Part shown: positions 1 to 64,000 of the stretch, one piece after another
Position numbering within the stretch: the stretch's first letter is position 1
Layout of the letters: each line of letters begins with the position of its first letter
NCBI GenBank assembly: GCA_035368605.1
Contig: DAOSLF010000003.1
Location: 889 to 64,888 of the forward strand
Length of the DNA: 64,000 nucleotides
Direction: 5' to 3'
From: Candidatus Omnitrophota bacterium
GTDB lineage: Bacteria > Omnitrophota > Omnitrophia > Omnitrophales > Aquincolibacteriaceae
The notes under the pieces: model-generated
Databases searched by the model: none
What the model saw: only the letters and a program-made list of their open reading frames with translations
What the model was told of the DNA's origin: nothing
Translations under genes and position numbers: made by a program

Positions 1-3000
1 AATGTGAAGCGCCGGCGCCCGTCTCGGCACGGACAAGTTCTCCGGCCGCGTTATAAGTCATCGTGTAATCCCCGACTTTACATTGAAACCCGAGGAACCC
101 GCCCTCCTCATCCTGCACAATTTCACGCGACGTCCCTTGAGGCAGAGACTGTTCAAACAGCGAACCCTCCGCGAGCCGTCCCCGGACCGGAACGTAATCT
201 TCAATTTCAAGAATCAATCCGTTCGAAAACTGGATCTGCCCGGCTTTGATTCGCTGATCTTCATCAAACACAAGATTGACCGCCGTGGCGCCCGAGGCGA
301 GATGAACTTCGGATCCCTGATCCCCCTCAAAAATGATCCAGGAACCGTCCGGGGCCTGATACCCCTTCAGACTGACAGCCCGAAGACCTGTTTCCGCATA
401 GGCTGCATTCTTATAGTCGCCGGGGTCGGGAACCGCTCCGTCAGGAAGCGTTTGGAAATAATCGGAATATTCATAAAGGTAACCATCCCGGGTAAGATGC
501 TTGATCAGTTTGCCGTCGGCGTCATAAAACCATACCGTCCCGCGTTCATCCGTGATCCGGGTCTCTTCACCTTCATAAGAATACCGGGTGCTGTTCAAAA
601 CACGGTTCCGGTAGGTCAATTCCGCTCCGATGATCTCCTCATCGGAATAAAGGTAGTGAGTCACGATCCCGTTCGGGTCTGCCGAGGTTAAAAGTTTTCC
701 GCCCCTGAACCGGCGGACTTCCCCGCTCACAGGATCCGTGAAAACGGTGATCTCGTTTCCTTCGCTGTCAAACTCATAGGAAAGATCATATTGCCTTCCA
801 TCCGGCTGGATAATCCTCCGGAGCGCGCCGTAGCTGTAACTGACCGCCGGGGACCCGTCCGGGGAAGTATGATCCGGGCCGCCGATACTGATCTCGGCCG
901 AGTTCTCGGAAAATTCATATTCGTTGACGATCCCGTTCGGAAGCGTCACGCGGGTCACCTCGCTTCCGTTCAGTTCAACCCGGGTTCCGTCAAATCTCCG
1001 GAAGGTCACAAGCCGGTTCGCCCCGGCAGTCGTGTCCGTGTGAATCATCCGCGTGGGAATATCCAGATAAGGCAGGAGCCCCGGAAAAGTGAGCGGTGTT
1101 CCGGCGGCAATGGTCGCGCCGACCGAAGAAAGGTTCTCGGCCTCGATCTTGAGATTCCTGATCCGGGAAGCCCGAATACCCGCCTGCTCCTCCCAGAGAG
1201 GCTCTTCAAAAGTTTTCAGGCTCATGTAGGAAACATCCTTGAAATAGACGCATCCTTCCTTTCCCACGCCGTCGCTTTCCTTCACAAGTTCGAGAGTGAT
1301 CTCGCCTTCCAATCCGGCTTTGCCCGCCATGGGGAACCAGAAGGTCCGGTATTCCGGCACCAGGTTTTTCATGCTGAACGCATATAAAGTGTTGTAGCCC
1401 GTTCCTTTTATCTTGAACGTAAAATCCTGGTTCCATGTCATGGAGGGATCCTGCATGAGGGTGACCGACAAAAATCCGTAATCGGAGATCTCGAACGGAG
1501 AGTTTTGATGATTAAAAACCATCCCGAGGACGTGGCTTGTGCTCGTGCTTTGATATTGAAACATAAAATACGCCTGGGAGTCATAGCCGATATCGGCCCG
1601 CCGGGCATAGATCATTTCGCCCTGGGGGTGATCGGGATAACTGAACTCCCCGACGATCGACCCCGGGATCGCGATCACATTCAGCGTTCTTGATATAAGC
1701 TGCGCCCGTTCAGCGGCCCTCTCGGGAAGCATGAGATATTCGAAAAGAGGCATGGAAACGGGCTCGCCTTCCCGCGTAAATTCCGCGTCAACCCCGACAA
1801 CGCGGCCGGCCGCGTCGTAACGATAAACAAGATCCGTGCGGCCATTCCGGAGGGTCTCGACCGCCGTGATCTCGGTCCCCCGGTAATAAAGCCATATGCC
1901 CTCGCCGACACTCACCCGGTTACCCGCGAATTCATCAATATCCATCTCCCTTCCGTCGTTCAGAACCGCATGGGCCCGGATCAGGTTGCCGTCGTCTCCG
2001 AACTCAATCCCCGTAAGAATGGCCTGAGGGGTCGTGATCGAAATGATCCGGCCTCCTTCCATCTGAACCGTGTTCCCGTCCTGAATCATCGTCCGGAGCG
2101 TCCCGTCGGTATTGAAAATCCTCCGGCGGTCATTGTCCTGGATATTGAAGGAATGGATCGTTCCCCGGAGGTCCTGATCGTAGTAAAAACGACCCGTTTC
2201 CAGCTTCCCCCGCGCGAGATCAATGATGAAACTCGCAATCCCTTTTTCATAGAGCACCGTCCGGCCGTTACGAAAAACCCACTTTGAAAGAAGCCCGTTT
2301 TCAAAATACTGAATACTGCCGTCCGCCCGCCGGAGAATGCCGCTTACAAGTTTCCCGGACGAATCGATCGTAAAATTCTCGAGAATTTCCTCGGCATCGC
2401 GAACCCCTCCGCCGAAAGCCTCCGTGACGATCCCGTTCCGGATCAATGTCCTTATCTCCTGTTCGCTTTTACCGAGCATCATCGCCCAGTCCAGCCGGTT
2501 CGTTGTCCGGACCTTGAAGCCGGAAAGCGGTCCGATATAAATTTCTCCGGCAACAGGCTCCCCGTTCGCCGACTGAATGACCGTCGTTATCATCTCCGCC
2601 CTGCCGTCAAGCGGCCGCACCACCGGGATCGTGATGAACTGCCATCCCTGTTTTAGCGGTTCGGTCAGAAAAATATTCCCGGTCCCCTTGAATTCGAACT
2701 TCAGTCGTATGTTTTCCGGCGTGCCGTCACCGACGCGGACGGGAACCGAAAGAAAATCAAAGCGGTCCAGGTCCAGGGGCGCGGCGCTGTACTTGTTCCA
2801 AAGCCCCACAGGATGCTCCGCGTCCAGGAACTGGAACGCTATCTGGCGGACTTCCCCCAATAACGGATCGCGGATCAGTTCGCTTGCCGCGTAACCATGC
2901 AGAGGCGTATAAAAAGCTCCCTGGGAATCCGCCCTGTTGTAAACATCGAGCTCAAAACCTCCCATGAGGGCCCGGCCGAGATCGGTATGCCCCGTCAACA

Positions 3001-6000
3001 AAAGATATTCCTGGATATCCATTTCCCTGAAACTGCCGCCCTCTCCGAACTCGATCGCGCTGTGGTGGAAAGTTCCGTCCGGCTGGCGATAATTGAACAC
3101 ACGACCTTCGCCGAATCTGGAATCAAAAACGTTCGGAATAAAGCTCGGCTGTTTCACAAGGCCGGACATCTTTCCGTCGGGCATAACGCTTCCGCCGTCA
3201 TAAAGCACTTCGACGTTTTCGCCGAACGGGGGCATGGGGAGCGCGGAATCCGTCGCGGGGTTCAGATTCAACAGGAACGATCCGTAGAGGTTGTCGAAAC
3301 GCTCCGCGACACCCCGGTCCATCAGATAGCTCCGCAAATAACCCCGGCTCGTCGTGAGAAGCGAAAGAATGAATGATGCCTGGTCCACACCGAAATACTG
3401 CGACGAAAAAACAGGCTCTTCGGTCGGCAAGATCTCCCCCGTGACGGGATCCGTATGAAGAACGGTTCTTATCGAAAGAGCGTCCACAAAACCCGCTTCC
3501 GTCACGATCTCCGGAAAACTCGTTTCCAGATTCTTGAGAAACTGAAGCGTGTAATGCGGGGCCAGGCCAAAGGCCGAGGCTGTCCCGTAAATTGACCCGA
3601 TATCGCTATGGCGGACATCATCCGCTTCGGCGGCCGCGGGAAGACCGATTTTGCCTTCGTATCCGTACCCGGGATTATCGCCCGCCGACAAAAGGCCGGG
3701 ATTCCCGGTCCCGAAAGCGTATTCGGCCTGCACGTAAAGAAAATTCCGGAGCGCGACATTGAATTCGGGATACCGGGTTTCATCCACGTGGATCAGCGGC
3801 CAGAACATCTGGAAGGTCCCTCCGTCAAACGGCGCCGCGAGTTCGATTGCCCGGCCTTCTTCCGTCAAGTAACGCCGGATTGTGACATCCAGTCCGTCAA
3901 ACGCAGGTTGATACTCGGGGTAATTCGCCGCGAGCCAAACCATGCCCGGGCGAAATTCGTTGAACAGGCGGTCTATATAATAATTGTTAACAAACTCCCA
4001 TTGCCCGGTCTGCGGATTAAGTCCGTAAGCACCCCGGAAACGTTTTTTCACGGAATCATAAAAAGCCGCGTATCCCGCTTCCTGGGCTGTCAGGATCGCG
4101 TTAGCCCGTGCGACAATACTTTCCCGCAGAACCGTCATATCGGGCTCAAGAGAAAGATTTTTTACGGCCCCGAGCACACTCGAAAGGCTGACGGCAAGGT
4201 TCAGCGTGTCTCCAAAACCGTATTGATCGGAAAGGTTTTCGTAACGGTAAGTCTTTATGACCTCCCCGGTTGGCTCCCCGGATTCATCAAGGACCGGCTG
4301 CTCATTTTCAATGATCCTGAAAAAAGCGACCATACCGTTCCATCCCGCCTGACGCTGGACTTCCTGATAGACCGCCAGCAAGGCTTCCAGTTTTTCGAAA
4401 GCCTGTTTCCTTGAAACAAGCGGCGTTTCAAAATCACCGGCCGCGATCGCGGCAAGGATCTCGGCCCAGAAACCCACAAGCGTAGCCTGGCTGTAATCCG
4501 ACTGTTGATCTTCCGCGAGCAGGTAATTATCGAGAGGAAGTCCGGTGCCCGCGTGGAGCCCTTTGCCTTCCGAAAAAAATCCGAGCTGTTTTTCGACCAG
4601 ATACCGCCGGTAAGCGGCTTCGGCGGCCGTCAGAGCCTCCGGAGGGGACGCGGGACCGGGCTCTTGAAATTCGATCGCGTCCGAAAATTCGAGAAAACGA
4701 CCGGACGCGGTAATTTGTTTGACGATCTCATTGTTTTCGATCAGGCATTGGGTCCCGTCACGAAAAAGGATCTCGCCGCTGAAAATATACCCATTCTCAT
4801 CAACCGTCAGTGAACGCAGGCTCGCGTTGGGAAGTTCGATCACGGAAACAAAGTGCTTCCCGGGAAGAAGCTCGGGAACCTCATAGGGCTCGATCCGGAC
4901 CTGTCTGGATTGAACATAACGGACCGGGCGGCCCTGCTCGAATTCGATCCGTCCCCCGCCCGGGAGATCGATCTTTACAAGTTCGGTCAGCCTTTCAGTC
5001 AATCCTTCGCCGTTCGGATAGCGGATCACCCGATAGGTCATTCCGTCTTCCGTGATGAGGCTCTCGGGTTCCCGGCTGTTCCGATAATCGATGAAGATCG
5101 TCCGGACACCATCCGCCCCGATCCGTTCGATCACTTTGGAGTTTCGATAGATCTCTACCTGCCCGTCCGCGGATGTCCTCCTGAAACCCGTCAGGCTGGT
5201 CCCGTTCCAGACAAGCTCCGTTAAAACAGTTCCGTCCGAGAGCACGATACGGTCAAGCGAACTTTCGTCGATACGAAGAAGCGTCCCGTCGCTTAGCCGC
5301 AGGCCCTCCAGCGCGCCCTCCGCGTTATAGATCTGAACCACACCGCTTCCGTCATCCCAGGAAATCGAAAGAAGGTCGCCGTTTTGAGATATCTGATTCC
5401 CGATCGAAACAACCCGGTGATCCGGCCCCGTCAAGGCGACGGGCAGGCCATCCGCAAGCCGCAGAATCTCTCCTTTTCCTGAAACCGTCTGCCGGATATT
5501 TCCCGTCGCGTCGTATTCGATCCGTTCGAGAAGATCATTCTGCAGGGTCTCCCAGGCTTCAGGGAACGCGTCCTTGTTTTGGAGGAAAAGGCCGGGATCT
5601 ATTTCGGTCGAAAAACCCGCCGGCCTGACGGCAATAATCTTCGATAAATAACCCGTAAGATCATGCCCTTCCCGGCTGATACTTGTTTCATAGCGGAAAA
5701 AATCACCGTTCGCATTCCTGTAACCTTTGAGAAATCCGTCTTCATAATAGACCTGGGTCCCATCCGAACGTTTGATCCAGAGCGGTTTTCCCTGATCGTC
5801 ATAGCGGGCGGTGAGGTTCTCTTCAAAACTCAAAATCCCGGTCACGGAGCCTCCATCACCCGACCGGTAGGCGAAATCCGTTCTTTTTGAATCGGAGCCG
5901 AGAACATAGGCCACGGTCCCGTCCTCGTGGTAGATCAACTTCTCCCCCGACGGTTTCTCCAGGCAAACCGGCTTCCCGCCCTGATAAAGCATCCGGTCAC

Positions 6001-8260
6001 CGTTCTGAAAAACAAGAAGCCCTCCCGCGAGATTGTTCCCGGAATCAAATTCCGGAAGGTAAAGCGTATAAACCGAAGGCTGTTCGACCGCCGTCAGCAT
6101 ATCCCCGGCATACTTCAGCACCATGCCGTTTTGCGTGGTTAAGGTTATCGGGTCCGTGCCCAAAACGGGCACTCCGGGCACTTCGGGAACTTCGGGGGCA
6201 TTTTTCCGGAGCATCACTTCATGAGCCAGATAGGTCGAACCGCTTCCCCGGCTGCCGCTGATCAAAAGCTCGTTGAGACCCGGCCGGAGTCTCCAGGTCT
6301 CATTATGAAGCTCTCCGTCCACCGTGTAAGTCAGCGTATAGAATTCCTGATCCGTCAAAGACGGAGACGTCACGACCACAACGGGCAACACCGGGGCCGT
6401 CGTGTAAAAAATACTGTCGGAAAAAACCGTTCTGTTACCGGCCCGGTCCTCGACCTCGCACAAAACCGTTTTTAATCCGTCTCCTCCTTCCCCGGGGATC
6501 TCAACAACCTTGTTCGCTCCGTAAGTCTCCCAATCCGTCCAGCTGGACCCGTCATCCAGTGAAAACCTGACGCTGGCAACCGGGGAAAGATCGTCCTGCG
6601 CCTCGATAAAAAGAGCCAGGGCCCTCGAATCCGTCTCGGCGTCCCCCCTGTTGATCCGTAAACTCCCCCACGGCGGCACCGTATCCAGAAAAATCGTCAC
6701 GGTCTTCGTCGAAGTGCGTCCGAAAATATCGGTCGCGGAAAGAACCACCGTGTTCTCACCTTCCTGCAGGGAATAGCTCCGGGTCCGATCCTTGCCGTCC
6801 ACGGTGTAACGAAGTTCGCAGGAGCTTTCCCGGGTGTAAACCGGCTGTTCGGGTATTTCGATCTCGGGCGGAGTCGTATCAAGGACCCGGCGGCCGTCAT
6901 TGTAAAATTCTTCGACGGAACCTTCTTCGTAAAGGACCTGATAACCGGTGACGGCTTGTCCGTCCGTGATATTCCGGATAATGCTTTTGGCGGGTATCGT
7001 GCTCGCGCGGTCGAGCGCGGCTGTCAGCGATTCGGGGAGAAATGCGCCGCGGCCATAAGACTCGGAGGTCGCCCGGATACTGTAATTCCCGGTCCCGGCG
7101 TTCACGAATACCGGATCGGCCTTCAGATTTCCGGCTGTCTGCGCCGCGGCCGCGGGAGGCGTAGCGCTGCCATAAGCGGTACTCCGTTCCGTATTCTTCC
7201 AAAAGGTATTGTTCTCCACCACGGCATATCCGCGGCCTGGCTGACCGGCGGAGTGGGCGGCCCAGGAGAACTCATAGATCGATGAAAATGTGCTTCCCGT
7301 GAAAATATTATTACAGATCCGGCTCTTCGCTCCGGAAAGGACGTTTATGGCGATATCGTTCGCCACGAAGGTGTTGTACCTGATCACGGTCGTGTCCTTC
7401 GGGAGCTGGACTCCGACATGCGTCATCGAAAAATAATTCATTTCGATCAGCGTATCGGAACCGTTCCGGACATGAATGCCGTAATCCTTGTTAGCCACGA
7501 TCCGGTTATGGCGGATCACAACCCTGTCTCCTTCAACGCGGATCGCAGCGGAAGGAGTCCCCGCGTAAGGGCCGATCCCCGAGATTGTCAGTCCTTCAAT
7601 CCGGTTATTCCCCATCGCGCGAATCCCCTGGATTCCCGTTTCATAATCACCGTGAAGGATCGTCGTATCTGCATTCTCCCCCTGCAAATTCACCCCGGCT
7701 TTCAGAATCAGCCCTTGGGGACACCCAAAGGCGTCGCGTTCGTAATGATAAGTGCCGGAATGGATGAAAAGGGTCGTCCCGGCTTCGGCGTTATCGATCG
7801 CGGACTGGATCGATTGTCCTTCATAGACATGACGGAACATTCTGCCATCCGGAAGTTTTTCCGTTACGATCCGTCCGGATTCATCATAAATATTCTGGTC
7901 CGTTCCCGGACTTTCGGAAAGCGGACCGGCGTTATTAGCGAGGAACTGCGTGGTGGCATCCGCAAGAACCGGTTCATCCGGTGCCGTTGATGAAACATTT
8001 GCCGCCGCGACAACCGGTCGGACCGCGGTGAGATCATAGTCCTGCGACGGAAGACCATCGCACCAGACCGTCTGGTGCCAAACAAGACAGAATACCAGGC
8101 AAAGCGCCACCACTCTGATGGACAGCCGATGCGAGCAGCGGCAGAAACGCTTCGCGAACGCAGGAAGTGGCAAGACTCCCGAAAGAGAAGCCTCCGCTTG
8201 AACCCGCGGCAAGATCATCACATCCCGATCACTTTGGCGTTCGTCGGATATTTTCTTCAT
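1..8260 (-). CDS. Giant secreted multidomain protein, 3' end beyond the window (>=2750 codons here): signal peptide, right-handed beta-helix repeats, Ig-like modules, YD/RHS-type repeats, central non-repetitive domain
   Basis: In 1..8260 the minus strand has no complete ORF longer than 101 aa, and none in the frame whose codons end at coordinate = 1 mod 3, so that frame must be open to the left edge. Manual reverse-complement translation from the ATG at 8258-8260 gives MKKISDERQSDRDVMILPRVQAEASLSGVLPLPAFAKRF..RVVALCLVFCLVWHQ (hydrophobic signal/anchor). Then come repeats NNRIEGLTISGIGPY / IRHNRIVANKDYGIHV / IRYNTFVANDIAINV (parallel beta-helix-like), TVPPWGSLRINRGDAETDS..SLDDGSSWTDWE (Ig-like), and many YD-type repeats (RYDDQGKPLWIKRSDGTQVYYEDGFLKGYRNANGDFFRYE; WFYDADGKLIKHLTRDGYLYEYSDY). 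An alternative start is the second Met at about 8218. The AT-rich 8261..8856 region is the upstream promoter region. Confidence 0.6.
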   Translation of the reverse strand, partial: MKKISDERQSDRDVMILPRVQAEASLSGVLPLPAFAKRFCRCSHRLSIRVVALCLVFCLVWHQTVWCDGLPSQDYDLTAVRPVVAAANVSSTAPDEPVLADATTQFLANNAGPLSESPGTDQNIYDESGRIVTEKLPDGRMFRHVYEGQSIQSAIDNAEAGTTLFIHSGTYHYERDAFGCPQGLILKAGVNLQGENADTTILHGDYETGIQGIRAMGNNRIEGLTISGIGPYAGTPSAAIRVEGDRVVIRHNRIVANKDYGIHVRNGSDTLIEMNYFSMTHVGVQLPKDTTVIRYNTFVANDIAINVLSGAKSRICNNIFTGSTFSSIYEFSWAAHSAGQPGRGYAVVENNTFWKNTERSTAYGSATPPAAAAQTAGNLKADPVFVNAGTGNYSIRATSESYGRGAFLPESLTAALDRASTIPAKSIIRNITDGQAVTGYQVLYEEGSVEEFYNDGRRVLDTTPPEIEIPEQPVYTRESSCELRYTVDGKDRTRSYSLQEGENTVVLSATDIFGRTSTKTVTIFLDTVPPWGSLRINRGDAETDSRALALFIEAQDDLSPVASVRFSLDDGSSWTDWETYGANKVVEIPGEGGDGLKTVLCEVEDRAGNRTVFSDSIFYTTAPVLPVVVVTSPSLTDQEFYTLTYTVDGELHNETWRLRPGLNELLISGSRGSGSTYLAHEVMLRKNAPEVPEVPGVPVLGTDPITLTTQNGMVLKYAGDMLTAVEQPSVYTLYLPEFDSGNNLAGGLLVFQNGDRMLYQGGKPVCLEKPSGEKLIYHEDGTVAYVLGSDSKRTDFAYRSGDGGSVTGILSFEENLTARYDDQGKPLWIKRSDGTQVYYEDGFLKGYRNANGDFFRYETSISREGHDLTGYLSKIIAVRPAGFSTEIDPGLFLQNKDAFPEAWETLQNDLLERIEYDATGNIRQTVSGKGEILRLADGLPVALTGPDHRVVSIGNQISQNGDLLSISWDDGSGVVQIYNAEGALEGLRLSDGTLLRIDESSLDRIVLSDGTVLTELVWNGTSLTGFRRTSADGQVEIYRNSKVIERIGADGVRTIFIDYRNSREPESLITEDGMTYRVIRYPNGEGLTERLTELVKIDLPGGGRIEFEQGRPVRYVQSRQVRIEPYEVPELLPGKHFVSVIELPNASLRSLTVDENGYIFSGEILFRDGTQCLIENNEIVKQITASGRFLEFSDAIEFQEPGPASPPEALTAAEAAYRRYLVEKQLGFFSEGKGLHAGTGLPLDNYLLAEDQQSDYSQATLVGFWAEILAAIAAGDFETPLVSRKQAFEKLEALLAVYQEVQRQAGWNGMVAFFRIIENEQPVLDESGEPTGEVIKTYRYENLSDQYGFGDTLNLAVSLSSVLGAVKNLSLEPDMTVLRESIVARANAILTAQEAGYAAFYDSVKKRFRGAYGLNPQTGQWEFVNNYYIDRLFNEFRPGMVWLAANYPEYQPAFDGLDVTIRRYLTEEGRAIELAAPFDGGTFQMFWPLIHVDETRYPEFNVALRNFLYVQAEYAFGTGNPGLLSAGDNPGYGYEGKIGLPAAAEADDVRHSDIGSIYGTASAFGLAPHYTLQFLKNLETSFPEIVTEAGFVDALSIRTVLHTDPVTGEILPTEEPVFSSQYFGVDQASFILSLLTTSRGYLRSYLMDRGVAERFDNLYGSFLLNLNPATDSALPMPPFGENVEVLYDGGSVMPDGKMSGLVKQPSFIPNVFDSRFGEGRVFNYRQPDGTFHHSAIEFGEGGSFREMDIQEYLLLTGHTDLGRALMGGFELDVYNRADSQGAFYTPLHGYAASELIRDPLLGEVRQIAFQFLDAEHPVGLWNKYSAAPLDLDRFDFLSVPVRVGDGTPENIRLKFEFKGTGNIFLTEPLKQGWQFITIPVVRPLDGRAEMITTVIQSANGEPVAGEIYIGPLSGFKVRTTNRLDWAMMLGKSEQEIRTLIRNGIVTEAFGGGVRDAEEILENFTIDSSGKLVSGILRRADGSIQYFENGLLSKWVFRNGRTVLYEKGIASFIIDLARGKLETGRFYYDQDLRGTIHSFNIQDNDRRRIFNTDGTLRTMIQDGNTVQMEGGRIISITTPQAILTGIEFGDDGNLIRAHAVLNDGREMDIDEFAGNRVSVGEGIWLYYRGTEITAVETLRNGRTDLVYRYDAAGRVVGVDAEFTREGEPVSMPLFEYLMLPERAAERAQLISRTLNVIAIPGSIVGEFSYPDHPQGEMIYARRADIGYDSQAYFMFQYQSTSTSHVLGMVFNHQNSPFEISDYGFLSVTLMQDPSMTWNQDFTFKIKGTGYNTLYAFSMKNLVPEYRTFWFPMAGKAGLEGEITLELVKESDGVGKEGCVYFKDVSYMSLKTFEEPLWEEQAGIRASRIRNLKIEAENLSSVGATIAAGTPLTFPGLLPYLDIPTRMIHTDTTAGANRLVTFRRFDGTRVELNGSEVTRVTLPNGIVNEYEFSENSAEISIGGPDHTSPDGSPAVSYSYGALRRIIQPDGRQYDLSYEFDSEGNEITVFTDPVSGEVRRFRGGKLLTSADPNGIVTHYLYSDEEIIGAELTYRNRVLNSTRYSYEGEETRITDERGTVWFYDADGKLIKHLTRDGYLYEYSDYFQTLPDGAVPDPGDYKNAAYAETGLRAVSLKGYQAPDGSWIIFEGDQGSEVHLASGATAVNLVFDEDQRIKAGQIQFSNGLILEIEDYVPVRGRLAEGSLFEQSLPQGTSREIVQDEEGGFLGFQCKVGDYTMTYNAAGELVRAETGAGASH

Positions 8261-8427
8261 CGATCAGAAAGATATCCGCGCGAAAGATCAAAGTACACGG
8301 ATTTAAAGCTTAAATTTTTTGGTTCTATCTCATAAGACGATTCATATCGCTTATAAATAGATTTTTGGGGCCGGGCAGCAAAAACCGCTAAAAAAGGATC
8401 AGGGATGGAACGGCGAGAAAGGCAATG

Positions 8428-8619
8428 CTAGAAGCTGAACTTTCCTGCGCAATGTTTTTCTTCGAGGATATCAAATATCTCGTTGATGTAGCCCTGGATG
8501 TGGACAGGCGGCTGATTATCGAAGAGGAGGGACAGGTTCAGGAGGAAACGGCGGACTTCCGTGGCGAGCTTCTGGTCTTTGATCCTGGAAAGCCTTGTTT
8601 CCAATTCTTCCATCAACAT
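8428..8619 (-). CDS. Hypothetical small protein (63 aa) immediately upstream of, and co-oriented with, the giant gene
   Basis: ORF-track entry MLMEELETRLSRIKDQKLATEVRRFLLNLSLLFDNQPPVHIQGYINEIFDILEEKHCAGKFSF. GGGAG lies about 10 nt upstream of the start, and codon usage looks like the genome. An overlapping plus-strand ORF 8425..8715 is an equally possible alternative. Confidence 0.25.
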   Translation of the reverse strand: MLMEELETRLSRIKDQKLATEVRRFLLNLSLLFDNQPPVHIQGYINEIFDILEEKHCAGKFSF

Positions 8620-8856
8620 TTGCTACTATCTCCCGTTTTCTTCAGGGAATATAACTCATTTTATGATAATTTGCAAGTCAATAAAGTCTTCGATATAGCA
8701 TTAAATAGCTATTGATTGCTTTGTATAGTCGATAAACCAAATAATTGATTTAAATTCACTAAGGTAAAGAAGAATCCGGTTCGATAAGTAACCATGACGT
8801 TATACACTATCCGGTGCCGGTTGCAGACTCTCAAACATAAACGAGGAGCCTCTTTC

Positions 8857-10272
8857 ATGAAAAAGACCATAGCGGTCCTTGCGATTCTCAGTATCACATT
8901 TTTGTCCCCCTTTTCCGCCTGGGCCGTCGGGTCAGGAGGCCTCGAGAACGCCTCCTTCAGCGCCCAACAGCTGAGCCTTGGCGGCGCCACGACAGCGACA
9001 CCGGATGAACCGGCCGCCATCTCCTACAATCCCGCCGGCATCGTGGACCTTCCCGGCGTCCAGGTCCAGGCCAGCCAGAACTTTATCAGCATGCTGACGT
9101 TCAAGGATAATGACGTCACAGGGGACACCCGGAGCTCGGGAACGCTCGCGTATGTCCCGACCGCGTATGTCACGATCAACCCGGGAAGGGTCTTCTGTGA
9201 CCGCCTGGCTTTCGGCATCGGAAGTGACTCCCCCTTCGGGCTCATGAACAAGTACAATTCCAGTGATCCGGCGACCCATTACACGGGCTGGCGGAACTAT
9301 CTCAAGATGTTCACGCTAAAACCGACCGTCGCCTACAAGTTCACGGACAAGCTCTCGATCGGCGGCGGCCCGATGTGGTACCGGATTTACGATTTCGGAG
9401 GCATCCAGGGTTATCCGAACAACCTCATCACGATCCCCTTCCTCGGAGTCAATACAGCTGACGGACAGATCAGGATCAACACGTCCGGCAACCATTGGGG
9501 ATGGCAGCTCGGCACACTCTATAAATTCAATGAAAAACACCGTGTCGGTTACTACTTCCGCAGTCCCGTGGTCGTGAACCTGAAAGGCCGGGTCAAGGTA
9601 GAAAACTCCAACATCTCACCACTTCTCGGCGGTCTCGGCCTCCGTAATTTTGAGACCGGTGTGCATACGAAGATGAGCCTTCCGATGAGCATGACTTGGG
9701 CCTACGCGTACCAGCCGACGAAGAAAACACACTACGAAGCCGATTTCATCTGGACCCGCTGGTCCACCATGAAACGCGTCTATTTCGTGAACGACACTTC
9801 CGGAAACGCGCTGGACGATGCGATCCTGAACGCGGTCCGCAGCGCCGACAAAGACTGGCGGGACGGCTTTGGATTACAGCTCGGGGCAAGCCACAAGCTC
9901 ACGGACAGGCTGACGCTCCGCGGCGGAAGCTGGTTCTACTGGACCCCGGTCCCGAAAACCCATTTCACACCAAGTATCCCCGATGCCAATCACCTGGTGC
10001 TTTCTCTCGGTCTCGGCTACAAGCTCAGCAAATATCTTGTCGCCGACCTCGCCTATTACAACTCGTTCTATTTCAAACGCCGGATCAATAATGACATCGC
10101 CGAGAATGCCGCGCTCCTCAACTCCTCCGTGGACGGGCATTACAAGACTTATTCGCAGGGCCTTACCGTCAGCATGACGCTCAAGTGGGATGATATCTTT
10201 CCCCGCGTGACGCGCGCGGGCGACGAGGAATCCATCGGTTCGTCCATGAGCATGAACCCGGCCGCCAGATAA
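8857..10272 (+). CDS. Outer-membrane transport protein, FadL/TodX (OMPP1) family-like
   Basis: Re-called at the internal ATG at 8857 (AGGAG 8 nt upstream). Signal peptide MKKTIAVLAILSITFLSPFSAWA. The N-terminal region FSAQQLSLGGATTATPDEPAAISYNPAGI matches the FadL N-terminal hatch motif (..GLGRAYSGEGAIADDAG..NPAL). The protein is about 470 aa, typical of a 14-strand barrel. Confidence 0.6.
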   Translation: MKKTIAVLAILSITFLSPFSAWAVGSGGLENASFSAQQLSLGGATTATPDEPAAISYNPAGIVDLPGVQVQASQNFISMLTFKDNDVTGDTRSSGTLAYVPTAYVTINPGRVFCDRLAFGIGSDSPFGLMNKYNSSDPATHYTGWRNYLKMFTLKPTVAYKFTDKLSIGGGPMWYRIYDFGGIQGYPNNLITIPFLGVNTADGQIRINTSGNHWGWQLGTLYKFNEKHRVGYYFRSPVVVNLKGRVKVENSNISPLLGGLGLRNFETGVHTKMSLPMSMTWAYAYQPTKKTHYEADFIWTRWSTMKRVYFVNDTSGNALDDAILNAVRSADKDWRDGFGLQLGASHKLTDRLTLRGGSWFYWTPVPKTHFTPSIPDANHLVLSLGLGYKLSKYLVADLAYYNSFYFKRRINNDIAENAALLNSSVDGHYKTYSQGLTVSMTLKWDDIFPRVTRAGDEESIGSSMSMNPAAR

Positions 10273-10291
10273 AAAGGTCCGAAAAACAAAA

Positions 10292-10330
10292 ACCCGGTAC
10301 CGGCTTTGGCCGGCACCGGGTTTTTTTATT
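10292..10330. terminator. Bidirectional rho-independent terminator between the convergent FadL-like gene (+) and gpsA (-)
   Basis: AACCCGGTACCGGC-TTTG-GCCGGCACCGGGTTTTTTTATTTT. A GC stem is flanked by an A-run on one side and a T-run on the other. Confidence 0.65.
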
Positions 10331-10347
10331 TTGGGAACGATCAGGTC

Positions 10348-11388
10348 TTATTTCCGCCTGAACGCGGAAAGATCGAACGCCTTCCACTCGTCGTAGGGTG
10401 TGCGGGAAAGCAGGGACGAAACGGCATCCGCGGGTGACTTGCCTTCGAACAACATCTTGTAAACCTCGGTCATGATCGGGAGCTGGAGGTCCGGATACTT
10501 GCGGGAAAGTTGATGGACGCTGAGGGAGGTCCCGATGCCTTCCGCGACCATCGCCATTTTCCCGAGGATGTCCCCGGTCTTCTTCCCCTTGACGAGTTCG
10601 CGTCCGACATAAAGGTTCCGGCCGTGCTTTGAGGCACAGGTCGTGAAGAGATCGCCGATCCCCGAAAGTCCGAAAAAGGTGTCCGGGCTCGCGCCAAACT
10701 TCACGCCGAGCCGGGCGATCTCGTAGATCCCGCGCGTCATAAGACCCGCCTTGGTGTTATCACCGAACTTCAGACCATCGCAAACACCCGCGGCGATCGC
10801 AATCACGTTCTTGAGCGCGCCGCCGAGCTCCACGCCCACCACGTCCTTCTGGACATAAATACGAAAGCGCGGGTCCTGGAAATGCTCCTGGACATAAGAC
10901 GCCACGGCCGCATCGTCGGACGCCGCAACGAGCATGGTTGGTATCTTGCGCGCGACTTCTTCGGCGTGGGACGGACCCGAAAGGACAACGAGCCGGACAT
11001 CTTTCCCGAGGACCTTGTGGACGATCTCGGAGGGCCTCAGACAGGTCCCGTTCTCGATGCCCTTCGCGACATTGACGAGAATCTTTCCGCGATACGGGAG
11101 CTTCTTCAGCCTGAGAAGGACGCTCCGAAGGTGCTGGGTCGGGACCGCGAGAACAATCACATTCGCGAACTCGACGGCTGCCCTGAGATTCGAGGTGATG
11201 CGAAGGTCCTTCGGCAGTCTCACACCCGGAAGGAACCTCTCATTCACGCGTTTGCGTTCGAGCGTCTTCGCGTAATCGGGAAAGACGGACCAGAGCAGGA
11301 CTTCGTTCCCGCGCCGCAGGTTCACAAGCGCAAGCGCCGTCCCCCACCCGCCGTCACCTATAACACTTACCTTGATCGGTTCAGTCAT
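10348..11388 (-). CDS. gpsA: NAD(P)H-dependent glycerol-3-phosphate dehydrogenase
   Basis: MTEPIKVSVIGDGGWGTALA Rossmann N-terminus, ..GLKFGDNTKAGLMTRG..EGIGT... Start re-called at the internal ATG (11386-11388); the 53-codon extension in the ORF track has no homology role. Confidence 0.9.
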   Translation of the reverse strand: MTEPIKVSVIGDGGWGTALALVNLRRGNEVLLWSVFPDYAKTLERKRVNERFLPGVRLPKDLRITSNLRAAVEFANVIVLAVPTQHLRSVLLRLKKLPYRGKILVNVAKGIENGTCLRPSEIVHKVLGKDVRLVVLSGPSHAEEVARKIPTMLVAASDDAAVASYVQEHFQDPRFRIYVQKDVVGVELGGALKNVIAIAAGVCDGLKFGDNTKAGLMTRGIYEIARLGVKFGASPDTFFGLSGIGDLFTTCASKHGRNLYVGRELVKGKKTGDILGKMAMVAEGIGTSLSVHQLSRKYPDLQLPIMTEVYKMLFEGKSPADAVSSLLSRTPYDEWKAFDLSAFRRK

Positions 11389-11477
11389 GTTATTCACCGC
11401 TTTAAACGTTCTCATTGCCGGTACAGCATAACAAAAATCGTGACCTGGGACTTGTTCCCGGGGACAGATCCCCGCAT

Positions 11478-11903
11478 TCAGGGTTTCCTGCTCCTCAAAA
11501 GCGTATGCACTTTCACTTTCTGCCGGATCTCGTCCGGGATGCGACACGGACGCAGCGTCTTATCGACGAACACGTGCAGCGTGTCACCGGTTGTGATGAT
11601 CTTGTCCGTCCCTTTCCGGATAACCTGATACTGGAACTTGATCGAGCTCGCGCCAAGGTGACTCACGCTGGTCCGGATGATTAACTCATCGTCGTAGGTC
11701 GAAGGGGCGATATACTTGGCGTGCGCCTCCCCGACCGGGAGGAAGAGTCCCTTTTTCTCGCATTCGGTATAGGGCAGGCCGAGCGCCCGGAAATATTCGT
11801 TGCGCGCCGCCTCGAAGAAACGGAAGTAGTGGCCGTAGTAGGTGACGCCCATCCGGTCCGTATCGGCGTAAATGACACGGTATTCGTGATCAAAATATTC
11901 CAT
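11478..11903 (-). CDS. Acyl-CoA thioesterase, hotdog fold (YbgC/FadM-like)
   Basis: MEYFDHEYRVIYADTDRMGVTYYGHYFRFFEAARNEYF is a 4HBT-type N-terminus. Start re-called at Met11 with GGGAGA 7 nt upstream; that start sits 19 nt downstream of the dnaJ stop. Confidence 0.7.
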   Translation of the reverse strand: MEYFDHEYRVIYADTDRMGVTYYGHYFRFFEAARNEYFRALGLPYTECEKKGLFLPVGEAHAKYIAPSTYDDELIIRTSVSHLGASSIKFQYQVIRKGTDKIITTGDTLHVFVDKTLRPCRIPDEIRQKVKVHTLLRSRKP

Positions 11904-11922
11904 TTCTGTCTCCCGGACCGTT

Positions 11923-13047
11923 TCAGCCCACACGGTTGAAATGGCTAAAGAAGCCTTTCTTCGACGCGACCTTGTCGCCCCGCTCCGCCGCGAGGGCTTC
12001 GAGAAGTTCCCGCTCGGCCTTCGACGGTTTCGAAGGCACTTCGACCTGGATCCGCAGGTACAGGTCCCCGCGCCGATCCGGCATGTTGACCGCCGGCAGT
12101 CCCTCGTGGCGGACTTTCACGATCTTTCCCGAAGGCGTCCCCGGCTCGATCGTGAGCTCCGTCTTGCCGGTCAGCGTCACGGCATCGGCCTTTCCGCCGA
12201 GCACCGCGACCGTGTAAGGGATCAGCGTTTCCGCGTAGAGGTCGTGCCCCTGGCGCTCGAACACCTTGTGTTTTTCGACCGTCACATGGATGTAGAGGTC
12301 TCCGCGGCCGCCCGCACCCTGGCCGGCCTCGCCTTCCCCCGTCACCCGCAACCGGGAACCATCCTCGATCCCGGCCGGAACATTCACCTGGAGCTTGCGG
12401 ACCTTGCGGACGCGTCCTTCCCCGCGGCAGACGTGGCAAGGTTTCTCGATCGATTCCCCTTCGCCGCCACACTTCGGGCAGGTCCGCCGCATCGAGAAAA
12501 ATCCCTGCGTGATCCTGACCTCGCCCCGGCCGCCGCAATCGGCGCAAACCTTCTTCCTTGAACCTTTTTCCGCGCCACTCCCGCCGCATTCCGTGCAAGT
12601 CTCGCGCCTCGGGATCTCGAGCTCCATCGCCTTGCCCGAGAGCACCTCTTCGAGCGTGAGCGTCACCGGGTATTCGAGATCGGAACCCCGGCGCCCGCGC
12701 GCCCCGCTGCGGCGACCGCCCCCGCCTCCGCCACCGAAGAAATCCTCGAAAAGATCGCCGAAGATGTCGCTGAAGCCGCCGAAGGAGTCCTGGAAGTTCT
12801 CGAAACCCGAGAAACCGCCGCCCCCGAGGCTGTGCCCGAACTGGTCGTAACGGGCGCGTTTGTCGGAATCATTCAGAACGGCGTAGGCCTCGGCCGCCTC
12901 CTTGAATTTCTCCTCAGCCTCCTGACTGTTGGGGTTGCGGTCCGGGTGGTACCGGAGGGCGAGCTTCCGGTAGGCTTTCTTCAGTCCATCCTCCGTCACG
13001 TCACGGCTGACGCCCAACACTTCATAGTAATCGCGCTTTTGTTTCAT
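11923..13047 (-). CDS. dnaJ: Molecular chaperone DnaJ
   Basis: J-domain [33 protein letters not shown], a G/F-rich linker, and four CxxCxGxG zinc-finger repeats. Confidence 0.92.
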
Positions 13048-13121
13048 AGAGTACGGGGTACGGAGTACGGGGTACGGAGTAAACGGTTTTGAGACTCCAT
13101 ACTCGGTACGCCGTACTGAAT

Positions 13122-13751
13122 TTAGGTGATCTCGTCCTGTTTTTCGGGAGGAGGGGCGGTGCGGACCCGGACCTTCGCGGCCCGCAGGAGCCGGTCGTGG
13201 AGCATATACCCGGTCTCCAGCTCGTCGACAATGACGTCCTCCTCTCCCTTTTCCTGGACGCGAGCCACAGCTTCATGGCGGTGCGGATCGAACTTCTCGC
13301 CGACCGTTTCAAGACGCGTGAGACCGTGGTTCCGGAGAATATCGGTCAGCTGTTTCTGGACCATCTGGATCCCGGTGGCGACGTTCTTGAAATTCTGGCG
13401 AAGTTTTTCCTCATCGGCCTCGGCGAGCTCACCGGCGGTCGTATGCTCGACGGCACGGCCAAAGTTATCGAGTACGGGGAGCATCTCGCGCATGATACGC
13501 TCCATGCTGAACTTGATGAATTCGTCCTTGTCGCGGAGCGCGCGTTTTTTCGCGTTCTCGAAGTCCGCCGCGGCGTGCAGGAACTTCTCGCGGAGCCCTT
13601 CGAGCTCTTCGACACGTTTTCTGAGCGCCTCGTGCTCTTCCGGGGAGATCGCGGCCTTCGGCGTCTCCGGCACCGGAGGGACGGAAGCCTTCGCGGGCTC
13701 TTCAGGATGGTCATTCTTGTGGTTATGCCTGGAGTTCGGAGTCACGATCAA
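13122..13751 (-). CDS. grpE: Nucleotide exchange factor GrpE
   Basis: [30 protein letters not shown] GrpE core. The start is non-ATG (TTG at 13751 or GTG at 13745), overlapping the hrcA stop as TTTTGATCGTG. Confidence 0.85.
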
Positions 13752-14569
13752 AACCCTTCCCCGGATGCAAAAAGCTCGCCGATCAGACCGGCTACCCGTG
13801 AAACAAGCGGGATCACCCGCCGGTACGGCATCCGTTTCGGGCCCAGGACCGCGATCACGCCCGTCCCGAGGTCCCCGGCCGAATACCGGGCCGTCACGAT
13901 CGCACAGTCCTCAAGGGCTTCGCTGCCGTTCTCGCGACCGACCGAGACCGAGACCTTCGACTCGTGGGCCTTCTCGAGAAGCCACTGCTTCAGGAGAATC
14001 TTCTCCTCGAGTGTCTGCAGCAACGCCTTCAGCTTGTGGATGTCACGAAACTCGGGTTTTTCGAGGATATGCGTAAGACCCTGGAGCGACAGCTTGAGCT
14101 CGTCGATCTTCCGGGAAAGATCCGGCTCGGGGGCCATCGAAAGCGAGAGACCGATCTCCCGCGTGACGGAGGAAAGAAGTCCCGAAACCCTGTCGAGGAA
14201 CGCCTCGATGGCGCGCTCCTGGCGACAACCCTGGCTGATCTCTTCCGCGACCCGGGCAGAGACAGTCTCCGGGAGCTCTTCATCAAAGGGCAAGTGGTCC
14301 AGATAATAACGGTATCCGTCATCGGTCGGGATACGTCCCGACGACGTGTGCGGATGCGACAGATAGCCCATTTCCTCAAGCACGCCCAGTTCGTTACGAA
14401 CGGTGGCCGGCGAACAGCGGAGTGAGTAGCGGCGGACGATGAACTGCGAGCCCACGGGGTCGCTCGTCTCGATATGGGACTCCACCACACTCCGGAGTAA
14501 ACCGGATTGTCTCGGGGTTAACGGTATCATAGGGAGGGATATGATAGCAGAAAATGCTCCATTCCTCAA
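13748..14569 (-). CDS. hrcA: Heat-inducible transcription repressor HrcA
   Basis: LTPRQSGLLRSVVESHIETSDPVGSQ (winged-helix N-terminus) and C-terminal ..GVIAVLGPKRMPY. An alternative start is the ATG at 14530 (MIPLTPRQ). Confidence 0.85.
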   Translation of the reverse strand: MRNGAFSAIISLPMIPLTPRQSGLLRSVVESHIETSDPVGSQFIVRRYSLRCSPATVRNELGVLEEMGYLSHPHTSSGRIPTDDGYRYYLDHLPFDEELPETVSARVAEEISQGCRQERAIEAFLDRVSGLLSSVTREIGLSLSMAPEPDLSRKIDELKLSLQGLTHILEKPEFRDIHKLKALLQTLEEKILLKQWLLEKAHESKVSVSVGRENGSEALEDCAIVTARYSAGDLGTGVIAVLGPKRMPYRRVIPLVSRVAGLIGELFASGEGF

Positions 14570-14588
14570 TACAGTCCCGGGGTCCGGC

Positions 14589-15974
14589 TCAGGCGGCGGT
14601 GTCGCGGGAGGTAGTCAGGACGAGGGTGTCCTGAAGGGATTTTTTCTTCCTGCGGAAAAGCTCCAGGTCTTCGCGGGAGGCACGCCACGAATAGGACTTC
14701 GTCTGGGACAGGAAGAACATCAGATAATCCCAGTCCTTGTAACCGTAACCATGAAGGACATCCGCAAACTCACGGGCCGCGAGCTCCCAGAGATAAATAA
14801 CATCTGCATTGATGCCTCCGGTCGCGGAATAGACCTTCTGGCGGATGTCCTTCGAAGGGGCCGTCATATAGAGCGAATAATGGCACGGCTTTGAAGGTTC
14901 GTACTTCAGCATCACCTTGACACCGGAGAACGTGTTATAAATCCGCTCGTCCTGACCGATCAGCATCTGGATGCGCCGCGTAAGCTGAAGGGCAAGGAAT
15001 TCCCCCGTCGTCATATCCGGCACGTTGAACTCCGTATCCCACCGGTCCAGGCTTTTCAGGATCATATCCCGGTTCATCGGGAACGACGGATCGTCAAACG
15101 CGCTGGCCATCATCGCCATCGGGATGATCCGCGTGATCTTTTCCTTTTCGCCGTCGACAGACACGTGGAAAAGGTATTCAGGGGTCTCCGGAGGAATCTT
15201 CGCGCCTTTCGGCGTCACCCTGGTCTTCGCATAAACGACGACCTGCCGGTCCTGGAGTACGAGGCTCCGGATATCGAGAATCTCCCAGGACGCCTGCGCA
15301 CGTTCAAGGGGGTATCCCGTCGCGTCCTCGAAATAGAACTCTTTCATCCACTTGACGTCCTCCTGGCCTTTGAAATACCGCGGCTTGAGCTCCTGGCGGG
15401 TCATCGTGTTCAGGTCCGCGAAGAATTTCCGGACCGGCCGGTGCCAGAGGATGGGACGGTTCAGCTGGATTTCGTAAATGAGGCGTTTGCGGTATTCGCT
15501 GCGCGGAATGTCCCAGAAGCGGACCTTCTTCACATCGTCGCTCGCGCCTAGGAACATCATCTCCATCCCCGTCTTTTCGGTGTCCGCGGCCTGGAGGTAA
15601 TAAAAATCGATCTTCTTGTCGGTGGAGAGCATGACGCGCGACATCGAAAAGAGCATGTCCTCAATGCGGTCGATCGCTTTTTCGGTCGGCTGGAAAAGCT
15701 GTTCCATATCGGTCACCTGGCCGGAGAGGATGGCTTCCTTGAAATCCATCGCGAAGAGCTGATCGAGGGGGAGAAAAACGCCGAGCGTCGTTCCGTTGAT
15801 CCTCACGTCACATTGGCGGATGCCGTATTCCTTCTCGGCGATCGACGCGATCTCTTCCTTGACCTTCTCGGCCCGGTAACTGGCGGGCGTGCAACCGGCA
15901 AGGAAGAGGACCGTGAAAAGAAAAAGGGACAGGCTCGCGACCGGAGAGATCGGACCTGTCCCCTGTTTCCTCAT
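14589..15974 (-). CDS. Lipoprotein of unknown function (461 aa) inside the heat-shock operon
   Basis: Lipobox signal peptide ...FLFTVLFLAGC|TPAS. Only 7 nt separate it from the upstream ftsH-like gene. I recognise no conserved domain. Confidence 0.55.
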   Translation of the reverse strand: MRKQGTGPISPVASLSLFLFTVLFLAGCTPASYRAEKVKEEIASIAEKEYGIRQCDVRINGTTLGVFLPLDQLFAMDFKEAILSGQVTDMEQLFQPTEKAIDRIEDMLFSMSRVMLSTDKKIDFYYLQAADTEKTGMEMMFLGASDDVKKVRFWDIPRSEYRKRLIYEIQLNRPILWHRPVRKFFADLNTMTRQELKPRYFKGQEDVKWMKEFYFEDATGYPLERAQASWEILDIRSLVLQDRQVVVYAKTRVTPKGAKIPPETPEYLFHVSVDGEKEKITRIIPMAMMASAFDDPSFPMNRDMILKSLDRWDTEFNVPDMTTGEFLALQLTRRIQMLIGQDERIYNTFSGVKVMLKYEPSKPCHYSLYMTAPSKDIRQKVYSATGGINADVIYLWELAAREFADVLHGYGYKDWDYLMFFLSQTKSYSWRASREDLELFRRKKKSLQDTLVLTTSRDTAA

Positions 15975-15981
15975 GATCCGC

Positions 15982-17640
15982 TTATACCGCCGGCGGGGTT
16001 CCGCCCTGCGTCAGATGGGCGCGGCGGGGATTCGCCTTGCCGTACTCCATGAAGATCGCCTCGATCTCGTCATAATCCAGTTCGTTCTTCTGAAGGAGCT
16101 CATGGGCGAAACGCTCGAAGATGTCCTTTTCCTTGCGGAGGAGCGTATCCACCTCGGCCATGCAGTCCTTCAGGATCTTGTCGACGTCCTGGTTGAGCCG
16201 GGTCTTCATCTCTTCGGAGAGGAGCTGCGGGGCGACCGTGTAGTCTCCCACGAGACCCGACGGCCCCATCCCGTATTTCCAGACCATCGCGTTGGCATAA
16301 TTCGTCGCCTGATAGAAATCACTCCCGGGCCCTCCGCCGACACCGGTCGTGGTCGTTCCGAACTTGATTTTCTCCGCGACATAACTCGCGACGCAGACCT
16401 TGATCTCGGCCAGCATCGACTCGCGGTCGTTCAGGTGCCATTCCTCGATCGGCGTGGGATGCACGACACCGAGGGACATCTTCCGCGGGATAATCGAGGC
16501 CTTGAACACGTCGTCGCGCGGATGCAAAAGGTACGTGACGATCAAATGGCCCGTCTCGTGATACGCCGTCATCTCGCGTTCCTTGACGTTTATGGTCAGC
16601 TTCTGCTTCACGCCGAGCTCGATACGCTCGATCGCTTCGGAGATATCCTTCAGCGTCACGGAATCGCGTTTATTGCGGGTCGCGATCAGGGCCGATTCCT
16701 TGACGATGTTCTCAATGTCGGCCGGCGACTTGTCCACCGCCTTGCGCGCGAGACGCTTGCAGTCAACCGAGGCCTCGTGTTTGACCTTGCCCAGATAGAA
16801 CTTGAAGAGCGCCTCGCGGCCCTCGAGATTCGGTTTCTTGATATAGACCTTCCGGTCGAAACGTCCGGGACGGAGCAGCGCGGGATCGAGTACGTCCTCG
16901 GCCGCGTTCGTGGCCCCGATCACGACGATGTTCTCGGTCTTTTCCCCGAGACCATCCATCGCGACGAGTAGCTGGTTTTGGGTGGTGTTCCCTTCCCCGC
17001 TCCCGAACTGGCTGAAGGTGCGGCGGTGCCCCATCGCGTCAAGCTCATCAATAAACACGATGCAGCCGCCGAACCCGTAGGCCATGCGGGCGGCTTTCTT
17101 GAAGAGTTGGCGAACGCGGCTTGCGCCGACGCCGACGAAAATCTCGTTGAATTCGCTCGCGGCCATCGAAAGAAACGGCAGCCCCGCTTCCGTCGCGATA
17201 GCCTTCGCGAGATATGTTTTGCCGCACCCGGGAGGCCCCATCATCAGGATGCCGCGAAGAATCTTGCCGCCGATCTTCTTGAGGCGCGCATGGTCCTTGA
17301 TAAGCTGAACGACCTCCCAGCACTCCTCTTTGGCCTCGTCGATCCCGATCACGTCCGAAAACTTCACGTTCACGTCCTTGGCCGCGATATTCTTCTTTTT
17401 CTCGAGGTTCCCGAGGTTGCCGCGGAACAGCACCATATAAATATAGGCGAAGACCACCGCATTGATGACCATGATGATCATCTGGAGCGGCAACTGCGCC
17501 AGCGTGATATTGCGGTAGTAGCTTTCAAGCGACGCCATCCCCCAGATCGAGAGGAGGATCAGGATGAGGGAGGCGGCCACGATCGCGATCTTGATCCAGT
17601 GATCCATCCAAAAAAGCTTCCAGCGACGGTATGATTTCAT
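15982..17640 (-). CDS. ftsH: FtsH-family ATP-dependent zinc metalloprotease (short form, minimal periplasmic loop)
   Basis: Two N-terminal TM helices; Walker A GPPGCGKT; Walker [10 protein letters not shown]; SRH ..[22 protein letters not shown]; M41 zinc site HETGH. Start re-called at the ATG ([10 protein letters not shown]) with AAGGAG upstream; the ORF-track Met is a TTG. Confidence 0.75.
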
Positions 17641-17801
17641 GTCAGACAATTCTCCTTTTCATTCTTGGCCTTCAAACTTGGGAAAGCGGCCTGGGAAGGC
17701 GGATAGTTGGGGTATTATATCCGTAAGTATTTCCGTTTTATAGAGGTATTTTGCCCTTTGGCCCCTGTCTTAACCCGAAACTCCGGGAGGAAAGGACAGT
17801 C

Positions 17802-18311
17802 TCACCACCAGTAGTCTTCCGAGGGAGCGGCATTCGTCGCCGCGGTTTCCGGGGAGATCCCCGCAGAGACTCCGCCTGCATCGGTCATCTCGGCTGCGGC
17901 ATCGAATCCGGGGAGAACTTCCGTTCCAGCGGCTGTCTCCTGTTCCCAATAGCCTTCCGCAGGCTGCTCGGGGGAAACCGGCTCTTCCGGCGCGGCAAGG
18001 GCATCCGCGGGAACCGCGGGTTCATCCCACCAGTTAAGTCCGGCCGTTTCCCCGGGCATGGCTTCCCTGGCCGCTGGTTTTTCGGCCTCGGGAGCGAACG
18101 GCGGCGCCGTCAGGAAGGTATCTTTGGGATTGTATTTAACACTATAAAGAAGAGCTCCTTTTTTTCCGTCTTTTTCCTCTTCCATCTTCTGTTTATAGAG
18201 AATGCCGTCCGTTTGCGTGTCCCGGATCGGATCCTCGCTCCTCCGGATCGCGGCAAGATTCGGCACGGCAAGCACGATCACCAAGGTTAAAAACAGACAT
18301 TTTCTGCTCAT
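17802..18311 (-). CDS. Hypothetical secreted acidic, Pro/Ala/Glu-rich low-complexity protein ending in YWW
   Basis: Signal peptide MSRKCLFLTLVIVLAVPNLAA at an internal ATG. The body is low complexity (PEEPVSPEQPAEGYWEQE...). No domain recognised. Confidence 0.4.
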   Translation of the reverse strand: MSRKCLFLTLVIVLAVPNLAAIRRSEDPIRDTQTDGILYKQKMEEEKDGKKGALLYSVKYNPKDTFLTAPPFAPEAEKPAAREAMPGETAGLNWWDEPAVPADALAAPEEPVSPEQPAEGYWEQETAAGTEVLPGFDAAAEMTDAGGVSAGISPETAATNAAPSEDYWW

Positions 18312-18381
18312 GGATGCACCACGTAAAGAGTATCTGAAAAAACCGGTCCTGGCAAATCGCGCGGCGTCCGGAATACGGAGC

Positions 18382-21183
18382 TTAAACATTTATACCCTGC
18401 CCTGTGTTGTATTTCTTGAGGCACCGCCCCGTATAAGACCGCTCGCACGCGAGAAGACCCGGGACATCCCCTGCGTAGAGGACCTCGCCACCCCTGTCGC
18501 CCCCCTCGGGTCCGAGATCGATCACATGGTCCGCGAGACTGATCAGTCCCATATGGTGTTCGATCACAAAGAGCGAATGCCCGCGCGCGAGGAGCTCGTC
18601 AAAAGCCTTCAGCAAATGATGGATATCCCGCTCATGAAGACCGGTGGTCGGTTCGTCGAGGAGATAGAGGGATGGTTCCGGTCCCAATTCGGTAAGCTCC
18701 GACGCGAGCTTCAGGCGTTGCGCCTCCCCTCCCGACAACGTGAGCGTCGGCTGTCCGAGCCGGAGATAGCCGAGGCCGATCCTGCGGAGGATATCCAGTT
18801 TCTCGATGAGGCCCTTGCGATCCGCGAAGAAGACGGCCGCTTCATCCACGGTCATATTGAGGACCTGATCGATGTTCTTTCCCTGATATTCGATCTCGAG
18901 GATCTCGCCCTTGAAACGTTTCCCGCGGCAGGCTTCACAGGGGACAAAGACATCCGCGAGAAAATGCATCTCCACCTTCACGGCACCATCCCCCTTGCAG
19001 GCCGGACAGCGGCCTTTCTCGGAATTGAAGGAAAAGTGACCGGCATCGAATCCCGCGCGCCGGGCCGCCTGGGTCGCGGCAAAGAGTTTGCGGATCTCTT
19101 CGAACGCCTTCGTATAGGTCGCTGGATTGGACCGGGGAGAGCGGCCGATCGGTGACTGGTCGATCACGATCATCTTCGCGATGTGCTCGAATCCCGTGAC
19201 ACGGCCCGCTTCGCCAAGTTCTTCGCGGGAAACAGGTTCGCCGCGGGATTTCAGATAATGATGATAGAGAACATCATAGAGCAGCGTGCTTTTCCCGGAA
19301 CCTGAAACGCCGGTCAGGACCGTCAGCCGTCCGAGCGGGACCGTCACACTGATATTTTTCAGGTTATGCGCCCGCGCGTTTATGATCGTGATCGCCGCTG
19401 TTTTATTCCGGGCCGCGCGGCCGGATTCCGGAACGCGGAACGCCCGTGTCAGTTTTTCCCGTCCCGAAAGATAGCGGGCCGTGTGGGAGTCCTTCACGCC
19501 AGGGAGTCCCCGGACAGGTCCCTGATAAATGAGCCGTCCTCCTCCGGCGCCGCCGTCCGGACCGAGGTCGATCACTTCGTCGGCGGCTTCAATCATCGTC
19601 CGGTCGTGTTCGACCACAACAACCGTATTCCCGAGGTCGCGCAGTTTTTTGAGGAGATTGATCAGCATTTCGTTGTCGCGCTCGTGCAACCCGACGCTCG
19701 GCTCGTCCAGCACATACAGCGTGTCGACAAGCGCCGAACCGAGCGAGCTCGCGAGATGGATCCGCTCCACTTCCCCGCCCGAAAGGGTGCGGGACATCCG
19801 GTCAAGCGTGAGGTAGCCGAGGCCGACCTCTTTCAGAAAGCCGACACGCGCAAGAAGTTCCTCGTGCACGGGGCCGGTCTTCTCCCTTTCCGCAGGCCGG
19901 AATTCGATTCCGCGAAGGAATTCGAGCAGCCGGTCGACCGGCATCGCCTGGATTTCGGCGATCGTCTTGCCGCCGACCCGGTAATTCATCGCCTCCGGTT
20001 TCAGACGGGCGGTCCCGCAGGCCGAACACGGAATGTAGCCGCGGTAGCGGTTCAGGAAAATCCGAACGTGCATCTTGTAGATCTTCTTCGCGAGGTAATC
20101 GAAGAAATCCCGCACGCTGAAGTATTCGTCTCCTTCGCGTCCGTTAAAAATCCATTCCTGGTGCTCTTTTTTGAGTTTCGCCCAGGGCTTTTTGACAGGA
20201 ATGCGTTTCCTCGAACAGAAATCGAGCAGTTGCCCCTGCTCCCAGCGGGTGCTCGCCTTCGTCCACGGCTCGATCGCGCCGCCGCTGATCGAACGCGAAG
20301 GATCGGGAATGACGAGGTCCCGGTCGATCGTGATGACGCGTCCGAACCCCTGGCAGACGGGGCAGGCGCCGAGCGGGCTGTTGAACGAGAAAAGGTTGGA
20401 CGTGGGTTCGGGGAACGTCCGGTCGCAGGAAATACAGCGGAGCTTCTCGGAAAAGGTCAATCGCTCGCCATCGGTCCATGCCTGGACCTCGCCCTGCCCG
20501 TAACGGAACCCGGTCTCGAGCGAATCGATCAGACGTTCCCGTTCATTCGCGGCGGGGATCAGTTCGTCAATCCCCACGAAAAGTTCCTCAGGCGCCGGCT
20601 TGGCCGCGACGACCGCACTTCCCTCGCGCCATTCGCCTTTATGAAAGAACGGGCCAAACCCTTGCCGCTCGAGTTCGGCGATATTCTCCTTCAGGTATTT
20701 TTTCCCGGATCTCCCGACCGCGATCCGGATCACGATCCGGAACTTTCGGCCCGAAGCGTCCGCGATCAGCCGGTCCGCCGTGCCCGCCGGGTCGTGGCTC
20801 TCAACCTCTTTCCCGCAATCCGGACAAGTCAGGCGCCCCGCCCGGGCGAAAAGGACCCGGAGATAGTCGTTGATCTCGGTCTGGGTGCCAACCGTCGAGC
20901 GGGCATTTGTGACGATATTCTTGGCCTGGATCGCGATCGCGGGAGGGATTCCGGTGGCGCTTTCGAGATCCGGCTTCGGCATCCGCTCGAGGAATTGGCG
21001 GGCATACGCGGAAACGGACTCGAGATAGCGGCGCTGTCCCTCCGCATACAGGGTGTCAAAGGCAAGGGATGATTTTCCCGATCCGGAGACACCCGTTACG
21101 ACATAGAACTTCCGGTGCGGAAGCCTGAGGTGGAGGTTCTTGAGATTGTGGGTCCTGACCCCGCGGAGCTCGATGGAATCCAA
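18382..21183 (-). CDS. uvrA: Excinuclease ABC subunit A
   Basis: Two ABC ATPase modules (GVSGSGKSSLAFDT.. and GVSGSGKSTL..), zinc-finger CPxC motifs, and LSGGEAQRLKLA signatures. The ORF-track start at 21354 would overlap the upstream lipoprotein gene by 155 nt and add an S/G/T-rich tail, so the probable real start is a TTG at about 21183 (LDSIELRGVRTHNLKN). Confidence 0.88.
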   Translation of the reverse strand: MDSIELRGVRTHNLKNLHLRLPHRKFYVVTGVSGSGKSSLAFDTLYAEGQRRYLESVSAYARQFLERMPKPDLESATGIPPAIAIQAKNIVTNARSTVGTQTEINDYLRVLFARAGRLTCPDCGKEVESHDPAGTADRLIADASGRKFRIVIRIAVGRSGKKYLKENIAELERQGFGPFFHKGEWREGSAVVAAKPAPEELFVGIDELIPAANERERLIDSLETGFRYGQGEVQAWTDGERLTFSEKLRCISCDRTFPEPTSNLFSFNSPLGACPVCQGFGRVITIDRDLVIPDPSRSISGGAIEPWTKASTRWEQGQLLDFCSRKRIPVKKPWAKLKKEHQEWIFNGREGDEYFSVRDFFDYLAKKIYKMHVRIFLNRYRGYIPCSACGTARLKPEAMNYRVGGKTIAEIQAMPVDRLLEFLRGIEFRPAEREKTGPVHEELLARVGFLKEVGLGYLTLDRMSRTLSGGEVERIHLASSLGSALVDTLYVLDEPSVGLHERDNEMLINLLKKLRDLGNTVVVVEHDRTMIEAADEVIDLGPDGGAGGGRLIYQGPVRGLPGVKDSHTARYLSGREKLTRAFRVPESGRAARNKTAAITIINARAHNLKNISVTVPLGRLTVLTGVSGSGKSTLLYDVLYHHYLKSRGEPVSREELGEAGRVTGFEHIAKMIVIDQSPIGRSPRSNPATYTKAFEEIRKLFAATQAARRAGFDAGHFSFNSEKGRCPACKGDGAVKVEMHFLADVFVPCEACRGKRFKGEILEIEYQGKNIDQVLNMTVDEAAVFFADRKGLIEKLDILRRIGLGYLRLGQPTLTLSGGEAQRLKLASELTELGPEPSLYLLDEPTTGLHERDIHHLLKAFDELLARGHSLFVIEHHMGLISLADHVIDLGPEGGDRGGEVLYAGDVPGLLACERSYTGRCLKKYNTGQGINV

Positions 21184-21199
21184 GGAAATCCCGGACGAA

Positions 21200-21589
21200 C
21201 TACCTGGCGTCGCTCGGGAGCCTGTCGCCGATCCAGTCGATGATCTCGCCGCTGCTGAGCCGCTGCCGGGAGTCGGGCGCGAGAGACACCGAGGTCTGTT
21301 CCCGGTCGACCCGTTTGACGAGGATCGAGATAACGCGTTTGTCAGCGTCGTCAAAGCGGGTGTACTCGGTGTTGCGGACCGTGATGAGGCCTTTTTCCTT
21401 GTCGGTGGACTCGAGTTCCCATCCGGGCTTCGCGTTCAGAGCCATCAGGGTGTTCATGTAGGTCAGGTCATAAGGCTTGTTATAAAGAAGGACCTCGTCG
21501 TGGACCGGGAGGACCTTGTGGACCGACGAACAGCCGGGAAGATAGAGGCACGCGAGAACGGCAACACACATCAGGATTTTTTTCATCAT
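21200..21589 (-). CDS. Small lipoprotein (129 aa)
   Basis: Internal start ATGATG with AAGGAG 7 nt upstream. Signal peptide MMKKILMCVAVLACLYLPGC|SS with lipobox. Confidence 0.55.
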   Translation of the reverse strand: MMKKILMCVAVLACLYLPGCSSVHKVLPVHDEVLLYNKPYDLTYMNTLMALNAKPGWELESTDKEKGLITVRNTEYTRFDDADKRVISILVKRVDREQTSVSLAPDSRQRLSSGEIIDWIGDRLPSDAR

Positions 21590-21655
21590 GGATATCTCCT
21601 TAACCCCGCAGGGTCTCGATTTGAAGCCGGCTTTTTTGTCCGTCACCGGACAGGG

Positions 21656-24600
21656 CTAGAACTTCCCCGTCATCCGCACGAACGGACCGCTGTTATGATA
21701 ATTGTTCGCGTCCCGGAGGTCATCCGTAAAATCGGTAAAATTATAACCGATCCCGATCCGCACGTAATCATAGATTTCACGATCAACCTCGAAAAGCATC
21801 CCGTGCCGTATCGTATCGAGCGCGGAGGATTGCCACAAGAGCCGATATTCGGCCGCGATATCCCATTTCCGGGTCACATGGAAATTAATGCGGCTGACAG
21901 ACAAGAAATTACCGGTATCCGTCTCATCAAGCGTGTTACGGGCCAAAGTGAACAAGTCGCGATCCTGGGTGATCAGCGTTGCCCGTTTCCACGCCAGTTT
22001 CTGTGCGAGACCGAAGAACCGATTCACGTCATAGATCGCGTCCATTGAGATAACATGCGCGATCTCATGGAACATGTTTTCGTTGTAATAAGAATTCACG
22101 TACTGAAAATCATTTCCGATGTCTCTCAAATAGCTATACTTAAAGAGAAAATTCAGGTGGTCAAGACCAATAGGGCGATAGGCAAAAGCCACGGTAAAAT
22201 CCGCAAAATTCCCAAGATTTGTTTGCTTGCTTTCATCCACGAGATCGAAAAGATAGGTGGCGCCATAATCAAATTTGGTCAGAAAAGTCAGCTCGCGATG
22301 AATTTGATATTGAAATGAATTGCGCAAGACCAGCTGATTACCCTTGGGATACGCACCATTGCTTCTCAGTTCCGCATAAGTCCGCGCACGGAGTTTTCTG
22401 CCGTCCGCGTAGGCCAGATAGCCTCCATAAACGTTGGAGCTGTTATTCTGCGCCAGGCTATTTTCAACCAATGTCAGCAGATTCCGGGCCATCGAACTGT
22501 CCAAGTGCCGCCGCTCATACTTCGCGCCGTAATCCCAGTGGTCGTTCAGCGCGCCCTCATAGCCGAGAATATCCGCAAAACCATCCACGCCCTGGTAGGA
22601 GGAGTACTCGCGTTCCGAATAAATTCGCGATTTCTCGGTAAGCGAAAAAGAGCTCCCGATCGCGGTTGAGAGTGTCCTCGAACCAATGCCGCGGTCGATC
22701 GAGCGGAGGTTCGCATAGCTTCGCGCGCCGTTGCCGTGGTTCCTTTCGAAGCCGAAGTAGGTCGAATCCCCCAGCGGACCGAACATCTGCTCGATATAAC
22801 CGAAGACATCCTTGATCAGCTCGCAACGCACACCGCCGCCAAACTGGTAATTGTCCGCCGAGTGAAGAGTCGTTTGCGCTTTCACATACGGCAAGAGGCG
22901 GTCATTGATATGGTAGCCGATCTTGGTCGCGATGCCGTGCTCATAGGGGATTTCGGAATAAAGCGAGGGCGTCAGGTTGGCAGCGTCCTGGACTTGGTCG
23001 ATGTTGCTGCGCTGGTATTCGGCCTGGGCAAGGTATTTGCCGTTATCGTAGGCAAGCTGGGCCGTGTGGGTCTGCAGGTCTTCGTAAGGGGCCATGATAT
23101 TATGCTCGGCAAGAGGCATCAACTGGCCGATCACCTCGCTTGAATCGAAACGGTAGCGGGCCGAGAAATTATCGGTGAACTTGTAACGGCTCGCGAGACC
23201 GTATTTCTTGAAACCTTCCTGGCTCGTCATGTGGCCGTTCGAAAAACTCGGCTCCACGCCCTGGACGTAACCGCTCACTTCGAGGTTCCTCACGGGTTCC
23301 GACTGCGCGCGGATCAGGTAGGCGTCCTCGCGCGGCCGCGTGTTGTCCCCGCGCAGGTTCCCTTCCGTCCCGAAGCTGAGCCCTCCGTCGAAAGAGACCG
23401 AGGAATCCATCTGCTTGTTCGCGGTGGTCGCGTACTCCGCGGTGATCTTGGTGTTGCGGCCGAACTTCATCATCAGGTCAACGCCGCGCATGTCGTAATC
23501 GTTGCCGCCGGTCCGTTTTTCCTCGACCGCCGTTGCACCGAGCCTCACGTGATCGCCGGCCCACACGTAACCGCGCAGACCGCGGTTGCCGATCTCCGGA
23601 AGGTCCGACGAGGAAGGTTCATACTCGTAGTCCACGATCAGGTAAACGGGATTGCCGTCCATGATATCGGCCGAAACGAGCGAATCCGTCGCGGCGACGG
23701 ACGAGAGCGGGCGGGAAAGAAGGATGCGGCCTTCGGCGTAGCTGATCTCGTAATCCGTCCCTTCCGTCATGTCGTGGCTCGTCAGCACCATCCCCGTAAT
23801 CTTGTCGCGGATCTCGACGCGAATCTTTTCGCTACCTTCGATCAGGTTCCGGTTGCGCGTGTAGAAAAGGGAGCCGCCCGTCGCGTAGAACTCGTTATGG
23901 TCGGCCCGTTTGTCCGAATCAGCCCAGAAAAACCGGAGACCGCGCTTCGGGTCCCCGTAGACCGTGCTCGCGACCGAATCGAAACTCCCCTTGAGGCCGG
24001 AGAGCGTCCGGTTATAGGTGGCCAGTTCGGTATCCGTGAATTCCGTCTTGAAGCTCCCCCATTTCAGATAAGACTTGTCCATCTCGACCAGCACATAGAG
24101 CCGCTGGGCCGTGTCCTGCGCCTCGTAGTCGCGTGCCGAGTAGTCGCCGTAGACCGGATAGTATTCGTCAGGGTCGAGGTTCGTGAACAGCGCGGAACGG
24201 CGATCCGAGGTGTCGTAGTGAGCCTTGACGAGGAACTTCCCCTTGAGTTTCGATTTCAGGAAAAAGGCCGCGCGGCCGTCCTCGGTGAACCCGTCGCGGT
24301 AGGCGTCGGAATCCGCGGCTTCCATCGCCCCGTTCGCGAAATTGATGCCGAGCTGCTCCTCGCCAAGGGCGACCATGAAGAACGTGCTGTCCTTGACCTT
24401 GATCTTTTCCTGGTAGGTCGTGCTTTCCCCTTTCGGATCCGCGGCCATGATGTTGAACTCGTGCTCGCCGGGCTCGACGAAGAACTCCTTCTGGAACATG
24501 CCGGTCTCGGGGTCCACTGTCACGGGGAGGTCGTTGATCATGACCTGGTACTCGGGTCTTGTCTTGCCCTGGACCCGGACCGTCGGTTTCGCGATGAGGG

Positions 24601-26419
24601 GGATGCTGCGCTTGCCGTCCTTAAAGAGGTTGAAATCCCCGACCGCCGGAAGCTCGGGCTGGTAGTTCTTCTGGGCCCTGGGATCGAGCTTGTTGTAGAC
24701 CTCGAAGAACTTGAGGGTTGTCCAATCCTCGTGGTGCTTCGCATCGCGAACCTTGAGCTGGTACGAATAGACGCCGGGCTTGATCATGAAACCATTCTCG
24801 GCCTTCCCGTCCCACGTCACCTCCGCGGGCGGCGCACCGATGCCGTAACCGGTCCAGACGGGCACGCCCATTTCGTCGCGGACCTCGATGGCCCATTTCT
24901 TGACGAACCTGGCGTAATTGGTGTCGAGCCTGAAGAGCGCGTCCTTTTCGAGGACCCCGACGCCGAGCTTCAGGAGCTCCGGTTCCATCATAATGTCAAG
25001 GTCCGGCCGGGAGATATCAACCCCCTGCGTGACCATGACCATCAGGTCCTTGCGGAACGCCTCGGGAATGCCGGAGGGCGGGAGCAGGACGGCAAAACTC
25101 GCCTTGCCCATGAGACCGGGCGTGATCTTCACGAGATAGGTCTCTTCGGTGATGAATTTCGTTCCTTCGGGAAGCGTATGCCCGTCGATCTTGACGAGAT
25201 GGCGGCCCGGCGCGACGCCGGGGATGTGATAGCGGCCGTACTCATCGGTGACAACCTTGATGCCCTCTTCCGTATAAAGCGTCACCCACGGCACGCCCTC
25301 TTCACCGCATTGCTGGACGCCGTCCTGGTTAAGATCGTTAAAGACCTTGCCGATGATGGTCCCCTCCTCAAAGATCGGATCGCCCACGACCGTGAACTGC
25401 ACGTGCGCCGTTTCGGAAAGCGTGCCGCCGCTCCCCTCCACCGTAACCTCCAGCGAATATGTCTTCCCGAGCTGGACACCGCTCGTCACGAGCGTGGCAA
25501 ACGTCACGTCATACGAGGCGCCGGGTCCGATCGTCCCGAGCGGGATGAGCAGCGAGCCGTCCTGCCCGGCGACCGACTTCCCGTTCACGCGGATCGAATG
25601 CTCGGCGTAGTCGAACCCGTTCGGAATCTTGACCCGCATGTTCGAGTTCGTGAAGGTGTTGCCGGAACTATTCCGGAAATGCGCATTAATCCCGATCGCG
25701 TCTCCTTTCTTGATGTGACGCTTGGACGCCGCAACCGTAAGCTTTGCCGGATTCACTTCCGCGTTCAGATCGTCATACAGAATATTTCCATATCGGGGAA
25801 CTGCACCGGCGCTGACACCGTTGGCATCCAAAACAAAAACAACTTTGGCCGCATTTTCAGGAACGATCGCAGTTATCGAAAAGAGCGTCCAGACGCCCAC
25901 CGGAGCGGTGGCAGCAGTGATTTTTCCCGTTTCAACGGGAGTTCCGATTTTCACCCCGGAGGCGTCCTCGAACTCGATCTTCATTCTCCCCCCCGTGTCC
26001 GCTGCCATGATGTCCGATTGGGCATAGCCCGAGAAAGTAATGTAATCTCCCGGCTTCACGTTGCTGTAGGTCTGGAACGTGAAGGTGCTTTCATAAAAAG
26101 CCGGCGCGTCAAAATAGGCCTGCAAATAAAGCGCGTAGGAGCCGTTCCTCGGGGCGAGAAAACCGGGCGGCAACCCGGCGGGATTAACCACTCCATCCCA
26201 GCGCCCCATTTTGGCGGTCGTGTTCAAAGGCCTGGTGTTATCTGCCCAGTTATTCTGCGTCCCGTCCCCAAGCGGCTGTTCAAAACTCGGGTTGCCGAGC
26301 ACGTTGGCGAAGGCGGAAGGCGTAAAAGCGAAAAACAGCCACAAACCACAAAACCATACGGCAATACGAAGCCGGGGCGCTTTCTTGGCGGGCATGTGGT
26401 GTGTGGCGCGTGACATCAT
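21656..26419 (-). CDS. Giant outer-membrane protein (1587 aa): signal peptide, CBM-like N-module, Ig/CnaB-like repeats, roughly 700-aa C-terminal beta-barrel
   Basis: Signal peptide ..RLRIAVWFCGLWLFFAFTPSAFA. The module after it begins NVLGNPSFEQPLGDG..NW (CBM4/9-like). A SdrD-B/CnaB-like segment is GKVFNDLNQDGVQQCGEEGVPWVTLYTEEGIKVVTDEYGRYHI. The C-terminal ~700 aa alternate hydrophobic/aromatic residues with frequent Y/F/W and G, ending ..GPFVRMTGKF (C-terminal Phe, an OMP signature). The start ATGATG directly abuts the TAA of the upstream OMP gene (TAAATGATG). Confidence 0.7.
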   Translation of the reverse strand: MMSRATHHMPAKKAPRLRIAVWFCGLWLFFAFTPSAFANVLGNPSFEQPLGDGTQNNWADNTRPLNTTAKMGRWDGVVNPAGLPPGFLAPRNGSYALYLQAYFDAPAFYESTFTFQTYSNVKPGDYITFSGYAQSDIMAADTGGRMKIEFEDASGVKIGTPVETGKITAATAPVGVWTLFSITAIVPENAAKVVFVLDANGVSAGAVPRYGNILYDDLNAEVNPAKLTVAASKRHIKKGDAIGINAHFRNSSGNTFTNSNMRVKIPNGFDYAEHSIRVNGKSVAGQDGSLLIPLGTIGPGASYDVTFATLVTSGVQLGKTYSLEVTVEGSGGTLSETAHVQFTVVGDPIFEEGTIIGKVFNDLNQDGVQQCGEEGVPWVTLYTEEGIKVVTDEYGRYHIPGVAPGRHLVKIDGHTLPEGTKFITEETYLVKITPGLMGKASFAVLLPPSGIPEAFRKDLMVMVTQGVDISRPDLDIMMEPELLKLGVGVLEKDALFRLDTNYARFVKKWAIEVRDEMGVPVWTGYGIGAPPAEVTWDGKAENGFMIKPGVYSYQLKVRDAKHHEDWTTLKFFEVYNKLDPRAQKNYQPELPAVGDFNLFKDGKRSIPLIAKPTVRVQGKTRPEYQVMINDLPVTVDPETGMFQKEFFVEPGEHEFNIMAADPKGESTTYQEKIKVKDSTFFMVALGEEQLGINFANGAMEAADSDAYRDGFTEDGRAAFFLKSKLKGKFLVKAHYDTSDRRSALFTNLDPDEYYPVYGDYSARDYEAQDTAQRLYVLVEMDKSYLKWGSFKTEFTDTELATYNRTLSGLKGSFDSVASTVYGDPKRGLRFFWADSDKRADHNEFYATGGSLFYTRNRNLIEGSEKIRVEIRDKITGMVLTSHDMTEGTDYEISYAEGRILLSRPLSSVAATDSLVSADIMDGNPVYLIVDYEYEPSSSDLPEIGNRGLRGYVWAGDHVRLGATAVEEKRTGGNDYDMRGVDLMMKFGRNTKITAEYATTANKQMDSSVSFDGGLSFGTEGNLRGDNTRPREDAYLIRAQSEPVRNLEVSGYVQGVEPSFSNGHMTSQEGFKKYGLASRYKFTDNFSARYRFDSSEVIGQLMPLAEHNIMAPYEDLQTHTAQLAYDNGKYLAQAEYQRSNIDQVQDAANLTPSLYSEIPYEHGIATKIGYHINDRLLPYVKAQTTLHSADNYQFGGGVRCELIKDVFGYIEQMFGPLGDSTYFGFERNHGNGARSYANLRSIDRGIGSRTLSTAIGSSFSLTEKSRIYSEREYSSYQGVDGFADILGYEGALNDHWDYGAKYERRHLDSSMARNLLTLVENSLAQNNSSNVYGGYLAYADGRKLRARTYAELRSNGAYPKGNQLVLRNSFQYQIHRELTFLTKFDYGATYLFDLVDESKQTNLGNFADFTVAFAYRPIGLDHLNFLFKYSYLRDIGNDFQYVNSYYNENMFHEIAHVISMDAIYDVNRFFGLAQKLAWKRATLITQDRDLFTLARNTLDETDTGNFLSVSRINFHVTRKWDIAAEYRLLWQSSALDTIRHGMLFEVDREIYDYVRIGIGYNFTDFTDDLRDANNYHNSGPFVRMTGKF

Positions 26420-27994
26420 TTAAAACCGCCTGTGCGAGAACTTCATTCCAAAACGGAGGTCGTAACGGATGGCATCGGGAGCTTCCCCGTCCTGCTTGGA
26501 GTGCTGAACTTTACCGATCGCAAGCCATTCCCCGAAGATCGCTATTTTGGAAAGCCACTCGTCTTCTTTCCAGCGATAGGACCTGAACGGCATCCAGCGG
26601 ATTCCGGGAGCAAGGTAATACTGGTTTTGATAATGATAAGAGTATTCGTCATTGCTTGTATGCTCAAAACGGAGGTAAGGCATCAGGACCAATTCATCGT
26701 TGATCGGGTTATGCGGGAGCGGGATAGCGGGCAGCTTGATCCCCATGATCACGGAGGAGTTCAGAATCCAGGCGTTGAAATGACGCATCTCGCTAAAATC
26801 GGTTTTATGCCACCGGTAGTCGCCGAAATATTCGCCCCACACATATTGACGGAGATAATCGGCAAAACGTTCGGGCTTTCCTTCGTCCAGAGGCGGCAAC
26901 TCCGTGCCCCATTCATAGAAAATCTGAACCCCGGCAACCAGATCGTAGTCTTTCGCGTTCTGGATCTCGTCCTTGATGTTGTAACGGTTGCCGTATTTGA
27001 TATAGAACTTGTAATTCCGGACCCATTCAAGGAGCGGGATGTCCCAGCCGAACGGGCGGAAGTTGTAAAGCCAGGGATTGCGCGCGAAGGGACGCCATTC
27101 GAATCCGGCGAAGATATCGAAGTGGCTCTTGTAATCCGCCCCGACCGCTTCGATCGTTGTCGTCTCCTCGAAGAAGGGATCGATGGTGCTGAGCGGGGCG
27201 CGGATGCCTTTAAGGACGATGCGGTTCGTCCAGTAGCCGACCTGGCTGTTGAAGTTCCTGTTCTCGAGGTTGGTCATGCGGTAGGTTGTTTCGCCGAAGG
27301 ACTGCCACAGCACCGGTTCGCCGGCCGGCTCGCCCTGGAAGGGGCCCCACATCTTTTCCCCGAGATCGAGCTGGTCCGCGAATTTAAGAACGAGCTCTTC
27401 TTCCTTCTGGTACTGGGCCTTCGTCTTCACGGGCTCCGGTTTTTCAGGCGCGACAAACACCGGCACGGCCTGGACGCTCTTTGCGAAATTCCCGCCCTGG
27501 GATTCGATCCTCGATTTGACGCGGGTCACTTCCGCGGTCGCCTGGGCGGCCGTCGGGAAGGCCTTGTCCCCGACCCAGAAAAGATCGGACGTTCCCCCGC
27601 CCGCGAGCGGGAGGGGAAGTTTGCGGATCTCTACGCCTTCGAAATTCGCGACCTGCAGGTTCTTCTTGATGTATTCGTCGATCGCCTTGATGTCTTTCAG
27701 GCCGGGAAGGAAACGCGATCGGAGCGCGCCGCCCCCGAAATCTGTCACGATGGAATATTCGGCGTTCTGCGGCCGCGAGCGGGTCTTGATCACGGGAAAG
27801 CCGCGGACCCCGGAGACCTTCAGGTCGAGTTTCTGGCCGGACGGGGCGTAGAAATGCTCGGCGTAGAGATTTCTCCCGGGAGTTTCGGCCGGAGCGGCTT
27901 CAGGCTCGGTCGTCAGGATGCCCGCAAACGCAGGGGAGGAACAGAAAAGAACCGCGCTTGCCAAAACAGGGGGTATGAAATTTTTAAGTATCAT
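26420..27994 (-). CDS. Outer-membrane protein of unknown function (524 aa), cotranscribed with the giant outer-membrane protein
   Basis: Signal peptide MILKNFIPPVLASAVLFCSSPAFA. The body is aromatic-rich and beta-strand-like and ends ..RFGMKFSHRRF (C-terminal Phe). An AT-rich promoter-like region lies at 27995..28059. Confidence 0.55.
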   Translation of the reverse strand: MILKNFIPPVLASAVLFCSSPAFAGILTTEPEAAPAETPGRNLYAEHFYAPSGQKLDLKVSGVRGFPVIKTRSRPQNAEYSIVTDFGGGALRSRFLPGLKDIKAIDEYIKKNLQVANFEGVEIRKLPLPLAGGGTSDLFWVGDKAFPTAAQATAEVTRVKSRIESQGGNFAKSVQAVPVFVAPEKPEPVKTKAQYQKEEELVLKFADQLDLGEKMWGPFQGEPAGEPVLWQSFGETTYRMTNLENRNFNSQVGYWTNRIVLKGIRAPLSTIDPFFEETTTIEAVGADYKSHFDIFAGFEWRPFARNPWLYNFRPFGWDIPLLEWVRNYKFYIKYGNRYNIKDEIQNAKDYDLVAGVQIFYEWGTELPPLDEGKPERFADYLRQYVWGEYFGDYRWHKTDFSEMRHFNAWILNSSVIMGIKLPAIPLPHNPINDELVLMPYLRFEHTSNDEYSYHYQNQYYLAPGIRWMPFRSYRWKEDEWLSKIAIFGEWLAIGKVQHSKQDGEAPDAIRYDLRFGMKFSHRRF

Positions 27995-28059
27995 TAAAAA
28001 TTTTTAGTTTTTGGCTTTCGGCTTTTGCAAAACTTTAATGAACAAGGTCCCGCCAAAAC

Positions 28060-28863
28060 TTACATCATTCCGAGAACATGGCCCATATGATAGAGACCCG
28101 TCTTCTTTTTCGCAAGGAATTTTGCCGCCAGAAGCGCGCCCCGGGCCAAAGCTTCGCGGGAAGTAGCCTTGTGGACCAGTTCGACACGCTCCCCATCCCC
28201 GAAAAACGACACCGTATGTTCACCGACCACGTCGCCGCCCCGCATGGCGAATACGCCGATCTTCCCTTGCTGCCGGGCGCCGGTGTCCCCTTCGCGGCCA
28301 CAGACCAGATCCTTCGCCGGGTCCCTGCCTCTTGCATCGGCCAGAATTTCGGCCAGTTTAAGAGCGGTGCCGCTCGGCGCGTCCTTTTTCATCCGGTGGT
28401 GGATTTCCATGATCTCGAGGTCGTAGCTTTCGTCGAGGACCTTGCCCGCGAACGCCGCGAGGCGGAACAGGAGGTTCACCCCCACGCTCATGTTGGGCGA
28501 CTGGACGATCGGTATCTTCTTTGAAGCGAGGGCGATTTTTTTCATCATCCCGGGAGGAATCGCGGTGGTCCCGATCACATACTTCTTCTTCGCCGCGACA
28601 CAGGCCGCAAGGTTATCCGGCAGCGCCGAAAAATGACTGAAATCGATCAGGACATCCGACGTCTTCATGACCGCGACCGGACTGGAATCAATCCGGACAT
28701 TAAGGAGATCGCCGCCGATCAAGGAACCGATATCCATGTCCAGTGTCGCGTGGCCGCGCTGTTCGATGCCGCCCGTGATCCTGAACGCCCTGTCCTTCGC
28801 AGCGAGCTTCAGGATGATCTTTCCCATCCTGCCCGCCGCGCCCGCCACCGCCAATCTGATCAT
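28060..28863 (-). CDS. dapB: 4-hydroxy-tetrahydrodipicolinate reductase
   Basis: MIRLAVAGAAGRMGK Rossmann start with AAGGAGAAGGG upstream; ..EIMEIHHRMKKDAPSGTA.. is the DapB signature. The 89-codon N-terminal extension in the ORF track is rejected. Confidence 0.9.
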   Translation of the reverse strand: MIRLAVAGAAGRMGKIILKLAAKDRAFRITGGIEQRGHATLDMDIGSLIGGDLLNVRIDSSPVAVMKTSDVLIDFSHFSALPDNLAACVAAKKKYVIGTTAIPPGMMKKIALASKKIPIVQSPNMSVGVNLLFRLAAFAGKVLDESYDLEIMEIHHRMKKDAPSGTALKLAEILADARGRDPAKDLVCGREGDTGARQQGKIGVFAMRGGDVVGEHTVSFFGDGERVELVHKATSREALARGALLAAKFLAKKKTGLYHMGHVLGMM

Positions 28864-28907
28864 ACCCTTCTCCTTATACCACTCCAACCTACGAGGTTGG
28901 ATTTTGG

Positions 28908-29792
28908 TTAAACGATTTTCAACGTTTTGAGAACTGCCCGCAGTTTCTTCACGTTCTCCGGTTTCATCTCGCAGAGCGGAAGCCGCAGCTCCGGCTTGAT
29001 CATCCCCATCATCCCGAGCGCCGTCTTGGCCGGAATGGGATTCGTCTCGATGAAGACCGCTTTGGAAAGAGGATAGTGTTTCTTGTGGAGTTCCCGCGCC
29101 TTCGCCATATTGCCGTCGAGCGCCGCCCACACCATGTCATGAACGAGCTTCGGCGCGACGTTCGCCGACACCGAGATCACACCCACCGCCCCGGCCGCGA
29201 TCAGCGGGAAGGTCAGGCTGTCCTCGCCCGAAATGACGGGAAGGTCGCAGAGCTGCATGATCTGGTCCGCCTGGTCCATGCTCCCGCTCGCTTCCTTGAT
29301 CGCGACAATATTGTCGATCTTCGAAAGCCGCGCCACGGTCTCAGGCGCGATCGACACTCCGGTACGCCCCGGCACGTTATAAAGGACGATCGGGATGTCA
29401 ACCCGGCCCGCGAGGTATTCGTAGTGGCGGTAGAGACCTTCCTGCGTCGGCTTGTTATAGTACGGCGTCACGATCAGCGCCGCGTCCGCGCCGGTTCGCT
29501 TCGCATGCTGGACAAGGCCGAACGCCTCCGCGGTATTGTTCGACCCGCACCCCGCAATCACGGGGACGCGCCCGTTCACGTAATCGACGACGAACGACAT
29601 TGTGTCACGGTGTTCCTCATGCGACATCGTTGCGGACTCCCCCGTCGTGCCGCAGGGAATGATCACGTCCGTCCCGGCCTTCAGGTGGAAATCGATGAGC
29701 CCCGCCATCGCCTTGCGATCGACCTTACCGCTCCTGAACGGCGTGACAAGCGCAACCATGGAACCCGCGAACCTTATTTTCTTTTTAGCCAT
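28908..29792 (-). CDS. dapA: 4-hydroxy-tetrahydrodipicolinate synthase
   Basis: ..GSMVALVTPF..IIPCGTTGESATMSHEEH.. and the Schiff-base Lys region ..IVAIKEASG. Confidence 0.9.
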   Translation of the reverse strand: MAKKKIRFAGSMVALVTPFRSGKVDRKAMAGLIDFHLKAGTDVIIPCGTTGESATMSHEEHRDTMSFVVDYVNGRVPVIAGCGSNNTAEAFGLVQHAKRTGADAALIVTPYYNKPTQEGLYRHYEYLAGRVDIPIVLYNVPGRTGVSIAPETVARLSKIDNIVAIKEASGSMDQADQIMQLCDLPVISGEDSLTFPLIAAGAVGVISVSANVAPKLVHDMVWAALDGNMAKARELHKKHYPLSKAVFIETNPIPAKTALGMMGMIKPELRLPLCEMKPENVKKLRAVLKTLKIV

Positions 29793-29816
29793 GTTCTCTT
29801 CCTTCTCCCTGCCTGA

Positions 29817-30629
29817 TTAAAGAAAATATTCGCCCCGATAGACAACCTGCGCCTTCCCCTGAAGGAAGGCCTTTGTGACGACGGTACCTTTGCGCTCCAG
29901 ATCGATCACAAGCTTCTCGCCGCCCCTCGTGTGGACCGTGACCGGTGTCGCGACATACCCCTTGAGCACGCTCACGACGGAAGAAGCCGTCGATCCCGTC
30001 CCGCACGCGAGCGTCTCGTTCTCGACACCGCGCTCGTACGTCCGGACCATGATCTCGCGCTTGCTCTTCACCTCGACAAAATTCACGTTCGTTCCCGCCG
30101 GCTTGAACTTCGCATGCGTGCGGACTGCCCGTCCGACGGTGGCAACATCGATCTTCCCGAGCCCCTCCACAAAGATCACGATATGCGGGACACCGGTGTC
30201 GACGAACGCGTAGTGGAGCCGGTGGCCGGAGACCTCAAGCATGCCGCTCATCTCAAAAATCCTCGGCTTCACAAGCTGGACCTTCACGTCACCGCTTTGT
30301 CCGACTGCGGCCTCAATGAGTCCGGAGCCCGACTCAAAGATCATCTTTGGGGGCAGTTTGATAACTTCGCGCGCATACAGGGCAATACAACGGAAACCGT
30401 TCCCGCAGGCCGCGGCCTCGGAACCGTCCAGGTTGATGATCCGCATCCTAAAATCCGCCTTCGCGGACTTTTCATAAAGCAGGACGCCGTCCGCGCCCAC
30501 TCCCTGATGAAGCTCGCAGACCCGCTTCGAGAAAGCGGCGGCGTTCTTTACGACCCCCCGTCGGTTGTCCACAACCACGAAATCGTTCCCCGAGGCGACC
30601 ATTTTATAGAAGGGTATTGTTTTTCTCAT
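29817..30629 (-). CDS. dapF: Diaminopimelate epimerase
   Basis: FYKMVASGNDFVVVDN.. and the two catalytic Cys motifs (ACGNGFRC, TLACGTGS). Confidence 0.9.
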   Translation of the reverse strand: MRKTIPFYKMVASGNDFVVVDNRRGVVKNAAAFSKRVCELHQGVGADGVLLYEKSAKADFRMRIINLDGSEAAACGNGFRCIALYAREVIKLPPKMIFESGSGLIEAAVGQSGDVKVQLVKPRIFEMSGMLEVSGHRLHYAFVDTGVPHIVIFVEGLGKIDVATVGRAVRTHAKFKPAGTNVNFVEVKSKREIMVRTYERGVENETLACGTGSTASSVVSVLKGYVATPVTVHTRGGEKLVIDLERKGTVVTKAFLQGKAQVVYRGEYFL

Positions 30630-30788
30630 GATAACGTCTTGATAAACCTGCGGTTAGGCGGGCGTATTCTATCAAATCCCCCCCGGGAATCCAAAAGGAT
30701 TGATTGGAAAGGAGCCGGGGAACCGCACGAAGAGTTTTGCGGCCTCTTTCCGGGCCCCCGGATCAAAACTTCGCGAAGGCGGGACAAA

Positions 30789-31013
30789 TCAGGTCTGATT
30801 GTCGCTTTCGGGATTCGTTTTATCGAGTTTCTTGCACACGTCCCTCTTACAGATGCATCCCGTCAACTCCTTCACAATGACGGCCACACCTAGCACGGTC
30901 AGGGCAATCGGGGCCCAGGAGACATTCCACCAGGCGAACACGATCACAAGCACTCCGGCGAGCGCGGAACAGCAACAACACGGACTCTTGTGACTTTCTT
31001 TCTTTTTTTCCAT
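30789..31013 (-). CDS. Small Cys-rich membrane protein (74 aa) with a CCCC motif and two predicted TM helices
   Basis: Internal ATG with strong RBS AGGGAGGGGG. MEKKKESHKSPCCCCSALAGVLVIVFAWWNVSWAPIALTVLGVAVIVKELTGCICKRDVCKKL... Confidence 0.4.
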   Translation of the reverse strand: MEKKKESHKSPCCCCSALAGVLVIVFAWWNVSWAPIALTVLGVAVIVKELTGCICKRDVCKKLDKTNPESDNQT

Positions 31014-31201
31014 GACCCCCTCCCTTTCTCGGTTAAGCGGCTCAGGCCGGCATCGTCTCACTCATGTTCATGCCGCCCCCTTTCACTTTTATCCACGGGC
31101 ATTCCTTCTGTTGTTTCATTTCTTTCCACTGCTCGGCCGTTGGGATGGCCTTGCGTTCGGCGTCCTTATGGATCGCAATCCACTTGGCCTGCGCCTTGAG
31201 A

Positions 31202-31246
31202 AATGGGGTCAGTCACCATTTCCCTGAAATGGTGACTGACCCCATT
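31202..31246. repeat. 45-nt perfect palindromic hairpin element, copy 1 (terminator-like, downstream of the ODC gene)
   Basis: AATGGGGTCAGTCACCATTT-CCCTG-AAATGGTGACTGACCCCATT: a 20-bp perfect stem and a T-rich 3' flank (ATTTATTTATAC). Near-identical to the copy at 46914..46958. Confidence 0.7.
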
Positions 31247-31252
31247 ATTTAT

Positions 31253-32434
31253 TTATACGAGAATGACCTTGGCAGGTTCGAAGCCGTTGAAATTGGGGAC
31301 AGCGCTCGCGCAGGAGTAGGCGCCGATATTCTTGACGTAAACAACATCCCCGACGAACAACTCGGGGAACTCTTCGTTCGATGTGAGGATATCAAGCGAA
31401 TCGCAGGTCGGGCCCGCGATCACGCTCATGGTCTTCTGCCCGCGTCGCAAGGTCTTGAACTCGTACTTGCAGTGATCGAACATCATCCCTGAAAAATCCT
31501 GGTAGATGCCATCATTGATGTAGTAGAAGTTCTTGTTGTCGCGGAAGGCCTTCCCCACCACCTGCGTCACGAGCACGCCGGAGGGACCCGCGAAAAACCG
31601 CCCCGGCTCGGCGATAAAATGAGTGGATTTCGGAAAGAGCTCCTTCATCTGCTTGCGGATCTGCGCGGCCATCCGCTCAAAGTTGATGCCGATCTCGTTT
31701 TCAAAGTGAGGTATCGGGAACCCGCCTCCGATATCGACGATCGAAAGCGGCATGCCGTTCTCTTTGGCCTCCCTGAAAATCCCGGCCGTGAGCTCGAGCG
31801 CCTGCAAATAATTTTCGACGTTCGTCGACTGCGAACCGACGTGAAAGCTCACGCCTTTCGGCACGAGCCCGAGGCTTTTCGCCTTCCGCAAGAGACAAAA
31901 CCCCTGGTCCGGTTCCGCGCCGAACTTAAGCGACAGCTGGACGACCGAGCCGCGGTTCTCGACGCGGATCCTCAAGATCACGTGCGCTCCGGGGAAACTC
32001 TCCGCGATCTTGTAAAGCTCGGCTTCGTTGTCGAAGGTCATGAGCCGGACGCGGCGCTTGCGGGCGGTGACGATATCCTCTTTCGACTTGATCGTATTCG
32101 CGAAGATGATGTGGCTCGGTTTCGCGCCCTGCTTGAGGACGAGTTTCATCTCGGCCGCGCTCGCGACGTCGAAGCAGGCCCCGAGCTTCGCGAAATATTT
32201 GACGATCCGCGGATGCGGATTGGCCTTGATCGCGTAATAAGGCGTCACTTCCGGCAGGGCCTTTCGAAAGCGGTTGAACTGCTTCTCGAGGACACTCTTG
32301 CGGATCAAGAGAAAGGGCGTCTTATGCTTTTTCAGCATTTGCCGGATCAGATTCTCGATACCCGAGGACTCCGTCGGCCTGACCGCCTTGTTTAAAAACG
32401 AAATGCTCCCACTCTCAAGAAGGGGCTGTTTCAT
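31253..32434 (-). CDS. PLP-dependent Orn/Lys/Arg decarboxylase, alanine-racemase fold (ornithine decarboxylase-like)
   Basis: ..PYYAIKANPHPRIVKYFAKLGACFDVASAAE.. (PLP-binding Lys region of group IV decarboxylases), ..GGGFPI.., ..EPGRFFAG.., ..CDSLD... It ends 6 nt before the homospermidine synthase gene. Confidence 0.7.
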   Translation of the reverse strand: MKQPLLESGSISFLNKAVRPTESSGIENLIRQMLKKHKTPFLLIRKSVLEKQFNRFRKALPEVTPYYAIKANPHPRIVKYFAKLGACFDVASAAEMKLVLKQGAKPSHIIFANTIKSKEDIVTARKRRVRLMTFDNEAELYKIAESFPGAHVILRIRVENRGSVVQLSLKFGAEPDQGFCLLRKAKSLGLVPKGVSFHVGSQSTNVENYLQALELTAGIFREAKENGMPLSIVDIGGGFPIPHFENEIGINFERMAAQIRKQMKELFPKSTHFIAEPGRFFAGPSGVLVTQVVGKAFRDNKNFYYINDGIYQDFSGMMFDHCKYEFKTLRRGQKTMSVIAGPTCDSLDILTSNEEFPELFVGDVVYVKNIGAYSCASAVPNFNGFEPAKVILV

Positions 32435-32440
32435 TCCGGA

Positions 32441-33943
32441 TCAACCCCTGTCGTCCACGAGGAAGGAGTTGAACTGCCAAAGCTCGTCCTTTTTCGGCGC
32501 CTTGGCCCCGAACCTCAGGTACTTCGTGTTGAGATTCTGAAGCGGCGTCCAGTCCGAGGGGATCGAAACGAACGGGACGATGTAAGGGGTCGCGAACTTC
32601 AGGATGAACTCGTGATCGATATCATCCGGGAGCAGAAAACCCTTGCGCGGATTGTCGATCATCCAGAGCGCCGCGGCGACCACGGAGACCGCCACCTGGA
32701 GAGTCGTCGCCTGCTGGTGCGCGACCAGTTTGCGCGTCGTGTGGATGTCGAGAAGCGAACCGCACCACCAGGACGTGAAATCATGTCCCATCAGGAGCAC
32801 ACCGAGCTCGTCGCGACCGTCAATGATATCGTCCGAAAGGATGCGCTGGTCCTCGTGCAGCTTGTACTGGCGCATCCGGAGCTCCTGCATCGAAAGGACC
32901 GCGGAATCGCAGGGGCAGTACGCGTAATGCACGGTCGGGCGGTACACGGCCTTGCCGTTCTTCCATACCGTGAGACGGTCGGAGATCGAAAACGCCTCGC
33001 CGTGGCGGATCACCATGCCGTTGATCTCCCCACAGGGCACCCACGAACGAACAAACGTGTTCATGCCAAGCGTGCCGAGGCAAATCTGGTTCTTCGGCCC
33101 CGTCCTGTGCTCATAGCCGTCCCTGGGAAGTTTCTTCTCGTGAGTCCCCCAGCCGAGTTCGGCCGGCGCGACACCCTCCTCATAGAACCCTTCGATCGAC
33201 CAGGTGTTCACGAACTCGTTGACGCGTTTCGGAACGTCCGTGACCTGCGTGTCTCGTTCGCTGATATGGATAACCTTGACGCCTGTTGTCTGCGCGAGCT
33301 TCGCGAAGTTCTTCCCGGCAAGAAAGCGCTCGAGGTTCTTCGCGCGCGGATCCCGCGGCTTTTCCTTCAGAATCTTCTTCGCGATATCGATCAGGGCCTT
33401 CTTTGTGAAATGGGACACAAGGCCGGGATTCGCGCCGTGGTCGACGATCGAAGTCGCGCCCTTCTCGTCGCCCCACTTCTCCTTCATGAGCTTGCGAAGC
33501 TTCATGTGGCGATAGTAGAGCGTGTATTGGGTCGGGTCAGTTCGCTTGTCGTCACGGTAAGGGTCCCATTCCTCGATCGAGGTGTTGACATAGAGGATGT
33601 TGTTTGCGCGACACCAGTCGAGGATCTCCCATGCGTCGATATTCCAGGCGAGGTCGATGATCATATCGCCGCACCCGACGTATTTCGCAAGAAGCTTCCT
33701 GTAATTGTCCCTCGTGACGCGATCGAAGACGTAGCGGACGCCTTTCTTCAGCGCGTCTTTTACACGGTGGCGGTTGTCGACGAAGTCCATAATCGTGATG
33801 TTCTTCGCGGGCATGTCGAAGTGACGCAGGATCAGCGGTGTCGCACATTGCGACACACCCCCGCACCCGATAATCAAGACCTTTCCGTTGAACTTCACGC
33901 GGGTCTCGGGGATGCTGGCTTTGACCTTAGGGTATTTGAACAC
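32441..33943 (-). CDS. hss: Homospermidine synthase
   Basis: Strong motif match to bacterial homospermidine synthase: VLIIGCGGVSQ (NAD site), VTRDNYRKLL, HISERDTQ, FVNTWSIEGFYEEGVAPAELGWGT, AVYRPTVHYAYCPCDSAVLSMQEL, TPYIVPFVSIPSDWTPL. RBS GGAGGGTGA. Confidence 0.8.
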   Translation of the reverse strand: MFKYPKVKASIPETRVKFNGKVLIIGCGGVSQCATPLILRHFDMPAKNITIMDFVDNRHRVKDALKKGVRYVFDRVTRDNYRKLLAKYVGCGDMIIDLAWNIDAWEILDWCRANNILYVNTSIEEWDPYRDDKRTDPTQYTLYYRHMKLRKLMKEKWGDEKGATSIVDHGANPGLVSHFTKKALIDIAKKILKEKPRDPRAKNLERFLAGKNFAKLAQTTGVKVIHISERDTQVTDVPKRVNEFVNTWSIEGFYEEGVAPAELGWGTHEKKLPRDGYEHRTGPKNQICLGTLGMNTFVRSWVPCGEINGMVIRHGEAFSISDRLTVWKNGKAVYRPTVHYAYCPCDSAVLSMQELRMRQYKLHEDQRILSDDIIDGRDELGVLLMGHDFTSWWCGSLLDIHTTRKLVAHQQATTLQVAVSVVAAALWMIDNPRKGFLLPDDIDHEFILKFATPYIVPFVSIPSDWTPLQNLNTKYLRFGAKAPKKDELWQFNSFLVDDRG

Positions 33944-34191
33944 GATCGCTCACCCTCCATTGTTTGAAATTTGACAATAACCGTCACAAAAAACTTTTTC
34001 CCGTGAATCGGAAACCGGATATTACATCATATCGTTTTCTGCATCAACCACTAAACCCCGAAAAAACATATTTTTTTAAAAATTCCCCGCCGAAGGCCGA
34101 GAGCCAGGCCTTCAGCCCCAAGCCGCCATTGCGCCTTGACGGAAGCGGGCTTTACGTGGAGAATCTTCCCGCTGTCCAAAAAGGAGCCTTT

Positions 34192-34527
34192 ATGAAAAAA
34201 ATTCTTTGCGCGTTCCTCGCCCTTTCTGTTCTGACATCCGCGACGCCGGTCTTCGCGAATTTCGACAATTTTCAGAAGAGCCCCTGGACCGAAGAGAAGA
34301 CCTATGTCGATAAATCGGTCGGCAAGCTCGCCTTCGGTCTCACGAACATCACAGCCGGCTGGACGGCCCTCTTCTTCGAAACCGCGAAACACGGCAACAT
34401 CTTCGCGGGCATCGCAAAGGGTGTCTGGCGCACCGGGACCAACACCGTGGGCGGCGTTCTCCATGCGGCTACCTTCCCCGTCGCGGTGGATATCCCCCTT
34501 CCTGACGGAGGCGTGAAATTCGAATGA
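34192..34527 (+). CDS. Small secreted protein (111 aa), paralog A of a tandem pair
   Basis: Internal ATG with AAGGAG upstream; signal peptide MKKILCAFLALSVLTSATPVFA. Shares GKLAFGL.N...GWT..F.E and ..TFP..VD.P blocks with the next gene. Confidence 0.55.
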   Translation: MKKILCAFLALSVLTSATPVFANFDNFQKSPWTEEKTYVDKSVGKLAFGLTNITAGWTALFFETAKHGNIFAGIAKGVWRTGTNTVGGVLHAATFPVAVDIPLPDGGVKFE

Positions 34528-35135
34528 AACGCTTCCTCGCGCTCGCCCTTCTATTGATGATCGCTCTCGCTCCCTCCGCGGTCGCAACGCCATGGGCCGA
34601 AAAGGAAGGTTACGGCGAAAAGACCAAAGGGAAGCTTGCGTTCGGTCTCCGCAACACGTTCCTCGGCTGGACCGAAATGTTCTCGGAGCCGAAGCGCTAC
34701 AAGTTCGACCTCAAGAAGAGCGAATGGGAAGGGTTCTGCATGGGAATCTCGAAGTTCGTCTTTTACACGGCGGACGGTCTGATCCAGCTCGCGACCTTTC
34801 CCATTCCCGTCGACTTCCCCGACTTCGGGGAGGGAGCGGTCCCGGACCTCGGAAAGAAAAAGGAAGGGCCGCCGAAACCGTGGGAGGTTCACGGAAAATC
34901 AAGGTACAGCGTAATTCCCGCCTCGGAAGTCCCGGCCACGATCCGCGTCACCAAAGCGAAGTCACCCGCTCCCGTTCCGCCGCCGATCCAGACTCCCCCG
35001 ACCACTCCAACCTACGAGGTTGGAATGGTTCCCACGACTTCTCTAGCGGAAACCGCGGCCCAGGATACTTCCGGGGTTCCCGAACCGCCGACTCTTGTCG
35101 CGACGCCGGTCCCCGACCTGCCCTACTCGAAATAA
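34524..35135 (+). CDS. Small secreted protein (203 aa), paralog B with a Pro/Thr-rich C-terminal extension
   Basis: Signal peptide MKRFLALALLLMIALAPSAVA. The core matches paralog A (GKLAFGLRNTFLGWTEMFSE.. / ..QLATFPIPVDFP..), followed by a tail PAPVPPPIQTPPTTPTYEVG... The start overlaps the stop of paralog A (ATGA). Confidence 0.55.
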   Translation: MKRFLALALLLMIALAPSAVATPWAEKEGYGEKTKGKLAFGLRNTFLGWTEMFSEPKRYKFDLKKSEWEGFCMGISKFVFYTADGLIQLATFPIPVDFPDFGEGAVPDLGKKKEGPPKPWEVHGKSRYSVIPASEVPATIRVTKAKSPAPVPPPIQTPPTTPTYEVGMVPTTSLAETAAQDTSGVPEPPTLVATPVPDLPYSK

Positions 35136-35412
35136 AAACCGCACCCGGGGTTACCCGTTGCGGCGTTTGACTCACGAATCCTGTTCAGCTTCGGACCTGA
35201 TACTCGCGGGCGGAATTCCCTTCGCATTCCACAAAGGCATGCTTCAAGCATTCTCGATCACAACCTGGCAACAACCCTCCGATCCCCGATCCTCCGCCCG
35301 CGCGTGAACATACCCCGAGAAGACCAGGTCAGGGATCAGCACAGGCAGGAAAAAGCTCTGCGGGGACCGTTTGCACCGCATCACACCGATGCGATGTTCG
35401 CTCTTTTCCCTA

Positions 35413-36237
35413 TTACTCCGCCGCCAGAAATCCGTGGACGATGTTGACGAACACCTCGCGCTCTTCCATATGGATCGAGTGGGCCACGGCGGGGATGCAC
35501 CGGTAAACGCTGCCAGGGATCATCTTCGAAAGCGCCTCCGCTTCTTCCGGAAGGATCAGCACGTCCTCCCCGCCCTCGAGAACAAGCGTCCGGGCCTTGA
35601 TCCCTCCGAGACGCCCGCGTGCGTCGAACGAAGCGACCGCGTCAATCTGCCCCTTGAATCCGGGAAGCTGCTGCCGGTAACGATCGCGGATGCCCCGTTT
35701 CACGAGCGCCGCAACGAAACTTTCCCGGGAAAGAACGCTCGGCGAAAAAAGCCAGCGGGTCCATTCGCGGAGCCACGCCTCGAGATCCCCCCCCTGCGCA
35801 AGGTCCCTGTAAAATTTCAGGAAAAGCTCGTTGTTCCTCCCGGAAGAAACGGCCGCGGTGCTCGACAGGACGAGCCGGTCGACGCGCTCCGGATACCGGA
35901 TCGCAAGCTCCTGGGCAATAAAACCTCCGAGGGAATGACCCAGAACATGCGCCCGCCCGACCTTGAAATGATCGAGCACCCGCAGGACGTCCTCCGCCAT
36001 TTCGATGACGCTGTACGGCTTTCCCGGAATCGAACTGCGCCCCGCGCCCCGGTTGTCGAGCGTCAGGATGCGGTACTGCTTCGGAAGTCTCGCGATCACC
36101 CCGTTCCAGTTCGAGCTGTCGGTCCCAAGCCCCGCGATCAAAAGAAGCGGCGCCCCCTCCCCGCGCGACTCGCAGTAGATCGCGACCTCGCCCGGAAGTT
36201 TCTCCCCCTTATGCGTTCGTCGTTCGTGAGTGGTCAT
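35413..36237 (-). CDS. Alpha/beta-fold hydrolase
   Basis: ..LLLIAGLGTDSSNW.. and the nucleophile elbow VLGHSLGG. Start re-called at the internal ATG; the ORF-track start is a TTG. Confidence 0.7.
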   Translation of the reverse strand: MTTHERRTHKGEKLPGEVAIYCESRGEGAPLLLIAGLGTDSSNWNGVIARLPKQYRILTLDNRGAGRSSIPGKPYSVIEMAEDVLRVLDHFKVGRAHVLGHSLGGFIAQELAIRYPERVDRLVLSSTAAVSSGRNNELFLKFYRDLAQGGDLEAWLREWTRWLFSPSVLSRESFVAALVKRGIRDRYRQQLPGFKGQIDAVASFDARGRLGGIKARTLVLEGGEDVLILPEEAEALSKMIPGSVYRCIPAVAHSIHMEEREVFVNIVHGFLAAE

Positions 36238-36394
36238 GGGTTTCACAGTCTGTCTTTTAGACTCTAGTCCCGCTAATTCCCGGTCGATCAAGTTCGTTTT
36301 TCAACAAAAACAATCCTGTTTTTGGAAAAATCCCGGATCAATGGCTAACAACCAGTTTCTGCCGGAAAACCACAAAGAATATCTACTATGGTTT

Positions 36395-36430
36395 CAACAA
36401 AAAAGGCCGTGCCGAAACGCCGGCACGGCC
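36395..36430 (-). terminator. Rho-independent terminator of the arg-lysA operon
   Basis: GGCCGTGCCG-AAACGC-CGGCACGGCC: a perfect 10-bp GC stem, followed on the minus-strand transcript by TTTTTTGTTG. Confidence 0.75.
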
Positions 36431-36446
36431 CCGATTTTCAAAAACC

Positions 36447-37727
36447 CTAAACACATTCACCCCGAACCAGGTCCTGGTAGGTCTCGCGTTTGCGGACGAT
36501 CCTGAAGGAGCTTCCCTTCACCATCACCTCGCAGGCGCGACCGCGGGAATTGTAGTTGGAACTCATCGTAAAACCGTAGGCACCCGCGGTCATAATCGTG
36601 AGGCATTCGCCGGGCCGCATTTCGGGAAGCTCCCGATCCTTCGCAAAAAAGTCCCCGCTTTCGCAGATGGGACCAACCACATCGTACACCCAGCGCCGGG
36701 CATCCGGGCGTTTCTGGACGGGCCAGATCGCGTGGTAGGCGTTGTAGAACGCGGGACGGATCAGGTCGTTCATACCCGCGTCCGTAATAAAAAATTTTTT
36801 CACGTTCGTTTCCTTCACATAGAGGATCTTCGCGGCGAGCACACCCGCGTTCCCCACGATGAAACGCCCGGGTTCGAAGATGACCTGGAACTTGCGTTTC
36901 CTGAGCAGGGGGAGGATCTTCGACGCGAACTCGTCTGCCGTCTGCGGGTCCTCGTCGCTATAGATGATGCCAAGGCCGCCGCCGAGGTTGAGGAACCTTA
37001 TCTTCATGCCCGCCGCCTCGATCTCATCGATAAATTCCAGTATCTTGCGGAATGCCTCGACAAAGGGCTCCCCCGTTTCGATCTGGGAACCGATATGGAC
37101 ATGAACACCCGTGAGCCGGGCGTGCGCGAGCGTCTTGCTCGCGAGGTAGATCGCACGCGCGCGTTCAAAGTCGATGCCGAACTTGGTCTCGGCCTTGCCG
37201 GTCGTGATGTAGTCGTGCGTGTGCGGGTCGACGTTCGGGTTGATGCGCAGCGACACATTCACTTTCTTTCGCATCTTCTTCGCGAGCGCGTTGATGCGCT
37301 CGAGCTCGGGCACGGACTCGACGTTGAAAAGGAGGATGCGAGCCCTGATCGCCTCGCGAATCTCCTCGTCCTTTTTTCCGACGCCGGCGTAGACGATCTT
37401 CCGGCCCTGGCATTTCACCTTCCTCGCGCGGAAGAGCTCGCCGCCTGAGACAATGTCGAGGCCGGAGCCCTTCGCGACGAGCGCCCTCAGGACCGCAAGG
37501 TTCGAATTGGCCTTCACGGAATAACAGATCAGGGGCCGCACGGAGCGGAACGCGCGCTGGAGCTTCGCGAGGTGGTCGGTGAGCGTCTTCGAGCTGTAGA
37601 TATACGCGGGCGTGCCGGTCTTCTCCAGGATCTTCCTGAGCGGGACATTCTCGCAGCAGAGCTCGCCCTTCCGGTTATAGCAGAAATCGTGCATCCGGGA
37701 TTCTTCTTCGAAATCGATTCGTGACAT
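36447..37727 (-). CDS. lysA: Diaminopimelate decarboxylase
   Basis: ..GTPAYIYS.., ..CYSVKANSNLAVL.. (PLP Lys), ..GGGLGI.., ..EPGRFIVGNAG.., ..CESGD... An alternative start is the internal ATG at about 37694. Confidence 0.9.
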   Translation of the reverse strand: MSRIDFEEESRMHDFCYNRKGELCCENVPLRKILEKTGTPAYIYSSKTLTDHLAKLQRAFRSVRPLICYSVKANSNLAVLRALVAKGSGLDIVSGGELFRARKVKCQGRKIVYAGVGKKDEEIREAIRARILLFNVESVPELERINALAKKMRKKVNVSLRINPNVDPHTHDYITTGKAETKFGIDFERARAIYLASKTLAHARLTGVHVHIGSQIETGEPFVEAFRKILEFIDEIEAAGMKIRFLNLGGGLGIIYSDEDPQTADEFASKILPLLRKRKFQVIFEPGRFIVGNAGVLAAKILYVKETNVKKFFITDAGMNDLIRPAFYNAYHAIWPVQKRPDARRWVYDVVGPICESGDFFAKDRELPEMRPGECLTIMTAGAYGFTMSSNYNSRGRACEVMVKGSSFRIVRKRETYQDLVRGECV

Positions 37728-37833
37728 AATCGTTACCTCGATTTTCCAGGATAGTTAACTCCCCTCTTTCCTGGGAGGGGCCGGGGGAGATTTCAGATTC
37801 CCCTGGATTCCCCCTTGGCCGAAGGGGGAACGT

Positions 37834-39213
37834 TCAAGCAAGCAGTCTCGTCCAATAGTCCATCTGCTGACGGACCTTGAGGGGATGCGTGCTGCCGATG
37901 GTCTTCTTGCCACGGACCGAAGTCTCGGGGTCGAAGAGATCGTAAATATCCGCGCCGATCCCGGGGGAGAACCTCTTCCACTCCCTGAGCGAAAGTTCCC
38001 GCAGCCCCTTGCCCGACTCCGCGGCGAAGCGCACGGCCTGGCCGACGGTCGAGTGGGCCTCCGAGAACGGGACCTTCTTGCGGACGAGGTACTCAAGGAT
38101 GTCCGTGGCGAAGAGCGTGTCGTCCGCGACCGCTTTCGCCATCGCCTTTTTCTGCCAGGTTGCGGACGCGACCGTGAGTGCGAGCACTTCAAGGGCGATC
38201 GTCGTCTTGTGGACCGCATCGAATGCGCCGGGCTTATCCTCCTGGAGGTCCCGGTTATAAGAAAGCGGCAGTCCCTTCTGGACGGTCAGGATCGACTGCA
38301 GATGCCCGAAGATCACCCCGGCCCTGCCCCGCACGAGCTCAAAGACATCAGGGTTCTTCTTCTGCGGCATCAGGCTGGAGCCCGTCGCGAACGCGTCGTC
38401 GAGCTCGACATACCCGAATGCCTCCGAGTTCCAGAGGATGAAATCCTCGGCGAGCCTCGAAAGATGCATCCAGAGGATCGAAAGGTTCGCCAGAAATTCC
38501 GCAAGGAACCCCCGGTCGCTCACGGCGGTCATGCTGTTTCGGGCGATTTTTTCGAAGCCGAGCTCCTTCGCGAGGAATTTTTGATCGATCGGAAGCGCGG
38601 AACCCGCGAGCGCCGCGGAACCGATCGGGAGGATATTGACGCGCTTCAAGGTGTCGGCAAGTCGGGCCTTGTCCTCCTCGAGCATCTCGACATAGGCGAG
38701 GAGGTGATGCGCGAGCAGCACCGGCTGGGCCTTCCTCAGATGCGTCATGCCGGGGACAATGGCCCCCTGGGCTTTTTCCGCCGCGGCGACGAGCGCCTTC
38801 TGGAGACGCGAGGTTTCATACCGTATCACCGCGATCTTTTCCCGGAGGCAGACCCGGGTGGACGTGACGACGAGGTCGTTCCGGCTGCGGCCCGTGTGGA
38901 GTTTCTTCGCGACCGCGCCTGAGCGCTTTTCGAGTTCGCTTTGGATCAGGGTGTGAATGTCTTCGACCTCCGCGACATAGCGGGCGATGTCTTTTCCCTC
39001 GAGGTCCTTCTCGATCCGCGCGAGGCCTTTCAGGATCGCCTTCGATTCGGCCTGTGTGATGATCGCGGTCCGCGCGAGCATCTTCGCCCACGCCGCGTTT
39101 ACGGCGAGTTCCGCGTCAAAGAGCTCTTTGTCGACGGCGAGCGAATAGCTGAAGCATCTCAACGCCGGATGCATTTCCTTCTTGAACCGACCGCCCCAGA
39201 GTTTTTTGGACAT
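37834..39213 (-). CDS. argH: Argininosuccinate lyase
   Basis: MSKKLWGGRF.., ..HTGRSRNDLV.., and the fumarate-lyase signature GSSLMPQKKNPD. Confidence 0.92.
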   Translation of the reverse strand: MSKKLWGGRFKKEMHPALRCFSYSLAVDKELFDAELAVNAAWAKMLARTAIITQAESKAILKGLARIEKDLEGKDIARYVAEVEDIHTLIQSELEKRSGAVAKKLHTGRSRNDLVVTSTRVCLREKIAVIRYETSRLQKALVAAAEKAQGAIVPGMTHLRKAQPVLLAHHLLAYVEMLEEDKARLADTLKRVNILPIGSAALAGSALPIDQKFLAKELGFEKIARNSMTAVSDRGFLAEFLANLSILWMHLSRLAEDFILWNSEAFGYVELDDAFATGSSLMPQKKNPDVFELVRGRAGVIFGHLQSILTVQKGLPLSYNRDLQEDKPGAFDAVHKTTIALEVLALTVASATWQKKAMAKAVADDTLFATDILEYLVRKKVPFSEAHSTVGQAVRFAAESGKGLRELSLREWKRFSPGIGADIYDLFDPETSVRGKKTIGSTHPLKVRQQMDYWTRLLA

Positions 39214-39287
39214 ATTTACCCCCAGCTTGGAGCCCAGCGACGAGAGCCAAGAGCTGTTCCAGGCTCTTCGTTTTTCGCCCTTCGCGC

Positions 39288-40472
39288 TTAGCTTTTATAC
39301 ATTCCCTCGTACGGAAGGCCCCAGAGTTTCATGAACCCCGTCGCGGCCGTCCGGTCGAAGAGATCGCCCTTTGAATACGTCGCGAGTTTTTCCCGGTAGA
39401 GCGCAAACTTTGATTCGCGGCCCACGCAGATCGCGTGGCCCCGGTCGAGCTTGATCCTCACTTTTCCCGTGACACGCGCCTGGTTGGAGGCAAAGAAGGC
39501 GTCGAGGGCTTTTCTCAGGGGCGAGAACCAGAGCCCGAAATAGACAAGCTCGGCATATTTTTCGCTGAGCACGCGCTTGTAATGGATGAACTCGCGGTCC
39601 ATGACGAAGCCCTCGAGCTCGTCGTGGGCCTTCAGGAGCACATCCGCGGCCGGGGCCTCGTAGACCTCGCGGCTCTTGATCCCGACCAGGCGATTCTCGA
39701 TCATGTCAAAACGCCCGACGCCGTAGGCGCCCGCGACTGCATTGAGCCTGTCGATCAGCGTCACGAGCGGCATCTTCTTTCCGTCAAGGCTGACCGGCAC
39801 GCCCTTCACGAAACCGATCTCGATGTAGCGCGGCTTCTTCGGCGTCTTGTCACAGGCCTTTGTCATCACGTACGCGTCTTCCGGCGGCTCGAGCATGGGG
39901 TCTTCCAAAATCCCGGCCTCGATCGCGATCCCCCAGATGTTCTTGTCGATCGAGTAGATGCTTTTTTTCGTCACATCGATCGGGATACATTTCTCCCGCG
40001 CGTATTCGATCTCTTCTTCGCGGGTCTTAAACTCCCACTCGCGGAGCGGGGCAATGATCTTGAGATCCGGATTGAGCGCCCTCACCCCCACTTCAAGGCG
40101 GACCTGATCGTTGCCCTTGCCCGTGCAACCGTGCGCCACGGCCTCGGCGCCCTCGCGTTCAGCGACCTCGACCAGGTGCTTCGCGATCATGGGACGCCCG
40201 AGCGCGGTCGCGAGCGGATATTTCCCCTCGTAACGCGCGTGGGCCCAGATCGCGGGAAGGATGTAGTCCTTCGCGAACTCGTCCTTGAGATCGACGATGA
40301 AGGTCTTGAGCGCGCCGGCGGCTTTCGCGCGCTTGATCAGCTTGGTCTTGTCCTTGACTTCCCCGATGAACGCGGAAAAACAGATGACCTCGTAGCCGTA
40401 ATGTTCCTGCAGCCATTTCACGGCGCAGGAAGTGTCAAGTCCGCCTGAATATGCCAGCACTATTTTTTTCAT
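39288..40472 (-). CDS. argG: Argininosuccinate synthase
   Basis: MKKIVLAYSGGLDTS (PP-loop), ..GCTGKGNDQVR.., ..RLVGIKSREVYE... Confidence 0.92.
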   Translation of the reverse strand: MKKIVLAYSGGLDTSCAVKWLQEHYGYEVICFSAFIGEVKDKTKLIKRAKAAGALKTFIVDLKDEFAKDYILPAIWAHARYEGKYPLATALGRPMIAKHLVEVAEREGAEAVAHGCTGKGNDQVRLEVGVRALNPDLKIIAPLREWEFKTREEEIEYAREKCIPIDVTKKSIYSIDKNIWGIAIEAGILEDPMLEPPEDAYVMTKACDKTPKKPRYIEIGFVKGVPVSLDGKKMPLVTLIDRLNAVAGAYGVGRFDMIENRLVGIKSREVYEAPAADVLLKAHDELEGFVMDREFIHYKRVLSEKYAELVYFGLWFSPLRKALDAFFASNQARVTGKVRIKLDRGHAICVGRESKFALYREKLATYSKGDLFDRTAATGFMKLWGLPYEGMYKS

Positions 40473-40541
40473 TGTTTCATCCTTTTCAATGACTGAAGGC
40501 CGGAAATGTTCCGGTTTTTCAAAAATCGATCGTCCCCAGCC

Positions 40542-41471
40542 TTATTGGATCGCTCCTTCGTTAAAGAGATGAAGCAAAACGGCCTTCTGGATGTGAAGCC
40601 GGTTCTCGGTTTCGTCGAATACGATGCAGTTCTTGCTTTCCATGACACTGTCGGTGATCTCCTCGCCGCGGTGCGCCGGCAGGCAGTGCATGATGAGCAC
40701 GTTTTTCCTGGCCTTCGCGACGAGCTCCCTATTGACCTGCATGCCCTGAAAGTCCTTCAGCTTCTTCTTCCGCATCGCCTCTTCGCCCATACTGACCCAG
40801 ACATCGGTGTAAATCGCATCCGCTCCGGCCACGGCCCTGGCGGGGTCAAAGAACCCTTCGATCACGGCCCCCGTCTTTTTCGCGATTTCCCGCGCGGTCC
40901 TCACGATCTTGGCGTCGGGCTGGTATTTCTTCGGCGTCGCGTAACGGATCTTCGCGCCCAGTTTCGCCGCGACAAGGATCAGCGAGTGCAGGACATTGTT
41001 GCCATCCCCTACGAACGCGAGGACGGGGTCTTTTTCGGCGGGGATCTTCTCATACAGCGTCATGTAATCCGCAAGCGCCTGGCAGGGATGCTCCTTGTCG
41101 CTCAAGCCGTTGATGACGGGTTTGTCGAAGTAGTCCCGGAACTCGGTAATTGTCCAGTGCGAAAAGGTTCGCATGACGACCCCCGCGAGGTACCGGTTGA
41201 GGACGCGCGCGACATCCCGCACCTCTTCCCGCACGCCGAGCTGGATGTCCTCGGGTCCGAGGTAGATCACACCGCCTCCCATCGCAAAGATGCCCGCCTG
41301 GAACGAAACCCAGGTCCTGGTCGACGGTTTCTCGAAAATGAAACCGAACATGCGTCCCTCGAGAACGTTCCGGAAATCCTGCGGCCGGGCCTTGAGATCC
41401 GCCGCAAGTGCGAACAACTTTTTGATCTCGTCCGTGCTGAGGTCGTTGATCGAGATCAATGAGTCGAACAT
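40542..41471 (-). CDS. argF: Ornithine carbamoyltransferase
   Basis: ..FEKPSTRTWVSF.. (STRTR carbamoyl-phosphate motif), ..HCLPAHRGEE... Confidence 0.9.
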   Translation of the reverse strand: MFDSLISINDLSTDEIKKLFALAADLKARPQDFRNVLEGRMFGFIFEKPSTRTWVSFQAGIFAMGGGVIYLGPEDIQLGVREEVRDVARVLNRYLAGVVMRTFSHWTITEFRDYFDKPVINGLSDKEHPCQALADYMTLYEKIPAEKDPVLAFVGDGNNVLHSLILVAAKLGAKIRYATPKKYQPDAKIVRTAREIAKKTGAVIEGFFDPARAVAGADAIYTDVWVSMGEEAMRKKKLKDFQGMQVNRELVAKARKNVLIMHCLPAHRGEEITDSVMESKNCIVFDETENRLHIQKAVLLHLFNEGAIQ

Positions 41472-42679
41472 GAGCAGTCTTCCTGTTTTTTCGACAGCTT
41501 CGCGAATACCTGGTCAAGGATCGCGACGGCCCTGCGGACCTCTTTCGCGGTCACGTTGAGCGCCGGCAGGAACCGTAGCACGTCGCCCTGGGTCGAATTG
41601 ACCAGAAGCCCCCGGTCGCGCGCCTCCTGGGCGTAGGGCGCGGACGGTGCGCTGAGCTTGAGGGCGCACATAAGGGCCATGCCGCGATATTCCTCGATCA
41701 CGGGATACTTTTCCCGGAGCTTCTCGAACTCGATCTTGAGGAGTTCCCCCATCCGGACCGTATTCGTGAGCAGTTTTTCCTTGCGAATCGCCTTAAAAAC
41801 GGCCAGGGACGCCGCGCACACGAGCGGGCTCCCGCCGAAGGTCGAGCCGTGCATGCCGGCCGTCAGAACCTCTTTTCTGATCCGTTTGTTCACGACAAAC
41901 GCACCGATCGGAACACCGCCGCCCAAAGCCTTCGAAAGCGTCATAATATCCGGTTCGACGCCGTGGTAATGCTGGTAGGCGAACATCTTGCCCGTCCGCC
42001 CCATACCGGTCTGCACTTCATCCAGGATGAGAAGCATATCCCGCTCGTCGCAAAGCTGGCGCAGGCCCTGCATGAATTCCGGCTTCGCGACGTGGATTCC
42101 GCCCTCCCCCTGGATCGGCTCGAGCATGATCGCCACAGTCTTCGGCGTGAGAAGTTTTTTCACGGACTCAAGATCGTTGAACTCGGCGTAGTGGAACTTC
42201 TCGATCAGCGGCTCGAAACCCTGATGAAACTTGTCCTGGCCGGTCGCGGTCATCGCTGCGATCGTCCTTCCGTGGAAGGACCGCTTCATCGTGATGATCT
42301 CGTAGCGACCGGTCTCGCCACCGTACTTTTTGGCGAACTTGATGGCACCCTCGTTCGCCTCGGCGCCGGAATTGCCGAAGAATACGCGTCCCGGGAAGGA
42401 GGCTTTCACAATCTCGCTGGCGAGCTCCGACTGCTTGATGTTGAGGAAGTTGTTCGGGATGTGGAGCATCGTCCGGGACTGGTGTTTGATCGCGTTGATC
42501 ACGGCCGGATGGCAGTGCCCCAGGCACGACACGCCCCAGCCCGGGAAGAAATCAAGATACTCCTTGCCTTCCAGGTCCCAGACCCGCGATCCTTTCCCCT
42601 TCACGAGACAGACCGGCAGCCGCGTGTAAGTGGGCATCACGTATTCGTTATAAAGTTTCTGGACGTCTGTGGTTTTCAT
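41456..42679 (-). CDS. argD: Acetylornithine aminotransferase
   Basis: Class-III aminotransferase: ..FFGNSGAEANEGAIK.., ..LILDEVQTGMGRTGK.., ..TLSKALGGG... A 16-nt overlap with the argF start. Confidence 0.9.
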   Translation of the reverse strand: MKTTDVQKLYNEYVMPTYTRLPVCLVKGKGSRVWDLEGKEYLDFFPGWGVSCLGHCHPAVINAIKHQSRTMLHIPNNFLNIKQSELASEIVKASFPGRVFFGNSGAEANEGAIKFAKKYGGETGRYEIITMKRSFHGRTIAAMTATGQDKFHQGFEPLIEKFHYAEFNDLESVKKLLTPKTVAIMLEPIQGEGGIHVAKPEFMQGLRQLCDERDMLLILDEVQTGMGRTGKMFAYQHYHGVEPDIMTLSKALGGGVPIGAFVVNKRIRKEVLTAGMHGSTFGGSPLVCAASLAVFKAIRKEKLLTNTVRMGELLKIEFEKLREKYPVIEEYRGMALMCALKLSAPSAPYAQEARDRGLLVNSTQGDVLRFLPALNVTAKEVRRAVAILDQVFAKLSKKQEDCSCSTH

Positions 42680-42748
42680 AGCCCTGTGTTCAGTTCTCAG
42701 CCCTCGGCATTCAGCCTTTACTGATAGCTGATCGCTGATGGCTGATCC

Positions 42749-43603
42749 CTATAGAGTTATTTCCGTTCCGATTCCCTGATCGGTAAAAATCTCGAGTAGC
42801 AACGCGTGCGGGATGCGCCCGTCGATGATGTGCGCTTTGGGGACACCGCCCTCAAGCGCGTCGATGCAGGCCTTCACCTTCGGGATCATGCCTCCCGAGA
42901 TGATCTGCTGGTCGATCAGCCTCTGCGTGTCGCCCACGCACAGTGACGGGATCAGGGTGCTTTCATCCTTGAAATCGCGCAGGATGCCCCTCACGTTCGT
43001 AAGCACCATGAACTTCTGGACTTGCATGGCGGCCGCGATGTTGGCCGCCGCCTCGTCCGCGTTCACGTTGTATATTTCGCCGTCCGGCCCCTTACCGACC
43101 GGAAAGATCACGGGAATCTTTCCGAACCCCGTCAGTTCCTTGATCGGGACCGTGTTGACCGAGGACACGTCGCCGACGAAACCGATGTCCCCGTGTTCCG
43201 TGTTCTTCACGACACTCAGGACCTTTGCGTCGTAACCGGAAAGACCGACCGCCGAACCGCCGAGCCGTTCGATGTCGTGAACGATGCCGCGGTTGAGCTC
43301 GGCCAGCGTTTCGTTGACAACCGAAATCGCGGGTTTGTCCGTCACGCGCAGTCCGTTGATAAACTGGCTCTGGATGCCCTTTTTCTTCATGTTCTCGGTG
43401 ATGTACTTGCCGCCGCCGTGAATCAGGACCGGACGGATACCGACGTAGCTCATGAACACGAGATCCTGGAGCACCATGTCCCGCACTTCCTGGTACGTGA
43501 GCGCGGCACCGCCATACTTGATGAGAACTTCCTTGCCGCGGAATTTCTGAATGTACGGAAGCGCTTCGATGAGGACGCCGGCCTTTTTGATCAGTTCCTG
43601 CAT
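42749..43603 (-). CDS. argB: Acetylglutamate kinase
   Basis: ..VLIKYGGAA.., ..PVLIHGGG.., ..YNVNADEAAANIAAA... Confidence 0.9.
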   Translation of the reverse strand: MQELIKKAGVLIEALPYIQKFRGKEVLIKYGGAALTYQEVRDMVLQDLVFMSYVGIRPVLIHGGGKYITENMKKKGIQSQFINGLRVTDKPAISVVNETLAELNRGIVHDIERLGGSAVGLSGYDAKVLSVVKNTEHGDIGFVGDVSSVNTVPIKELTGFGKIPVIFPVGKGPDGEIYNVNADEAAANIAAAMQVQKFMVLTNVRGILRDFKDESTLIPSLCVGDTQRLIDQQIISGGMIPKVKACIDALEGGVPKAHIIDGRIPHALLLEIFTDQGIGTEITL

Positions 43604-43677
43604 TTTTTCGTGTGGAGCGCAGCGTGTTCGGCGTGGAGTTTTCCCCTACGCTCTACACTGCACGCTCTTCCCTTTCT

Positions 43678-44898
43678 CTAGGAATATGCCGCGTTAATGA
43701 GAACGTACTTCGTCGTGAGGTCGGACGTGATAAACTCCGCCCGGCCGCGGCCTTTGCCGATCTTGACATCGATCGTGTACTCTTTTTTCTGGAGGATCCG
43801 CCGCGCCTTCGGGATGTTGAGGACGCGAAGCTTCCCGAGGTGCACGACTTCGGCGTCACCGAACGAGATACTCAGGTGGTTCGGGTTGAAATCCACGCCG
43901 CTCGCGCCAACCGCGGCCGCGATGCGCCCCCAGTTCGGGTTCGAACCCGCGAGCATGGTCTTGAAAAGCATCGAGTTGGCGATCTGCCGCGCCGCGCGCT
44001 CGGCGTCCGTCGGGGTTTTCGCCCCCGAGAGACGCAGTTTGCAGACGTGCGTCACGCCCTCGCCGTCCTTCACCATTTCATAGGCGATGTACCGCATAAC
44101 CTCTTCGAGGGCCTCACGGAACATCCAGTAGTCGCGGTCGACCTTCGCGATCGTTGGGTTGCCGGCCAGGCCGTTCGCGAGGCAAAGCACCATGTCGTTG
44201 GTGCTCATATCGTTGTCGATCGCCATGCTGTTGAACGTGTCGTCCGCCGCGTGGCGCACCGCACGCCGCAGCATCGGTTTCGTGATCGCGCAATCGGTCG
44301 TGATGAAACAAAGCATCGTCGCCATATTCGGGTGCACCATACCCGCGCCCTTCGCGCAGGCCGCGATCGTCACTTTCTTCCCGCCGAGCTCGATCGAAAG
44401 CGCGATCTCCTTGTTGGAAAGGTCCGTTGTCAGAATCCCTTTCGCCGCGCCGTGACCGCCCGTGTCGGAGAGCTTCGCGACCAGTTTCGGGATCGCCCGT
44501 TTGACGCGCGTGACCGGGAACGGCACGCCGATAATTCCCGTCTGGGCGATGAGGACCTCGTTCGGGAGCACCTCGAGGGCCTTCGCGGTCTCCCATGTGA
44601 TTTCGTCAACCGCCTTCTTGCCGATCGCCCCATTCAGGCAATTTGCGTTCCCGCTCGTCCCGAGAATGGCGTGGTGCCTCGCATTGTTGATAACCTTCAT
44701 GGAATACAGCACGGGCCACGCCTTCGCGCGGTTGGTTGTGAACGTTCCCGCCGCGACACACGGAATCTTCGAGAAGATCAGCGACATGTCATATTTTTTT
44801 TTCTTCTTTTTGATGCCCGCGTGAATGCCGCCCGCCACGAAACCGCGCGGGGAAGTCACCGAACCGTTTTTTTCTCTCTTCCAAAAAGGTTTTTTCAT
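43678..44898 (-). CDS. argJ: Bifunctional glutamate N-acetyltransferase / amino-acid acetyltransferase
   Basis: ..GFVAGGIHAGIKK..AAGTFTTN.., the self-cleavage region ..GMVHPNMATMLCFITTD.., and ..MLAGSNPNWGRI... An A9 run encodes KKKKKK. Confidence 0.9.
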   Translation of the reverse strand: MKKPFWKREKNGSVTSPRGFVAGGIHAGIKKKKKKYDMSLIFSKIPCVAAGTFTTNRAKAWPVLYSMKVINNARHHAILGTSGNANCLNGAIGKKAVDEITWETAKALEVLPNEVLIAQTGIIGVPFPVTRVKRAIPKLVAKLSDTGGHGAAKGILTTDLSNKEIALSIELGGKKVTIAACAKGAGMVHPNMATMLCFITTDCAITKPMLRRAVRHAADDTFNSMAIDNDMSTNDMVLCLANGLAGNPTIAKVDRDYWMFREALEEVMRYIAYEMVKDGEGVTHVCKLRLSGAKTPTDAERAARQIANSMLFKTMLAGSNPNWGRIAAAVGASGVDFNPNHLSISFGDAEVVHLGKLRVLNIPKARRILQKKEYTIDVKIGKGRGRAEFITSDLTTKYVLINAAYS

Positions 44899-44976
44899 CG
44901 AGAACTGCTCTCCCTTAGATTGACTTGCATAGCGGTTTTCGCACTTCGTTCACAGCGATCATATCGTGAAGCGGTT

Positions 44977-46002
44977 TCAGATGAGCCCCGCACCCTCGGG
45001 GAAACCGAACCGGATGTTCATGTTCTGGACCGCCTGACCGGAGGCGCCCTTTAAAAGATTGTCGATGGCCGTAATGATGACAAGCCGCCCCGTGCGGGCG
45101 TCGAGCGAAACGCCGATGTCGCAGAAATTCGTGTTCCGGACGTCCTTCAGGCTCGGGAACTGTCCCGCAGGCTTGACCCGCACGAACGGGTCCTTGCCAT
45201 ACGCGGTCACGAGCGCCCGCCGCACTTCATCCTCCGTCACCGTCTTTTTGGCGGGCTCGACATAGATCGTCGCGAGAATACCGCGGTACACGGGAAGAAG
45301 ATGCGGGATGAACGTGATCGCAACCTCGCGGCCGGCCGCCAACGAAAGATTCTGCTCGATCTCGGGAATATGCTGGTGTTTATTGACCTTGTACGCGTTG
45401 TAGTTCCCGTCCACTTCGCAGAACTGTGTCGAGGTGACAAGCTTCTTCCCCGCGCCGCTCACGCCGGACGCGGCATTGATGATGACGGGATCATGCTTGA
45501 TAAGCTTCTTCTCCAAGAGCGGAATGAGCGCGAGCGAAGGGCCTGTCGGATAACACCCGGGATTGGAAATAAGCTCGGCCTTCCTGATCTTCTTCCGGTT
45601 CACTTCGCAAAGTCCGTAAACGGCCTGCCGGAGCCGCGCCGGGAACGCATGGTCGATTCCGTACCACTTCGGATAAAGCGTCGCGTCTTTCAGCCGGAAA
45701 TCCGCGGAGAGATCAATCACAACCTTTCCCGCCTGCAGAAACAGGTCCCCGGTCGTCATCGCCTCCGTGTGGGGCAGGCAGAGAAAAACCATGTCGGCCT
45801 TCTTCCTGAGATCTTCAAAATCATACGGGGTGATCTGGAGTTGCACGCCCCTGGGAACGGACGGAAGGACCTCAGAAAGCGGGATCGGCTTTTCCTGCCG
45901 AGTGGTGAGATGAGTGATCCGAACATCCGGATGGGAAAGCAACAACCTCGTGAGTTCAGCGCCTGTGTAACCCGTAGCGCCCAAGACAGCGCAGTTCAAC
46001 AT
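44977..46002 (-). CDS. argC: N-acetyl-gamma-glutamyl-phosphate reductase
   Basis: MLNCAVLGATGYTGAEL.., active-site ..ISNPGCYPT.., ..AASGVSGAGKK... Confidence 0.9.
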   Translation of the reverse strand: MLNCAVLGATGYTGAELTRLLLSHPDVRITHLTTRQEKPIPLSEVLPSVPRGVQLQITPYDFEDLRKKADMVFLCLPHTEAMTTGDLFLQAGKVVIDLSADFRLKDATLYPKWYGIDHAFPARLRQAVYGLCEVNRKKIRKAELISNPGCYPTGPSLALIPLLEKKLIKHDPVIINAASGVSGAGKKLVTSTQFCEVDGNYNAYKVNKHQHIPEIEQNLSLAAGREVAITFIPHLLPVYRGILATIYVEPAKKTVTEDEVRRALVTAYGKDPFVRVKPAGQFPSLKDVRNTNFCDIGVSLDARTGRLVIITAIDNLLKGASGQAVQNMNIRFGFPEGAGLI

Positions 46003-46175
46003 CTGACGTCGGTTTCTCCTTTGCGGGAATAAAGGGACAGCCTCCTTGAGAACGCGTTATTATAGGAATAGCTCTATCCTTTGTCAATTTAAGAAGTTAC
46101 GTCAAAAACCGGGGATGGACCGCGGCTCAAAACACTCATAACTCCATACCACGAATCAGGTTACGTGTATTTTGA

Positions 46176-46204
46176 TTGACATTCAGAGGTTAAATCTCTA
46201 TCTT
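46176..46204 (+). promoter_or_regulatory. Sigma70-like promoter abutting the rnc start codon (leaderless-type)
   Basis: TTGACA (46176-46181), a 17-nt spacer, then TATCTT (46199-46204). ATG codons at 46205 and 46214 follow immediately, so a transcript from this promoter would have a 0-3 nt leader. Confidence 0.4.
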
Positions 46205-46915
46205 ATGAAATCCATGAAAAAGACACCTCAGATCACCAAGTCCCTTCTCAAGAAGTCATTCGGCCTGACGGTCAAAAAAGTCCCTCTTTACGAAGCCGCG
46301 CTGACACACCCTTCCTTCCGGCATGAAAACCAGATCAAGGCCAAACTCGAGGATTTCGACCGTCTGGAATTTCTCGGGGACTCGATCCTGAACGAAGTGA
46401 TCTGCCAGAGGATCTACGCGGATTTTCCGGACGCCGACGAGGGCATGCTTTCGAAGCTCCGGTCGATACTCGTTTCGCAGAAGATCCTCAGCCGCATCGC
46501 AGCAAAATTCAAGCTTCACAATCTGATCCGGCTCGGGAACAGCCTGGGCCAGGCCATGAAAACGCCGTATAAATTCAAACTGATGACAGACTCGATGGAA
46601 TCGATCTTTGCGGCGGTCTTTTTCGATCTCGGCCGGAAAAAAACGGAGGCATTCATCCTGAAACATTACGCGGAATATATCGACGCCAAACGGCTATTCC
46701 GCCTTGATCCCAACCCGAAGAGCACGCTCCAGGAACTGACGCTCAAGAAATGGCAGAAACTTCCCCAATACACCCACAAGTTCGGTCCGAAAGGCGTGAC
46801 TACGACAGTGTCCATAGACCGCCGGCGCAAGGCTTCGGGATTTCACAAGATCAAGAAGGAATCGGAGCTGAAGGCGGCACGGGCCCTTCTGAAACTTCTC
46901 CGGCAGGAACAATAA
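46205..46915 (+). CDS. rnc: Ribonuclease III
   Basis: ..LYEAALTHPSF.., catalytic signature ERLEFLGDSILN, a C-terminal dsRBD with a KK-rich end. The ORF-track start (46172) is a TTG inside the promoter -35, so the start is 46205, or 46214 if the mRNA is leaderless. Confidence 0.85.
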   Translation: MKSMKKTPQITKSLLKKSFGLTVKKVPLYEAALTHPSFRHENQIKAKLEDFDRLEFLGDSILNEVICQRIYADFPDADEGMLSKLRSILVSQKILSRIAAKFKLHNLIRLGNSLGQAMKTPYKFKLMTDSMESIFAAVFFDLGRKKTEAFILKHYAEYIDAKRLFRLDPNPKSTLQELTLKKWQKLPQYTHKFGPKGVTTTVSIDRRRKASGFHKIKKESELKAARALLKLLRQEQ

Positions 46916-46958
46916 TGGGGTCAGTCACCGTTTCCCTAAAACGGTGACTGACCCCATT
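46914..46958. repeat. 45-nt perfect palindromic hairpin element, copy 2 (terminator between rnc and the AsmA-like gene), overlapping the rnc stop codon
   Basis: AATGGGGTCAGTCACCGTTT-CCCTA-AAACGGTGACTGACCCCATT: a 20-bp perfect stem. It differs from copy 1 only by a compensated G/A-C/T pair and one loop base; the ATTAT flank is shared. Confidence 0.7.
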
Positions 46959-46961
46959 ATT

Positions 46962-49445
46962 CTAATCCAGAACGAGTTCGAAAAGGAGAGCGCGGGCTTT
47001 TTTGTTCCGGATCTTTTCGACGAGTTCTTCGACTTGCGCGGGGTCCGGTTTGATTTCGGGAGCGGATAAGGGGCCCGTGACCAGCATCGTGATCGGCCCC
47101 AGATGGGCACGCGTTTCCCTCCGAAAGGTTCCAGCCATCTCCGGAAAAATCTCCGCGGCAAGGGTCGTCGGAAAAAAAACATCCCACCGGAAATTCGTCA
47201 GGCCATCGAAACCAAGCGTACCTTCCCCAGCCACGACATAATCGGAACCCCTGGTCAGGAAGTTATCCGTCATGACCTTGCCGTCGAACAGACTCCAATT
47301 GAAATCCAGTTCGCTGAACGCGCCCGGGTCTTTCAACCGTTCACGGATACCGGAGAAAGGCGTAATAGTCGCCACAGCGCCGGGCAGATCAATGAAATTG
47401 ACCCGGCCGTTCGAAAGAGTAAAACGACCCTTTCCGCCGAGCAAACCAGCCCAGTTGTCTTTCCCCCAGCCATTTCCATGCAATGAGAACTTCAGGGTAA
47501 GCGATCCCGTCATCGGCGGCTGTTCCTGGCCCGAGCGGGTCAGAAAGGATGCAAAGTCCAGCCCCTTGGCCTCGCCTTCACAAAGGTACCCGATCGGTTT
47601 GGCTGAAAGGTCCAGCGACCCCGCCAGATCCAGCATTCCGCCATAAACCTGGGCGTGGAACTTGGGAACATCCCATTGCCCGTCCGAATAAGCCAGTTCC
47701 GCCGAAAAATCCTTGAGCGTCTGCCCCGAGGGGAACAAGTCTCCGATCGAGGTCTTCACATGGTCGAGCACGTCCCTGCCGGAGGCGAGATCGGCCTTTT
47801 TCCGGAAAAGCGCCATGACCGCGTCCCAGAATTCTTCCACTCGCAATTCCCCCGAAGAAAGACGGGCCCAGACCGCACTCTTCACACCCGGCTGGGTGAC
47901 CTTCAGGTCCGCGACCAGAGCGCTCCCTCCGATCTCGAACTTCATCTCCCGCCCTTCGAGCATGAGCGGGCTGTAATCGAAGGAAAAATTCGCGTTCCCG
48001 ACGCCCTTGCCGTCCTTGCCCGTCAAAGCGCCGTTCTCGATCGTCACATGAAAGATCTGCTCGGTCTTGTCAAAATGCCGGAGGTCCCCTTTCCAGTTCG
48101 CAAGCAACTTGGCATCACCGCGGACCTGGTATCCCTGGAGGGCGGGAACGAATTTCTCCCAGCCCGTCATGGAGAATTTGTTGGTCAGGAGATTCAACTG
48201 GCCGATGGCCGTCGCCATATCAAGGTCGGTCAGGTTCCCTTTGAGCGACATCTCCTGGAACCGCACGGAGAAATCTCCCGAAAGCACCGATCCCTTTTGG
48301 ACAAGATAATCAAAGGTCACGAGGAACGGAACATCCTTTGGCTTCGCGAAATAATTCCCGTATGTAAGAAGCGCAGGGCCGAAATCGAGATTAAGGTGGA
48401 GCGAAAGATGATCGAGGGTTCCTTCCAGGCTCAGGTTCCATTGGCTCATCCCCGAAAAACCAATCTGGAGCGGGAGGGCGTTCTCGACTCCGGGCCAGCA
48501 GGTGACGAGCTTTTCAAGCGCCACTTCCCTGGATGTAAAAAAGAGGCTTGGAATCTCACCCGTCCCGAGCTTGACGGTGCCGTTCGACTCGACCACCCCG
48601 AACGGGAAACGGAAAGAGGATTGGCTGACGGTCAGTTCCTCTGCCGACGCATTCCAGGCGCCGGTGATGTCCATATCGAGATCAAAAGGTTCCGGAGCAT
48701 TCCATAGTTGGCCGTTCAAAACCTCATAACTCAGCCCCACGATCCGCCCGGTCCCCGAGAAATTCATCGCGGCAACCTCGGGCTGTTTTTTGACCTCAAA
48801 GGAACCGTCCAGGATACCGTTCTTGAAAGCAAAAAAACGTCCCGCCTCACCCGCCATTTTTCCGGGGTTCACAAGCGGAAGTCCCTTGAAATCGATCAAT
48901 AACCGGACATTCGTTTTATTCCAGTCCGGTTTTTCGACCGACGGAATGACCACATGGCCTTTGACGCCAAGCGCTTCGGCCCGGTCACCGACATCGCTGG
49001 TCATCTGGACCGGGATGGGAAGGTTCGGGCGGATCGCACCCATTTTCAGCGCGACGTTGCGGAACTGGAGCGGACCGAGCACCGGGAACCAGGGAATGCC
49101 GGCATCAGCCTGGCCGCCGAAGACACAGATGCCGGACGGCTCAACCCTGCCCCACGCCATCGGGATGATATTGAAATCAAAACGTATCGAATCCGCGCGG
49201 ATCGTCGCGGATCCGTCCGTGAACGTCAGGGAAGGTTTCAAGAGAGAAATGGCCGGCTGCGGAAGGAATTTGATCTCGATCCCGTCATGGGAGACGAGCC
49301 CGCCGGAGACATTCTGGATTTTCTGGATGAGATAATCCTGAACCCTGGGCGAGCGGAGGAGACGATCGGACTGGAACCAGACAAAAGCGGCAAAGGCGAC
49401 CGCGGCGAGGAAAAGTAACAGGAAAAAGCGTGCGCCTTTCTTCAT
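46962..49445 (-). CDS. AsmA-family outer-membrane-biogenesis-like protein (827 aa)
   Basis: N-terminal signal anchor MKKGARFFLLLFLAAVAFAAFVWF, then a long mostly beta periplasmic body with the AsmA-like pattern of repeated hydrophobic strands. Assignment rests on architecture only. Confidence 0.45.
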   Translation of the reverse strand: MKKGARFFLLLFLAAVAFAAFVWFQSDRLLRSPRVQDYLIQKIQNVSGGLVSHDGIEIKFLPQPAISLLKPSLTFTDGSATIRADSIRFDFNIIPMAWGRVEPSGICVFGGQADAGIPWFPVLGPLQFRNVALKMGAIRPNLPIPVQMTSDVGDRAEALGVKGHVVIPSVEKPDWNKTNVRLLIDFKGLPLVNPGKMAGEAGRFFAFKNGILDGSFEVKKQPEVAAMNFSGTGRIVGLSYEVLNGQLWNAPEPFDLDMDITGAWNASAEELTVSQSSFRFPFGVVESNGTVKLGTGEIPSLFFTSREVALEKLVTCWPGVENALPLQIGFSGMSQWNLSLEGTLDHLSLHLNLDFGPALLTYGNYFAKPKDVPFLVTFDYLVQKGSVLSGDFSVRFQEMSLKGNLTDLDMATAIGQLNLLTNKFSMTGWEKFVPALQGYQVRGDAKLLANWKGDLRHFDKTEQIFHVTIENGALTGKDGKGVGNANFSFDYSPLMLEGREMKFEIGGSALVADLKVTQPGVKSAVWARLSSGELRVEEFWDAVMALFRKKADLASGRDVLDHVKTSIGDLFPSGQTLKDFSAELAYSDGQWDVPKFHAQVYGGMLDLAGSLDLSAKPIGYLCEGEAKGLDFASFLTRSGQEQPPMTGSLTLKFSLHGNGWGKDNWAGLLGGKGRFTLSNGRVNFIDLPGAVATITPFSGIRERLKDPGAFSELDFNWSLFDGKVMTDNFLTRGSDYVVAGEGTLGFDGLTNFRWDVFFPTTLAAEIFPEMAGTFRRETRAHLGPITMLVTGPLSAPEIKPDPAQVEELVEKIRNKKARALLFELVLD

Positions 49446-49496
49446 GCGGGCCGTCCTCGTATTAAATGACCGGTGACCTTCCGGAGCCAGCGACGG

Positions 49497-49628
49497 GCAT
49501 CAATAAGCGTTGCTGCTCATCTGGGACCCGCCGAGCGGCGAATAATTGTAATCCTGCAAAAACTGCTGGCAACCTGAACAGACCCATCCCAGCAGAACAA
49601 TCAGGGACAGGATCAGGAACTGACGCAT
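49497..49628 (-). CDS. Putative 43-aa lipoprotein-like micro-protein translationally coupled to rpsI (below the ORF-track size cutoff)
   Basis: The ATG overlaps the rpsI stop as TAATG. My translation is MRQFLILSLIVLLGWVCSGCQQFLQDYNYSPLGGSQMSSNAY*: a hydrophobic signal peptide, an SGC lipobox-like site and a short mature peptide. My base counting may be off by 1 nt. Confidence 0.3.
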
Positions 49629-50020
49629 TAACGCTTCGTATACTGGAAGCGACGGCGAGCGCCTTTGCGGCCAGCCTTTTTGCGCTCTTTTTCGCGGGGG
49701 TCGCGAGTAAGATAACCACCCTGACGCAACGTCGAGCGGCTGTCGGCGTTCAGTTCAAGAAGCGCTCTGGCGATCCCGAGACGGACCGCACCCGCCTGGC
49801 CCGCCGTTCCGCCGCCATCAACACGGGCACGGATGCGGACCTGGCCGAGGAGGTTCACCGCCTTGAGCGGCTGCTCCACGACCATCTGCAAATTGGCGCG
49901 TTTGAGATATTTATCAGAATCCTGGCCGTTGATCTTGAACCCTTTCTGTCCGGGGAAAATCCAGACACGGGCGATCGCGGATTTTCTGCGGCCGGTCGCG
50001 TAAATGGGAGCTGTTGCCAT
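49628..50020 (-). CDS. rpsI: 30S ribosomal protein S9
   Basis: ..YATGRRKSAIARV.. and ..GGGTAGQAGAVRLGIARAL..; ends ..RRRFQYTKR. Confidence 0.92.
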   Translation of the reverse strand: MATAPIYATGRRKSAIARVWIFPGQKGFKINGQDSDKYLKRANLQMVVEQPLKAVNLLGQVRIRARVDGGGTAGQAGAVRLGIARALLELNADSRSTLRQGGYLTRDPREKERKKAGRKGARRRFQYTKR

Positions 50021-50022
50021 CT

Positions 50023-50454
50023 TCAGGAAACCTCGATTTGAATCGGCTTTTGAGCCTTGTGGTTATAGTCAGGACCGGCGAACACGCGAAGACGTTTGGC
50101 CATCACATCCCCGTTCCGGGTCTTGGGAAGCATGCGGGTCACGGCCTTCGTGATAACATCGGCCGGCTTTTTCTCCATGAGCTCTTCGAGCGTCACTGAG
50201 TGAAAGCCGCCGGAATACCCGGACCAGCGGGTGTAGACCTTCTGTTCTTTTTTTTTGCCGGTCACGCGGATTTTCGCGGCATTGATCACGATGACCTGAT
50301 CGCCCGTAATCTGATCTTTCGCAAAGCAAGCCTTGCCTTTCCCGATCAGAAGGGACGCTGCCTTCGTGGCCAGACGCCCGAGGGTCTTCCCCGATGCGTC
50401 GATGAGATAAACCTTGCGGTTGATGTCCTTTTCCTTAGGAATAAACGTTTTCAT
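50023..50454 (-). CDS. rplM: 50S ribosomal protein L13
   Basis: MKTFIPKEKDINRKVYLIDASGKTLGRLATKAASLL.. and ..GDVMAKRLRVFAG..; ends 2 nt before rpsI. Confidence 0.92.
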   Translation of the reverse strand: MKTFIPKEKDINRKVYLIDASGKTLGRLATKAASLLIGKGKACFAKDQITGDQVIVINAAKIRVTGKKKEQKVYTRWSGYSGGFHSVTLEELMEKKPADVITKAVTRMLPKTRNGDVMAKRLRVFAGPDYNHKAQKPIQIEVS

Positions 50455-50713
50455 AACTCTCTTCTCTTGAATGAATTGGCACCGCTTCTCCTGTTCTACA
50501 GGCTAGCGTCGCAACGCCATTTACCCATAAAATCACACGGAAAACAGTGTTAGGGAAAAATCACTACGGAGGAAATCTTCCCGCGACTCGAAGTGTCCCG
50601 AAAAAGTTCGCAGAGTATACCAAAGCACCCCTGCGGTGTCAAACGTTTACCCTCTTTTTTTTATTGGACGGACCGGAAGACACGACCGCCAAAAACTCCC
50701 GGAAATATTCGCA

Positions 50714-50745
50714 AATGACCCCGAACCCGAAGGTCCGGGGTCATT
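50714..50745 (-). terminator. Hairpin terminator downstream of the giant propeller-protein gene
   Basis: ATGACCCCGAACC-CGAA-GGTCCGGGGTCAT (one mismatch), with a moderate T-tract on the minus-strand transcript. Confidence 0.5.
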
Positions 50746-50774
50746 CACAGCCGTCCCGTCCGAAGATCCCACCA

Positions 50775-53700
50775 TTACTGTTTAAAGGAAGCCCACTTCC
50801 TCGTGACCGGATCATAGCTTTTCAGCACGGATCTCCTTCCGGACTTAACCGTATAGATCTCTTTCAGGCCGGTAGCCGTCATGACGTAATAGAGCCCCGA
50901 GCGGTATCCCCTCCGGTCCTGCGAGCTCGGCTTCTCGGAAACCGCGCCCGTCGTAAGGTTCATGACCCGGACCTTGTTTCCTGAGATCGTCTGATACGCC
51001 AACGTCGCAAGCGACGGAACGGCGGTCCATCCCGCAGGGATGGGCCGCGGCACGATCTTGAGCGTGTTCATGTCGACCCAGGTCTGCGAGCCGTTCGTTT
51101 TGGTGATCACTGCGTTCATTCCTTCAAAAACAACCGACTTTGCCGCTCCGGAGACCCTCAGCTTTTGGGTCGCGTCCGCGATCTTTTGCACATAGATACT
51201 TCTCGGAGCAATGCCGTAGACCACGGTTGCGCCGTCAGGAGAAACGTCATAGACGCTGCTGACCGGAACCGTCGAATACCGCCCCCCTTTATAAACCTTG
51301 AATAGTACCTTCGACTCTCCTGTCTTCAGATCCAGCAGGATCAGCTTGCTATATCTATTCACGGTCTCGATCTTGAACGCGTAGTTCACGTTCGATGCCG
51401 CCCGAGTCCAGCCGGCGGGCAAAGGAGGATCCATCAACTGCAGCGTGTCGAGATCCACATACTTTGTTTCCACCGCTCCGCCCGAATGCGTGACCGTGCA
51501 GACCGCGACACTTCCCCGGTACTCCACAGCGGTTACGGCTCCCGAAAGCGTCATTTGCGCGGCAGTTCCCAGATTGATGATGAAGGTCTTGCTGTAATCC
51601 GCATCCCCGTTGCCGGTCGCGGAAACACCGACCGTCAGAACGGTCTTCCCGGAGGGCGTCCGGTACACATCGATCGTTCGATACGAACCCGACCCCGAAC
51701 TCCCGCCCGCCGCCTGGCTCGCCGGATAAAAAATCTTGACCGGCGTCAGAACCAGGTGCTCCGTCCCGGCGGAAGCATCATAGACAAACACTTCGTAGGT
51801 GTTGCTGTAGGTGATCTTCGTCGGAACAATGAGATACCCCTCATCCAGCACCGCATCCGCCTGCTCGAGAAGCGTGTGGTGAGACAAAGTGCTTGCGAGG
51901 GTCGTTTGATCCACCACATAAACATCCCCGATCCGGGTGCCGTTCCGGTAAGCCGTAGCCATTACCACCGAAACATTCCCGTCAGAGAGAAAACCGACGC
52001 TCTGGGGAATACCCGTGATGTCCGCATGTTTCGTGGCATCACCAACCTGCTGAACACGCAGCCAGCCCGTTGCCGGGGTGGCGTAATCGTTCCGCACGCC
52101 GAAATAAACCAGCTCGCCGCTCGGGGAAATGTCCATCGAGGTATAACTGTTCGGCGGCGATTGGAGAGAATAGAGTTCCCGGATCTCGCCGGTCCCGAGG
52201 TCCTGGATTTTTAATCTCGTGTAGTTGCCATGATTGTCCGGATTGATCCAATCCTCGGTCATAAACGCATAATTCGCATTACCCGCCGCCCGAGTCCAGC
52301 CGGCGGGCAAAGGAGGATCCATCAACTGCAGCGTGTCGAGATCCACATACTTTGTTTCCACCGCTCCGCCCGAATGCGTGACCGTGCAGACCGCGACACT
52401 TCCCCGGTACTCCACAGCGGTTACGGCTCCCGAAAGCGTCATTTGCGCGGCAGTTCCCAGATTGATGATGAAGGTCTTGCTGTAATCCGCATCCCCGTTG
52501 CCGGTCGCGGAAACACCGACCGTCAGAACGGTCTTCCCGGAGGGCGTCCGGTACACATCGATCGTTCGATACGAACCCGACCCCGAACTCCCGCCCGCCG
52601 CCTGGCTCGCCGGATAAAAAATCTTGACCGGCGTCAGAACCAGGTGCTCCGTCCCGGCGGAAGCATCATAGACAAACACTTCGTAGGTGTTGCTGTAGGT
52701 GATCTTCGTCGGAACAATGAGATACCCCTCATCCAGCACCGCATCCGCCTGCTCGAGAAGCGTGTGGTGAGACAAAGTGCTTGCGAGGGTCGTTTGATCC
52801 ACCACATAAACATCCCCGATCCGGGTGCCGTTCCGGTAAGCCGTAGCCATTACCACCGAAACATTCCCGTCAGAGAGAAAACCGACGCTCTGGGGAATAC
52901 CCGTGATGTCCGCATGTTTCGTGGCATCACCAACCTGCTGAACACGCAGCCAGCCCGTTGCCGGGGTGGCGTAATCGTTCCGCACGCCGAAATAAACCAG
53001 CTCGCCGCTCGGGGAAATGTCCATCGAGGTATAACTGTTCGGCGGCGATTGGAGAGAATAGAGTTCCCGGATCTCGCCGGTCCCGAGGTCCTGGATTTTT
53101 AATCTCGTGTAGTTGTTACGATTGTCCGGATTGATCCAATCCTCGGTCGCAAAAGCATAATTCGCATTACTCGCCGCTCGAGTCCAGCCCTGGGGGATTG
53201 CCGGGACATGATAAAGGTCCATCGTCCCCTGGAGGCCTATCCCCTCAATGATGACATAGATCGTTCGCACTTTCGAAAGATCGACCTGCTGGAACAGTGT
53301 CGCGGGAATCCGGTAAATGTTTTCCTCGCCGGATTCGATACCCGTCAAATGGACAAAAGCCTTCTGGTCATTTGCGTCCACAAATTCCAGTTTGATGGTT
53401 CCGGCGGTTCCCTTGAGCCCGAAAACAAACTCACTGAAACCGCTGAGGTCGTTCGTTTCAATCTCCGGAGTTCCGTAATGGTCGAACGTCAATCCCCCGC
53501 CAGCCCAACCGAATATGCCTGTGTTGTAGGTGAAAGAGCCCCCTCGGCCGTGCGCCGTCGCGGCGGCATTCGCATCCCCTCCATAAATCACCGTGATCAC
53601 CGGATTCCCGGGCAGGGGCGTCAGATTCTCGGAGGTCAGGAAAGTATCCGGGAGGATTTTCGGCTTGTAAGGATGTTCTCCCAACCGCACCTGGAGTTCC

Positions 53701-54917
53701 CCTGTCGGCTGCGAGACGCCATGGCTCTCCACGACCACGTTGATGTTCGTGATCCGGTGGAGGTCGAGCCCGGGATTGTTCGCGAGAAGTTCGCTCATCG
53801 GTATCGCGTAAAACTGCTCCGATGTTCCGACATCCGCCAGATGGACGACCCCCTTGTTCCGGGCCGCATCCTCAAATTCCACCTTGATCCGCCCGCTACC
53901 GCTCGACAGCCTGAGGCCCAGCACAAGGTTCGCCATTCCGGTCAAATCCCTGGACTCCACCGCCGGCGTCCTGTAATCATCGAATGACGTCACCCCCGCC
54001 GCCCAGCCGGCGCTCGGCGGCAGAGCGTAAGAGAGCGTGTAAAGCGATGAACTCTGCTGCGAAACCTCTCCAAAGGCGCCTTCGGGGCCCGCGACATCGA
54101 TCAGATGATGGATTCCGGAAAAAGTGCTCACGTCTGCCGGTGTCAGGGCCGGATTGGAAACGACCACCGGCGTATACGCCAAGCCCGCGGTCTCGATCTC
54201 GACCGTGCCGCTGGATCCCGCGTTCGCCTTATCCGCAACAAAAACGATCTCGCGAATCCGGGTCGCATCAAGCTGCGGGGAAAGCGTCTGGAGCGTGGTG
54301 GAAGAAATAACGTAATTTTTGAAATCGCTGGTGAGGGTGAGCGGAACAGTGGCCACATGATTCGAGACATCTTTGATCTCCAGCTTGAGCGTGGCGTCCG
54401 GGGTCCCTTTAGCCGCGACCGTCAGCCCGGAGGCTGAAAGATTCATCGGAGCCGACCCGGAGAGATAAACGAACGCGAAATCATCGCTGTCCAGGTTGCT
54501 GTATTGCATCTGGATGTTTCGGGAAGAGGTCTGATGGACCTGAAGAGTCCCGCTCACCACAGTTTCCCCGCTGCCGACGCCGGATCCGATCACCGGTCTG
54601 TCAGGCAACACGGTAATCCGGGAAGGATCATAGGCGGCCGTTGTGAAATTCTGCGTATCGCTTGCTGCCGACAAGGGGCTAACGCTTTGAGTAACAGAAC
54701 CGGAAGGAACGGCTTTCGTATCAGAAACCGTTTTTGAATTCGCCTCCGCAAGGGTCCTCGTCCGGATATGGTCGCGCCCGGTCAAATACCCATGGGCCGC
54801 GAAGGAAGTGGGCACAGGAATCCCGTTAAAAATAAAAAGGACGGTTACGAGATACGCAACCGTCCTTTGCATAAGTCCGTTTTTGACACCTCTAATTTCA
54901 TTTTTCTGTGCGTCCAT
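50775..54917 (-). CDS. Giant secreted protein (1380 aa): N-terminal beta-sandwich-like modules plus three TolB/PD40-like beta-propeller modules, two of them a near-identical tandem duplication
   Basis: RBS AAGGGGGTG upstream of the ATG at 54917; signal/anchor ..MQRTVAYLVTVLFIFNGIPVPTSFAA. Two ~70-aa modules share GxIKVEFEDA / GTIKLEFVDA. Three ~296-aa units start P(A/I)GWTRAA(S/G)N(A/V)NYAF and contain DISPSGELVYFG / DVSPDGATVVYG (PD40-like). It ends ..RKWASFKQ. Confidence 0.7.
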   Translation of the reverse strand: MDAQKNEIRGVKNGLMQRTVAYLVTVLFIFNGIPVPTSFAAHGYLTGRDHIRTRTLAEANSKTVSDTKAVPSGSVTQSVSPLSAASDTQNFTTAAYDPSRITVLPDRPVIGSGVGSGETVVSGTLQVHQTSSRNIQMQYSNLDSDDFAFVYLSGSAPMNLSASGLTVAAKGTPDATLKLEIKDVSNHVATVPLTLTSDFKNYVISSTTLQTLSPQLDATRIREIVFVADKANAGSSGTVEIETAGLAYTPVVVSNPALTPADVSTFSGIHHLIDVAGPEGAFGEVSQQSSSLYTLSYALPPSAGWAAGVTSFDDYRTPAVESRDLTGMANLVLGLRLSSGSGRIKVEFEDAARNKGVVHLADVGTSEQFYAIPMSELLANNPGLDLHRITNINVVVESHGVSQPTGELQVRLGEHPYKPKILPDTFLTSENLTPLPGNPVITVIYGGDANAAATAHGRGGSFTYNTGIFGWAGGGLTFDHYGTPEIETNDLSGFSEFVFGLKGTAGTIKLEFVDANDQKAFVHLTGIESGEENIYRIPATLFQQVDLSKVRTIYVIIEGIGLQGTMDLYHVPAIPQGWTRAASNANYAFATEDWINPDNRNNYTRLKIQDLGTGEIRELYSLQSPPNSYTSMDISPSGELVYFGVRNDYATPATGWLRVQQVGDATKHADITGIPQSVGFLSDGNVSVVMATAYRNGTRIGDVYVVDQTTLASTLSHHTLLEQADAVLDEGYLIVPTKITYSNTYEVFVYDASAGTEHLVLTPVKIFYPASQAAGGSSGSGSYRTIDVYRTPSGKTVLTVGVSATGNGDADYSKTFIINLGTAAQMTLSGAVTAVEYRGSVAVCTVTHSGGAVETKYVDLDTLQLMDPPLPAGWTRAAGNANYAFMTEDWINPDNHGNYTRLKIQDLGTGEIRELYSLQSPPNSYTSMDISPSGELVYFGVRNDYATPATGWLRVQQVGDATKHADITGIPQSVGFLSDGNVSVVMATAYRNGTRIGDVYVVDQTTLASTLSHHTLLEQADAVLDEGYLIVPTKITYSNTYEVFVYDASAGTEHLVLTPVKIFYPASQAAGGSSGSGSYRTIDVYRTPSGKTVLTVGVSATGNGDADYSKTFIINLGTAAQMTLSGAVTAVEYRGSVAVCTVTHSGGAVETKYVDLDTLQLMDPPLPAGWTRAASNVNYAFKIETVNRYSKLILLDLKTGESKVLFKVYKGGRYSTVPVSSVYDVSPDGATVVYGIAPRSIYVQKIADATQKLRVSGAAKSVVFEGMNAVITKTNGSQTWVDMNTLKIVPRPIPAGWTAVPSLATLAYQTISGNKVRVMNLTTGAVSEKPSSQDRRGYRSGLYYVMTATGLKEIYTVKSGRRSVLKSYDPVTRKWASFKQ
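51396..53171. repeat. Two tandem copies of an 888-bp unit, essentially identical over about 830 bp each, inside the propeller-protein gene
   Basis: The period is exactly 888 nt (51401 vs 52289; 51486 vs 52374). Identical antisense ORFs appear in the track at 51486..52214 and 52230..53102. The copies differ only near their high-coordinate ends (protein level: AASNANYAFATEDWINPDNRNNY vs AAGNANYAFMTEDWINPDNHGNY). A third, diverged unit follows toward lower coordinates. Confidence 0.85.
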
Positions 54918-55087
54918 GACCGCACCCCCTTGTTTTCATTTTTTTATATCCTTAAAGCTCATCATTAAATTCTTTTTTAAATATCTTTAAAAGTATTCCA
55001 AAAAAACCGTCGGCAAGCCGAATATTAACACATTTTAATCCAATGTCAAGGCGCGGATATTTCTTGCTATGAAAAACACCACTTCCG

Positions 55088-55846
55088 CTAGTAGAAAACC
55101 TTTATCAGGGTGAGCCCGCAGGAGGGTATTGTTTGCCCGGAAAAACAGCGGGATTTCGCCTTTAGCATGGAAGGGATATCGGAGGGTTGACGTTTCCCCC
55201 TCCCTACTTCGAGAAGGGTCCCCATAATGTTGCGGACCATGTGATAGAGAAAGCCGTCGCCTTCAAAGCGGAAGACCAGAAGACCATTCTCCTTTTTGAT
55301 CCGGATGGGCCTGAGCGTCCTGGTAAAGCTGACTTTCCTGGAACTTCTGCCTTTAAGAACGGCCGCCTCTGAAGTGAAGGACCGGAAGTCGTGACGACCG
55401 GACAGATGTCTCGCGGCTTTACGCATCGCGGCAAGGTCCAAGCGGAACGGAACGTGGTAGGCTCGGCCGGCAAGGAGGGGCGCGCGAAAAGGGCTGTTCC
55501 AGACGCGATATTCATAAACTTTGGACCGGGCACTGTAGCGCGCGTGAAAATCCGCTGGAACTTCCACGGCTGACTTTACAACGATGGCGGACGGGAGATA
55601 GGCATTCACGCCCCTCTGGATATGCGAAAGCTCGCGTCCGCTGCCGGTCCTGAAATTGACGACCTGCCCTTCCGCGTGAACGCCGGTATCCGTGCGACCG
55701 CTCGCGGCGGAGATCTTCACCGGATGGTCGAAAAACGCGGAAAGGGCCTTTTCGAGGGCTTCCTGGACCGTCGGCTTGCCGGGCTGGCGCTGAAATCCGA
55801 AAAACGCGGCGCCGTCGTATTCCAATACCAGTTTGATGTTTCTCAT
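55088..55846 (-). CDS. truA: tRNA pseudouridine(38-40) synthase
   Basis: ..LVLEYDGAAFFGFQRQPG.. and the catalytic region ..ASGRTDTGVHAEGQVV... Confidence 0.9.
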   Translation of the reverse strand: MRNIKLVLEYDGAAFFGFQRQPGKPTVQEALEKALSAFFDHPVKISAASGRTDTGVHAEGQVVNFRTGSGRELSHIQRGVNAYLPSAIVVKSAVEVPADFHARYSARSKVYEYRVWNSPFRAPLLAGRAYHVPFRLDLAAMRKAARHLSGRHDFRSFTSEAAVLKGRSSRKVSFTRTLRPIRIKKENGLLVFRFEGDGFLYHMVRNIMGTLLEVGRGKRQPSDIPSMLKAKSRCFSGQTIPSCGLTLIKVFY

Positions 55847-55894
55847 ATTGTTGCGGGAAGCGCGGGGAAAATTTCGATCTGGCTATTCCACACT

Positions 55895-56911
55895 TTACGC
55901 TAACCGCCAGTCCTTAAAAAGAACTTCCGCAATCTGGACCGCGTTCGTCGCCGCGCCTTTACGGATCTGGTCGCCGGAGACGAACATCGCCAGCCCGTTC
56001 GTCACGCTTGAATCGACGCGCAGTCGGCCGACATGGATATCGTCCTGACCCGTCGTTTCAAGCGGCATCGGGAAATAATTCCTCTCGCGGTCGTCAACGA
56101 TCTTCACGCCCGGCGCTTTCGCGAGAAGGACGCGTGCGTCATCCGGCGTGATGGGTTTTTCGGTCTCGATATGCAGCGCTTCGGAATGCGCCCGGAGTAC
56201 CGGAACACGCACACAGGTCGCCGAGATCCGGATATCGGAATCGTGGAAGATCTTTTTGGTCTCCTTGATCATCTTGGTCTCTTCCTCGTTGTAGCCGTCG
56301 GGCCCGATCCCGGAGTTGTGCGAGAATACGTTGAATGCGATCTGGTGCGGCAGGACATTTTTCTGAACGGGACGTCCCGCCAGGAAATCCCGGGCCTGGA
56401 TCCGGAGCTCTTCCATCGCCTTCGCGCCGGCACCGCTCGCGGCCTGATAGGTCACTGCGACAAAGCGCTTGATCTTCACGGCCTTGTGGATCGGCCAAAG
56501 CGGAACAAGTGCGATGATCGTGGAGCAGTTCGGGTTCGCGATGATCCCTTTGTGCTTCGCAATGTCCTCGGGGTTGATCTCAGGGATCACAAGCGGAACC
56601 TCCGGATCCATCCGGAACGCGCTTGTGTTATCCACGACCACCGCGCCCGCCTTCACGGCGTACGGCGCGAGGGCTTTCGAGATCGATCCGCCCGCACTCG
56701 CGAACACGAGGTCGATTCCCTCGAAAGAATCCGGTGTCGCTTCTTCGATCTTGTACGTCTTCCCCATGAATTTCTGCTCTTTCCCCGCCGAACGACCGGA
56801 CGCGAGCAGTTTGAGCGACGCGAACGGGAACTTTCGTTCCTCAAGGATGGCCAAAAGTTCCTGACCGACAGCGCCGGTGACGCCGAGAATTGCAATATCG
56901 GGTTTTTTCAT
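55895..56911 (-). CDS. asd: Aspartate-semialdehyde dehydrogenase
   Basis: ..IAILGVTGAVGQE.., active-site ..IANPNCSTI.., ..VTYQAASGAG... Confidence 0.9.
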   Translation of the reverse strand: MKKPDIAILGVTGAVGQELLAILEERKFPFASLKLLASGRSAGKEQKFMGKTYKIEEATPDSFEGIDLVFASAGGSISKALAPYAVKAGAVVVDNTSAFRMDPEVPLVIPEINPEDIAKHKGIIANPNCSTIIALVPLWPIHKAVKIKRFVAVTYQAASGAGAKAMEELRIQARDFLAGRPVQKNVLPHQIAFNVFSHNSGIGPDGYNEEETKMIKETKKIFHDSDIRISATCVRVPVLRAHSEALHIETEKPITPDDARVLLAKAPGVKIVDDRERNYFPMPLETTGQDDIHVGRLRVDSSVTNGLAMFVSGDQIRKGAATNAVQIAEVLFKDWRLA

Positions 56912-57118
56912 ATTAACGCACAGCGTAGAGCGTTTGGCGCTCGGGATTCAGCATCCGCCACGGCACGCTCCCCGCCTCCTTTATCAGTTATTCAGCGATT
57001 CTGCTTTCACCGAAACCCAAATCGACGCTGATTCGGCATTGAGCTTCCATTTCACGAAGGAATCCGCGGGCGATCGACAAGAAATGGCTCTGTTCTTTTA
57101 TAAAACTTCGCCCGCCCC

Positions 57119-58201
57119 CTACGATATACGTTCCGTTACAAGATCACCCATTTTCACACAACCGACCCTGGTCGTGCCTTCCGCGTAAATATCCGCGGTG
57201 CGATAGCCGTCGGCAAGGACCTTCTCGACCGCCGCCTCGATCGCGCGCGCGGCCTTCGGCTGGTCAAAACTGTGTTCCATCATCATCGCGACCGAGAGGA
57301 TCGTCGCGAGAGGATTCGCGATGTCCTTGCCCGCGATGTCGGGCGCCGAACCGTGTACCGGTTCGTACATCGCCACCTTGTCGCCGACCGAAGCCGACGG
57401 CAGCATCCCGATCGAGCCCGTGAGCATCGCGGATTCGTCGCTCAGGATGTCCCCGAAGAGATTGCTTGTGACGATCACGTCGAACTGTTTCGGGTCGCGG
57501 ATCAGCTGCATCGCGCAATCATCCACATAACGATGTGAGAGTTCGACATCCGGGAAACCATTCGCAACCTCGATCACCACCTTGCGCCAGAGCTGACTCA
57601 CGTCGAGGACATTGGCCTTGTCAACCGAAGTCACTTTTTTCCGCCGCTTCCGGGCGAATTCGAAGGCCCTCCGCGCGATCCGCGCGATTTCAGGCGTCGT
57701 GTAGCTCATCGTATTGAAACCCCGCTCCGTGCCGTCGGGAAGTTTTTCGATCCCGCGAGGCGAACCGAAATAAACGCCGCTCACGAGCTCTCGCAGGATG
57801 ATGAAATCGAGGCCCTCGACGATCTCTTCCCTGATCGGCGAACGGGATGCGAGCTGCGGGAACATCTTCACGGGACGGACGTTCGCATAGGCGTTAAGCC
57901 CCTTGCGGAGCCCGAGCAATCCTTTTTCCGGACGCTTATCCGAGGGCAGGCTGTCCCATTTCGGGCCGCCGACCGCGCCGAGAAAAACCGCGTCGGCTTT
58001 CTGGGCCTTCGCAAGGGTCTCGGGCGTGAGAGGGACGCCAAATTGATCGATGGAAGCACCACCGGCCAGAAGTTCCTCGGTCTCGAATCTGAGACCGGTC
58101 TTGGGCTCGACCTTCCGCAGGACCTTCATGGCCTGCGCCGTTACTTCGACTCCGATACCGTCACCGGGAAATACTGCTATTTTGTACATGGGATGGGTCA
58201 C
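57119..58201 (-). CDS. leuB: 3-isopropylmalate dehydrogenase
   Basis: ..[14 protein letters not shown].. and the signature [10 protein letters not shown]. Confidence 0.9.
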
Positions 58202-58228
58202 CTTTCGAGCGTGGACTCTTTAAAACGC

Positions 58229-59698
58229 TCAGACCTTGCTGATCTTGAAATGCCTGCGTTTGACACTTTCGTAGATTTTGGAATATTTCTTCGCGGTCGA
58301 GGACCAGGAGAAGTCACTTTCCATGGCATTCTTCACGAGTGTTCTCCACGGCTTATCCTGCCGGAAAACCGTGACCGCCCCGGCGACCGCGTCCGAGAGA
58401 GCCTCGACCGTGTAATCCTCGAAAACAAACCCGTTTCCCTTACCGGACTCCGCGTCAAACGGCTCCAGAGCGTCGGCAAGGCCACCGGTCGCGCGGGCGA
58501 CCGGCACCGCCCCGTAGCGGAGGCCGATGATGTGCCCGAGCCCCGCGGGCTCGTGATAGGCCGGAAAAAGAAGCATGTCGGCCCCGGCATAGATCCGTTT
58601 CGCCATCCTGGGGTCGAAAAGGATATGCACGCTCAGCCATTTCTTGTTGCGCCTGGCCAGATCACGCAGAATCTGATGATACCGTTCCTCGCCGGTCCCG
58701 AGCAGGACACACTGGACACCCAGACCGGCCATTTTTTCGAAAGCCGGGATCAGGATATCGAGCCCCTTCTGCGCCGTGAGGTGGGACACGAAACCGATCA
58801 GGGGCACAGCCTCATCCGCGGCGAAACCATTTTCCTTCTGGAGCACCGTTTTGTTGACCTTTTTCCCGGAAGCGGCAGCGGCGCTGAAATTCGCCTCGAT
58901 CTCTTTATCGGTCGCCGGATCCCATTCCGCGGGATCGATCCCGTTCAGGACTCCCGTCACGGTCTCCTTTCGCGCGGCGATCACCCCTTCCATCCCGCAG
59001 CCGAATTCTTTCTTCTGGATCTCGCGACTGTAATGTTCGGACGCAGCCACCACGCGATCGGCGAACACGAGCCCGCCTTTGAGGAAACTGAACTTGCTGT
59101 AGAACTCAAGAAGGTCCGACTTGTAAAACTCCCATCCGAACCCGGTGGACGGAAAAGAGTCGGGCGGGAAATTTCCCTGGTAAGCGAGGTTGTGGACCGT
59201 GAAGACACTTCGCGCTTTCGCGAACGGGGCGTAGCCGGTCTCGATCGACTTGATATAGACCGGAATCAGACCCGTCTGCCAATCATGACAGTGGATGATC
59301 TCGGGGCTCAGCTTGAGCTGCTCGATGGCCTTGAGGGTCGCTCGCTGAAAATACGTGAACCGCCGGTCATTATCCTGGTAATCCCCGATCGCGTTGCCGT
59401 AGAGCTCGTCCCGCTGGAAATAATCAGGATGCTCGATAAAGTAGACCTTGATCCCGTTATCGAGCTTCTTGTAGAAGACCCGGGTCGCTTCGAGGGTATT
59501 GCCGATTATCACCTCGAAATAATTGATCGCGATCTCGAGACCCAGCCTGCGAATATCGACGCATTTGTAGCGGGGCATGAATACCGTAACATCGTGACCT
59601 TCCGCGCGGACGGCGGCTGTCAGAGAAGCGAGGGTATCCCCCAATCCCCCCGTTCGTGCGAACGGGGAGATCTCGGACGTAACGAAGAGAATCTTCAC
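58229..59698 (-). CDS. glgA: Glycogen (starch) synthase, ADP-glucose type
   Basis: MKILFVTSEISPFARTGGLGDTLASL (K/RTGGL motif), ..IIHCHDWQTGL.., and a GT-B C-terminal half. Confidence 0.9.
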   Translation of the reverse strand: MKILFVTSEISPFARTGGLGDTLASLTAAVRAEGHDVTVFMPRYKCVDIRRLGLEIAINYFEVIIGNTLEATRVFYKKLDNGIKVYFIEHPDYFQRDELYGNAIGDYQDNDRRFTYFQRATLKAIEQLKLSPEIIHCHDWQTGLIPVYIKSIETGYAPFAKARSVFTVHNLAYQGNFPPDSFPSTGFGWEFYKSDLLEFYSKFSFLKGGLVFADRVVAASEHYSREIQKKEFGCGMEGVIAARKETVTGVLNGIDPAEWDPATDKEIEANFSAAAASGKKVNKTVLQKENGFAADEAVPLIGFVSHLTAQKGLDILIPAFEKMAGLGVQCVLLGTGEERYHQILRDLARRNKKWLSVHILFDPRMAKRIYAGADMLLFPAYHEPAGLGHIIGLRYGAVPVARATGGLADALEPFDAESGKGNGFVFEDYTVEALSDAVAGAVTVFRQDKPWRTLVKNAMESDFSWSSTAKKYSKIYESVKRRHFKISKV

Positions 59699-59736
59699 AA
59701 GACTTTTGAGGACGGGTACCGGAACTTCGTGATGGC

Positions 59737-60069
59737 TTAACGGACCTGAAGAACGCAGTTCCAGCTGCCGAAGGCGTTCGGAACGCGCTCGCCGGCCTCC
59801 TGGGCATCCTGCCAGTCACCGTCGACCAGATAGCGGTACTCATAGCGGCCCAGACCAAGCACGACGGAGGCTTTCCAGTTGCCGTTCGCGTCCTTTTTCA
59901 GGGGCGTTTTCCCGGGATTCCAGCCGTTAAAACTCCCGCCAACGGAAACTTTCTTCGCTTGCGGAGCATAGAACTTGAATTCGACGGTCTTGTCGCAGGA
60001 TTTGGAACAGGTCTGGGAAACGGATTTAGCGGGTTTTTTGACGGAAATTTTGGTTGATGGTCTCGACAT
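59737..60069 (-). CDS. CBM48 / AMPK-beta-like glycogen-binding domain protein (110 aa)
   Basis: ..VEFKFYAPQAKKVSVGGSFNGWNPGKTPLKKDANGNWKASVVLGLGRYEYRYLVDGDWQ.. matches the CBM48 pattern (FxWxxxGGxxVxVxGSFNxW...G.W......G.YEYxFxVDG.W). Immediately upstream of glgA. Confidence 0.6.
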   Translation of the reverse strand: MSRPSTKISVKKPAKSVSQTCSKSCDKTVEFKFYAPQAKKVSVGGSFNGWNPGKTPLKKDANGNWKASVVLGLGRYEYRYLVDGDWQDAQEAGERVPNAFGSWNCVLQVR

Positions 60070-60163
60070 GATAGAAACTCCTTCTGATTGTCTGGCTGGT
60101 TAGTTCACATTCCGTAGATCAAATGACGCGGAAGTGGGGGCAGTATATATCAGAAAAAACAAC

Positions 60164-60191
60164 TTGCCAAGAAGCATCTGGCCCATATAAT
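60164..60191 (+). promoter_or_regulatory. Sigma70-like promoter giving a near-leaderless rpmB transcript
   Basis: TTGCCA (60164-60169), a 16-nt spacer, then TATAAT (60186-60191). The ATG is at 60201, so the leader would be about 2-4 nt. Confidence 0.45.
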
Positions 60192-60200
60192 ACCGCCTCT

Positions 60201-60464
60201 ATGAAAATCTGCGTCATCTGCAATAAGAAGCCGATTGTCGGCAATACTATCGCTCGCCGTGGTCTTCCTAAAAAGACCGGCGGTATCGGTGTCAAGACTA
60301 CCGGCATTTCCCGCCGTCGCTTCATGCCGAACCTCCAGAGGGTCAAGATCAGGTTCCCGAACGGAACGGTGCGGCGCGTCAACGTTTGCGCCAGCTGTCT
60401 CCAGTCGGGCAAGGTCACCAAGGCGCCCGTTCGGCGGAAAACCGAAGTCCAGGCGGGCGCTTAA
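60201..60464 (+). CDS. rpmB: 50S ribosomal protein L28
   Basis: The internal ATG gives MKICVICNKKPIVGNTIARRG..RRRFMPNLQRVKIRF..VNVCASCLQSGKVTKA (bL28 pattern C.I.GK...GN....RRF.PNLQ.V......V.VSA.AL.SGKV). The ORF-track 5' extension is rejected. Confidence 0.6.
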   Translation: MKICVICNKKPIVGNTIARRGLPKKTGGIGVKTTGISRRRFMPNLQRVKIRFPNGTVRRVNVCASCLQSGKVTKAPVRRKTEVQAGA

Positions 60465-62110
60465 TCCGGGTCCGCCGGCTCCTTCATTTCCTTCGCGTCC
60501 AGGCTGAGTGTTTCTATGCCGTTCCAGACCCTGGTCTTCACGGTATAGGCAAAATCGTATTTCGACCCCGGACGTGCCGTGGCGAGTCGGAACATTTGCT
60601 TTTCATTGATGAGGGCGGGATAGTTCGCTGATCCGTCGCCGACCACGATCTCGTAAGTTTCCCCGTAGATTTTCCTGGGTCTGGTTTTGACCGAAAGTCC
60701 CCGCGTCAGGAATACCGGCCGCGGGTTCCCCACCCCGAAAGGTTCCAGCAATTCCAGTTCACGGAGAAACACCGTCGTGAGGTCTCCGAATCCGATCTCG
60801 AGATCAACCGGGACTTTCCTGACCATGATCGCGGGGTCCAGGTTCTCAAGGGCATAGGCGTTGATCTCCTCGCGGAACGCCTTGAGATTCCCCGCCCGGA
60901 TCGAAAGCCCCGCCGCCTGTTCGTGTCCGCCGAATTCCTCCAGAAGTCCGGCGCAGGATTGAAGGGCGTTGAATAAATGAAATCCTTTGATCGAGCGCCC
61001 TGAACCCTTGCCTTTGTCACCCTCGACAGCAATGACGATCGCGGGCCGGCAGTATTTCTCGACAAGCCGCGACGCCACGATCCCGATGACGCCCTGATGC
61101 CATCCTTCTCCGGCCGCAACGATGATACGGTCCCGGTTGAAATTAACCGTCCGTTCGACCTTCGCGATCGCTTCTTTCGTGATCTCCCGTTCCTGCTGCT
61201 GCCGGGCCCGGTTCTCCTCGTTCAGGATATTCGCGAGGCTCATCGCCTCCCGTTGCGAATCCGTCAGGAGAAGCCTGAGCGCGGTATCCGGGGAACTCAT
61301 CCTGCCGGCCGCGTTGATCCGGGGGCCCAGGATGAATCCCACATGACCGGTATCGATCTTTTGGCTCCTGATCTTCGCGACCTCGGCCAGGCATTTAACC
61401 CCCATCCGCCGGCGCGCAGAAAGTTCCGCGAGCCCGCATCGAACAAGCGCGCGATTCTCGGAAACGAGCGGCGCGATATCGCTGATCGTCGAGATCGCAA
61501 CAAGGTCCAGGAGCGCGATCGACTCTTCCCCGATCATCGCCTGCGCGAGCTTGAAGGCAAGACCCGCCGCCGAAAGCTCCTTGAAGGGATAAACACAATC
61601 TTCCTGGAGCGGGTTCAGGATCAGGTGCGTGTCGGGAAGTCCCTCCGGCGGCAGCCGGTGGTGGTCGATCACGATCACCTCCATCCCGAGGCTCCGCGCG
61701 AGGCGGATTTCCTCCCGGGCCGTGATCCCGCAATCAATCGTGATAACGAGTTTCGCGCCTTCCCTGTGCGCCTTGAGGATCGCTTCTTCGCTCACGCCGT
61801 AACCGTGCCGCTCCCTTTCGGGAAGGAACGTCAGGAAATCACCGCCGAGCTTTTCAAGGACCTTGACCATGACCGCGACGCCGGTAATGCCATCTGCGTC
61901 ATAATCCCCGTGCAGGAGCATCCGTTCCTTTTTCCGGATCGCCTCTTCGAGGCGCGATTTCACCTCTCGCATATTTTTCATCAGAAACGGATCGTGCAGA
62001 GCGGAAAGATCGGCGGAAAGGAAACTTTCGATGGCGGCAGAATCCGTCAGCCCACGCCCGGCAAGAAGCCTGAGAAAAGCAGGAGAATAGTTTTTTATCC
62101 GTTCCGCCAT
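60461..62110 (-). CDS. recJ: Single-stranded-DNA-specific exonuclease RecJ
   Basis: DHH family: ..LLHGDYDADGITG.., ..ITIDCGIT.., ..VIVIDHHRLP.. The 3' end overlaps rpmB convergently by 4 nt. Confidence 0.85.
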   Translation of the reverse strand: MAERIKNYSPAFLRLLAGRGLTDSAAIESFLSADLSALHDPFLMKNMREVKSRLEEAIRKKERMLLHGDYDADGITGVAVMVKVLEKLGGDFLTFLPERERHGYGVSEEAILKAHREGAKLVITIDCGITAREEIRLARSLGMEVIVIDHHRLPPEGLPDTHLILNPLQEDCVYPFKELSAAGLAFKLAQAMIGEESIALLDLVAISTISDIAPLVSENRALVRCGLAELSARRRMGVKCLAEVAKIRSQKIDTGHVGFILGPRINAAGRMSSPDTALRLLLTDSQREAMSLANILNEENRARQQQEREITKEAIAKVERTVNFNRDRIIVAAGEGWHQGVIGIVASRLVEKYCRPAIVIAVEGDKGKGSGRSIKGFHLFNALQSCAGLLEEFGGHEQAAGLSIRAGNLKAFREEINAYALENLDPAIMVRKVPVDLEIGFGDLTTVFLRELELLEPFGVGNPRPVFLTRGLSVKTRPRKIYGETYEIVVGDGSANYPALINEKQMFRLATARPGSKYDFAYTVKTRVWNGIETLSLDAKEMKEPADPD

Positions 62111-62123
62111 AACTTCACCCTGA

Positions 62124-62171
62124 CAAAAAAAGAGGACAGGCCGACATCCAGGGGAAACCGGCCTGCCCTCT
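62124..62171 (-). terminator. Rho-independent terminator after secDF
   Basis: AGAGGACAGGCCG..(loop)..CGGCCTGCCCTCT, followed on the minus transcript by TTTTTTT. An AGGGTGA RBS for recJ sits just downstream. Confidence 0.55.
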
Positions 62172-62207
62172 TCGAATGCTCCAAACTTACCACTTACAGC
62201 TTATCGC

Positions 62208-64000
62208 TTATTTATGCGCCTTCCAGTCCACCACAAGCGCCGTCGCGATAAAGATCGTCGAATAGATACCGACGCCGAACCCGACCAGCATCGCGAACGC
62301 AAAGTCGTTGATGCTCGATCCGCCAAAGAGGAACAGCGCCAGGGTCGCGAGGATCGTCGTGAAGCTCGTGAGGAACGTCCGGCTCAGCGTCTGGTTGATG
62401 CTGAGGTTCACGATTTCCGCGAACGGGGTCTTGCGCATCAGTTTTATGTTGTCGCGGACGCGGTCGAACGTCACAATCGTGTCATTGACCGAAAAACCCA
62501 TGATCGTCAGAACCGCCGCAATCGTGGGCAGGTTGATCTCGCGCCCGGAGAGCGCATACACACCGAACGTGAATATCGTATCGTGCATGATAGCGATCAC
62601 GGCCGCCAGCGAGAACTTCCATTCAAAGCGGAGCGCCAGATAAACGAGAATCCCGATCGCGGACCACAAAACCGCCCAAAGGGCTTTTTTTGTAAGGTCC
62701 TTGCTGACCGAAGGTCCCACATGATCAACACGAAGGATCTCGTAGCCTTTGTCACCGGCAAAGTTTTTGATCGCGGTTTCCACCTTCTGGGCCTCATTCC
62801 CGGCGATCCTGATGATGTACTGGTTGTCCTTAGTCTCGCCATACCGCTGGAGCGTGATGCTTTTCAGGTCTTCCTCCTCAAGCGCATCCCGGACCGCGCC
62901 GGCATCGACCGCATTCCTGAAACCGACCTGGACCAGTGTCCCGCCGGTGAATTCCACGCCATAATTTTGACCGCCCCGCATCGCGAATGCCGCGATCCCG
63001 ATCCCGAGCGTGATAATCGAGAACCCGTACGCCCAGACACGCCCCTTCAGGAACTGGATATTCGTTTTTTTGAAGAACTGATGCATGCGAAGGTTGAGGT
63101 TCGGGTTTCTCTTTGAAAGGAAATCAAAGATGACCCGCGTCACGACAATGGCGGAGAACATGCTGGCAATGATACCGATGGACAGCGTCACCGCGAACCC
63201 CTGCACCGGGCCCGTCCCGAATATGAACAGAAGAACCGACGTGATAAGCGTCGTCACGTTCGAATCAAGGATGGCCGAAAACGCCTTGTGATACCCCGCC
63301 GAAATGGCGGCCTTGGAACCCTTCCCCATCGCGACCTCTTCGCGCATCCGCTCCGAGATGAGGACGTTCGCGTCGACGGCCATCCCGACCGAGAGGATAA
63401 AGCCGGCGATACCGGGAAGCGTCAGCGTTGCGCCAAGCGCCCCGAGCGAACCGACCATGAAGATGATATAGAAAGTAAGGCCAATCACCGCCACAACCCC
63501 CGAGAGGAGGTAATAGATCGGCATAAAAAGGAAAATAAAAAGAACGCCCAAAAGACCCGCCCTGACGCCCTTTTCGATCGAATCTTTTCCAAGCCCCGGA
63601 CCGACCGTCCGCTCTTCGACGATACTCACGGGCGCGGGCAGGGCGCCGGCGCGGAGTACGAGCGCGAGATCGCTTGCTTCGGCGGCCTTGAAGTTCCCGG
63701 ATATCTGGGCCTTGCCGTTCGGAATCCTGTCGCGGATCACCGGCGCGGAATGCACCGTGCCATCCAGCACGATCGCGAGACGCTTGCCGATATTCTGGAA
63801 CGTGGCCCTGTCGAAAATCTTCGCGCCCTCGTCGTCAAAACTCAGCTGAACGATGGCCTGCCCGTAATTGTCAAAACCCACGGACGCGGTCGTCAGATGC
63901 CCGCCGGTGAGGATCGCCTCTTTGGAGAGAAGGACCATATCCTCCGCCATGTCGGATTTGACCTTTTTATATTCATACCCTTCCGGCACCTGTCCTTCCG
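62208..64000 (-). CDS. secDF: Protein translocase subunit SecDF fusion, 5' end beyond the window
   Basis: The N-terminal in-window part is the SecD periplasmic/TM region (..LAIVLDGTVHSAPVIRDRIPNGKAQISGNF..LVLRAGALPAPVSIVEERTVGPGLG..); the C-terminal half is SecF (..VEFTGGTLVQVGF.. and six TM helices). The frame stays open to 64000, and the ORF-track Met at 63989 is internal. Confidence 0.8.
   Translation of the reverse strand, partial: EGQVPEGYEYKKVKSDMAEDMVLLSKEAILTGGHLTTASVGFDNYGQAIVQLSFDDEGAKIFDRATFQNIGKRLAIVLDGTVHSAPVIRDRIPNGKAQISGNFKAAEASDLALVLRAGALPAPVSIVEERTVGPGLGKDSIEKGVRAGLLGVLFIFLFMPIYYLLSGVVAVIGLTFYIIFMVGSLGALGATLTLPGIAGFILSVGMAVDANVLISERMREEVAMGKGSKAAISAGYHKAFSAILDSNVTTLITSVLLFIFGTGPVQGFAVTLSIGIIASMFSAIVVTRVIFDFLSKRNPNLNLRMHQFFKKTNIQFLKGRVWAYGFSIITLGIGIAAFAMRGGQNYGVEFTGGTLVQVGFRNAVDAGAVRDALEEEDLKSITLQRYGETKDNQYIIRIAGNEAQKVETAIKNFAGDKGYEILRVDHVGPSVSKDLTKKALWAVLWSAIGILVYLALRFEWKFSLAAVIAIMHDTIFTFGVYALSGREINLPTIAAVLTIMGFSVNDTIVTFDRVRDNIKLMRKTPFAEIVNLSINQTLSRTFLTSFTTILATLALFLFGGSSINDFAFAMLVGFGVGIYSTIFIATALVVDWKAHK

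Follow-up and report, generated by a model that had tools for sequence, protein, structure and literature searches.

GH192 was defined in 2025 from small single-domain enzymes (PMC12102758). The characterised members have approximately 440 residues and originate from gamma-proteobacteria (PMC12102758). In EeSGL1 from Endozoicomonas elysicola (8XUJ; clan GH-S with GH144 and GH162), the D149N mutant retains less than 0.1% of the activity and the E221Q mutant is inactive. The clan-defining Phe lies near the nucleophilic water, and the Tyr stacks at subsite -3; GH186 is mentioned in the same paper (PMC12102758).

The giant proteins reported from Omnitrophota (Archaeovorin and Dockerin types) correspond to ORFs of more than 20 kb or to proteins of at least 30,000 aa (Seymour et al., 2023; West-Roberts et al., 2023), whereas the protein described here has approximately 4.3 kaa. 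It shares with them the phylum, a signal peptide, transmembrane helices, a C39-like domain and carbohydrate modules. Attack on the envelopes of neighbours is likewise proposed for those giants, and a T2SSE-type ATPase is found near the orthologue loci (a PilT/T2SSE-like gene three to four genes downstream in L001, L007 and L023). They possess many transmembrane helices, whereas two strong ones are present in the orthologues here. No matches to SecA-DEAD, dockerin or TSP3 were found in the window protein or in the orthologues P0001 and P0002. By term search, GH192 or beta-1,2-glucanase, YD repeats and a polymorphic hydrolase cassette are unmentioned in West-Roberts et al. (2023), Seymour et al. 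(2023) and 10.64898/2026.06.07.730766.

The giant gene and its neighbours

The window analysed is a DNA stretch of 64,000 nucleotides. The giant gene lies at its left edge, with two genes beside it.

2..8260, minus strand: giant gene, N-terminal 2,753 codons (no stop; homologues; extension in L014; dN/dS)
8428..8619, minus strand: orf63, small conserved gene directly upstream on the strand of the giant gene (synteny, identity)
8794..10272, plus strand: FadL/TodX-family outer-membrane channel, divergent (Toluene_X, E = 2.7e-52)

The minus-strand frame is free of stop codons from 8263 to 2, and it contains 2,753 codons from ATG 8260 to the left edge, where it is cut. The longest complete minus-strand ORF in 1-8260 is only 101 aa (6897-7202). 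The first-pass annotation had read this region in the same way, as one edge-truncated frame of more than 2750 aa without a complete coding-strand ORF above 101 aa, and it had suggested extending the contig leftwards. The contig L014, 100.000% identical to window 1-18619, supplies 524 more open codons past the edge, and the frame thus has at least 3,277 codons. The gene call on L014 is 3,679 aa and itself runs off the contig end, which makes this value a minimum for the true length. Complete orthologues, all from Omnitrophota, have 4,267-4,468 aa; for a gene of this size, about 4,300 codons, the 8.3 kb in the window covers roughly the first two-thirds.

The long frame might be suspected of being an assembly chimera or a chance feature of a pseudogene in decay. 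Every long assembly ends inside the giant gene, the gene is split into five ORFs in the contig L015, and the sharp identity switch against the relative L003 (described below) resembles a mis-join. However, the same DNA is found collinearly at 99.4-100% identity in at least ten independent assemblies from different samples and pipelines, and the junction at codon 461 is crossed unbroken in all those that extend to it (L013-L019 and L021). No stop codon occurs in the 3,263-3,277 codons of four assemblies. The 11 homologues (41-62% identity, covering 65-98% of the frame) are mostly full length and have a common domain order. The dN/dS against the 88%-identical relative L003, calculated for the non-saturated blocks from codon 211 onward, is 0.07-0.30. 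The coverage of L015 is 2x, with 25 gaps, so its ORF splits are attributed to sequencing errors. We therefore consider an artefact extremely improbable. The homologues, the dN/dS, the recurrence in assemblies and the open L014 extension indicate that the frame is a real coding sequence. This gene of ~4,300 codons is genuine and vertically syntenic, and it belongs to an uncultured Candidatus Omnitrophota bacterium; the genome matches that name a taxon are all Omnitrophota/Omnitrophica MAGs, and the source names agree.

The possible 63-aa upstream ORF proves to be a conserved gene. It occupies the same position with 54-78% amino-acid identity in L001/L002, L003, L006, L007, L009, L010 and L012, which are all the checked relatives with an upstream flank, and an exact copy is present on at least 21 contigs. 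It has no Pfam family match. A promoter-like site near it (8676-8648) is not above chance. The FadL porin had been proposed as a component of the system together with the giant protein, and this proposal was not sustained. FadL keeps its adjacency, as do DnaJ, 4HBT and GpsA; the whole region DnaJ-GpsA-FadL-orf63-giant gene-...-AOX is syntenic, housekeeping genes included. Judging from gene order, FadL is simply a syntenic neighbour. No adjacent secretion-system partner (TpsB, T6SS or T1SS) was found at the locus.

Modules of the window protein

The modules are as follows, from the N-terminus.

8060..8260, minus strand: N-terminal export signal, aa 1-67 (hydropathy; alignment to the P0001 signal peptide)
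6881..7888, minus strand: head, right-handed parallel beta-helix, aa ~125-460 (Pfam Beta_helix, NosD)
6161..6880, minus strand: two or three Ig-like or beta-sandwich spacers, aa 461-700 (sub-threshold profile matches)
4691..6160, minus strand: repeat block 1, degenerate YD-like beta-hairpins, aa 701-1190 (hhalign to block 2)
3251..4633, minus strand: GH192-type (alpha/alpha)6-barrel, predicted endo-beta-1,2-glucanase domain, aa ~1210-1670 (phmmer, profile, AF2, Foldseek)
4208..4210, minus strand: codon of D1351, predicted general base, aligned with D149 of EeSGL1 (alignment)
3956..3958, minus strand: codon of E1435, predicted general acid, aligned with E221 of EeSGL1 (alignment)
2501..3157, minus strand: CBM-like beta-sandwich A, aa ~1702-1920, directly after the barrel (AF2, Foldseek)
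1676..2413, minus strand: repeat block 2a, YD, aa 1950-2195 (Pfam RHS_repeat; hhalign to block 1)
1061..1675, minus strand: CBM-like beta-sandwich B, aa 2196-2400, homologous to A (hhalign)
2..1060, minus strand: repeat block 2b, YD, aa 2401-2753 (Pfam RHS_repeat; repeat HMM)

The start codon choice is uncertain. ATG 8260 (MKKIS) is kept in L003, ATG 8218 is the start chosen by other gene callers, and TTG 8173 is a further alternative. The export signal consists of a long charged n-region and a hydrophobic core (V50-W61; hydropathy peak at aa 42-60) with a candidate cleavage site VWC/DG, where the slash marks the cleavage. This segment is aligned with the classical signal peptide of P0001, MKNKFSVQWKAVALLTSAFFLWDQVTWA/DS. 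In the head, Beta_helix (PF13229, aa 212-335, 37.3 bits against a cut-off of 25.9) and NosD (PF05048, aa 205-326, 36.5 bits against 23.6) exceed the Pfam cut-offs, and DUF1565, Pect-lyase and DUF5123 match weakly and TIGR04247 partially. Both the signal peptide and the parallel beta-helix repeats of the first-pass annotation are thus supported, the former as a hydrophobic export segment. The region of aa ~125-530, namely the head and the first Ig-like module, is common to other large proteins of different architecture (37-54% identity). No sequence relative of the head was found in the PDB search, and no catalytic residues were identified in it.

The Ig-like matches are all below threshold, yet they are mutually consistent: Big_13 at 25.4 bits (cut-off 27), OmpL47-type at 22.5 bits (cut-off 40), and weak matches to Glucodextran_B and Big_3_3. 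The Ig-like modules assigned previously are supported to this extent.

The domain between the repeat blocks had been assigned tentatively to the (alpha/alpha)-barrel glycosidases, with PF10091 as a lead and a structure prediction as the check. The two motifs quoted for it, NYYIDRLFNEFRPGMVWLAANYPEYQPAFDG at aa ~1427-1457 and GNPGLLSAGDNPGYGYEGKIGLPAAAE at ~1520-1546, are present. Using the single sequence, phmmer against the PDB gave 8XUJ as the sole match (E = 8e-12). The profile of the 53-sequence family matched residues 42-442 of the 447 residues of 8XUJ (E = 3e-97), followed by GH189 (6e-29), while GH144 reached only 0.02. The AF2 model of the barrel has a pLDDT of 89, and within the modelled segment most of residues 21-470 score above 93. 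The best Foldseek match is again 8XUJ (TM 0.83), followed by the beta-1,2-glucan enzymes GH162 (0.71), GH189 and GH144 (0.72); each of the top 14 matches either belongs to the beta-1,2-glucan enzymes or is closely related to that clan. According to the profile and the model, the barrel is a GH192 domain, and endo-beta-1,2-glucanase activity is predicted. The earlier assignment is therefore not only upheld but refined to a family.

The giant protein and EeSGL1 share the same barrel over the full enzyme length, and the positions of Asp149 and Glu221 are kept. Asp is present at the D1351 position in 52/53 family members, and Glu, the residue defining the SGL clan, at the E1435 position in 52/53. 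F1483 (52/53) and Y1534 (53/53) are also conserved with a spacing plausible for F286 and Y367 of XcSGL, and they are probably the clan-defining Phe/Tyr pair. In contrast, the identity to EeSGL1 is only ~21%, and the domain is placed within ~4,300 aa, between YD-like repeats and followed by CBM-like sandwiches. Sandwich A resembles CBM11 (6r3m, TM 0.60), CBM29, CBM6 and CBM27 by Foldseek, and sandwiches A and B are related by hhalign (probability 94.8%, E = 5.5e-8).

These modules might instead belong to a structural adhesin or coat protein, in which the enzyme-like parts are lectins rather than catalysts. Large Omnitrophota proteins are widely read as adhesins or coat components (PMC10066038; West-Roberts et al., 2023), the presence of Ig-like and CBM-like modules and of repeats is in keeping with this, and the head shows no identified catalytic residues. 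However, the GH192 catalytic positions and the probable clan Phe and Tyr, kept in 52-53 of the 53 sequences, would be needless for a pure lectin. Within the protein, conservation is highest in the GH192 domain (mean pairwise identity 0.59-0.67), and the invariant Ser and His of the tail cassette described below also argue for catalysis. We regard a purely structural role as unlikely.

In the repeat blocks, Pfam RHS_repeat exceeds its cut-off of 22 bits at aa 2131-2157 in block 2a (27.5 bits) and at aa 2560-2593 in block 2b (40.8 bits), and a purpose-built repeat HMM matches 2482-2508 and 2559-2591 in block 2b. Block 1 has no Pfam RHS match. By hhalign it is related to block 2b (probability 96%, E = 3e-9, in several alternative registers) and to block 2a (95%), whereas the negative control gave 0.3%. 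Of the two YD/RHS blocks proposed, block 2 is thus significant in Pfam, but just three to four repeats are recognisable and block 1 is linked at the profile level only. Block 2b is cut by the window edge near its end, and an ILEI-like domain starts ~80 aa past the edge.

Exchange of the head and the tail

The following parts are known from the identical contig and the orthologues. The ILEI-like domain and a coiled coil come past the window; in the orthologues a weak C39-like domain (below the Pfam cut-off, with no catalytic Cys evident), a pair of strong transmembrane helices and a hydrophobic stretch rich in glycine follow. The last ~470 residues of the orthologues are variable and end in a polymorphic cassette. 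An (L/F)(S/N)RETLGG-type junction is seen before the cassette, after the transmembrane/glycine-rich region. According to a model of moderate confidence (pLDDT 72, 10 sequences), the cassette is an alpha/beta-hydrolase fold. Its nucleophile-elbow Ser and a His are invariant, and the triad acid was not identified. Types A-C are distant homologues sharing one fold, not unrelated toxins.

The cassette type does not follow the phylogeny of the remaining protein. P0001 and P0002 are 75-87% identical in the body and 22-24% in the tail, whereas P0001 and P0006 are 45-59% identical in the body and 79-80% in the tail. The type also co-varies with the immediately downstream gene, which often overlaps and usually encodes a TPR protein with a signal peptide. 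Linkage in a single recombination tract, and not a functional tie, could account for this co-variation. The suggested polymorphic-toxin-like system with a downstream immunity gene therefore finds a counterpart in the swappable cassette and its co-varying neighbour, but its form is non-canonical and the immunity role is putative.

In the T6SS, Tle proteins are lipase effectors, and Tli proteins are the periplasmic immunity proteins. The orthologues resemble this pair in the alpha/beta-hydrolase module, the Ser nucleophile elbow and the adjoining gene for a signal-peptide protein. The cassette is, however, fused to a giant scaffold and not T6SS-delivered; Pfam and PDB searches found no sequence similarity to the known Tle families, and a lipid substrate and toxicity are only putative.

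The variable tail with its co-varying gene, the few bona fide YD repeats and the large exported protein also recall the Rhs/YD toxins (T6SS Rhs effectors, TcB-TcC and teneurins). A canonical toxin of this kind would have a closed YD cocoon with a PxxxxDPxGL core, aspartyl autoproteolysis, an encapsulated C-terminal toxin and an immunity gene. RHS_repeat is above the cut-off at two sites, and the JGI source name of P0001 is 'YD repeat-containing protein'. However, PxxxxDPxGL was found neither in the window protein, nor in 24 homologues (complete orthologues included), nor in the 524-aa extension, and single DPxG[LIVMW] matches are scattered among those proteins at non-homologous positions. The extension has no RHS match. 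The canonical RHS core end expected beyond position 1 is thus missing from every full-length orthologue. The block 2b profile found no Rhs, Tc or teneurin chain in the PDB, and Pfam gave no NHL beta-propeller, FN-plug or Tox-GHH/ABD in the window protein, P0001 or P0002; the teneurin-like architecture proposed earlier is accordingly abandoned. The degenerate repeats are interrupted by ~770 aa of GH192 and CBM-like sandwich and then by the second sandwich, folded modules that appear too large for a cocoon interior, and any closed shell is putative. Between the last main YD block and the variable tail lie ~1,000 residues (ILEI, coiled coil, C39-like and two transmembrane helices), and the gene has no PAAR, VgrG or TcA partner. 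The canonical reading is largely refuted for the orthologues already, and we consider it highly improbable for this protein.

A second site of exchange is located at the other end of the protein.

6878..6883, no strand: abrupt recombination breakpoint relative to L003, codon ~461, at the beta-helix/Ig boundary (identity jump)

From the 50-codon bin 411-460 to the bin 461-510, the nucleotide identity to L003 rises from 0.58-0.73 to 0.95-0.99, and the identity at third codon positions from 0.36-0.58 to 0.86-0.98. The gene body of L003 is ~97% identical to the window, whereas the flanks are 71.6% identical. The L003 contig might be a chimera itself: the contig L019, from a strain 99.5% identical to the window, has an accession adjacent to that of L003 (JAKJDM and JAKJDL), maybe from the same project. 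Against a chimera, the body of L003 matches the window at 97% rather than at the 99.5% of L019. The within-species SNPs of the locus lie nearly all in the giant gene, in clustered tracts matching the allele of another species. These alignments indicate that the head module is exchanged between lineages.

With a distal right-handed beta-helix exchanged by recombination exactly at a domain boundary, the protein resembles the beta-helices of phage tailspikes and depolymerases and the swapping of receptor-binding domains in CdiA. No sequence relationship is shown, however. The window protein has no match to a CdiA-type TPS or haemagglutination-activity domain, and instead of an adjacent CdiB partner (Omp85-family TpsB) the neighbours are FadL, orf63 and, in the orthologues, TPR proteins. 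By this analogy, we infer that the head may determine specificity; the inference is ours only.

Proposed function

The exchange of the head and the tail, the co-varying downstream gene and a body shared despite flanks of ~72% identity point to an arms-race function. The best explanation, to which we give a probability of roughly 0.55, is a non-canonical polymorphic effector that attacks or feeds on envelopes, not a Rhs cocoon toxin. The protein would be exported through Sec and anchored in the membrane by a hairpin near the C-terminus, as the hydropathy suggests, and would work as a long device on envelopes. The swappable head may bind or cut the surface polysaccharide of the target, like phage tailspikes. 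The GH192 domain and the CBMs would digest beta-1,2-glucans, which Gram-negative bacteria have as periplasmic and cyclic glucans. The effector would be the variable hydrolase cassette, with the secreted protein encoded next to it as a cognate partner, either for immunity or as a chaperone. A crossing of the outer membrane would involve ~3,400 residues.

The same domain would also suit an enzyme tethered to the inner membrane, which remodels in the periplasm the beta-1,2-glucans of the cell itself (osmoregulated periplasmic glucans) together with its envelope polymers. OpgD and OpgG of E. coli, which are periplasmic beta-1,2-glucanases, are a precedent. The gene has a fixed chromosomal place among housekeeping genes in every relative with examined flanks, the signal peptide and the C-proximal transmembrane hairpin fit the periplasm, and the dN/dS indicates purifying selection. 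Nevertheless, an enzyme of that kind is not expected to exchange head and tail between lineages, to hold nearly all SNPs of the locus in tracts shared with the allele of another species, or to combine a variable hydrolase cassette with a secreted partner that varies along with it. A protein of ~4,300 aa that carries CBMs, Ig spacers and a head resembling a tailspike would be excessive for self-maintenance. We presume that a housekeeping role is improbable.

The polymorphic effector might be defined more narrowly as a new class of contact-dependent Omnitrophota effector, a scaffold with GH192, a swappable head, a toxin cassette and a secreted immunity protein. This proposal is tentative, and the odds are against it in this full form. 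In such a class, GH192 would act against glucans in the periplasm of neighbouring Gram-negative cells, and the beta-helix at one end would be a targeting head swapped by recombination. The transmembrane/glycine-rich region would be translocation-like, with the exchangeable hydrolase toxin beyond the junction. The whole gene body would move between species by homologous recombination, and the adjacent FadL channel might import released fatty acids.

As every examined short-read assembly breaks at this locus, ORF tracks systematically hide the giant gene. A GH192 domain with the key residues kept is found here in an exported protein several thousand residues long, from a phylum that is uncultured and putatively predatory or parasitic. 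This finding offers a concrete biochemical hypothesis, the digestion of beta-1,2-glucans in the Gram-negative periplasm, which bears on the role of the long Omnitrophota proteins, poorly understood according to the literature. If the effector reading is true, the concept of polymorphic effectors would be extended to this phylum and to an architecture without the hallmarks of the RHS core, TPS or T6SS.

A long minus-strand frame at the window edge

The minus strand of the window has no stop codon from 2 to 8263. The frame starting at the ATG at 8260 comprises 2,753 codons and leaves via the left edge; residues are numbered from this ATG. The largest complete ORF on the coding strand in 1-8260 is 101 aa, the same value as in the first-pass annotation, and the plus-strand ORFs of the region (268 aa or shorter) are antisense shadows. 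A protein search gave eleven homologues; their identity ranges from 41-62% and their coverage of the query from 65-98%, and the nine complete ones have lengths of 4,267-4,468 aa. A comparison with L003 (JAKJDL010000010.1, an Omnitrophota MAG contig), an 88%-identical relative, gives dN/dS values of 0.07-0.30 for the blocks without saturation, which start at codon 211.

Related loci were retrieved by an exact match to the 63-aa protein encoded upstream (orf63). With this identical anchor, the locus was recovered from many samples, on at least 21 contigs in all. For the FadL ORF, no exact-protein match was found in the records, probably owing to a differing start-codon call. The contig L014 (JGI 3300010344, Ga0116243_10000152, 158 kb) shows 100.000% identity to 1-18619 of the window, and nine further assemblies are collinear with the window locus at 99.4-99.98% identity. 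These identical and collinear independent assemblies rule out a chimeric assembly of the window. Within the 1,573 nt that were read beyond the window edge, L014 prolongs the giant gene by 524 stop-free codons, so that the leftward extension proposed earlier was achieved in part; its gene call of 3,679 aa is still open at the contig end. The rival explanation of an artefact is to be weighed against these data. Because of the homologues, the low dN/dS, the recurrence in many assemblies and the stop-free extension in L014, the frame is real coding sequence running off the left edge, as the first-pass annotation had proposed.

All long assemblies of the window species (L013, L014, L016 and L017) stop within the giant gene, whose products as called there measure 3,418-3,716 aa. 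According to the orthologue alignment, the breaks map to the region of the C39-like domain, the transmembrane helices and the glycine-rich stretch, upstream of the variable C-terminal segment. The cause could be heterogeneity among strains or a repeat located elsewhere in the genome; no paralogous modules able to explain the breaks were found within the window. A search of a metagenome contig collection with the last 370 aa gave 170 pattern matches and no relatives.

Module order and the GH192 domain

Modules of the giant protein within the window (minus strand)
aa 1-67: export signal with a long charged n-region and a hydrophobic core (V50-W61); the homologous segment of the orthologue P0001 is a classical signal peptide
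aa ~125-460: right-handed beta-helix head; Beta_helix and NosD exceed the cut-off
aa 461-700: Ig-like modules; sub-threshold matches only
aa 701-1190: repeat block 1; without Pfam RHS match
aa ~1210-1670: central (alpha/alpha)6 barrel, GH192
aa ~1702-1920: beta-sandwich A; matches CBM11, CBM29 and CBM6
aa 1950-2195: YD block 2a; RHS_repeat, 27.5 bits
aa 2196-2400: beta-sandwich B, a homologue of sandwich A (probability 94.8%)
aa 2401-2753: YD block 2b; RHS_repeat, 40.8 bits

The architecture described in the first-pass annotation is largely right for the beta-helix, the barrel and the YD repeats, while its Ig-like modules stay below threshold and its first repeat block lacks a Pfam RHS match. 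Block 1 was aligned by hhalign to blocks 2b and 2a with probabilities of 96% and 95%, in several registers (negative control, 0.3%). An iterated repeat HMM recognised just 3-4 YD repeats. The repeat blocks are thus far more degenerate than canonical Rhs, and the idea of a full shell's worth of YD repeats was abandoned. Neither the beta-helix head nor YD block 2 gave a significant match against PDB sequences.

The central domain is a member of GH192. Its sole PDB sequence match is 8XUJ, the structure of EeSGL1, which is the founding GH192 endo-beta-1,2-glucanase (PMC12102758). An exhaustive library search gave 203 representative relatives, and a profile of 53 sequences matched 8XUJ with an E value of 3e-97 over residues 42-442 of 447, with GH189 next and GH144 weak. 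The AF2 model of the domain has a pLDDT of 89. In Foldseek, the 14 best matches of this model are without exception beta-1,2-glucan enzymes or close clan relatives, in the order GH192 (TM 0.83), GH162, the GH189 domain of cyclic glucan synthase and GH144. The earlier suggestion of an (alpha/alpha)-barrel glycosidase-like module is therefore confirmed by both profile and fold. Its PF10091 lead was also right: PF10091 is the only Pfam match, and it is sub-threshold; Pfam lacks a proper model of the family.

Mutations of D149 and E221 abolish the activity of EeSGL1 (PMC12102758). These residues are aligned with D1351 and E1435 of the giant protein, and the two positions are kept in 52 of the 53 relatives. 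A Phe and a Tyr are likewise conserved, and are probably the clan-defining pair. No other part of the giant protein is as well conserved as the GH192 domain. This conservation speaks against the rival explanation of a mainly adhesive or structural role. Judged from the sequence, the domain is probably active, with CBM-like partners beside it in the protein.

Among the 147 GH192-like relatives listed, 36 are longer than 2,000 aa and just 23 have a stand-alone size; thus the GH192 fold is often embedded in very large proteins. Two other large proteins, P0014 and P0016, carry a related beta-helix head (45% identity) together with a GH192-like domain that is distant (26-27%), and their modules are arranged differently.

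Exchange of the head and the tail

The part beyond the window was examined in the orthologues and in L014.

C-terminal features in order after the YD block
ILEI-like domain (orthologues and L014)
coiled coil
weak C39-like region with an HF(V/A)V(L/I/V) His motif and no evident catalytic Cys
two strong transmembrane helices (orthologues)
glycine-rich hydrophobic stretch (orthologues)
terminal segment of ~470 residues at the C-terminal end, variable and cassette-like

An RHS core had been expected beyond position 1, and the claim fails: a regular-expression search for PxxxxDPxGL matched no orthologue. The giant protein is thus not a canonical Rhs protein, and a canonical Rhs toxin is a very unlikely rival explanation. 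The C-terminal cassette has no Pfam or PDB sequence relative, and a word-index homologue search gave four fragments; its likeness to alpha/beta-hydrolases was recognised by fold comparison alone.

The terminal segment varies as a cassette would. Between P0001 and P0002 the body is 75-87% identical and the tail 22-24%, whereas between P0001 and P0006 the body is 45-59% identical and the tail 79-80%. The switch lies just past a conserved ...RETLGG motif. The next gene downstream frequently overlaps the giant stop codon, usually encodes a signal-peptide TPR protein, and co-varies with the cassette type. The four type-B loci have a common downstream protein of 280-306 aa (45-55% identity; two ORFs in L007). 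L005 and L012 have in common a protein differing from the type-B one. At type-A loci the protein is 174-177 aa, and the downstream gene of P0006 was compared by gene length only. L010, the sole locus with an unrelated cassette, has an unrelated 122-aa downstream protein. By analogy, this pattern resembles that of toxin-immunity modules; alternatively, the co-variation could arise from linkage inside a single recombination tract. In L023, the TPR neighbour of the giant gene is followed by an inserted MazE/PIN toxin-antitoxin pair (19908-20542); L001 has no such pair.

The head is exchanged as well. The flanks of L003 and the window have 71.6% nucleotide identity, and the first 460 codons 33-73%. 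Between adjacent 50-codon bins the identity jumps to 95-99% (third positions, 0.86-0.98) and persists to the end of L003. The switch, at window ~6880 (codon ~461) and L003 ~11380, falls exactly on the beta-helix/Ig boundary. L006 and L009, at a similar flank distance, have gene bodies merely 55-58% identical to the window; therefore the abrupt switch points to a recent exchange of the gene body between species, and the breakpoint coincides with a domain boundary. A mis-join in the L003 contig, the other explanation of the switch, retains some probability: L019, which is 99.5% identical to the window, has an accession adjacent to that of L003 (JAKJDM and JAKJDL), and the two may belong to the same project, but the gene body of L003 matches the window at 97% and not at the 99.5% of L019.

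Within the window species, 46 differences separate L017 from L014. All of them lie from orf63 onward, with a concentration in the GH192 region, and the 10 kb of housekeeping sequence upstream of orf63 is free of differences. Among L013-L017, within-species SNPs are restricted to the orf63/giant side (locus coordinates >10,000), and in four strains the L003 base is found at 29-100% of such variants. The head of P0004 is also incongruent, and related heads occur in other large proteins of different architecture (37-54% identity).

Genomic setting and proposed role

All genome matches with a taxon on record are Candidatus Omnitrophota/Omnitrophica MAGs. Elsewhere the window carries ordinary chromosomal genes (HrcA-GrpE-DnaJ, GpsA, FtsH, UvrA, arginine biosynthesis, AsmA, RecJ, SecDF). 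The order DnaJ-4HBT-GpsA-<FadL / orf63-giant is kept in every relative examined with the upstream flank. In relatives with the downstream flank, the giant gene is followed by a small gene, more small genes, a T2SSE-like ATPase on the opposite strand and AOX. The divergent FadL-like porin was confirmed as such by Toluene_X (E 2.7e-52). Because the housekeeping genes are equally syntenic, its adjacency is uninformative on function, and FadL was dropped as a functional partner.

Upstream gene
8428-8619, minus strand: orf63, 63 aa; in all relatives checked it lies immediately upstream of the giant gene

This ORF, only a possibility before, is a genuine conserved gene, with 54-78% identity among relatives, exceeding the conservation of the giant protein. 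The consensus is ..ELE.RL..IKDKKLATEVRRFLLNLFLLFD..PP.HIQ.YI.EI.D.LE. It belongs to no known family, and only four clusters matched in a collection of 5.8 billion proteins. A promoter and terminator scan of 8000-8900 gave nothing above chance.

Several other large ORFs were observed. In L001 (1-1556, minus strand), ~8 kb upstream of the 62%-identical orthologous giant gene, a separate 941-aa protein matches Pfam SGL_GH162 (beta-1,2-glucanase); no counterpart was seen at the corresponding window position. On the minus strand of the window, a 1,587-aa ORF (21656-26419) with only SdrD_B and FlgD Ig-like matches lies end to end with a 524-aa ORF without a Pfam match (26420-27994), and the pair may be another large surface protein locus. 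A 1,380-aa ORF (50775-54917, minus strand), ~1.3 kb from an AsmA-family gene (46962-49445), has no Pfam family at E <= 1e-5. A Pfam-less 461-aa ORF between FtsH and HrcA (14589-15974, minus strand) has 62-64% identity in L003 and L009.

The giant protein is exported and modular, its head and tail are swappable, and the downstream gene co-varies. The polymorphic-toxin-like system suggested in the first-pass annotation thus has an unforeseen, non-canonical counterpart; its expected RHS core is absent from the orthologues and the FadL link is unsupported. We propose that the protein would be exported by Sec and anchored via a hairpin near the C terminus. The beta-helix head may act as a tailspike-like specificity module, binding or depolymerising polysaccharide, and the GH192 module would digest beta-1,2-glucans. 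In nature, Gram-negative bacteria are the chief source of such polymers, as periplasmic and cyclic glucans (PMC12102758); a self-directed housekeeping of periplasmic glucans is a rival explanation. In the proposed mechanism, the hydrolase cassette would be an effector and the downstream partner a cognate secreted protein.

In the portions of the literature on long Omnitrophota proteins covered by a term search (West-Roberts et al., 2023; Seymour et al., 2023; preprint 10.64898/2026.06.07.730766), a ~4.3-kaa family, GH192, YD repeats and a polymorphic cassette are unmentioned. The giant protein combines known kinds, namely a multidomain CAZyme, a long Omnitrophota protein and a polymorphic effector. 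The proposed mechanism would fit the view that long Omnitrophota proteins serve predation or parasitism.

Follow-up and report, generated by a model that had tools for sequence, protein, structure and literature searches.

The window, a 64,000-nucleotide stretch of a Candidatus Omnitrophota contig, carries on its minus strand three co-oriented open reading frames, A, B and C, identified by ORF calling and translation (Table 1). They lie between dapB and uvrA, with dap genes and uvrA as neighbours. In public gene calls B starts at Met9 and specifies 1579 aa. B starts immediately after the stop codon of A (TAA, then ATGATG), in keeping with the translational coupling proposed in the first-pass annotation, and the ATG of C follows an AAGGAG ribosome-binding site. 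An AT-rich promoter had also been proposed ahead of A. The spacer between dapB and A is indeed A+T-rich (66%), but no sigma-70-like site was found within its 65 nt, the one nearby match lying inside the dapB reading frame, ~30 nt upstream of the dapB stop. Since such a match is absent from the spacer itself, a promoter for A there is at most a candidate. The Sec signal peptides of A (AFA/G) and B (AFA/N) were read by eye from the translations as hydrophobic N-terminal segments.

Table 1. Features of the A-B-C locus, in window coordinates
Feature	Position	Strand	Description and basis
Spacer dapB/A	27995..28059	-	65 nt, 66% A+T; possible promoter region, candidate
Gene A	26420..27994	-	ORF, translation; 524 aa, outer-membrane protein (OMP) of no known family
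A signal peptide	27923..27994	-	Residues 1-24, ...SPAFA/G, from translation; predicted helix 3-17
A N-terminal alpha/beta domain	27455..27877	-	Residues ~40-180; AF2 secondary structure
A C-terminal 12-strand barrel	26423..27310	-	Residues 229-524; twelve long strands in AF2 model
A/B junction	26417..26425	-	Sequence; A stop TAA, then directly ATGATG of B
Gene B	21656..26419	-	ORF; 1587 aa: signal peptide, five beta-sandwich-type domains, predicted ~40-strand barrel
B signal peptide	26306..26419	-	Residues 1-38, ...PSAFA/N, from translation
B distal N-terminal domain	25748..26305	-	Residues 39-224; label 'CBM-like' unproven
B DUF11-like domain	25391..25747	-	Residues 225-343; Pfam DUF11 below cut-off
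B SdrD_B (CnaB-type) domain	25079..25390	-	Residues 344-447; Pfam PF17210; DxNxDG Ca-binding-like loop
B linker and FlgD_ig-like sandwich	24650..25078	-	Residues 448-590; FlgD_ig E = 3e-4
B barrel-proximal Ig-like domain	24395..24649	-	Residues 591-675; AF2 beta-sandwich
B C-terminal outer-membrane barrel	21659..24376	-	Residues 682-1587, ~905 aa; AF2, Foldseek, covariation; ends GKF
B barrel insert, candidate plug	23654..23884	-	Residues 846-922, 77 aa, on hairpin 8/9; AF2 small beta domain
Gene C	21200..21589	-	Ribosome-binding site and ATG; 129 aa, lipoprotein, no known family

Gene A specifies an aromatic-rich OMP of no known family, as first annotated: F, W and Y make up 15.1% of the whole protein and 19.6% of its barrel half, and neither the single sequence nor a 54-member profile gave a match in Pfam, NCBIfam or PDB sequences. 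The AF2 model (pLDDT 80.7) contains an alpha/beta domain of the order beta4-alpha-beta4-alpha (pLDDT ~90), which had no HMM match and whose fold was matched to no known one, followed by a helix at residues 192-209 and then the barrel, which ends in RRF. The sole Foldseek matches were 12-14-strand outer-membrane barrels, the best being the beta-domains of the autotransporters EspP, Hbp and BrkA, a COG4313 channel and NanC (E = 2.5e-6 to ~2e-4; target-normalised TM ~0.35-0.42). With its small N-terminal domain, helix and 12-strand barrel, A is thus a miniature likeness of a classical (type Va) autotransporter; despite the strand number and the autotransporter-like Foldseek matches, Pfam Autotransporter (PF03797) matched none of the 54 A members. 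Loop/turn parity places the longer connections of the A barrel on the predicted periplasmic side, which is unusual and unexplained. There are 240 homologues of A, and nearly all of the named ones are labelled Omnitrophota.

The small lipoprotein gene noted after B in the first pass is gene C. Its lipobox is LPG-C20, the Cys being invariant in 25/25 orthologues and position -1 being usually G, with A in some orthologues. No match to C was found in Pfam, NCBIfam or PDB.

The N-terminal part of gene B is an array of beta-sandwich-type domains, in which only SdrD_B reaches its Pfam cut-off, and does so exactly (29.7 bits against 29.7). This domain was matched in 31/31 B orthologues, its family profile finds the solved SdrD structure (E = 2.8e-7), and it is the most conserved of the array, with 72% identity among orthologues. 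DUF11 falls short in B itself, scoring 15.2 bits where the cut-off is 24.6 (E = 0.028); it was matched in 12/31 orthologues at E <= 0.01 (best E = 5.7e-6), and clear matches occur at the homologous position in distant relatives. FlgD_ig likewise fails (21.1 bits against 27), with matches at E <= 0.01 in 18/31 orthologues. The HMM searches thus bore out the CnaB-like part of the original description at the cut-off, and left DUF11 below it and CBM_4_9 undetected in B. The carbohydrate-binding N-terminus that had been suggested finds no such backing: CBM_4_9 was seen in 1/31 orthologues (E = 1.5e-4), and with the profile of the N-terminal domain a cellulosomal scaffoldin scored E = 0.023 and the CBM4 structure 1gui E = 0.082. 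This distal domain (residues 39-224) is the least conserved, with a mean identity of 33% among orthologues. Weak CHU_C matches occur in 10/31 orthologues, and Pfam detected no OmpA domain (PF00691) in the B of the window or its orthologues. The Ig-like domain nearest the barrel (model residues 24-86, pLDDT 75-90) ends 6 residues before strand 1 in the AF2 model. Distant relatives conserve it along with the barrel, their alignments beginning near residue 603 of B, and Glucodextran_B-like matches occur at the corresponding place in relatives.

The C-terminal part of B was modelled with AF2 over residues 590-1587 (998 residues). The model is an all-beta meander (pTM 0.70) with 42 long strands, ~40 of them in a barrel, and a mean pLDDT of 74, with low values at the first strands, in the segment 976-986 before the last strand and in the last three residues. 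Against the PDB, Foldseek retrieved only outer-membrane barrels, namely SlpA, MtrB, BtuB, LptD, SprA and FimD (E = 1e-7 to 1e-4), and every sub-threshold match was likewise to a barrel family (DUF2490, Porin_4 or OMP_b-brl). Together with the SdrD_B match, these results uphold the description of B as a beta-sandwich array fused to an outer-membrane barrel of very large size at the C-terminus; that barrel, first put at ~700 aa, actually comprises ~905 aa. The DSSP string, covariation (Neff ~256) and parity are the basis for the strand count and for closure. The 42 DSSP strands less the excursion on hairpin 8/9 give 40. In an alignment of 300 sequences, ladders between adjacent strands scored a mean of 0.45, against 0.16 +/- 0.06 for non-adjacent ones. 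Taken over both runs, covariation backs 41 successive hairpins as well as closure of the last strand on the first. A first whole-alignment covariation run had left closure unresolved (score 0.24), whereas in targeted covariation the first-last strand ladder ranked 2nd of 26,448 windows (z = 5.0); the closing ladder is the second-best N-to-C signal, not the top one. All 11 of the 11 connections of at least 12 aa occur at loop positions, and the median turn length is 3 aa (parity p = 4e-5). Alternating hydrophobicity is weak, with 7/42 strands above the 95% background level, and no internal duplication was detected (hhalign probability 11%). On this evidence residues 682-1587 are predicted to form one up-and-down barrel of ~40 strands.

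B ends in Phe, as first reported, within GKF, and the C-terminal residue is aromatic (F, Y or W) in 254/272 members of the barrel family (93%). Since the barrel ends in an aromatic residue typical of the insertion signal, it would be expected to follow the normal barrel-assembly route. The 77-aa insert is 67% identical among orthologues; covariation links strand 7 to strand 10 (score 0.59, z = 6.2), and strand parity places the insert at the lumenal or periplasmic end. Carried on an inward hairpin, it probably acts as a plug.

The gene neighbourhood is conserved. B has 236 homologues, among them full-length orthologues from Omnitrophota (36-100% identity), and the order A-B(-C) is kept down to 41-44% identity. 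A was found in 32/32 orthologous loci with the upstream region on the contig, C in 27/36, being absent in 4 where uvrA directly follows B. The gap between A and B is <=25 nt or an overlap in most orthologues, four loci having 45-346 nt. Across the phylum Omnitrophota, A and B, usually with C, form a syntenic core. This synteny, like the multi-phylum spread of the barrel family and the membership of the organism in Omnitrophota, had been overlooked in the first pass.

The B barrel family comprises 2,721 cluster representatives at E <= 1e-3 in many phyla, Omnitrophota, Proteobacteria, Nitrospirota and Planctomycetota among them. This barrel falls under no family of Pfam, NCBIfam or the PDB; the family is widespread, unnamed and without any experimentally studied member. 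In 286/327 full-length matches the barrel forms the extreme C-terminal end, and the N-terminal extension can be as long as 6,722 aa. The module of DUF11-like and SdrD_B domains (B residues 224-450) accompanies it in nearly all distant relatives examined, either fused or split, and partners encoding the array in an adjacent gene have their own signal peptides. The interval corresponding to B residues 448-590 is, in distant relatives, the site of OmpA domains or the point of gene fission; OmpA domains above the Pfam cut-off stand between SdrD_B and the barrel in 54/351 family proteins. Since these periplasmic domains directly precede the barrel, at least the chain next to it is periplasmic. Relatives with N-terminal extensions of 3,000-6,700 aa carry the adhesin-type repeats DUF11, DUF7507 and Calx-beta.

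The largest solved barrel is SprA of the type IX secretion system (T9SS), with 36 strands; a 40-strand barrel, if true, would exceed it. Like B, SprA is a giant single-chain barrel that needs a gate, and it has a smaller barrel protein (PorV) and an accessory plug protein. The proteins that the T9SS exports end in an Ig-like signal domain, to which the weak CHU_C matches of B orthologues may be compared. In contrast to SprA, the B barrel is fused to its own array; no SprA HMM match was found, the TM-score is 0.09-0.17 and there are no linked T9SS genes. The T9SS has been described in the Bacteroidota/FCB lineage, and Omnitrophota lie outside it. A predicted superfamily of large barrels was described by Solan et al. 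(PNAS 2021, PMC8346858), with 40 strands in 'family 002' and 38 in 'family 003'. Its members resemble B in being single-chain, with more than 36 predicted strands, contact-map support and no known function. The ~40 strands of B agree by strand count with the published range of 38-40, and the 38- and 40-strand families may include the B barrel family. The passages of PMC8346858 consulted mention neither a link to DUF11/SdrD_B nor OmpA insertions, a plug-like insert or the Omnitrophota A-B-C operon.

B shares with type Va autotransporters a signal peptide, a variable N-terminal passenger and a conserved C-terminal barrel with an aromatic end. It differs in having ~40 strands rather than 12, no Pfam Autotransporter match, and a passenger of beta-sandwich domains instead of a beta-helix. 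In type Ve proteins (intimin, invasin) a periplasmic wall-binding domain, a barrel, an Ig-like array and a lectin-like tip lie on one polypeptide, and intimin passes its chain through its own barrel. B has the mirrored order, with the array N-terminal and the barrel C-terminal, which sets it outside type Ve; the strand numbers also differ (12 against ~40), and there is no sequence similarity. The wall-binding domain of type Ve is LysM, while that of the B family is OmpA-type and occurs in some relatives only, the window protein having none. A pore of the size predicted for B could let folded domains through.

Ushers (FimD/PapC) and LptD-LptE are, like B, large barrels with N-terminal periplasmic domains; ushers are closed by an internal plug and LptD by the lipoprotein LptE. 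They have 24 and 26 strands, respectively, against ~40, gave no HMM match, and no chaperone or pilin genes accompany B; the likeness of its insert to the usher plug is by analogy alone. LptD/OstA had no match in B at E < 0.1 and a TM-score of 0.12-0.17. Proteobacteria, which also carry the B barrel family, are expected to have a bona fide LptD. The best Foldseek match to B is SlpA of Deinococcus radiodurans (E = 1.4e-7, TM-score 0.20-0.23), a trimeric, abundant structural protein whose 30-strand barrel tethers the outer membrane to the wall and whose wall-binding N-terminal region recalls the OmpA domains of B relatives. B differs in having no SLH match, and no long helix precedes its barrel within the modelled residues 590-1587. 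The identities earlier considered for B (CBM, S-layer, usher) are unsupported by the HMM tests, Pfam scans and TM-scores.

B is, provisionally, best read as a self-anchored, autotransporter- or intimin-like surface protein with a giant plugged pore. It is quite possible, though short of probable, that A, B and C are subunits of a vertically inherited, Omnitrophota-specific outer-membrane module with B at its core, in which the B barrel serves as anchor and gated conduit and the distal array is displayed. The barrel would be membrane anchor and gated conduit at once. The segment adjoining it would be periplasmic, comprising the Ig-like domain and, in relatives, wall-binding OmpA domains. The chain would thread the pore near the boundary after SdrD_B, which would put the distal array on the cell surface. 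The logic would be that of autotransporters, intimin and LapA-LapE, carried out through a pore that could take folded domains. A and C would be accessory subunits that assemble, gate or stabilise the pore; the absence of C in some lineages counts against an A-B-C complex. Since the N-terminus of an even-stranded barrel is periplasmic by default, and OmpA domains occur in relatives, surface display needs such a threading step. The Omnitrophota array is short (~635 aa) and well conserved, and these genes are located among housekeeping genes, features that would suit a periplasmic structural role too.

The alternative in which the whole B array is a periplasmic strut or funnel, possibly binding the wall through its distal domain, is less likely than not. 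The barrel would then be a plugged channel for other cargo or large solutes, or mainly a tether between outer membrane and wall, and C and the insert would be plugs comparable to LptD-LptE or the usher plug. It is consistent with the few residues separating the Ig-like domain from strand 1, which starts periplasmic by parity, with the OmpA domains between SdrD_B and the barrel in relatives, with the conservation of SdrD_B and the stable gene position between the dap genes and uvrA, with the adjoining lipoprotein gene and with the tethering role of SlpA, the best structural match. The 3,000-6,700-aa adhesin-type arrays of relatives, however, are hard to fit in a periplasm, the neighbourhoods hold no linked cargo or inner-membrane partner gene, no wall-binding domain was detected in the B of the window, and the distal domain is its least conserved part. 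Anchoring of an S-layer or sheath, the function first suggested, with B and A holding an external protein layer on the outer membrane, is improbable: the top Foldseek matches are to the S-layer-associated Deinococcus SlpA, and some Omnitrophota have been described as 'coated' cocci (PMC10066038), but the TM-scores to SlpA are only 0.20-0.23, neither SLH nor any other wall or S-layer Pfam family was matched in A, B, C or ten flanking ORFs, and the barrel family is spread over many phyla, where it is combined with very different N-terminal arrays.

It is very improbable that B is a divergent LptD, usher, T9SS SprA or classical autotransporter beyond the reach of HMMs. Foldseek does list LptD, FimD/PapC and SprA (E = 4e-6 to 1e-4), and a plug-like insert and an adjacent lipoprotein gene are present. 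Yet no LptD, Usher, SprA or Autotransporter model of Pfam or NCBIfam was matched at E < 0.1 in 31 orthologues, and the ~40 strands stand against 26, 24, 36 and 12, respectively. TM-scores of 0.09-0.30 and the lack of HMM matches also speak against the giant porin or usher of the first-pass annotation, linked chaperone or T9SS genes are absent, and the family is found in Proteobacteria, which should possess their own LptD. Nor is there more than a very slight chance that the prediction is an artefact, the C-terminal region folding instead as more than one barrel or as a soluble domain rich in beta-strands. The mean pLDDT with its low-confidence stretches, the first closure score and the weak alternating hydrophobicity would fit such an error; against it are the pTM over 998 residues, the rank of the first-last ladder in targeted covariation, the low probability of internal duplication, the canonical loop/turn parity, the aromatic C-terminal residue across the family, the signal peptide on B and the sub-threshold matches, all to barrel families.

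A broader proposal built on the display reading is doubtful: the B barrel would define a new, widespread and self-contained class of surface display or secretion, a 'giant-barrel autotransporter', with a plugged barrel of ~40 strands, the largest known, that exports and holds folded beta-sandwich arrays of up to ~6,700 aa, fused or encoded by an adjacent gene, some versions being bolted to the wall by OmpA domains; the phylum-wide Omnitrophota version with A and C, two additional subunits of no recognised fold family, would be a core surface organelle of these host-dependent nanobacteria. The linkage of the barrel to DUF11/SdrD_B arrays and, in some relatives, to wall-binding domains suggests a new way to display or anchor very large surface proteins, and a pore as wide as that of B must be gated. 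With thousands of members and neither a Pfam/NCBIfam model nor a solved structure, the family is a blind spot of annotation. Omnitrophota are uncultured, very small and probably host-dependent; few conserved candidates exist for the machinery of their cell surface, the A-B-C triad being one. Among the relatives carrying the B barrel family are the culturable Leucothrix arctica IMCC9719 and Lysobacter, which make experiments possible.

Genes A, B and C, which code for an outer-membrane protein, a beta-sandwich array joined to a barrel and a lipoprotein, specify an outer-membrane module centred on one barrel of about 40 predicted strands, as indicated jointly by AlphaFold2, covariation and the parity of loops and turns. 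The module is found phylum-wide in the Omnitrophota and is part of a much wider, never-characterised family. The first-pass annotation had been largely right about the genes and the presence of a barrel, but it understated the size of the barrel, its carbohydrate-binding and promoter claims were not confirmed, and its interpretation is supported only in part.

The three genes share one orientation on the minus strand and lie between dapB and uvrA. The ATGATG of B directly abuts the TAA stop of A; the public gene calls start B at Met9, giving 1579 aa. Both A, with an aromatic content of 15%, and B end in Phe. The ATG of gene C lies 63 nt past B and is preceded by AAGGAG, and its 129-aa product carries an LPG-C lipobox, in agreement with the small lipoprotein noted after B from the outset. 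On the upstream side are dapB, dapA, dapF, a lysA-like decarboxylase gene and a saccharopine-dehydrogenase-like gene, and on the downstream side uvrA, an FtsH-like gene and dnaJ. An AT-rich promoter had been proposed ahead of A; the dapB/A spacer (65 nt) is indeed 66% A+T, but a promoter scan gave no sigma-70-like match inside it. No tRNA genes or Rfam matches were found anywhere in the window. The public gene calls give uvrA 933 aa and a start 17 nt beyond the stop of C, and its true start is probably the TTG near 21183, giving MDSIELRGV....

Features of the window, regions of protein B with mean identity among orthologues, and loci of relatives
Feature	Position	Strand	Size or property
Gene A	26420-27994	-	524 aa
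Barrel of A	26423-27310		
Gene B	21656-26419	-	1587 aa
B, tip (distal domain of array)	residues 39-224		mean identity 33%, lowest in B
B, DUF11-like	residues 225-343		mean identity 38%
B, SdrD_B	residues 344-447		mean identity 72%
B, linker + FlgD_ig-like	residues 448-590		mean identity 54%
B, Ig-like	residues 591-675		mean identity 55%
B, barrel (as scored)	residues 676-1587		mean identity 52%
B, barrel insert	residues 846-922		mean identity 67%
uvrA, mechanical ORF	18382-21354	-	990 aa, TTG start, overlaps gene C
ORF flanking FtsH-like gene	17802-18389	-	195 aa
FtsH-like gene	15982-17649	-	555 aa
ORF flanking FtsH-like gene	14589-15974	-	461 aa
L001, extra ORF	13061-14824		587 aa
L058, Omnitrophota paralogue	8896-10833		
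L046, Omnitrophota paralogue	3548-5383		
L073, Lysobacter sp.	3166-8737		

Named homologues of A, B and C nearly all bear the labels Candidatus Omnitrophica or Omnitrophota, and in every case the annotation is 'hypothetical' or 'uncharacterized'. Full-length B orthologues span 100% to 36% identity, and relatives with 62% and 44% identity retain the order dapB-A-B-C-uvrA. The comparison of homologous neighbourhoods suggested earlier, made on 36 orthologous loci from species-representative genomes and metagenome contigs, bore the cluster out: A was present in all 32 loci with the upstream region on the contig, and C in 27 of the 36 (in four it is truly absent, uvrA following directly after B), with dapB upstream in 28/36 and uvrA downstream in 30/36. 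The cluster therefore belongs to the core of the phylum and is inherited vertically, unlike a mobile island. In one distant Omnitrophota relative (L001) the interval between C and uvrA holds an extra ORF, unmatched in Pfam, and mgtE on the opposite strand.

The very large barrel claimed for the C-terminus of B proved larger still. An AlphaFold2 model of residues 590-1587, built on an alignment of 61 sequences (pLDDT 74, pTM 0.70), contains an Ig-like sandwich, after which 42 long antiparallel strands run from residue 682 to the C-terminus, with a small beta domain inserted at the position listed for the insert. Structure prediction had been proposed as the means of counting these strands, and its result was matched by Foldseek against PDB, where the significant full-length matches were to outer-membrane barrels only (E 1e-7 to 1e-4), including SlpA (30 strands), MtrB, BtuB, LptD, SprA (36 strands) and FimD, at TM-scores of only 0.09-0.30. 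The fold class is clearly that of an outer-membrane barrel, and the modelled topology matches no known one. HMM searches of B gave no support for LptD, usher, SprA or SLH; identification as LptD or SprA, or as the usher entertained earlier, was rejected on this ground. The C-terminal residue is F, Y or W in 93% of family members. Alternating hydrophobicity was weak per strand (7/42 above the 95% background level) and was left out of the support.

Covariation was analysed in 300 non-redundant barrels (Neff ~256) by a reduced-alphabet run over the alignment and a targeted full-alphabet run. Ladder scores averaged 0.45 for adjacent strands and 0.16 +/- 0.06 for non-adjacent ones (99th percentile 0.32). 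The top non-adjacent pair was strand 7 with strand 10 (0.59, z = 6.2), and the insert-bearing strands 8 and 9 therefore form an excursion, leaving 40 strands in the wall. In the targeted run the first and last strands were joined by an antiparallel ladder that ranked 2nd among 26,448 N-to-C windows (z = 5.0); this would be the closing contact expected of a single barrel. The top-ranked long-range ladder of that run (model columns 146-152 versus 824-830, z = 5.5) corresponds to about B 815-825 versus B 1500-1510, that is, to the strand 6/7 turn with the strand 38/39 turn; the barrel model does not account for it, and it may be a cross-lumen contact, a plug contact or noise. Two tandem barrels derived by internal duplication were discarded, hhalign of the halves returning a probability of 11%. 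A count of 40 strands puts all 11 connections of at least 12 aa at loop positions and leaves turns with a median length of 3 aa (p = 4e-5). By the same parity the end of hairpin 8/9 that bears the conserved insert is the lumenal or periplasmic one, a modelled position that suits a plug, and the barrel is probably plugged.

A search with a 914-aa barrel query against 1.84 billion cluster representatives retrieved 2,721 proteins at E <= 1e-3, of which 852 pass E <= 1e-30; the matches listed range in length from fragments of about 450 aa up to 7,612 aa. The barrel is at the extreme C-terminus in 286 of the 327 full-length matches examined, behind an N-terminal extension which in the 327 measures 2 to 6,722 aa (median 671). 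Species-representative relatives align with at least about 900 of the 998 query residues, at 28-33% identity. The taxa with relatives include Gammaproteobacteria (among them Leucothrix arctica, Lysobacter, Arenimonas, Granulosicoccaceae and Halieaceae), Nitrospirae, Thermodesulfovibrionia, Planctomycetes and Brocadiia, and Campylobacterales. Second barrel copies are present in Omnitrophota too: in assembly JACQQO01 an A-B orthologue (L027) is found alongside a split paralogue of the barrel (L046), so that the family has diversified within the phylum.

According to the full-length profile, the parts conserved everywhere are the DUF11-like and SdrD_B module (B 224-450), the Ig-like domain (from about B603) and the barrel. 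These are carried on a single chain or on two adjacent genes, the latter often with a 4-nt overlap; where the genes are split, signal peptides of their own are found on most of the barrel and partner proteins sampled. Such repeated fusion and fission argues that array and barrel work together physically. In the Omnitrophota paralogues L058 and L046 the barrel gene comes first in the operon, followed by a partner that bears a signal peptide of its own and, at its C-terminus, an SdrD_B region; for the L058 partner there is in addition a weak match to a beta-propeller repeat (YVTN, E = 4e-4, below cut-off). In a Lysobacter sp. (L073) three ORFs of about 610-650 aa come after the barrel-only gene; two have a terminal DUF11 domain and one also matches gliding_AgmC_N (194 bits; cut-off 275 bits), and the three may be multiple partners of one barrel. 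The gliding motility lead from AgmC was abandoned, being confined to this one Lysobacter neighbour with its sub-cut-off match and finding no usable support in the literature.

HMM support for the sandwich domains held for SdrD_B, the sole family in the window's B to reach its Pfam cut-off (29.7 bits against 29.7), but not for DUF11 and FlgD_ig, both of which fell below theirs. Among 31 orthologues of B (Pfam, E <= 0.01) SdrD_B was found in all 31, Glucodextran_B in 19, FlgD_ig in 18, DUF11 and CarboxypepD_reg in 12 each, CHU_C in 10, the barrel family DUF2490 in eight and CBM_4_9 in one. Against solved structures the only match of the B family profile was SdrD (E = 2.8e-7). The carbohydrate-binding module placed at the N-terminus by the first-pass annotation is, on sequence comparison, unproven, because the profile of the tip reaches only E = 0.023 to a cellulosomal scaffoldin and E = 0.082 to a CBM4; the assignment was dropped, single-sequence, per-orthologue and profile searches all having failed or been marginal.

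Several relatives have OmpA domains (PF00691) above the curated cut-off, situated after the SdrD_B module and before the barrel; the window's B has none. A local census found one or two of them, 250-450 aa ahead of the barrel, in 54/351 family proteins, including chains of 3,000-4,500 aa. Copies are present in L049, L074, L077, L078, L062, L065 and the relative protein P0330, and the array of L065 has five Calx-beta domains as well. OmpA domains bind peptidoglycan in the periplasm, and the barrel-adjacent stretch of the relatives that bear them is therefore periplasmic.

Display of the array of B at the cell surface is the reading to which we lean, tentatively and short of calling it probable. 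It is favoured because adhesin-type arrays of thousands of residues (DUF11, DUF7507, Calx-beta) hardly fit the periplasm, because anchoring alone needs no pore that wide, and because the distal tip of B evolves fastest. The chain would thread B's pore just after SdrD_B, and the OmpA and Ig-like part would remain periplasmic, providing retention and a wall anchor. B would then follow the threading logic of intimin, mirrored, or one like that of LapA retained in LapE. A periplasmic array, which we consider somewhat less likely, would agree with the default topology of an even-stranded barrel, in which the N-terminus is periplasmic, and with the OmpA domains that adjoin the array in relatives; the Omnitrophota array is also short and well conserved, and A-B-C sit amid housekeeping genes.

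In the AlphaFold2 model of A (pLDDT 80.7) a signal peptide is followed by a compact alpha/beta domain at about residues 60-175; residues 192-209 form a helix, and 12 strands occupy residues 229-523. The Foldseek matches are barrels of 12-14 strands, with the autotransporter beta-domains of EspP, Hbp and BrkA at the top (best match E = 2.5e-6; target-normalised TM about 0.35-0.42). Three of the four longest connections of this barrel (27, 22 and 17 aa) stand at positions expected to be periplasmic turns and the fourth (20 aa) at a loop position, a modelled pattern largely the reverse of the usual one and of that of B. Neither A nor C, as single sequence or profile, matched Pfam, NCBIfam or PDB sequences. 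On this evidence both would be Omnitrophota-specific additions, because their HMMs found nothing beside the distant relatives of the barrel.

The barrel and the proteins A and C lie outside every Pfam, NCBIfam and PDB family. Among solved barrels SprA, at 36 strands, is the largest (10.64898/2026.03.07.710327). Solan et al. 2021 predicted a superfamily of 38- and 40-strand barrels from sequence and contact maps (PMC8346858), and the barrel family of B may be one of theirs. The available parts of Omnitrophota papers cover giant ORFs and Tad pili and make no mention of the A-B-C operon; nor did literature searches turn up a description of the A-B-C system, whether on Omnitrophota envelopes, on DUF11/SdrD_B with barrels or on 40-stranded barrels. 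That so widespread a barrel, with about 40 strands and a link to arrays of surface type, has no experimental description makes it of interest.

Elsewhere in the window, the two ORFs flanking the FtsH-like gene have no Pfam match, and the 62%-identity relative has ORFs of 466 and 165 aa at the same positions, likewise without one. The FtsH-like protein itself possesses AAA and Peptidase_M41 domains and is only 555 aa long; since its AAA domain starts at residue 134, the usual N-terminal membrane/periplasmic region appears to be shortened.

Follow-up and report, generated by a model that had tools for sequence, protein, structure and literature searches.

An in-frame tandem duplication of a 296-aa unit in a modular Omnitrophota protein, with one-unit and at least two-unit forms among metagenome assemblies

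Variation in the number of tandem repeats within genes has been described for bacterial envelope proteins, for example among strains of Legionella pneumophila (PMC2639597), and has been reviewed (PMC3899988). A related situation is found in recently amplified beta-propellers, in which the amplified unit is a single blade, apart from one 2-blade case, and in which identical repeats make assembled counts unreliable (Pereira & Lupas 2022, PMC9218822). As regards the Omnitrophota, the accessible part of a preprint (bioRxiv 10.1101/2023.11.21.568195) already describes giant repeat-rich envelope proteins of this phylum, and the family of PxGWT-module proteins studied here is not among the types named in that part.

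Here, we analyzed a gene located on a stretch of 64,000 nucleotides from a Candidatus Omnitrophota bacterium, which we refer to as the window, that contains two tandem copies of a DNA segment encoding a 296-aa unit. The locus resembles the repeat variation known from envelope proteins in that its units are in frame and of high identity, its product has a signal-peptide-like N-terminus, the number of units differs between assemblies of close genomes and probably between the genomes themselves, and recombination between the repeats is the presumed cause. It differs in that the unit is very long (888 bp, multi-blade), that there are just one versus at least two units, and that the data come from metagenome assemblies instead of isolates. 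With the recently amplified beta-propellers it shares internal repeats that are nearly identical at the DNA level, as well as the independent recurrence of such events in homologs. Unlike the units amplified there, however, the unit of the window gene corresponds to about six highly diverged blades (two modules); no consecutive blades sharing more than 60% identity were found within it, and it is just the whole 296-aa units that are identical. Taken together, the locus is an ordinary kind of repeat-number variation that would not surprise a specialist.

The gene and its elements, in the order in which they are encoded, are the following.

50775..54917, minus strand: gene for a 1380-aa modular protein, predicted to be secreted or membrane-anchored (from the list of open reading frames and the translation)
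54792..54917, minus strand: N-terminal charged (K/R-rich) region, hydrophobic segment and SFA|A (by eye from the sequence; conserved in homologs P0002 and P0003)
53202..54635, minus strand: three N-terminal beta-rich domains of ~150 aa each, aa 95-572 (common to homologs P0002-P0007)
53173..53189, minus strand: copy 1 of the 17-nt motif GGCTGGACTCGAGCGGC, encoding GWTRAA, upstream of unit 1 (motif count)
53116..53172, minus strand: H57, the 57-nt head of unit 1, encoding ..SNANYAFATEDWINPDNRN, an ancestral-type head (by agreement with the outgroup L010)
52285..53115, minus strand: X1, the perfect tract of 831 nt forming the body of unit 1, gene nt 1803-2633 (identity at offset 888)
52285..52301, minus strand: copy 2 of the 17-nt motif, at the end of X1 (motif count)
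52228..52284, minus strand: J', the 57-nt junction and head of unit 2, encoding ..GNANYAFMTEDWINPDNHG (7 nt and 4 aa differences from H57)
51397..52227, minus strand: X2, the perfect tract of 831 nt forming the body of unit 2, gene nt 2691-3521 (identity at offset 888)
51397..51413, minus strand: copy 3 of the 17-nt motif, at the end of X2 (motif count)
51045..51425, minus strand: module c, a canonical 127-aa PxGWT module, aa 1165-1291 (module HMM E=3e-40)
50778..51044, minus strand: module d, a C-terminal truncated PxGWT module, aa 1292-1380 (module HMM E=1e-20)

A base-by-base comparison at an offset of 888 showed that positions 51397-52227 and 52285-53115 are identical at 831/831 bases, and near-identity reaches about 51376-52301 versus 52264-53189. 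The repeat is in frame, 888 bp corresponding to 296 codons, such that 296 aa are repeated. The initial annotation, which had reported an 888-bp tandem duplication with about 830 identical bp, was thus borne out, and the interval that it assigned to the duplication (51396-53171) spans two 888-bp periods and lies within 1 bp of the stretch composed of H57, X1, J' and X2 (51397-53172). Read in the orientation of the gene, the order is motif 1, H57, X1 (with motif 2 at its end), J', X2 (with motif 3 at its end) and T, the unrelated-looking sequence that follows X2. The 17-nt motif, whose consensus is GGCTGGACTCG[A/G]GCGGC, has exactly three matches in the window versus 0.01 expected; they are spaced 888 nt apart and are all located at unit boundaries. 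We also observed that in L014 (JGI 3300036959, positions 1-30) a G>A change renders the third motif identical to the first (GGCTGGACTCGAGCGGC), i.e., at the crossover site proposed below.

Apart from the 888-bp repeat, the 64-kb window contains no direct repeat that reaches 100 nt. The 888-bp repeat was missed by TRF, whose longest period was 500 versus the 888 bp of the repeat, and a repeat-finding scan of the window listed just a 300-nt reference copy of it. Two antisense open reading frames on the plus strand lie inside the repeat (51486-52214 and 52230-53102), and we take them as by-products of composition. Neither of the other large open reading frames of the window (21656-26419, minus strand, 1587 aa, and 18382-21354, minus strand, 990 aa) contains a long direct repeat. 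The start of the gene according to NCBI and JGI lies 15 codons downstream of the start of the 1380-aa reading frame; HOE68342.1 (NCBI, Candidatus Omnitrophota MAG, TPA record) is the 1365-aa form of the window gene, and the window protein itself matches P0008 of a public collection exactly.

The cluster of proteins sharing 90% identity with the window protein has 15 members, which have sizes of 1380, 1365, 1084 and 1069 aa or are fragments. The 1380-aa and 1084-aa forms differ by exactly one 296-aa unit, and in P0001 (1084 aa), which retains the H57 head, a clean gap of 296 aa is the sole departure from the window protein (100% identity elsewhere). The corresponding loci in related assemblies are as follows.

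L001 (GCA_029553765.1): one copy, with 22,338/22,338 flanking bases equal to the window minus one unit
L013 (JGI 3300010344, 158-kb contig): one copy, with 22,338/22,338 flanking bases equal to the window minus one unit
L003, L005 and L009 (MEGAHIT k141 contigs, one of which, L009, is 129 kb): one copy, uninterrupted H57-X-T
L004 (SPAdes, coverage 2.9): one copy
L008 (JGI 3300036967): one copy
L002 (SPAdes, ERZ2648042): two copies, J' the same as in the window
L006 and L007 (TPA MAG GCA_035411025.1 and ERZ772708): J' present; the scaffold has a 100-N gap, to either side of which the contig stops exactly 55 nt into X
L012 (JGI 3300036966): contig start located within X, exactly 127 nt from its end

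The one-copy contigs stem from at least six samples and contain several X haplotypes, and all those seen have the structure H57-X-T. Several of the one- and two-copy contigs have a very low coverage (2.4-3.9x according to the contig names), so that junction k-mers could be absent from them by chance. Scans of metagenome contigs by protein and by exact 32-mer gave no match.

How these assemblies are to be read depends on how assemblers treat such a locus. De Bruijn assemblers merge a repeat of this kind into one node, and a true branch in the graph reveals itself by a contig break located exactly one k-mer length from the end of a repeat. A MEGAHIT unitig (k=141) is unable to pass from H57 through X to T in the presence of J' edges of similar depth. 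On the one hand, the second copy might be a pure assembly artefact, all genomes having one unit and the extra copy being generated by a mis-traversed loop in the graph. Mis-assembly is typical of tandem repeats that exceed the insert size, and the window haplotype has one copy in most assemblies. However, J' places 7 unique bases between the tail of one X and the head of another in three independent assemblies, and an assembler cannot invent a J' that is flanked by X on both sides; moreover, the distance of the contig breaks from the repeat ends is exactly one k-mer length (k=55 and k=127), which indicates a true branch in the read graph. We therefore regard an artefact as scarcely credible and, judged by the assembled sequences, the tandem junction is genuine. 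On the other hand, all genomes of the population might have at least two units, the one-copy contigs being collapsed assemblies and the biological variation being nil. This would fit the observations that the missing unit is all that distinguishes L001 and L013 from the window (100% identity otherwise), which suggests that the same population was assembled differently, that short-read assemblers cope poorly with a perfect repeat of 831 bp, and that the coverage of L004 is just 2.9. It does not fit the three MEGAHIT k141 contigs, including the one of 129 kb, that run uninterruptedly through H57-X-T and would have been broken by a J' of similar depth, nor the diversity of samples and X haplotypes among the one-copy contigs, nor the presence of a single unit in L010, the 66%-identical relative. 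A uniform population with collapsed contigs thus seems unlikely to us, although it is the least improbable of the alternatives considered. The one-copy allele is probably real as well, as far as can be judged from the contigs, and it is rather likely that some genomes of this population have one unit and others at least two.

A further alternative is that the duplication is both simple and very recent, as the initial annotation had proposed, in which case the copies would be identical for want of time and gene conversion would not be needed. The identity of 831/831 bases agrees with this, as does the perfect full-period tandem module of the homolog P0118, which shows that fresh duplications do arise in the family. 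A fresh duplication of 888 bp, however, should match over all 888 nt. Instead, H57 and J' differ at 7/57 positions and X1 and X2 at 0/831, a clustering that has a P of about 4e-9 under a uniform spread. The amino acid changes between H57 and J' are S>G, A>M, R>H and N>G, and there is one synonymous change in addition. The outgroup L010, which derives from a GTDB MAG, agrees with H57 at 6/7 of the differing sites, and J' is therefore the derived copy; relative to L010, five of its six derived changes are non-synonymous and one is synonymous. Furthermore, assemblies that are set apart by SNPs in X and in the flanks have one and the same J'. Since J' is diverged and yet common to assemblies with different X haplotypes, the duplication is not fresh, and the two-unit allele must be older than the divergence of these assemblies. 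The proposed very recent origin does not fit these data, and we consider it very improbable. Comparison of the sequences rather points to an older duplication, whose tracts were homogenised by gene conversion or by assembler collapse.

These two ways of homogenisation leave the same trace. L002 and the window differ by three SNPs, each of which is found in both copies, and this pattern of shared SNPs is predicted by gene conversion as well as by a collapse of the graph, in which X is one node that is traversed twice and bubbles are popped. Because the X bodies form a single graph node, their perfect identity, the shared SNPs and the count of two are upper-bound or consensus statements, and the perfect identity, the "concerted" SNPs and the "two" copies may partly be products of the assembler. 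Similarly, the difference in copy number between L001 or L013 and the window could stem from an assembler decision or from a strain-chimeric metaSPAdes path, and not from biology; the two-copy path of the window might join a dominant one-copy strain to the J' edge of a minor strain. The warning of the initial annotation that such a repeat is prone to assembly errors was hence pertinent, given that L001 and L013 are identical to the window over 22,338/22,338 flanking bases and yet have one copy. Its suggestion of copy-number variation is upheld in so far as one- and two-copy forms occur in public assemblies of the same population, but it has to be weighed against the fact that the window haplotype was assembled both ways. 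Copy number thus varies among assemblies and probably among cells, with the choice of assembler as a possible source of the variation.

A donor for J' is absent from the rest of the window and from the loci that were fetched, among which there is also no one-copy allele or paralog with a J'-like head. A diversity-generating retroelement was rejected as the source of the diverged head: the substitutions (A>G three times, G>A twice, T>G and C>T) are not adenine-specific, and the gene neighbours are housekeeping genes.

Based on the above, we favour the view, which we hold with reasonable though not full confidence, that a 296-aa unit of the C-terminal module array has genuinely been duplicated in tandem and in frame, and that the population contains alleles with one and with at least two units. 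The duplication would most likely have originated by unequal recombination between two copies of the 17-nt module-head motif located exactly 888 nt apart. The J' head of the second copy would then have gained six derived substitutions, whereas the 831-bp bodies would have been kept identical, or nearly so, by gene conversion or by repeated unequal exchange. RecA-type recombination between X1 and X2 would delete one unit and always leave H57-X-T. A deletion between the bodies thus predicts the very structure that every one-copy allele seen possesses, as expected for a population that contains one-unit and at least two-unit alleles. The phenotypic effect may be a change in the number of putative ligand-binding beta-blade bodies on a presumed cell-envelope protein, as far as the sequence of the protein allows such a prediction.

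The C-terminal half of the protein is an array of modules that start with the head PxGWT(R)AASNxNYAF and that in homologs have lengths of 126-147 aa. In each 296-aa unit, a degenerate module (E=8.5e-5) comes after a canonical one (HMM E=3.5e-42), both having ~145 aa. The initial annotation had also mentioned a third, diverged unit. What is present is module c, which is 37% identical to module a, the first half of the unit, and which is followed by the truncated module d; a third 296-aa unit is not found. A Pfam scan of the whole protein gave nothing meaningful, a weak TOBE_2 match being the only result. The three N-terminal domains have no sequence match in Pfam or the PDB, and their sole trace is a faint CIA30 match (E=0.064) in homolog P0006. 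The N-terminus itself looks like a signal peptide or a signal anchor, judged by its charged and hydrophobic segments.

As to the nature of the modules, Pfam PD40 or another propeller family was not detected in any of 12 modules scanned at E<=1. A profile built from the 12 modules matched TolB chains in the PDB with E=3e-4 to 8e-3 and prolyl endopeptidase with E=0.1, over 25-60 residues, which is marginal. The AlphaFold2 model of one unit (pLDDT 77, pTM 0.62) is all-beta and has ~24 strands, corresponding to about six four-stranded blades; that of the 812-aa C-terminal region has a pLDDT of 67 and a pTM of 0.42. The alignments used for these predictions were shallow, in that the homolog search with one unit returned just P0022 and the search with the module alignment returned none. 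The top Foldseek matches are all beta-propellers, namely TolB, acylaminoacyl peptidase, lasso-peptide isopeptidase, a trilobed protease and WD40 tandem propellers, with TM-scores of 0.12-0.33, which are too low to establish a closed propeller. Similarity to the blades of TolB/PD40 proteins, and also of S9 peptidases, is apparent in the core of the module (positions 25-86, with D-L-x-T-G and D-V-S-P-D-G), which aligns with them, and in the predicted all-beta, four-stranded fold. Unlike these proteins, however, the modules are not recognized as Pfam PD40, have marginal E-values and TM-scores of 0.24-0.33, and are not attached to a Tol-Pal or peptidase domain; in addition, the PxGWT(R)AASNxNYAF head was not found in the TolB/PD40 or S9 peptidase propeller families. 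It is therefore reasonable to consider the modules to be made of PD40-like blades, and the blade count of the model makes a complete propeller per unit plausible. Of the PD40-like propeller that had been proposed from the sequence, the TolB profile match and the uniformly propeller-like Foldseek matches sustain the relationship, but the absence of a Pfam PD40 match and TM-scores of at most 0.33 do not allow the assignment to be made firmly. The structure prediction of one unit that had been suggested thus yielded a number of blades.

A search of 1.84 billion proteins with the module profile identified 43 representatives at E<=1e-30 and 399 at E<=1e-10. Proteins with full-length matches contain 2-8 modules, and many weaker matches cover just the blade-like core (positions 25-77), 10-19 times per protein. 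The named members of the family are all hypothetical proteins of Candidatus Omnitrophota or Omnitrophica MAGs, and homologs differ in the number and order of their modules. An independent tandem duplication was found in L011/P0023, a 36%-identical homolog from another Omnitrophota-like MAG (CAYULU010000032.1, 771-2500; contig coverage 87). It has a period of 879 nt and a perfect run of 741 nt, and the head of its unit is diverged, as in the window. Homolog P0118 contains a perfect tandem module of 143 aa (aa 713-998). An offset scan of the best 150 profile matches showed that 5 contain a perfectly duplicated stretch of 100 aa. It was further observed that P0118, P0050, P0166 and P0120 contain stretches of at least 100 aa that are duplicated perfectly or at 99%, the duplicate in P0050 (aa 435-1015) being non-tandem, at an offset of 446. 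Ongoing duplication of modules hence seems to be characteristic of the family, and the caveat on assembly applies to all of these cases.

The gene is flanked by truA/asd/leuB upstream and by rplM-rpsI and an AsmA-like gene downstream, and no mobile or defence genes were found near it. Synteny is not kept in L011. Sigma-70-like matches are present on the minus strand at 55022-55049, in the spacer between truA and the gene (TTGACA-16-TAATAT), and at 50614-50642, upstream of rplM (TTGACA-17-TATACT with extended TG); it should be noted that the number of such matches is not above the expectation from shuffled sequences. Another observation concerns the start of the gene, where positions 54836-54868 (minus strand, codons ~17-33) form a perfect 14-bp hairpin followed by UUUUUAUUUUU, which has the look of an intrinsic terminator (-24.5 kcal/mol, z = -4.6 versus shuffles). 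The hairpin lies within the sequence coding for the hydrophobic core of the signal peptide, just past the alternative start M16, and may either serve as an attenuator-like element or simply reflect the coding of TVAYLVTV.

The locus provides a worked example of what happens in MAGs to a repeat that exceeds the insert size: one or two units are assembled for a given haplotype, contigs break at k-mer lengths from the repeat ends, and SNPs seem to be "concerted". Without checks at the level of reads, neither identity nor copy number should thus be taken for biology at such loci in MAGs. In addition, the analysis defines an unannotated family, whose named members all belong to the Omnitrophota, that combines N-terminal beta domains with a variable array of ~140-aa PxGWT modules, and whose arrays are still duplicating in at least two distant species.

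For some members of the phylum Omnitrophota, dependence on a host or on prey has been proposed. It is conceivable, though we regard it as doubtful speculation, that the PxGWT array belongs to a fast-evolving contact or adhesion protein of variable copy number, in which six-blade bodies are gained, lost and homogenised while the heads diversify under selection. Pointers in this direction are the ratio of 5 non-synonymous to 1 synonymous derived changes in J', and the fact that a diverged head is encountered again in L011. If this were true, the gene would represent a contingency-like locus in an uncultivated phylum. More generally, if the polymorphism is real, the protein would be a strain-variable component of the envelope, and thereby a candidate for a role in contacts with other cells or with substrates, in a phylum for which there are almost no experimental handles.
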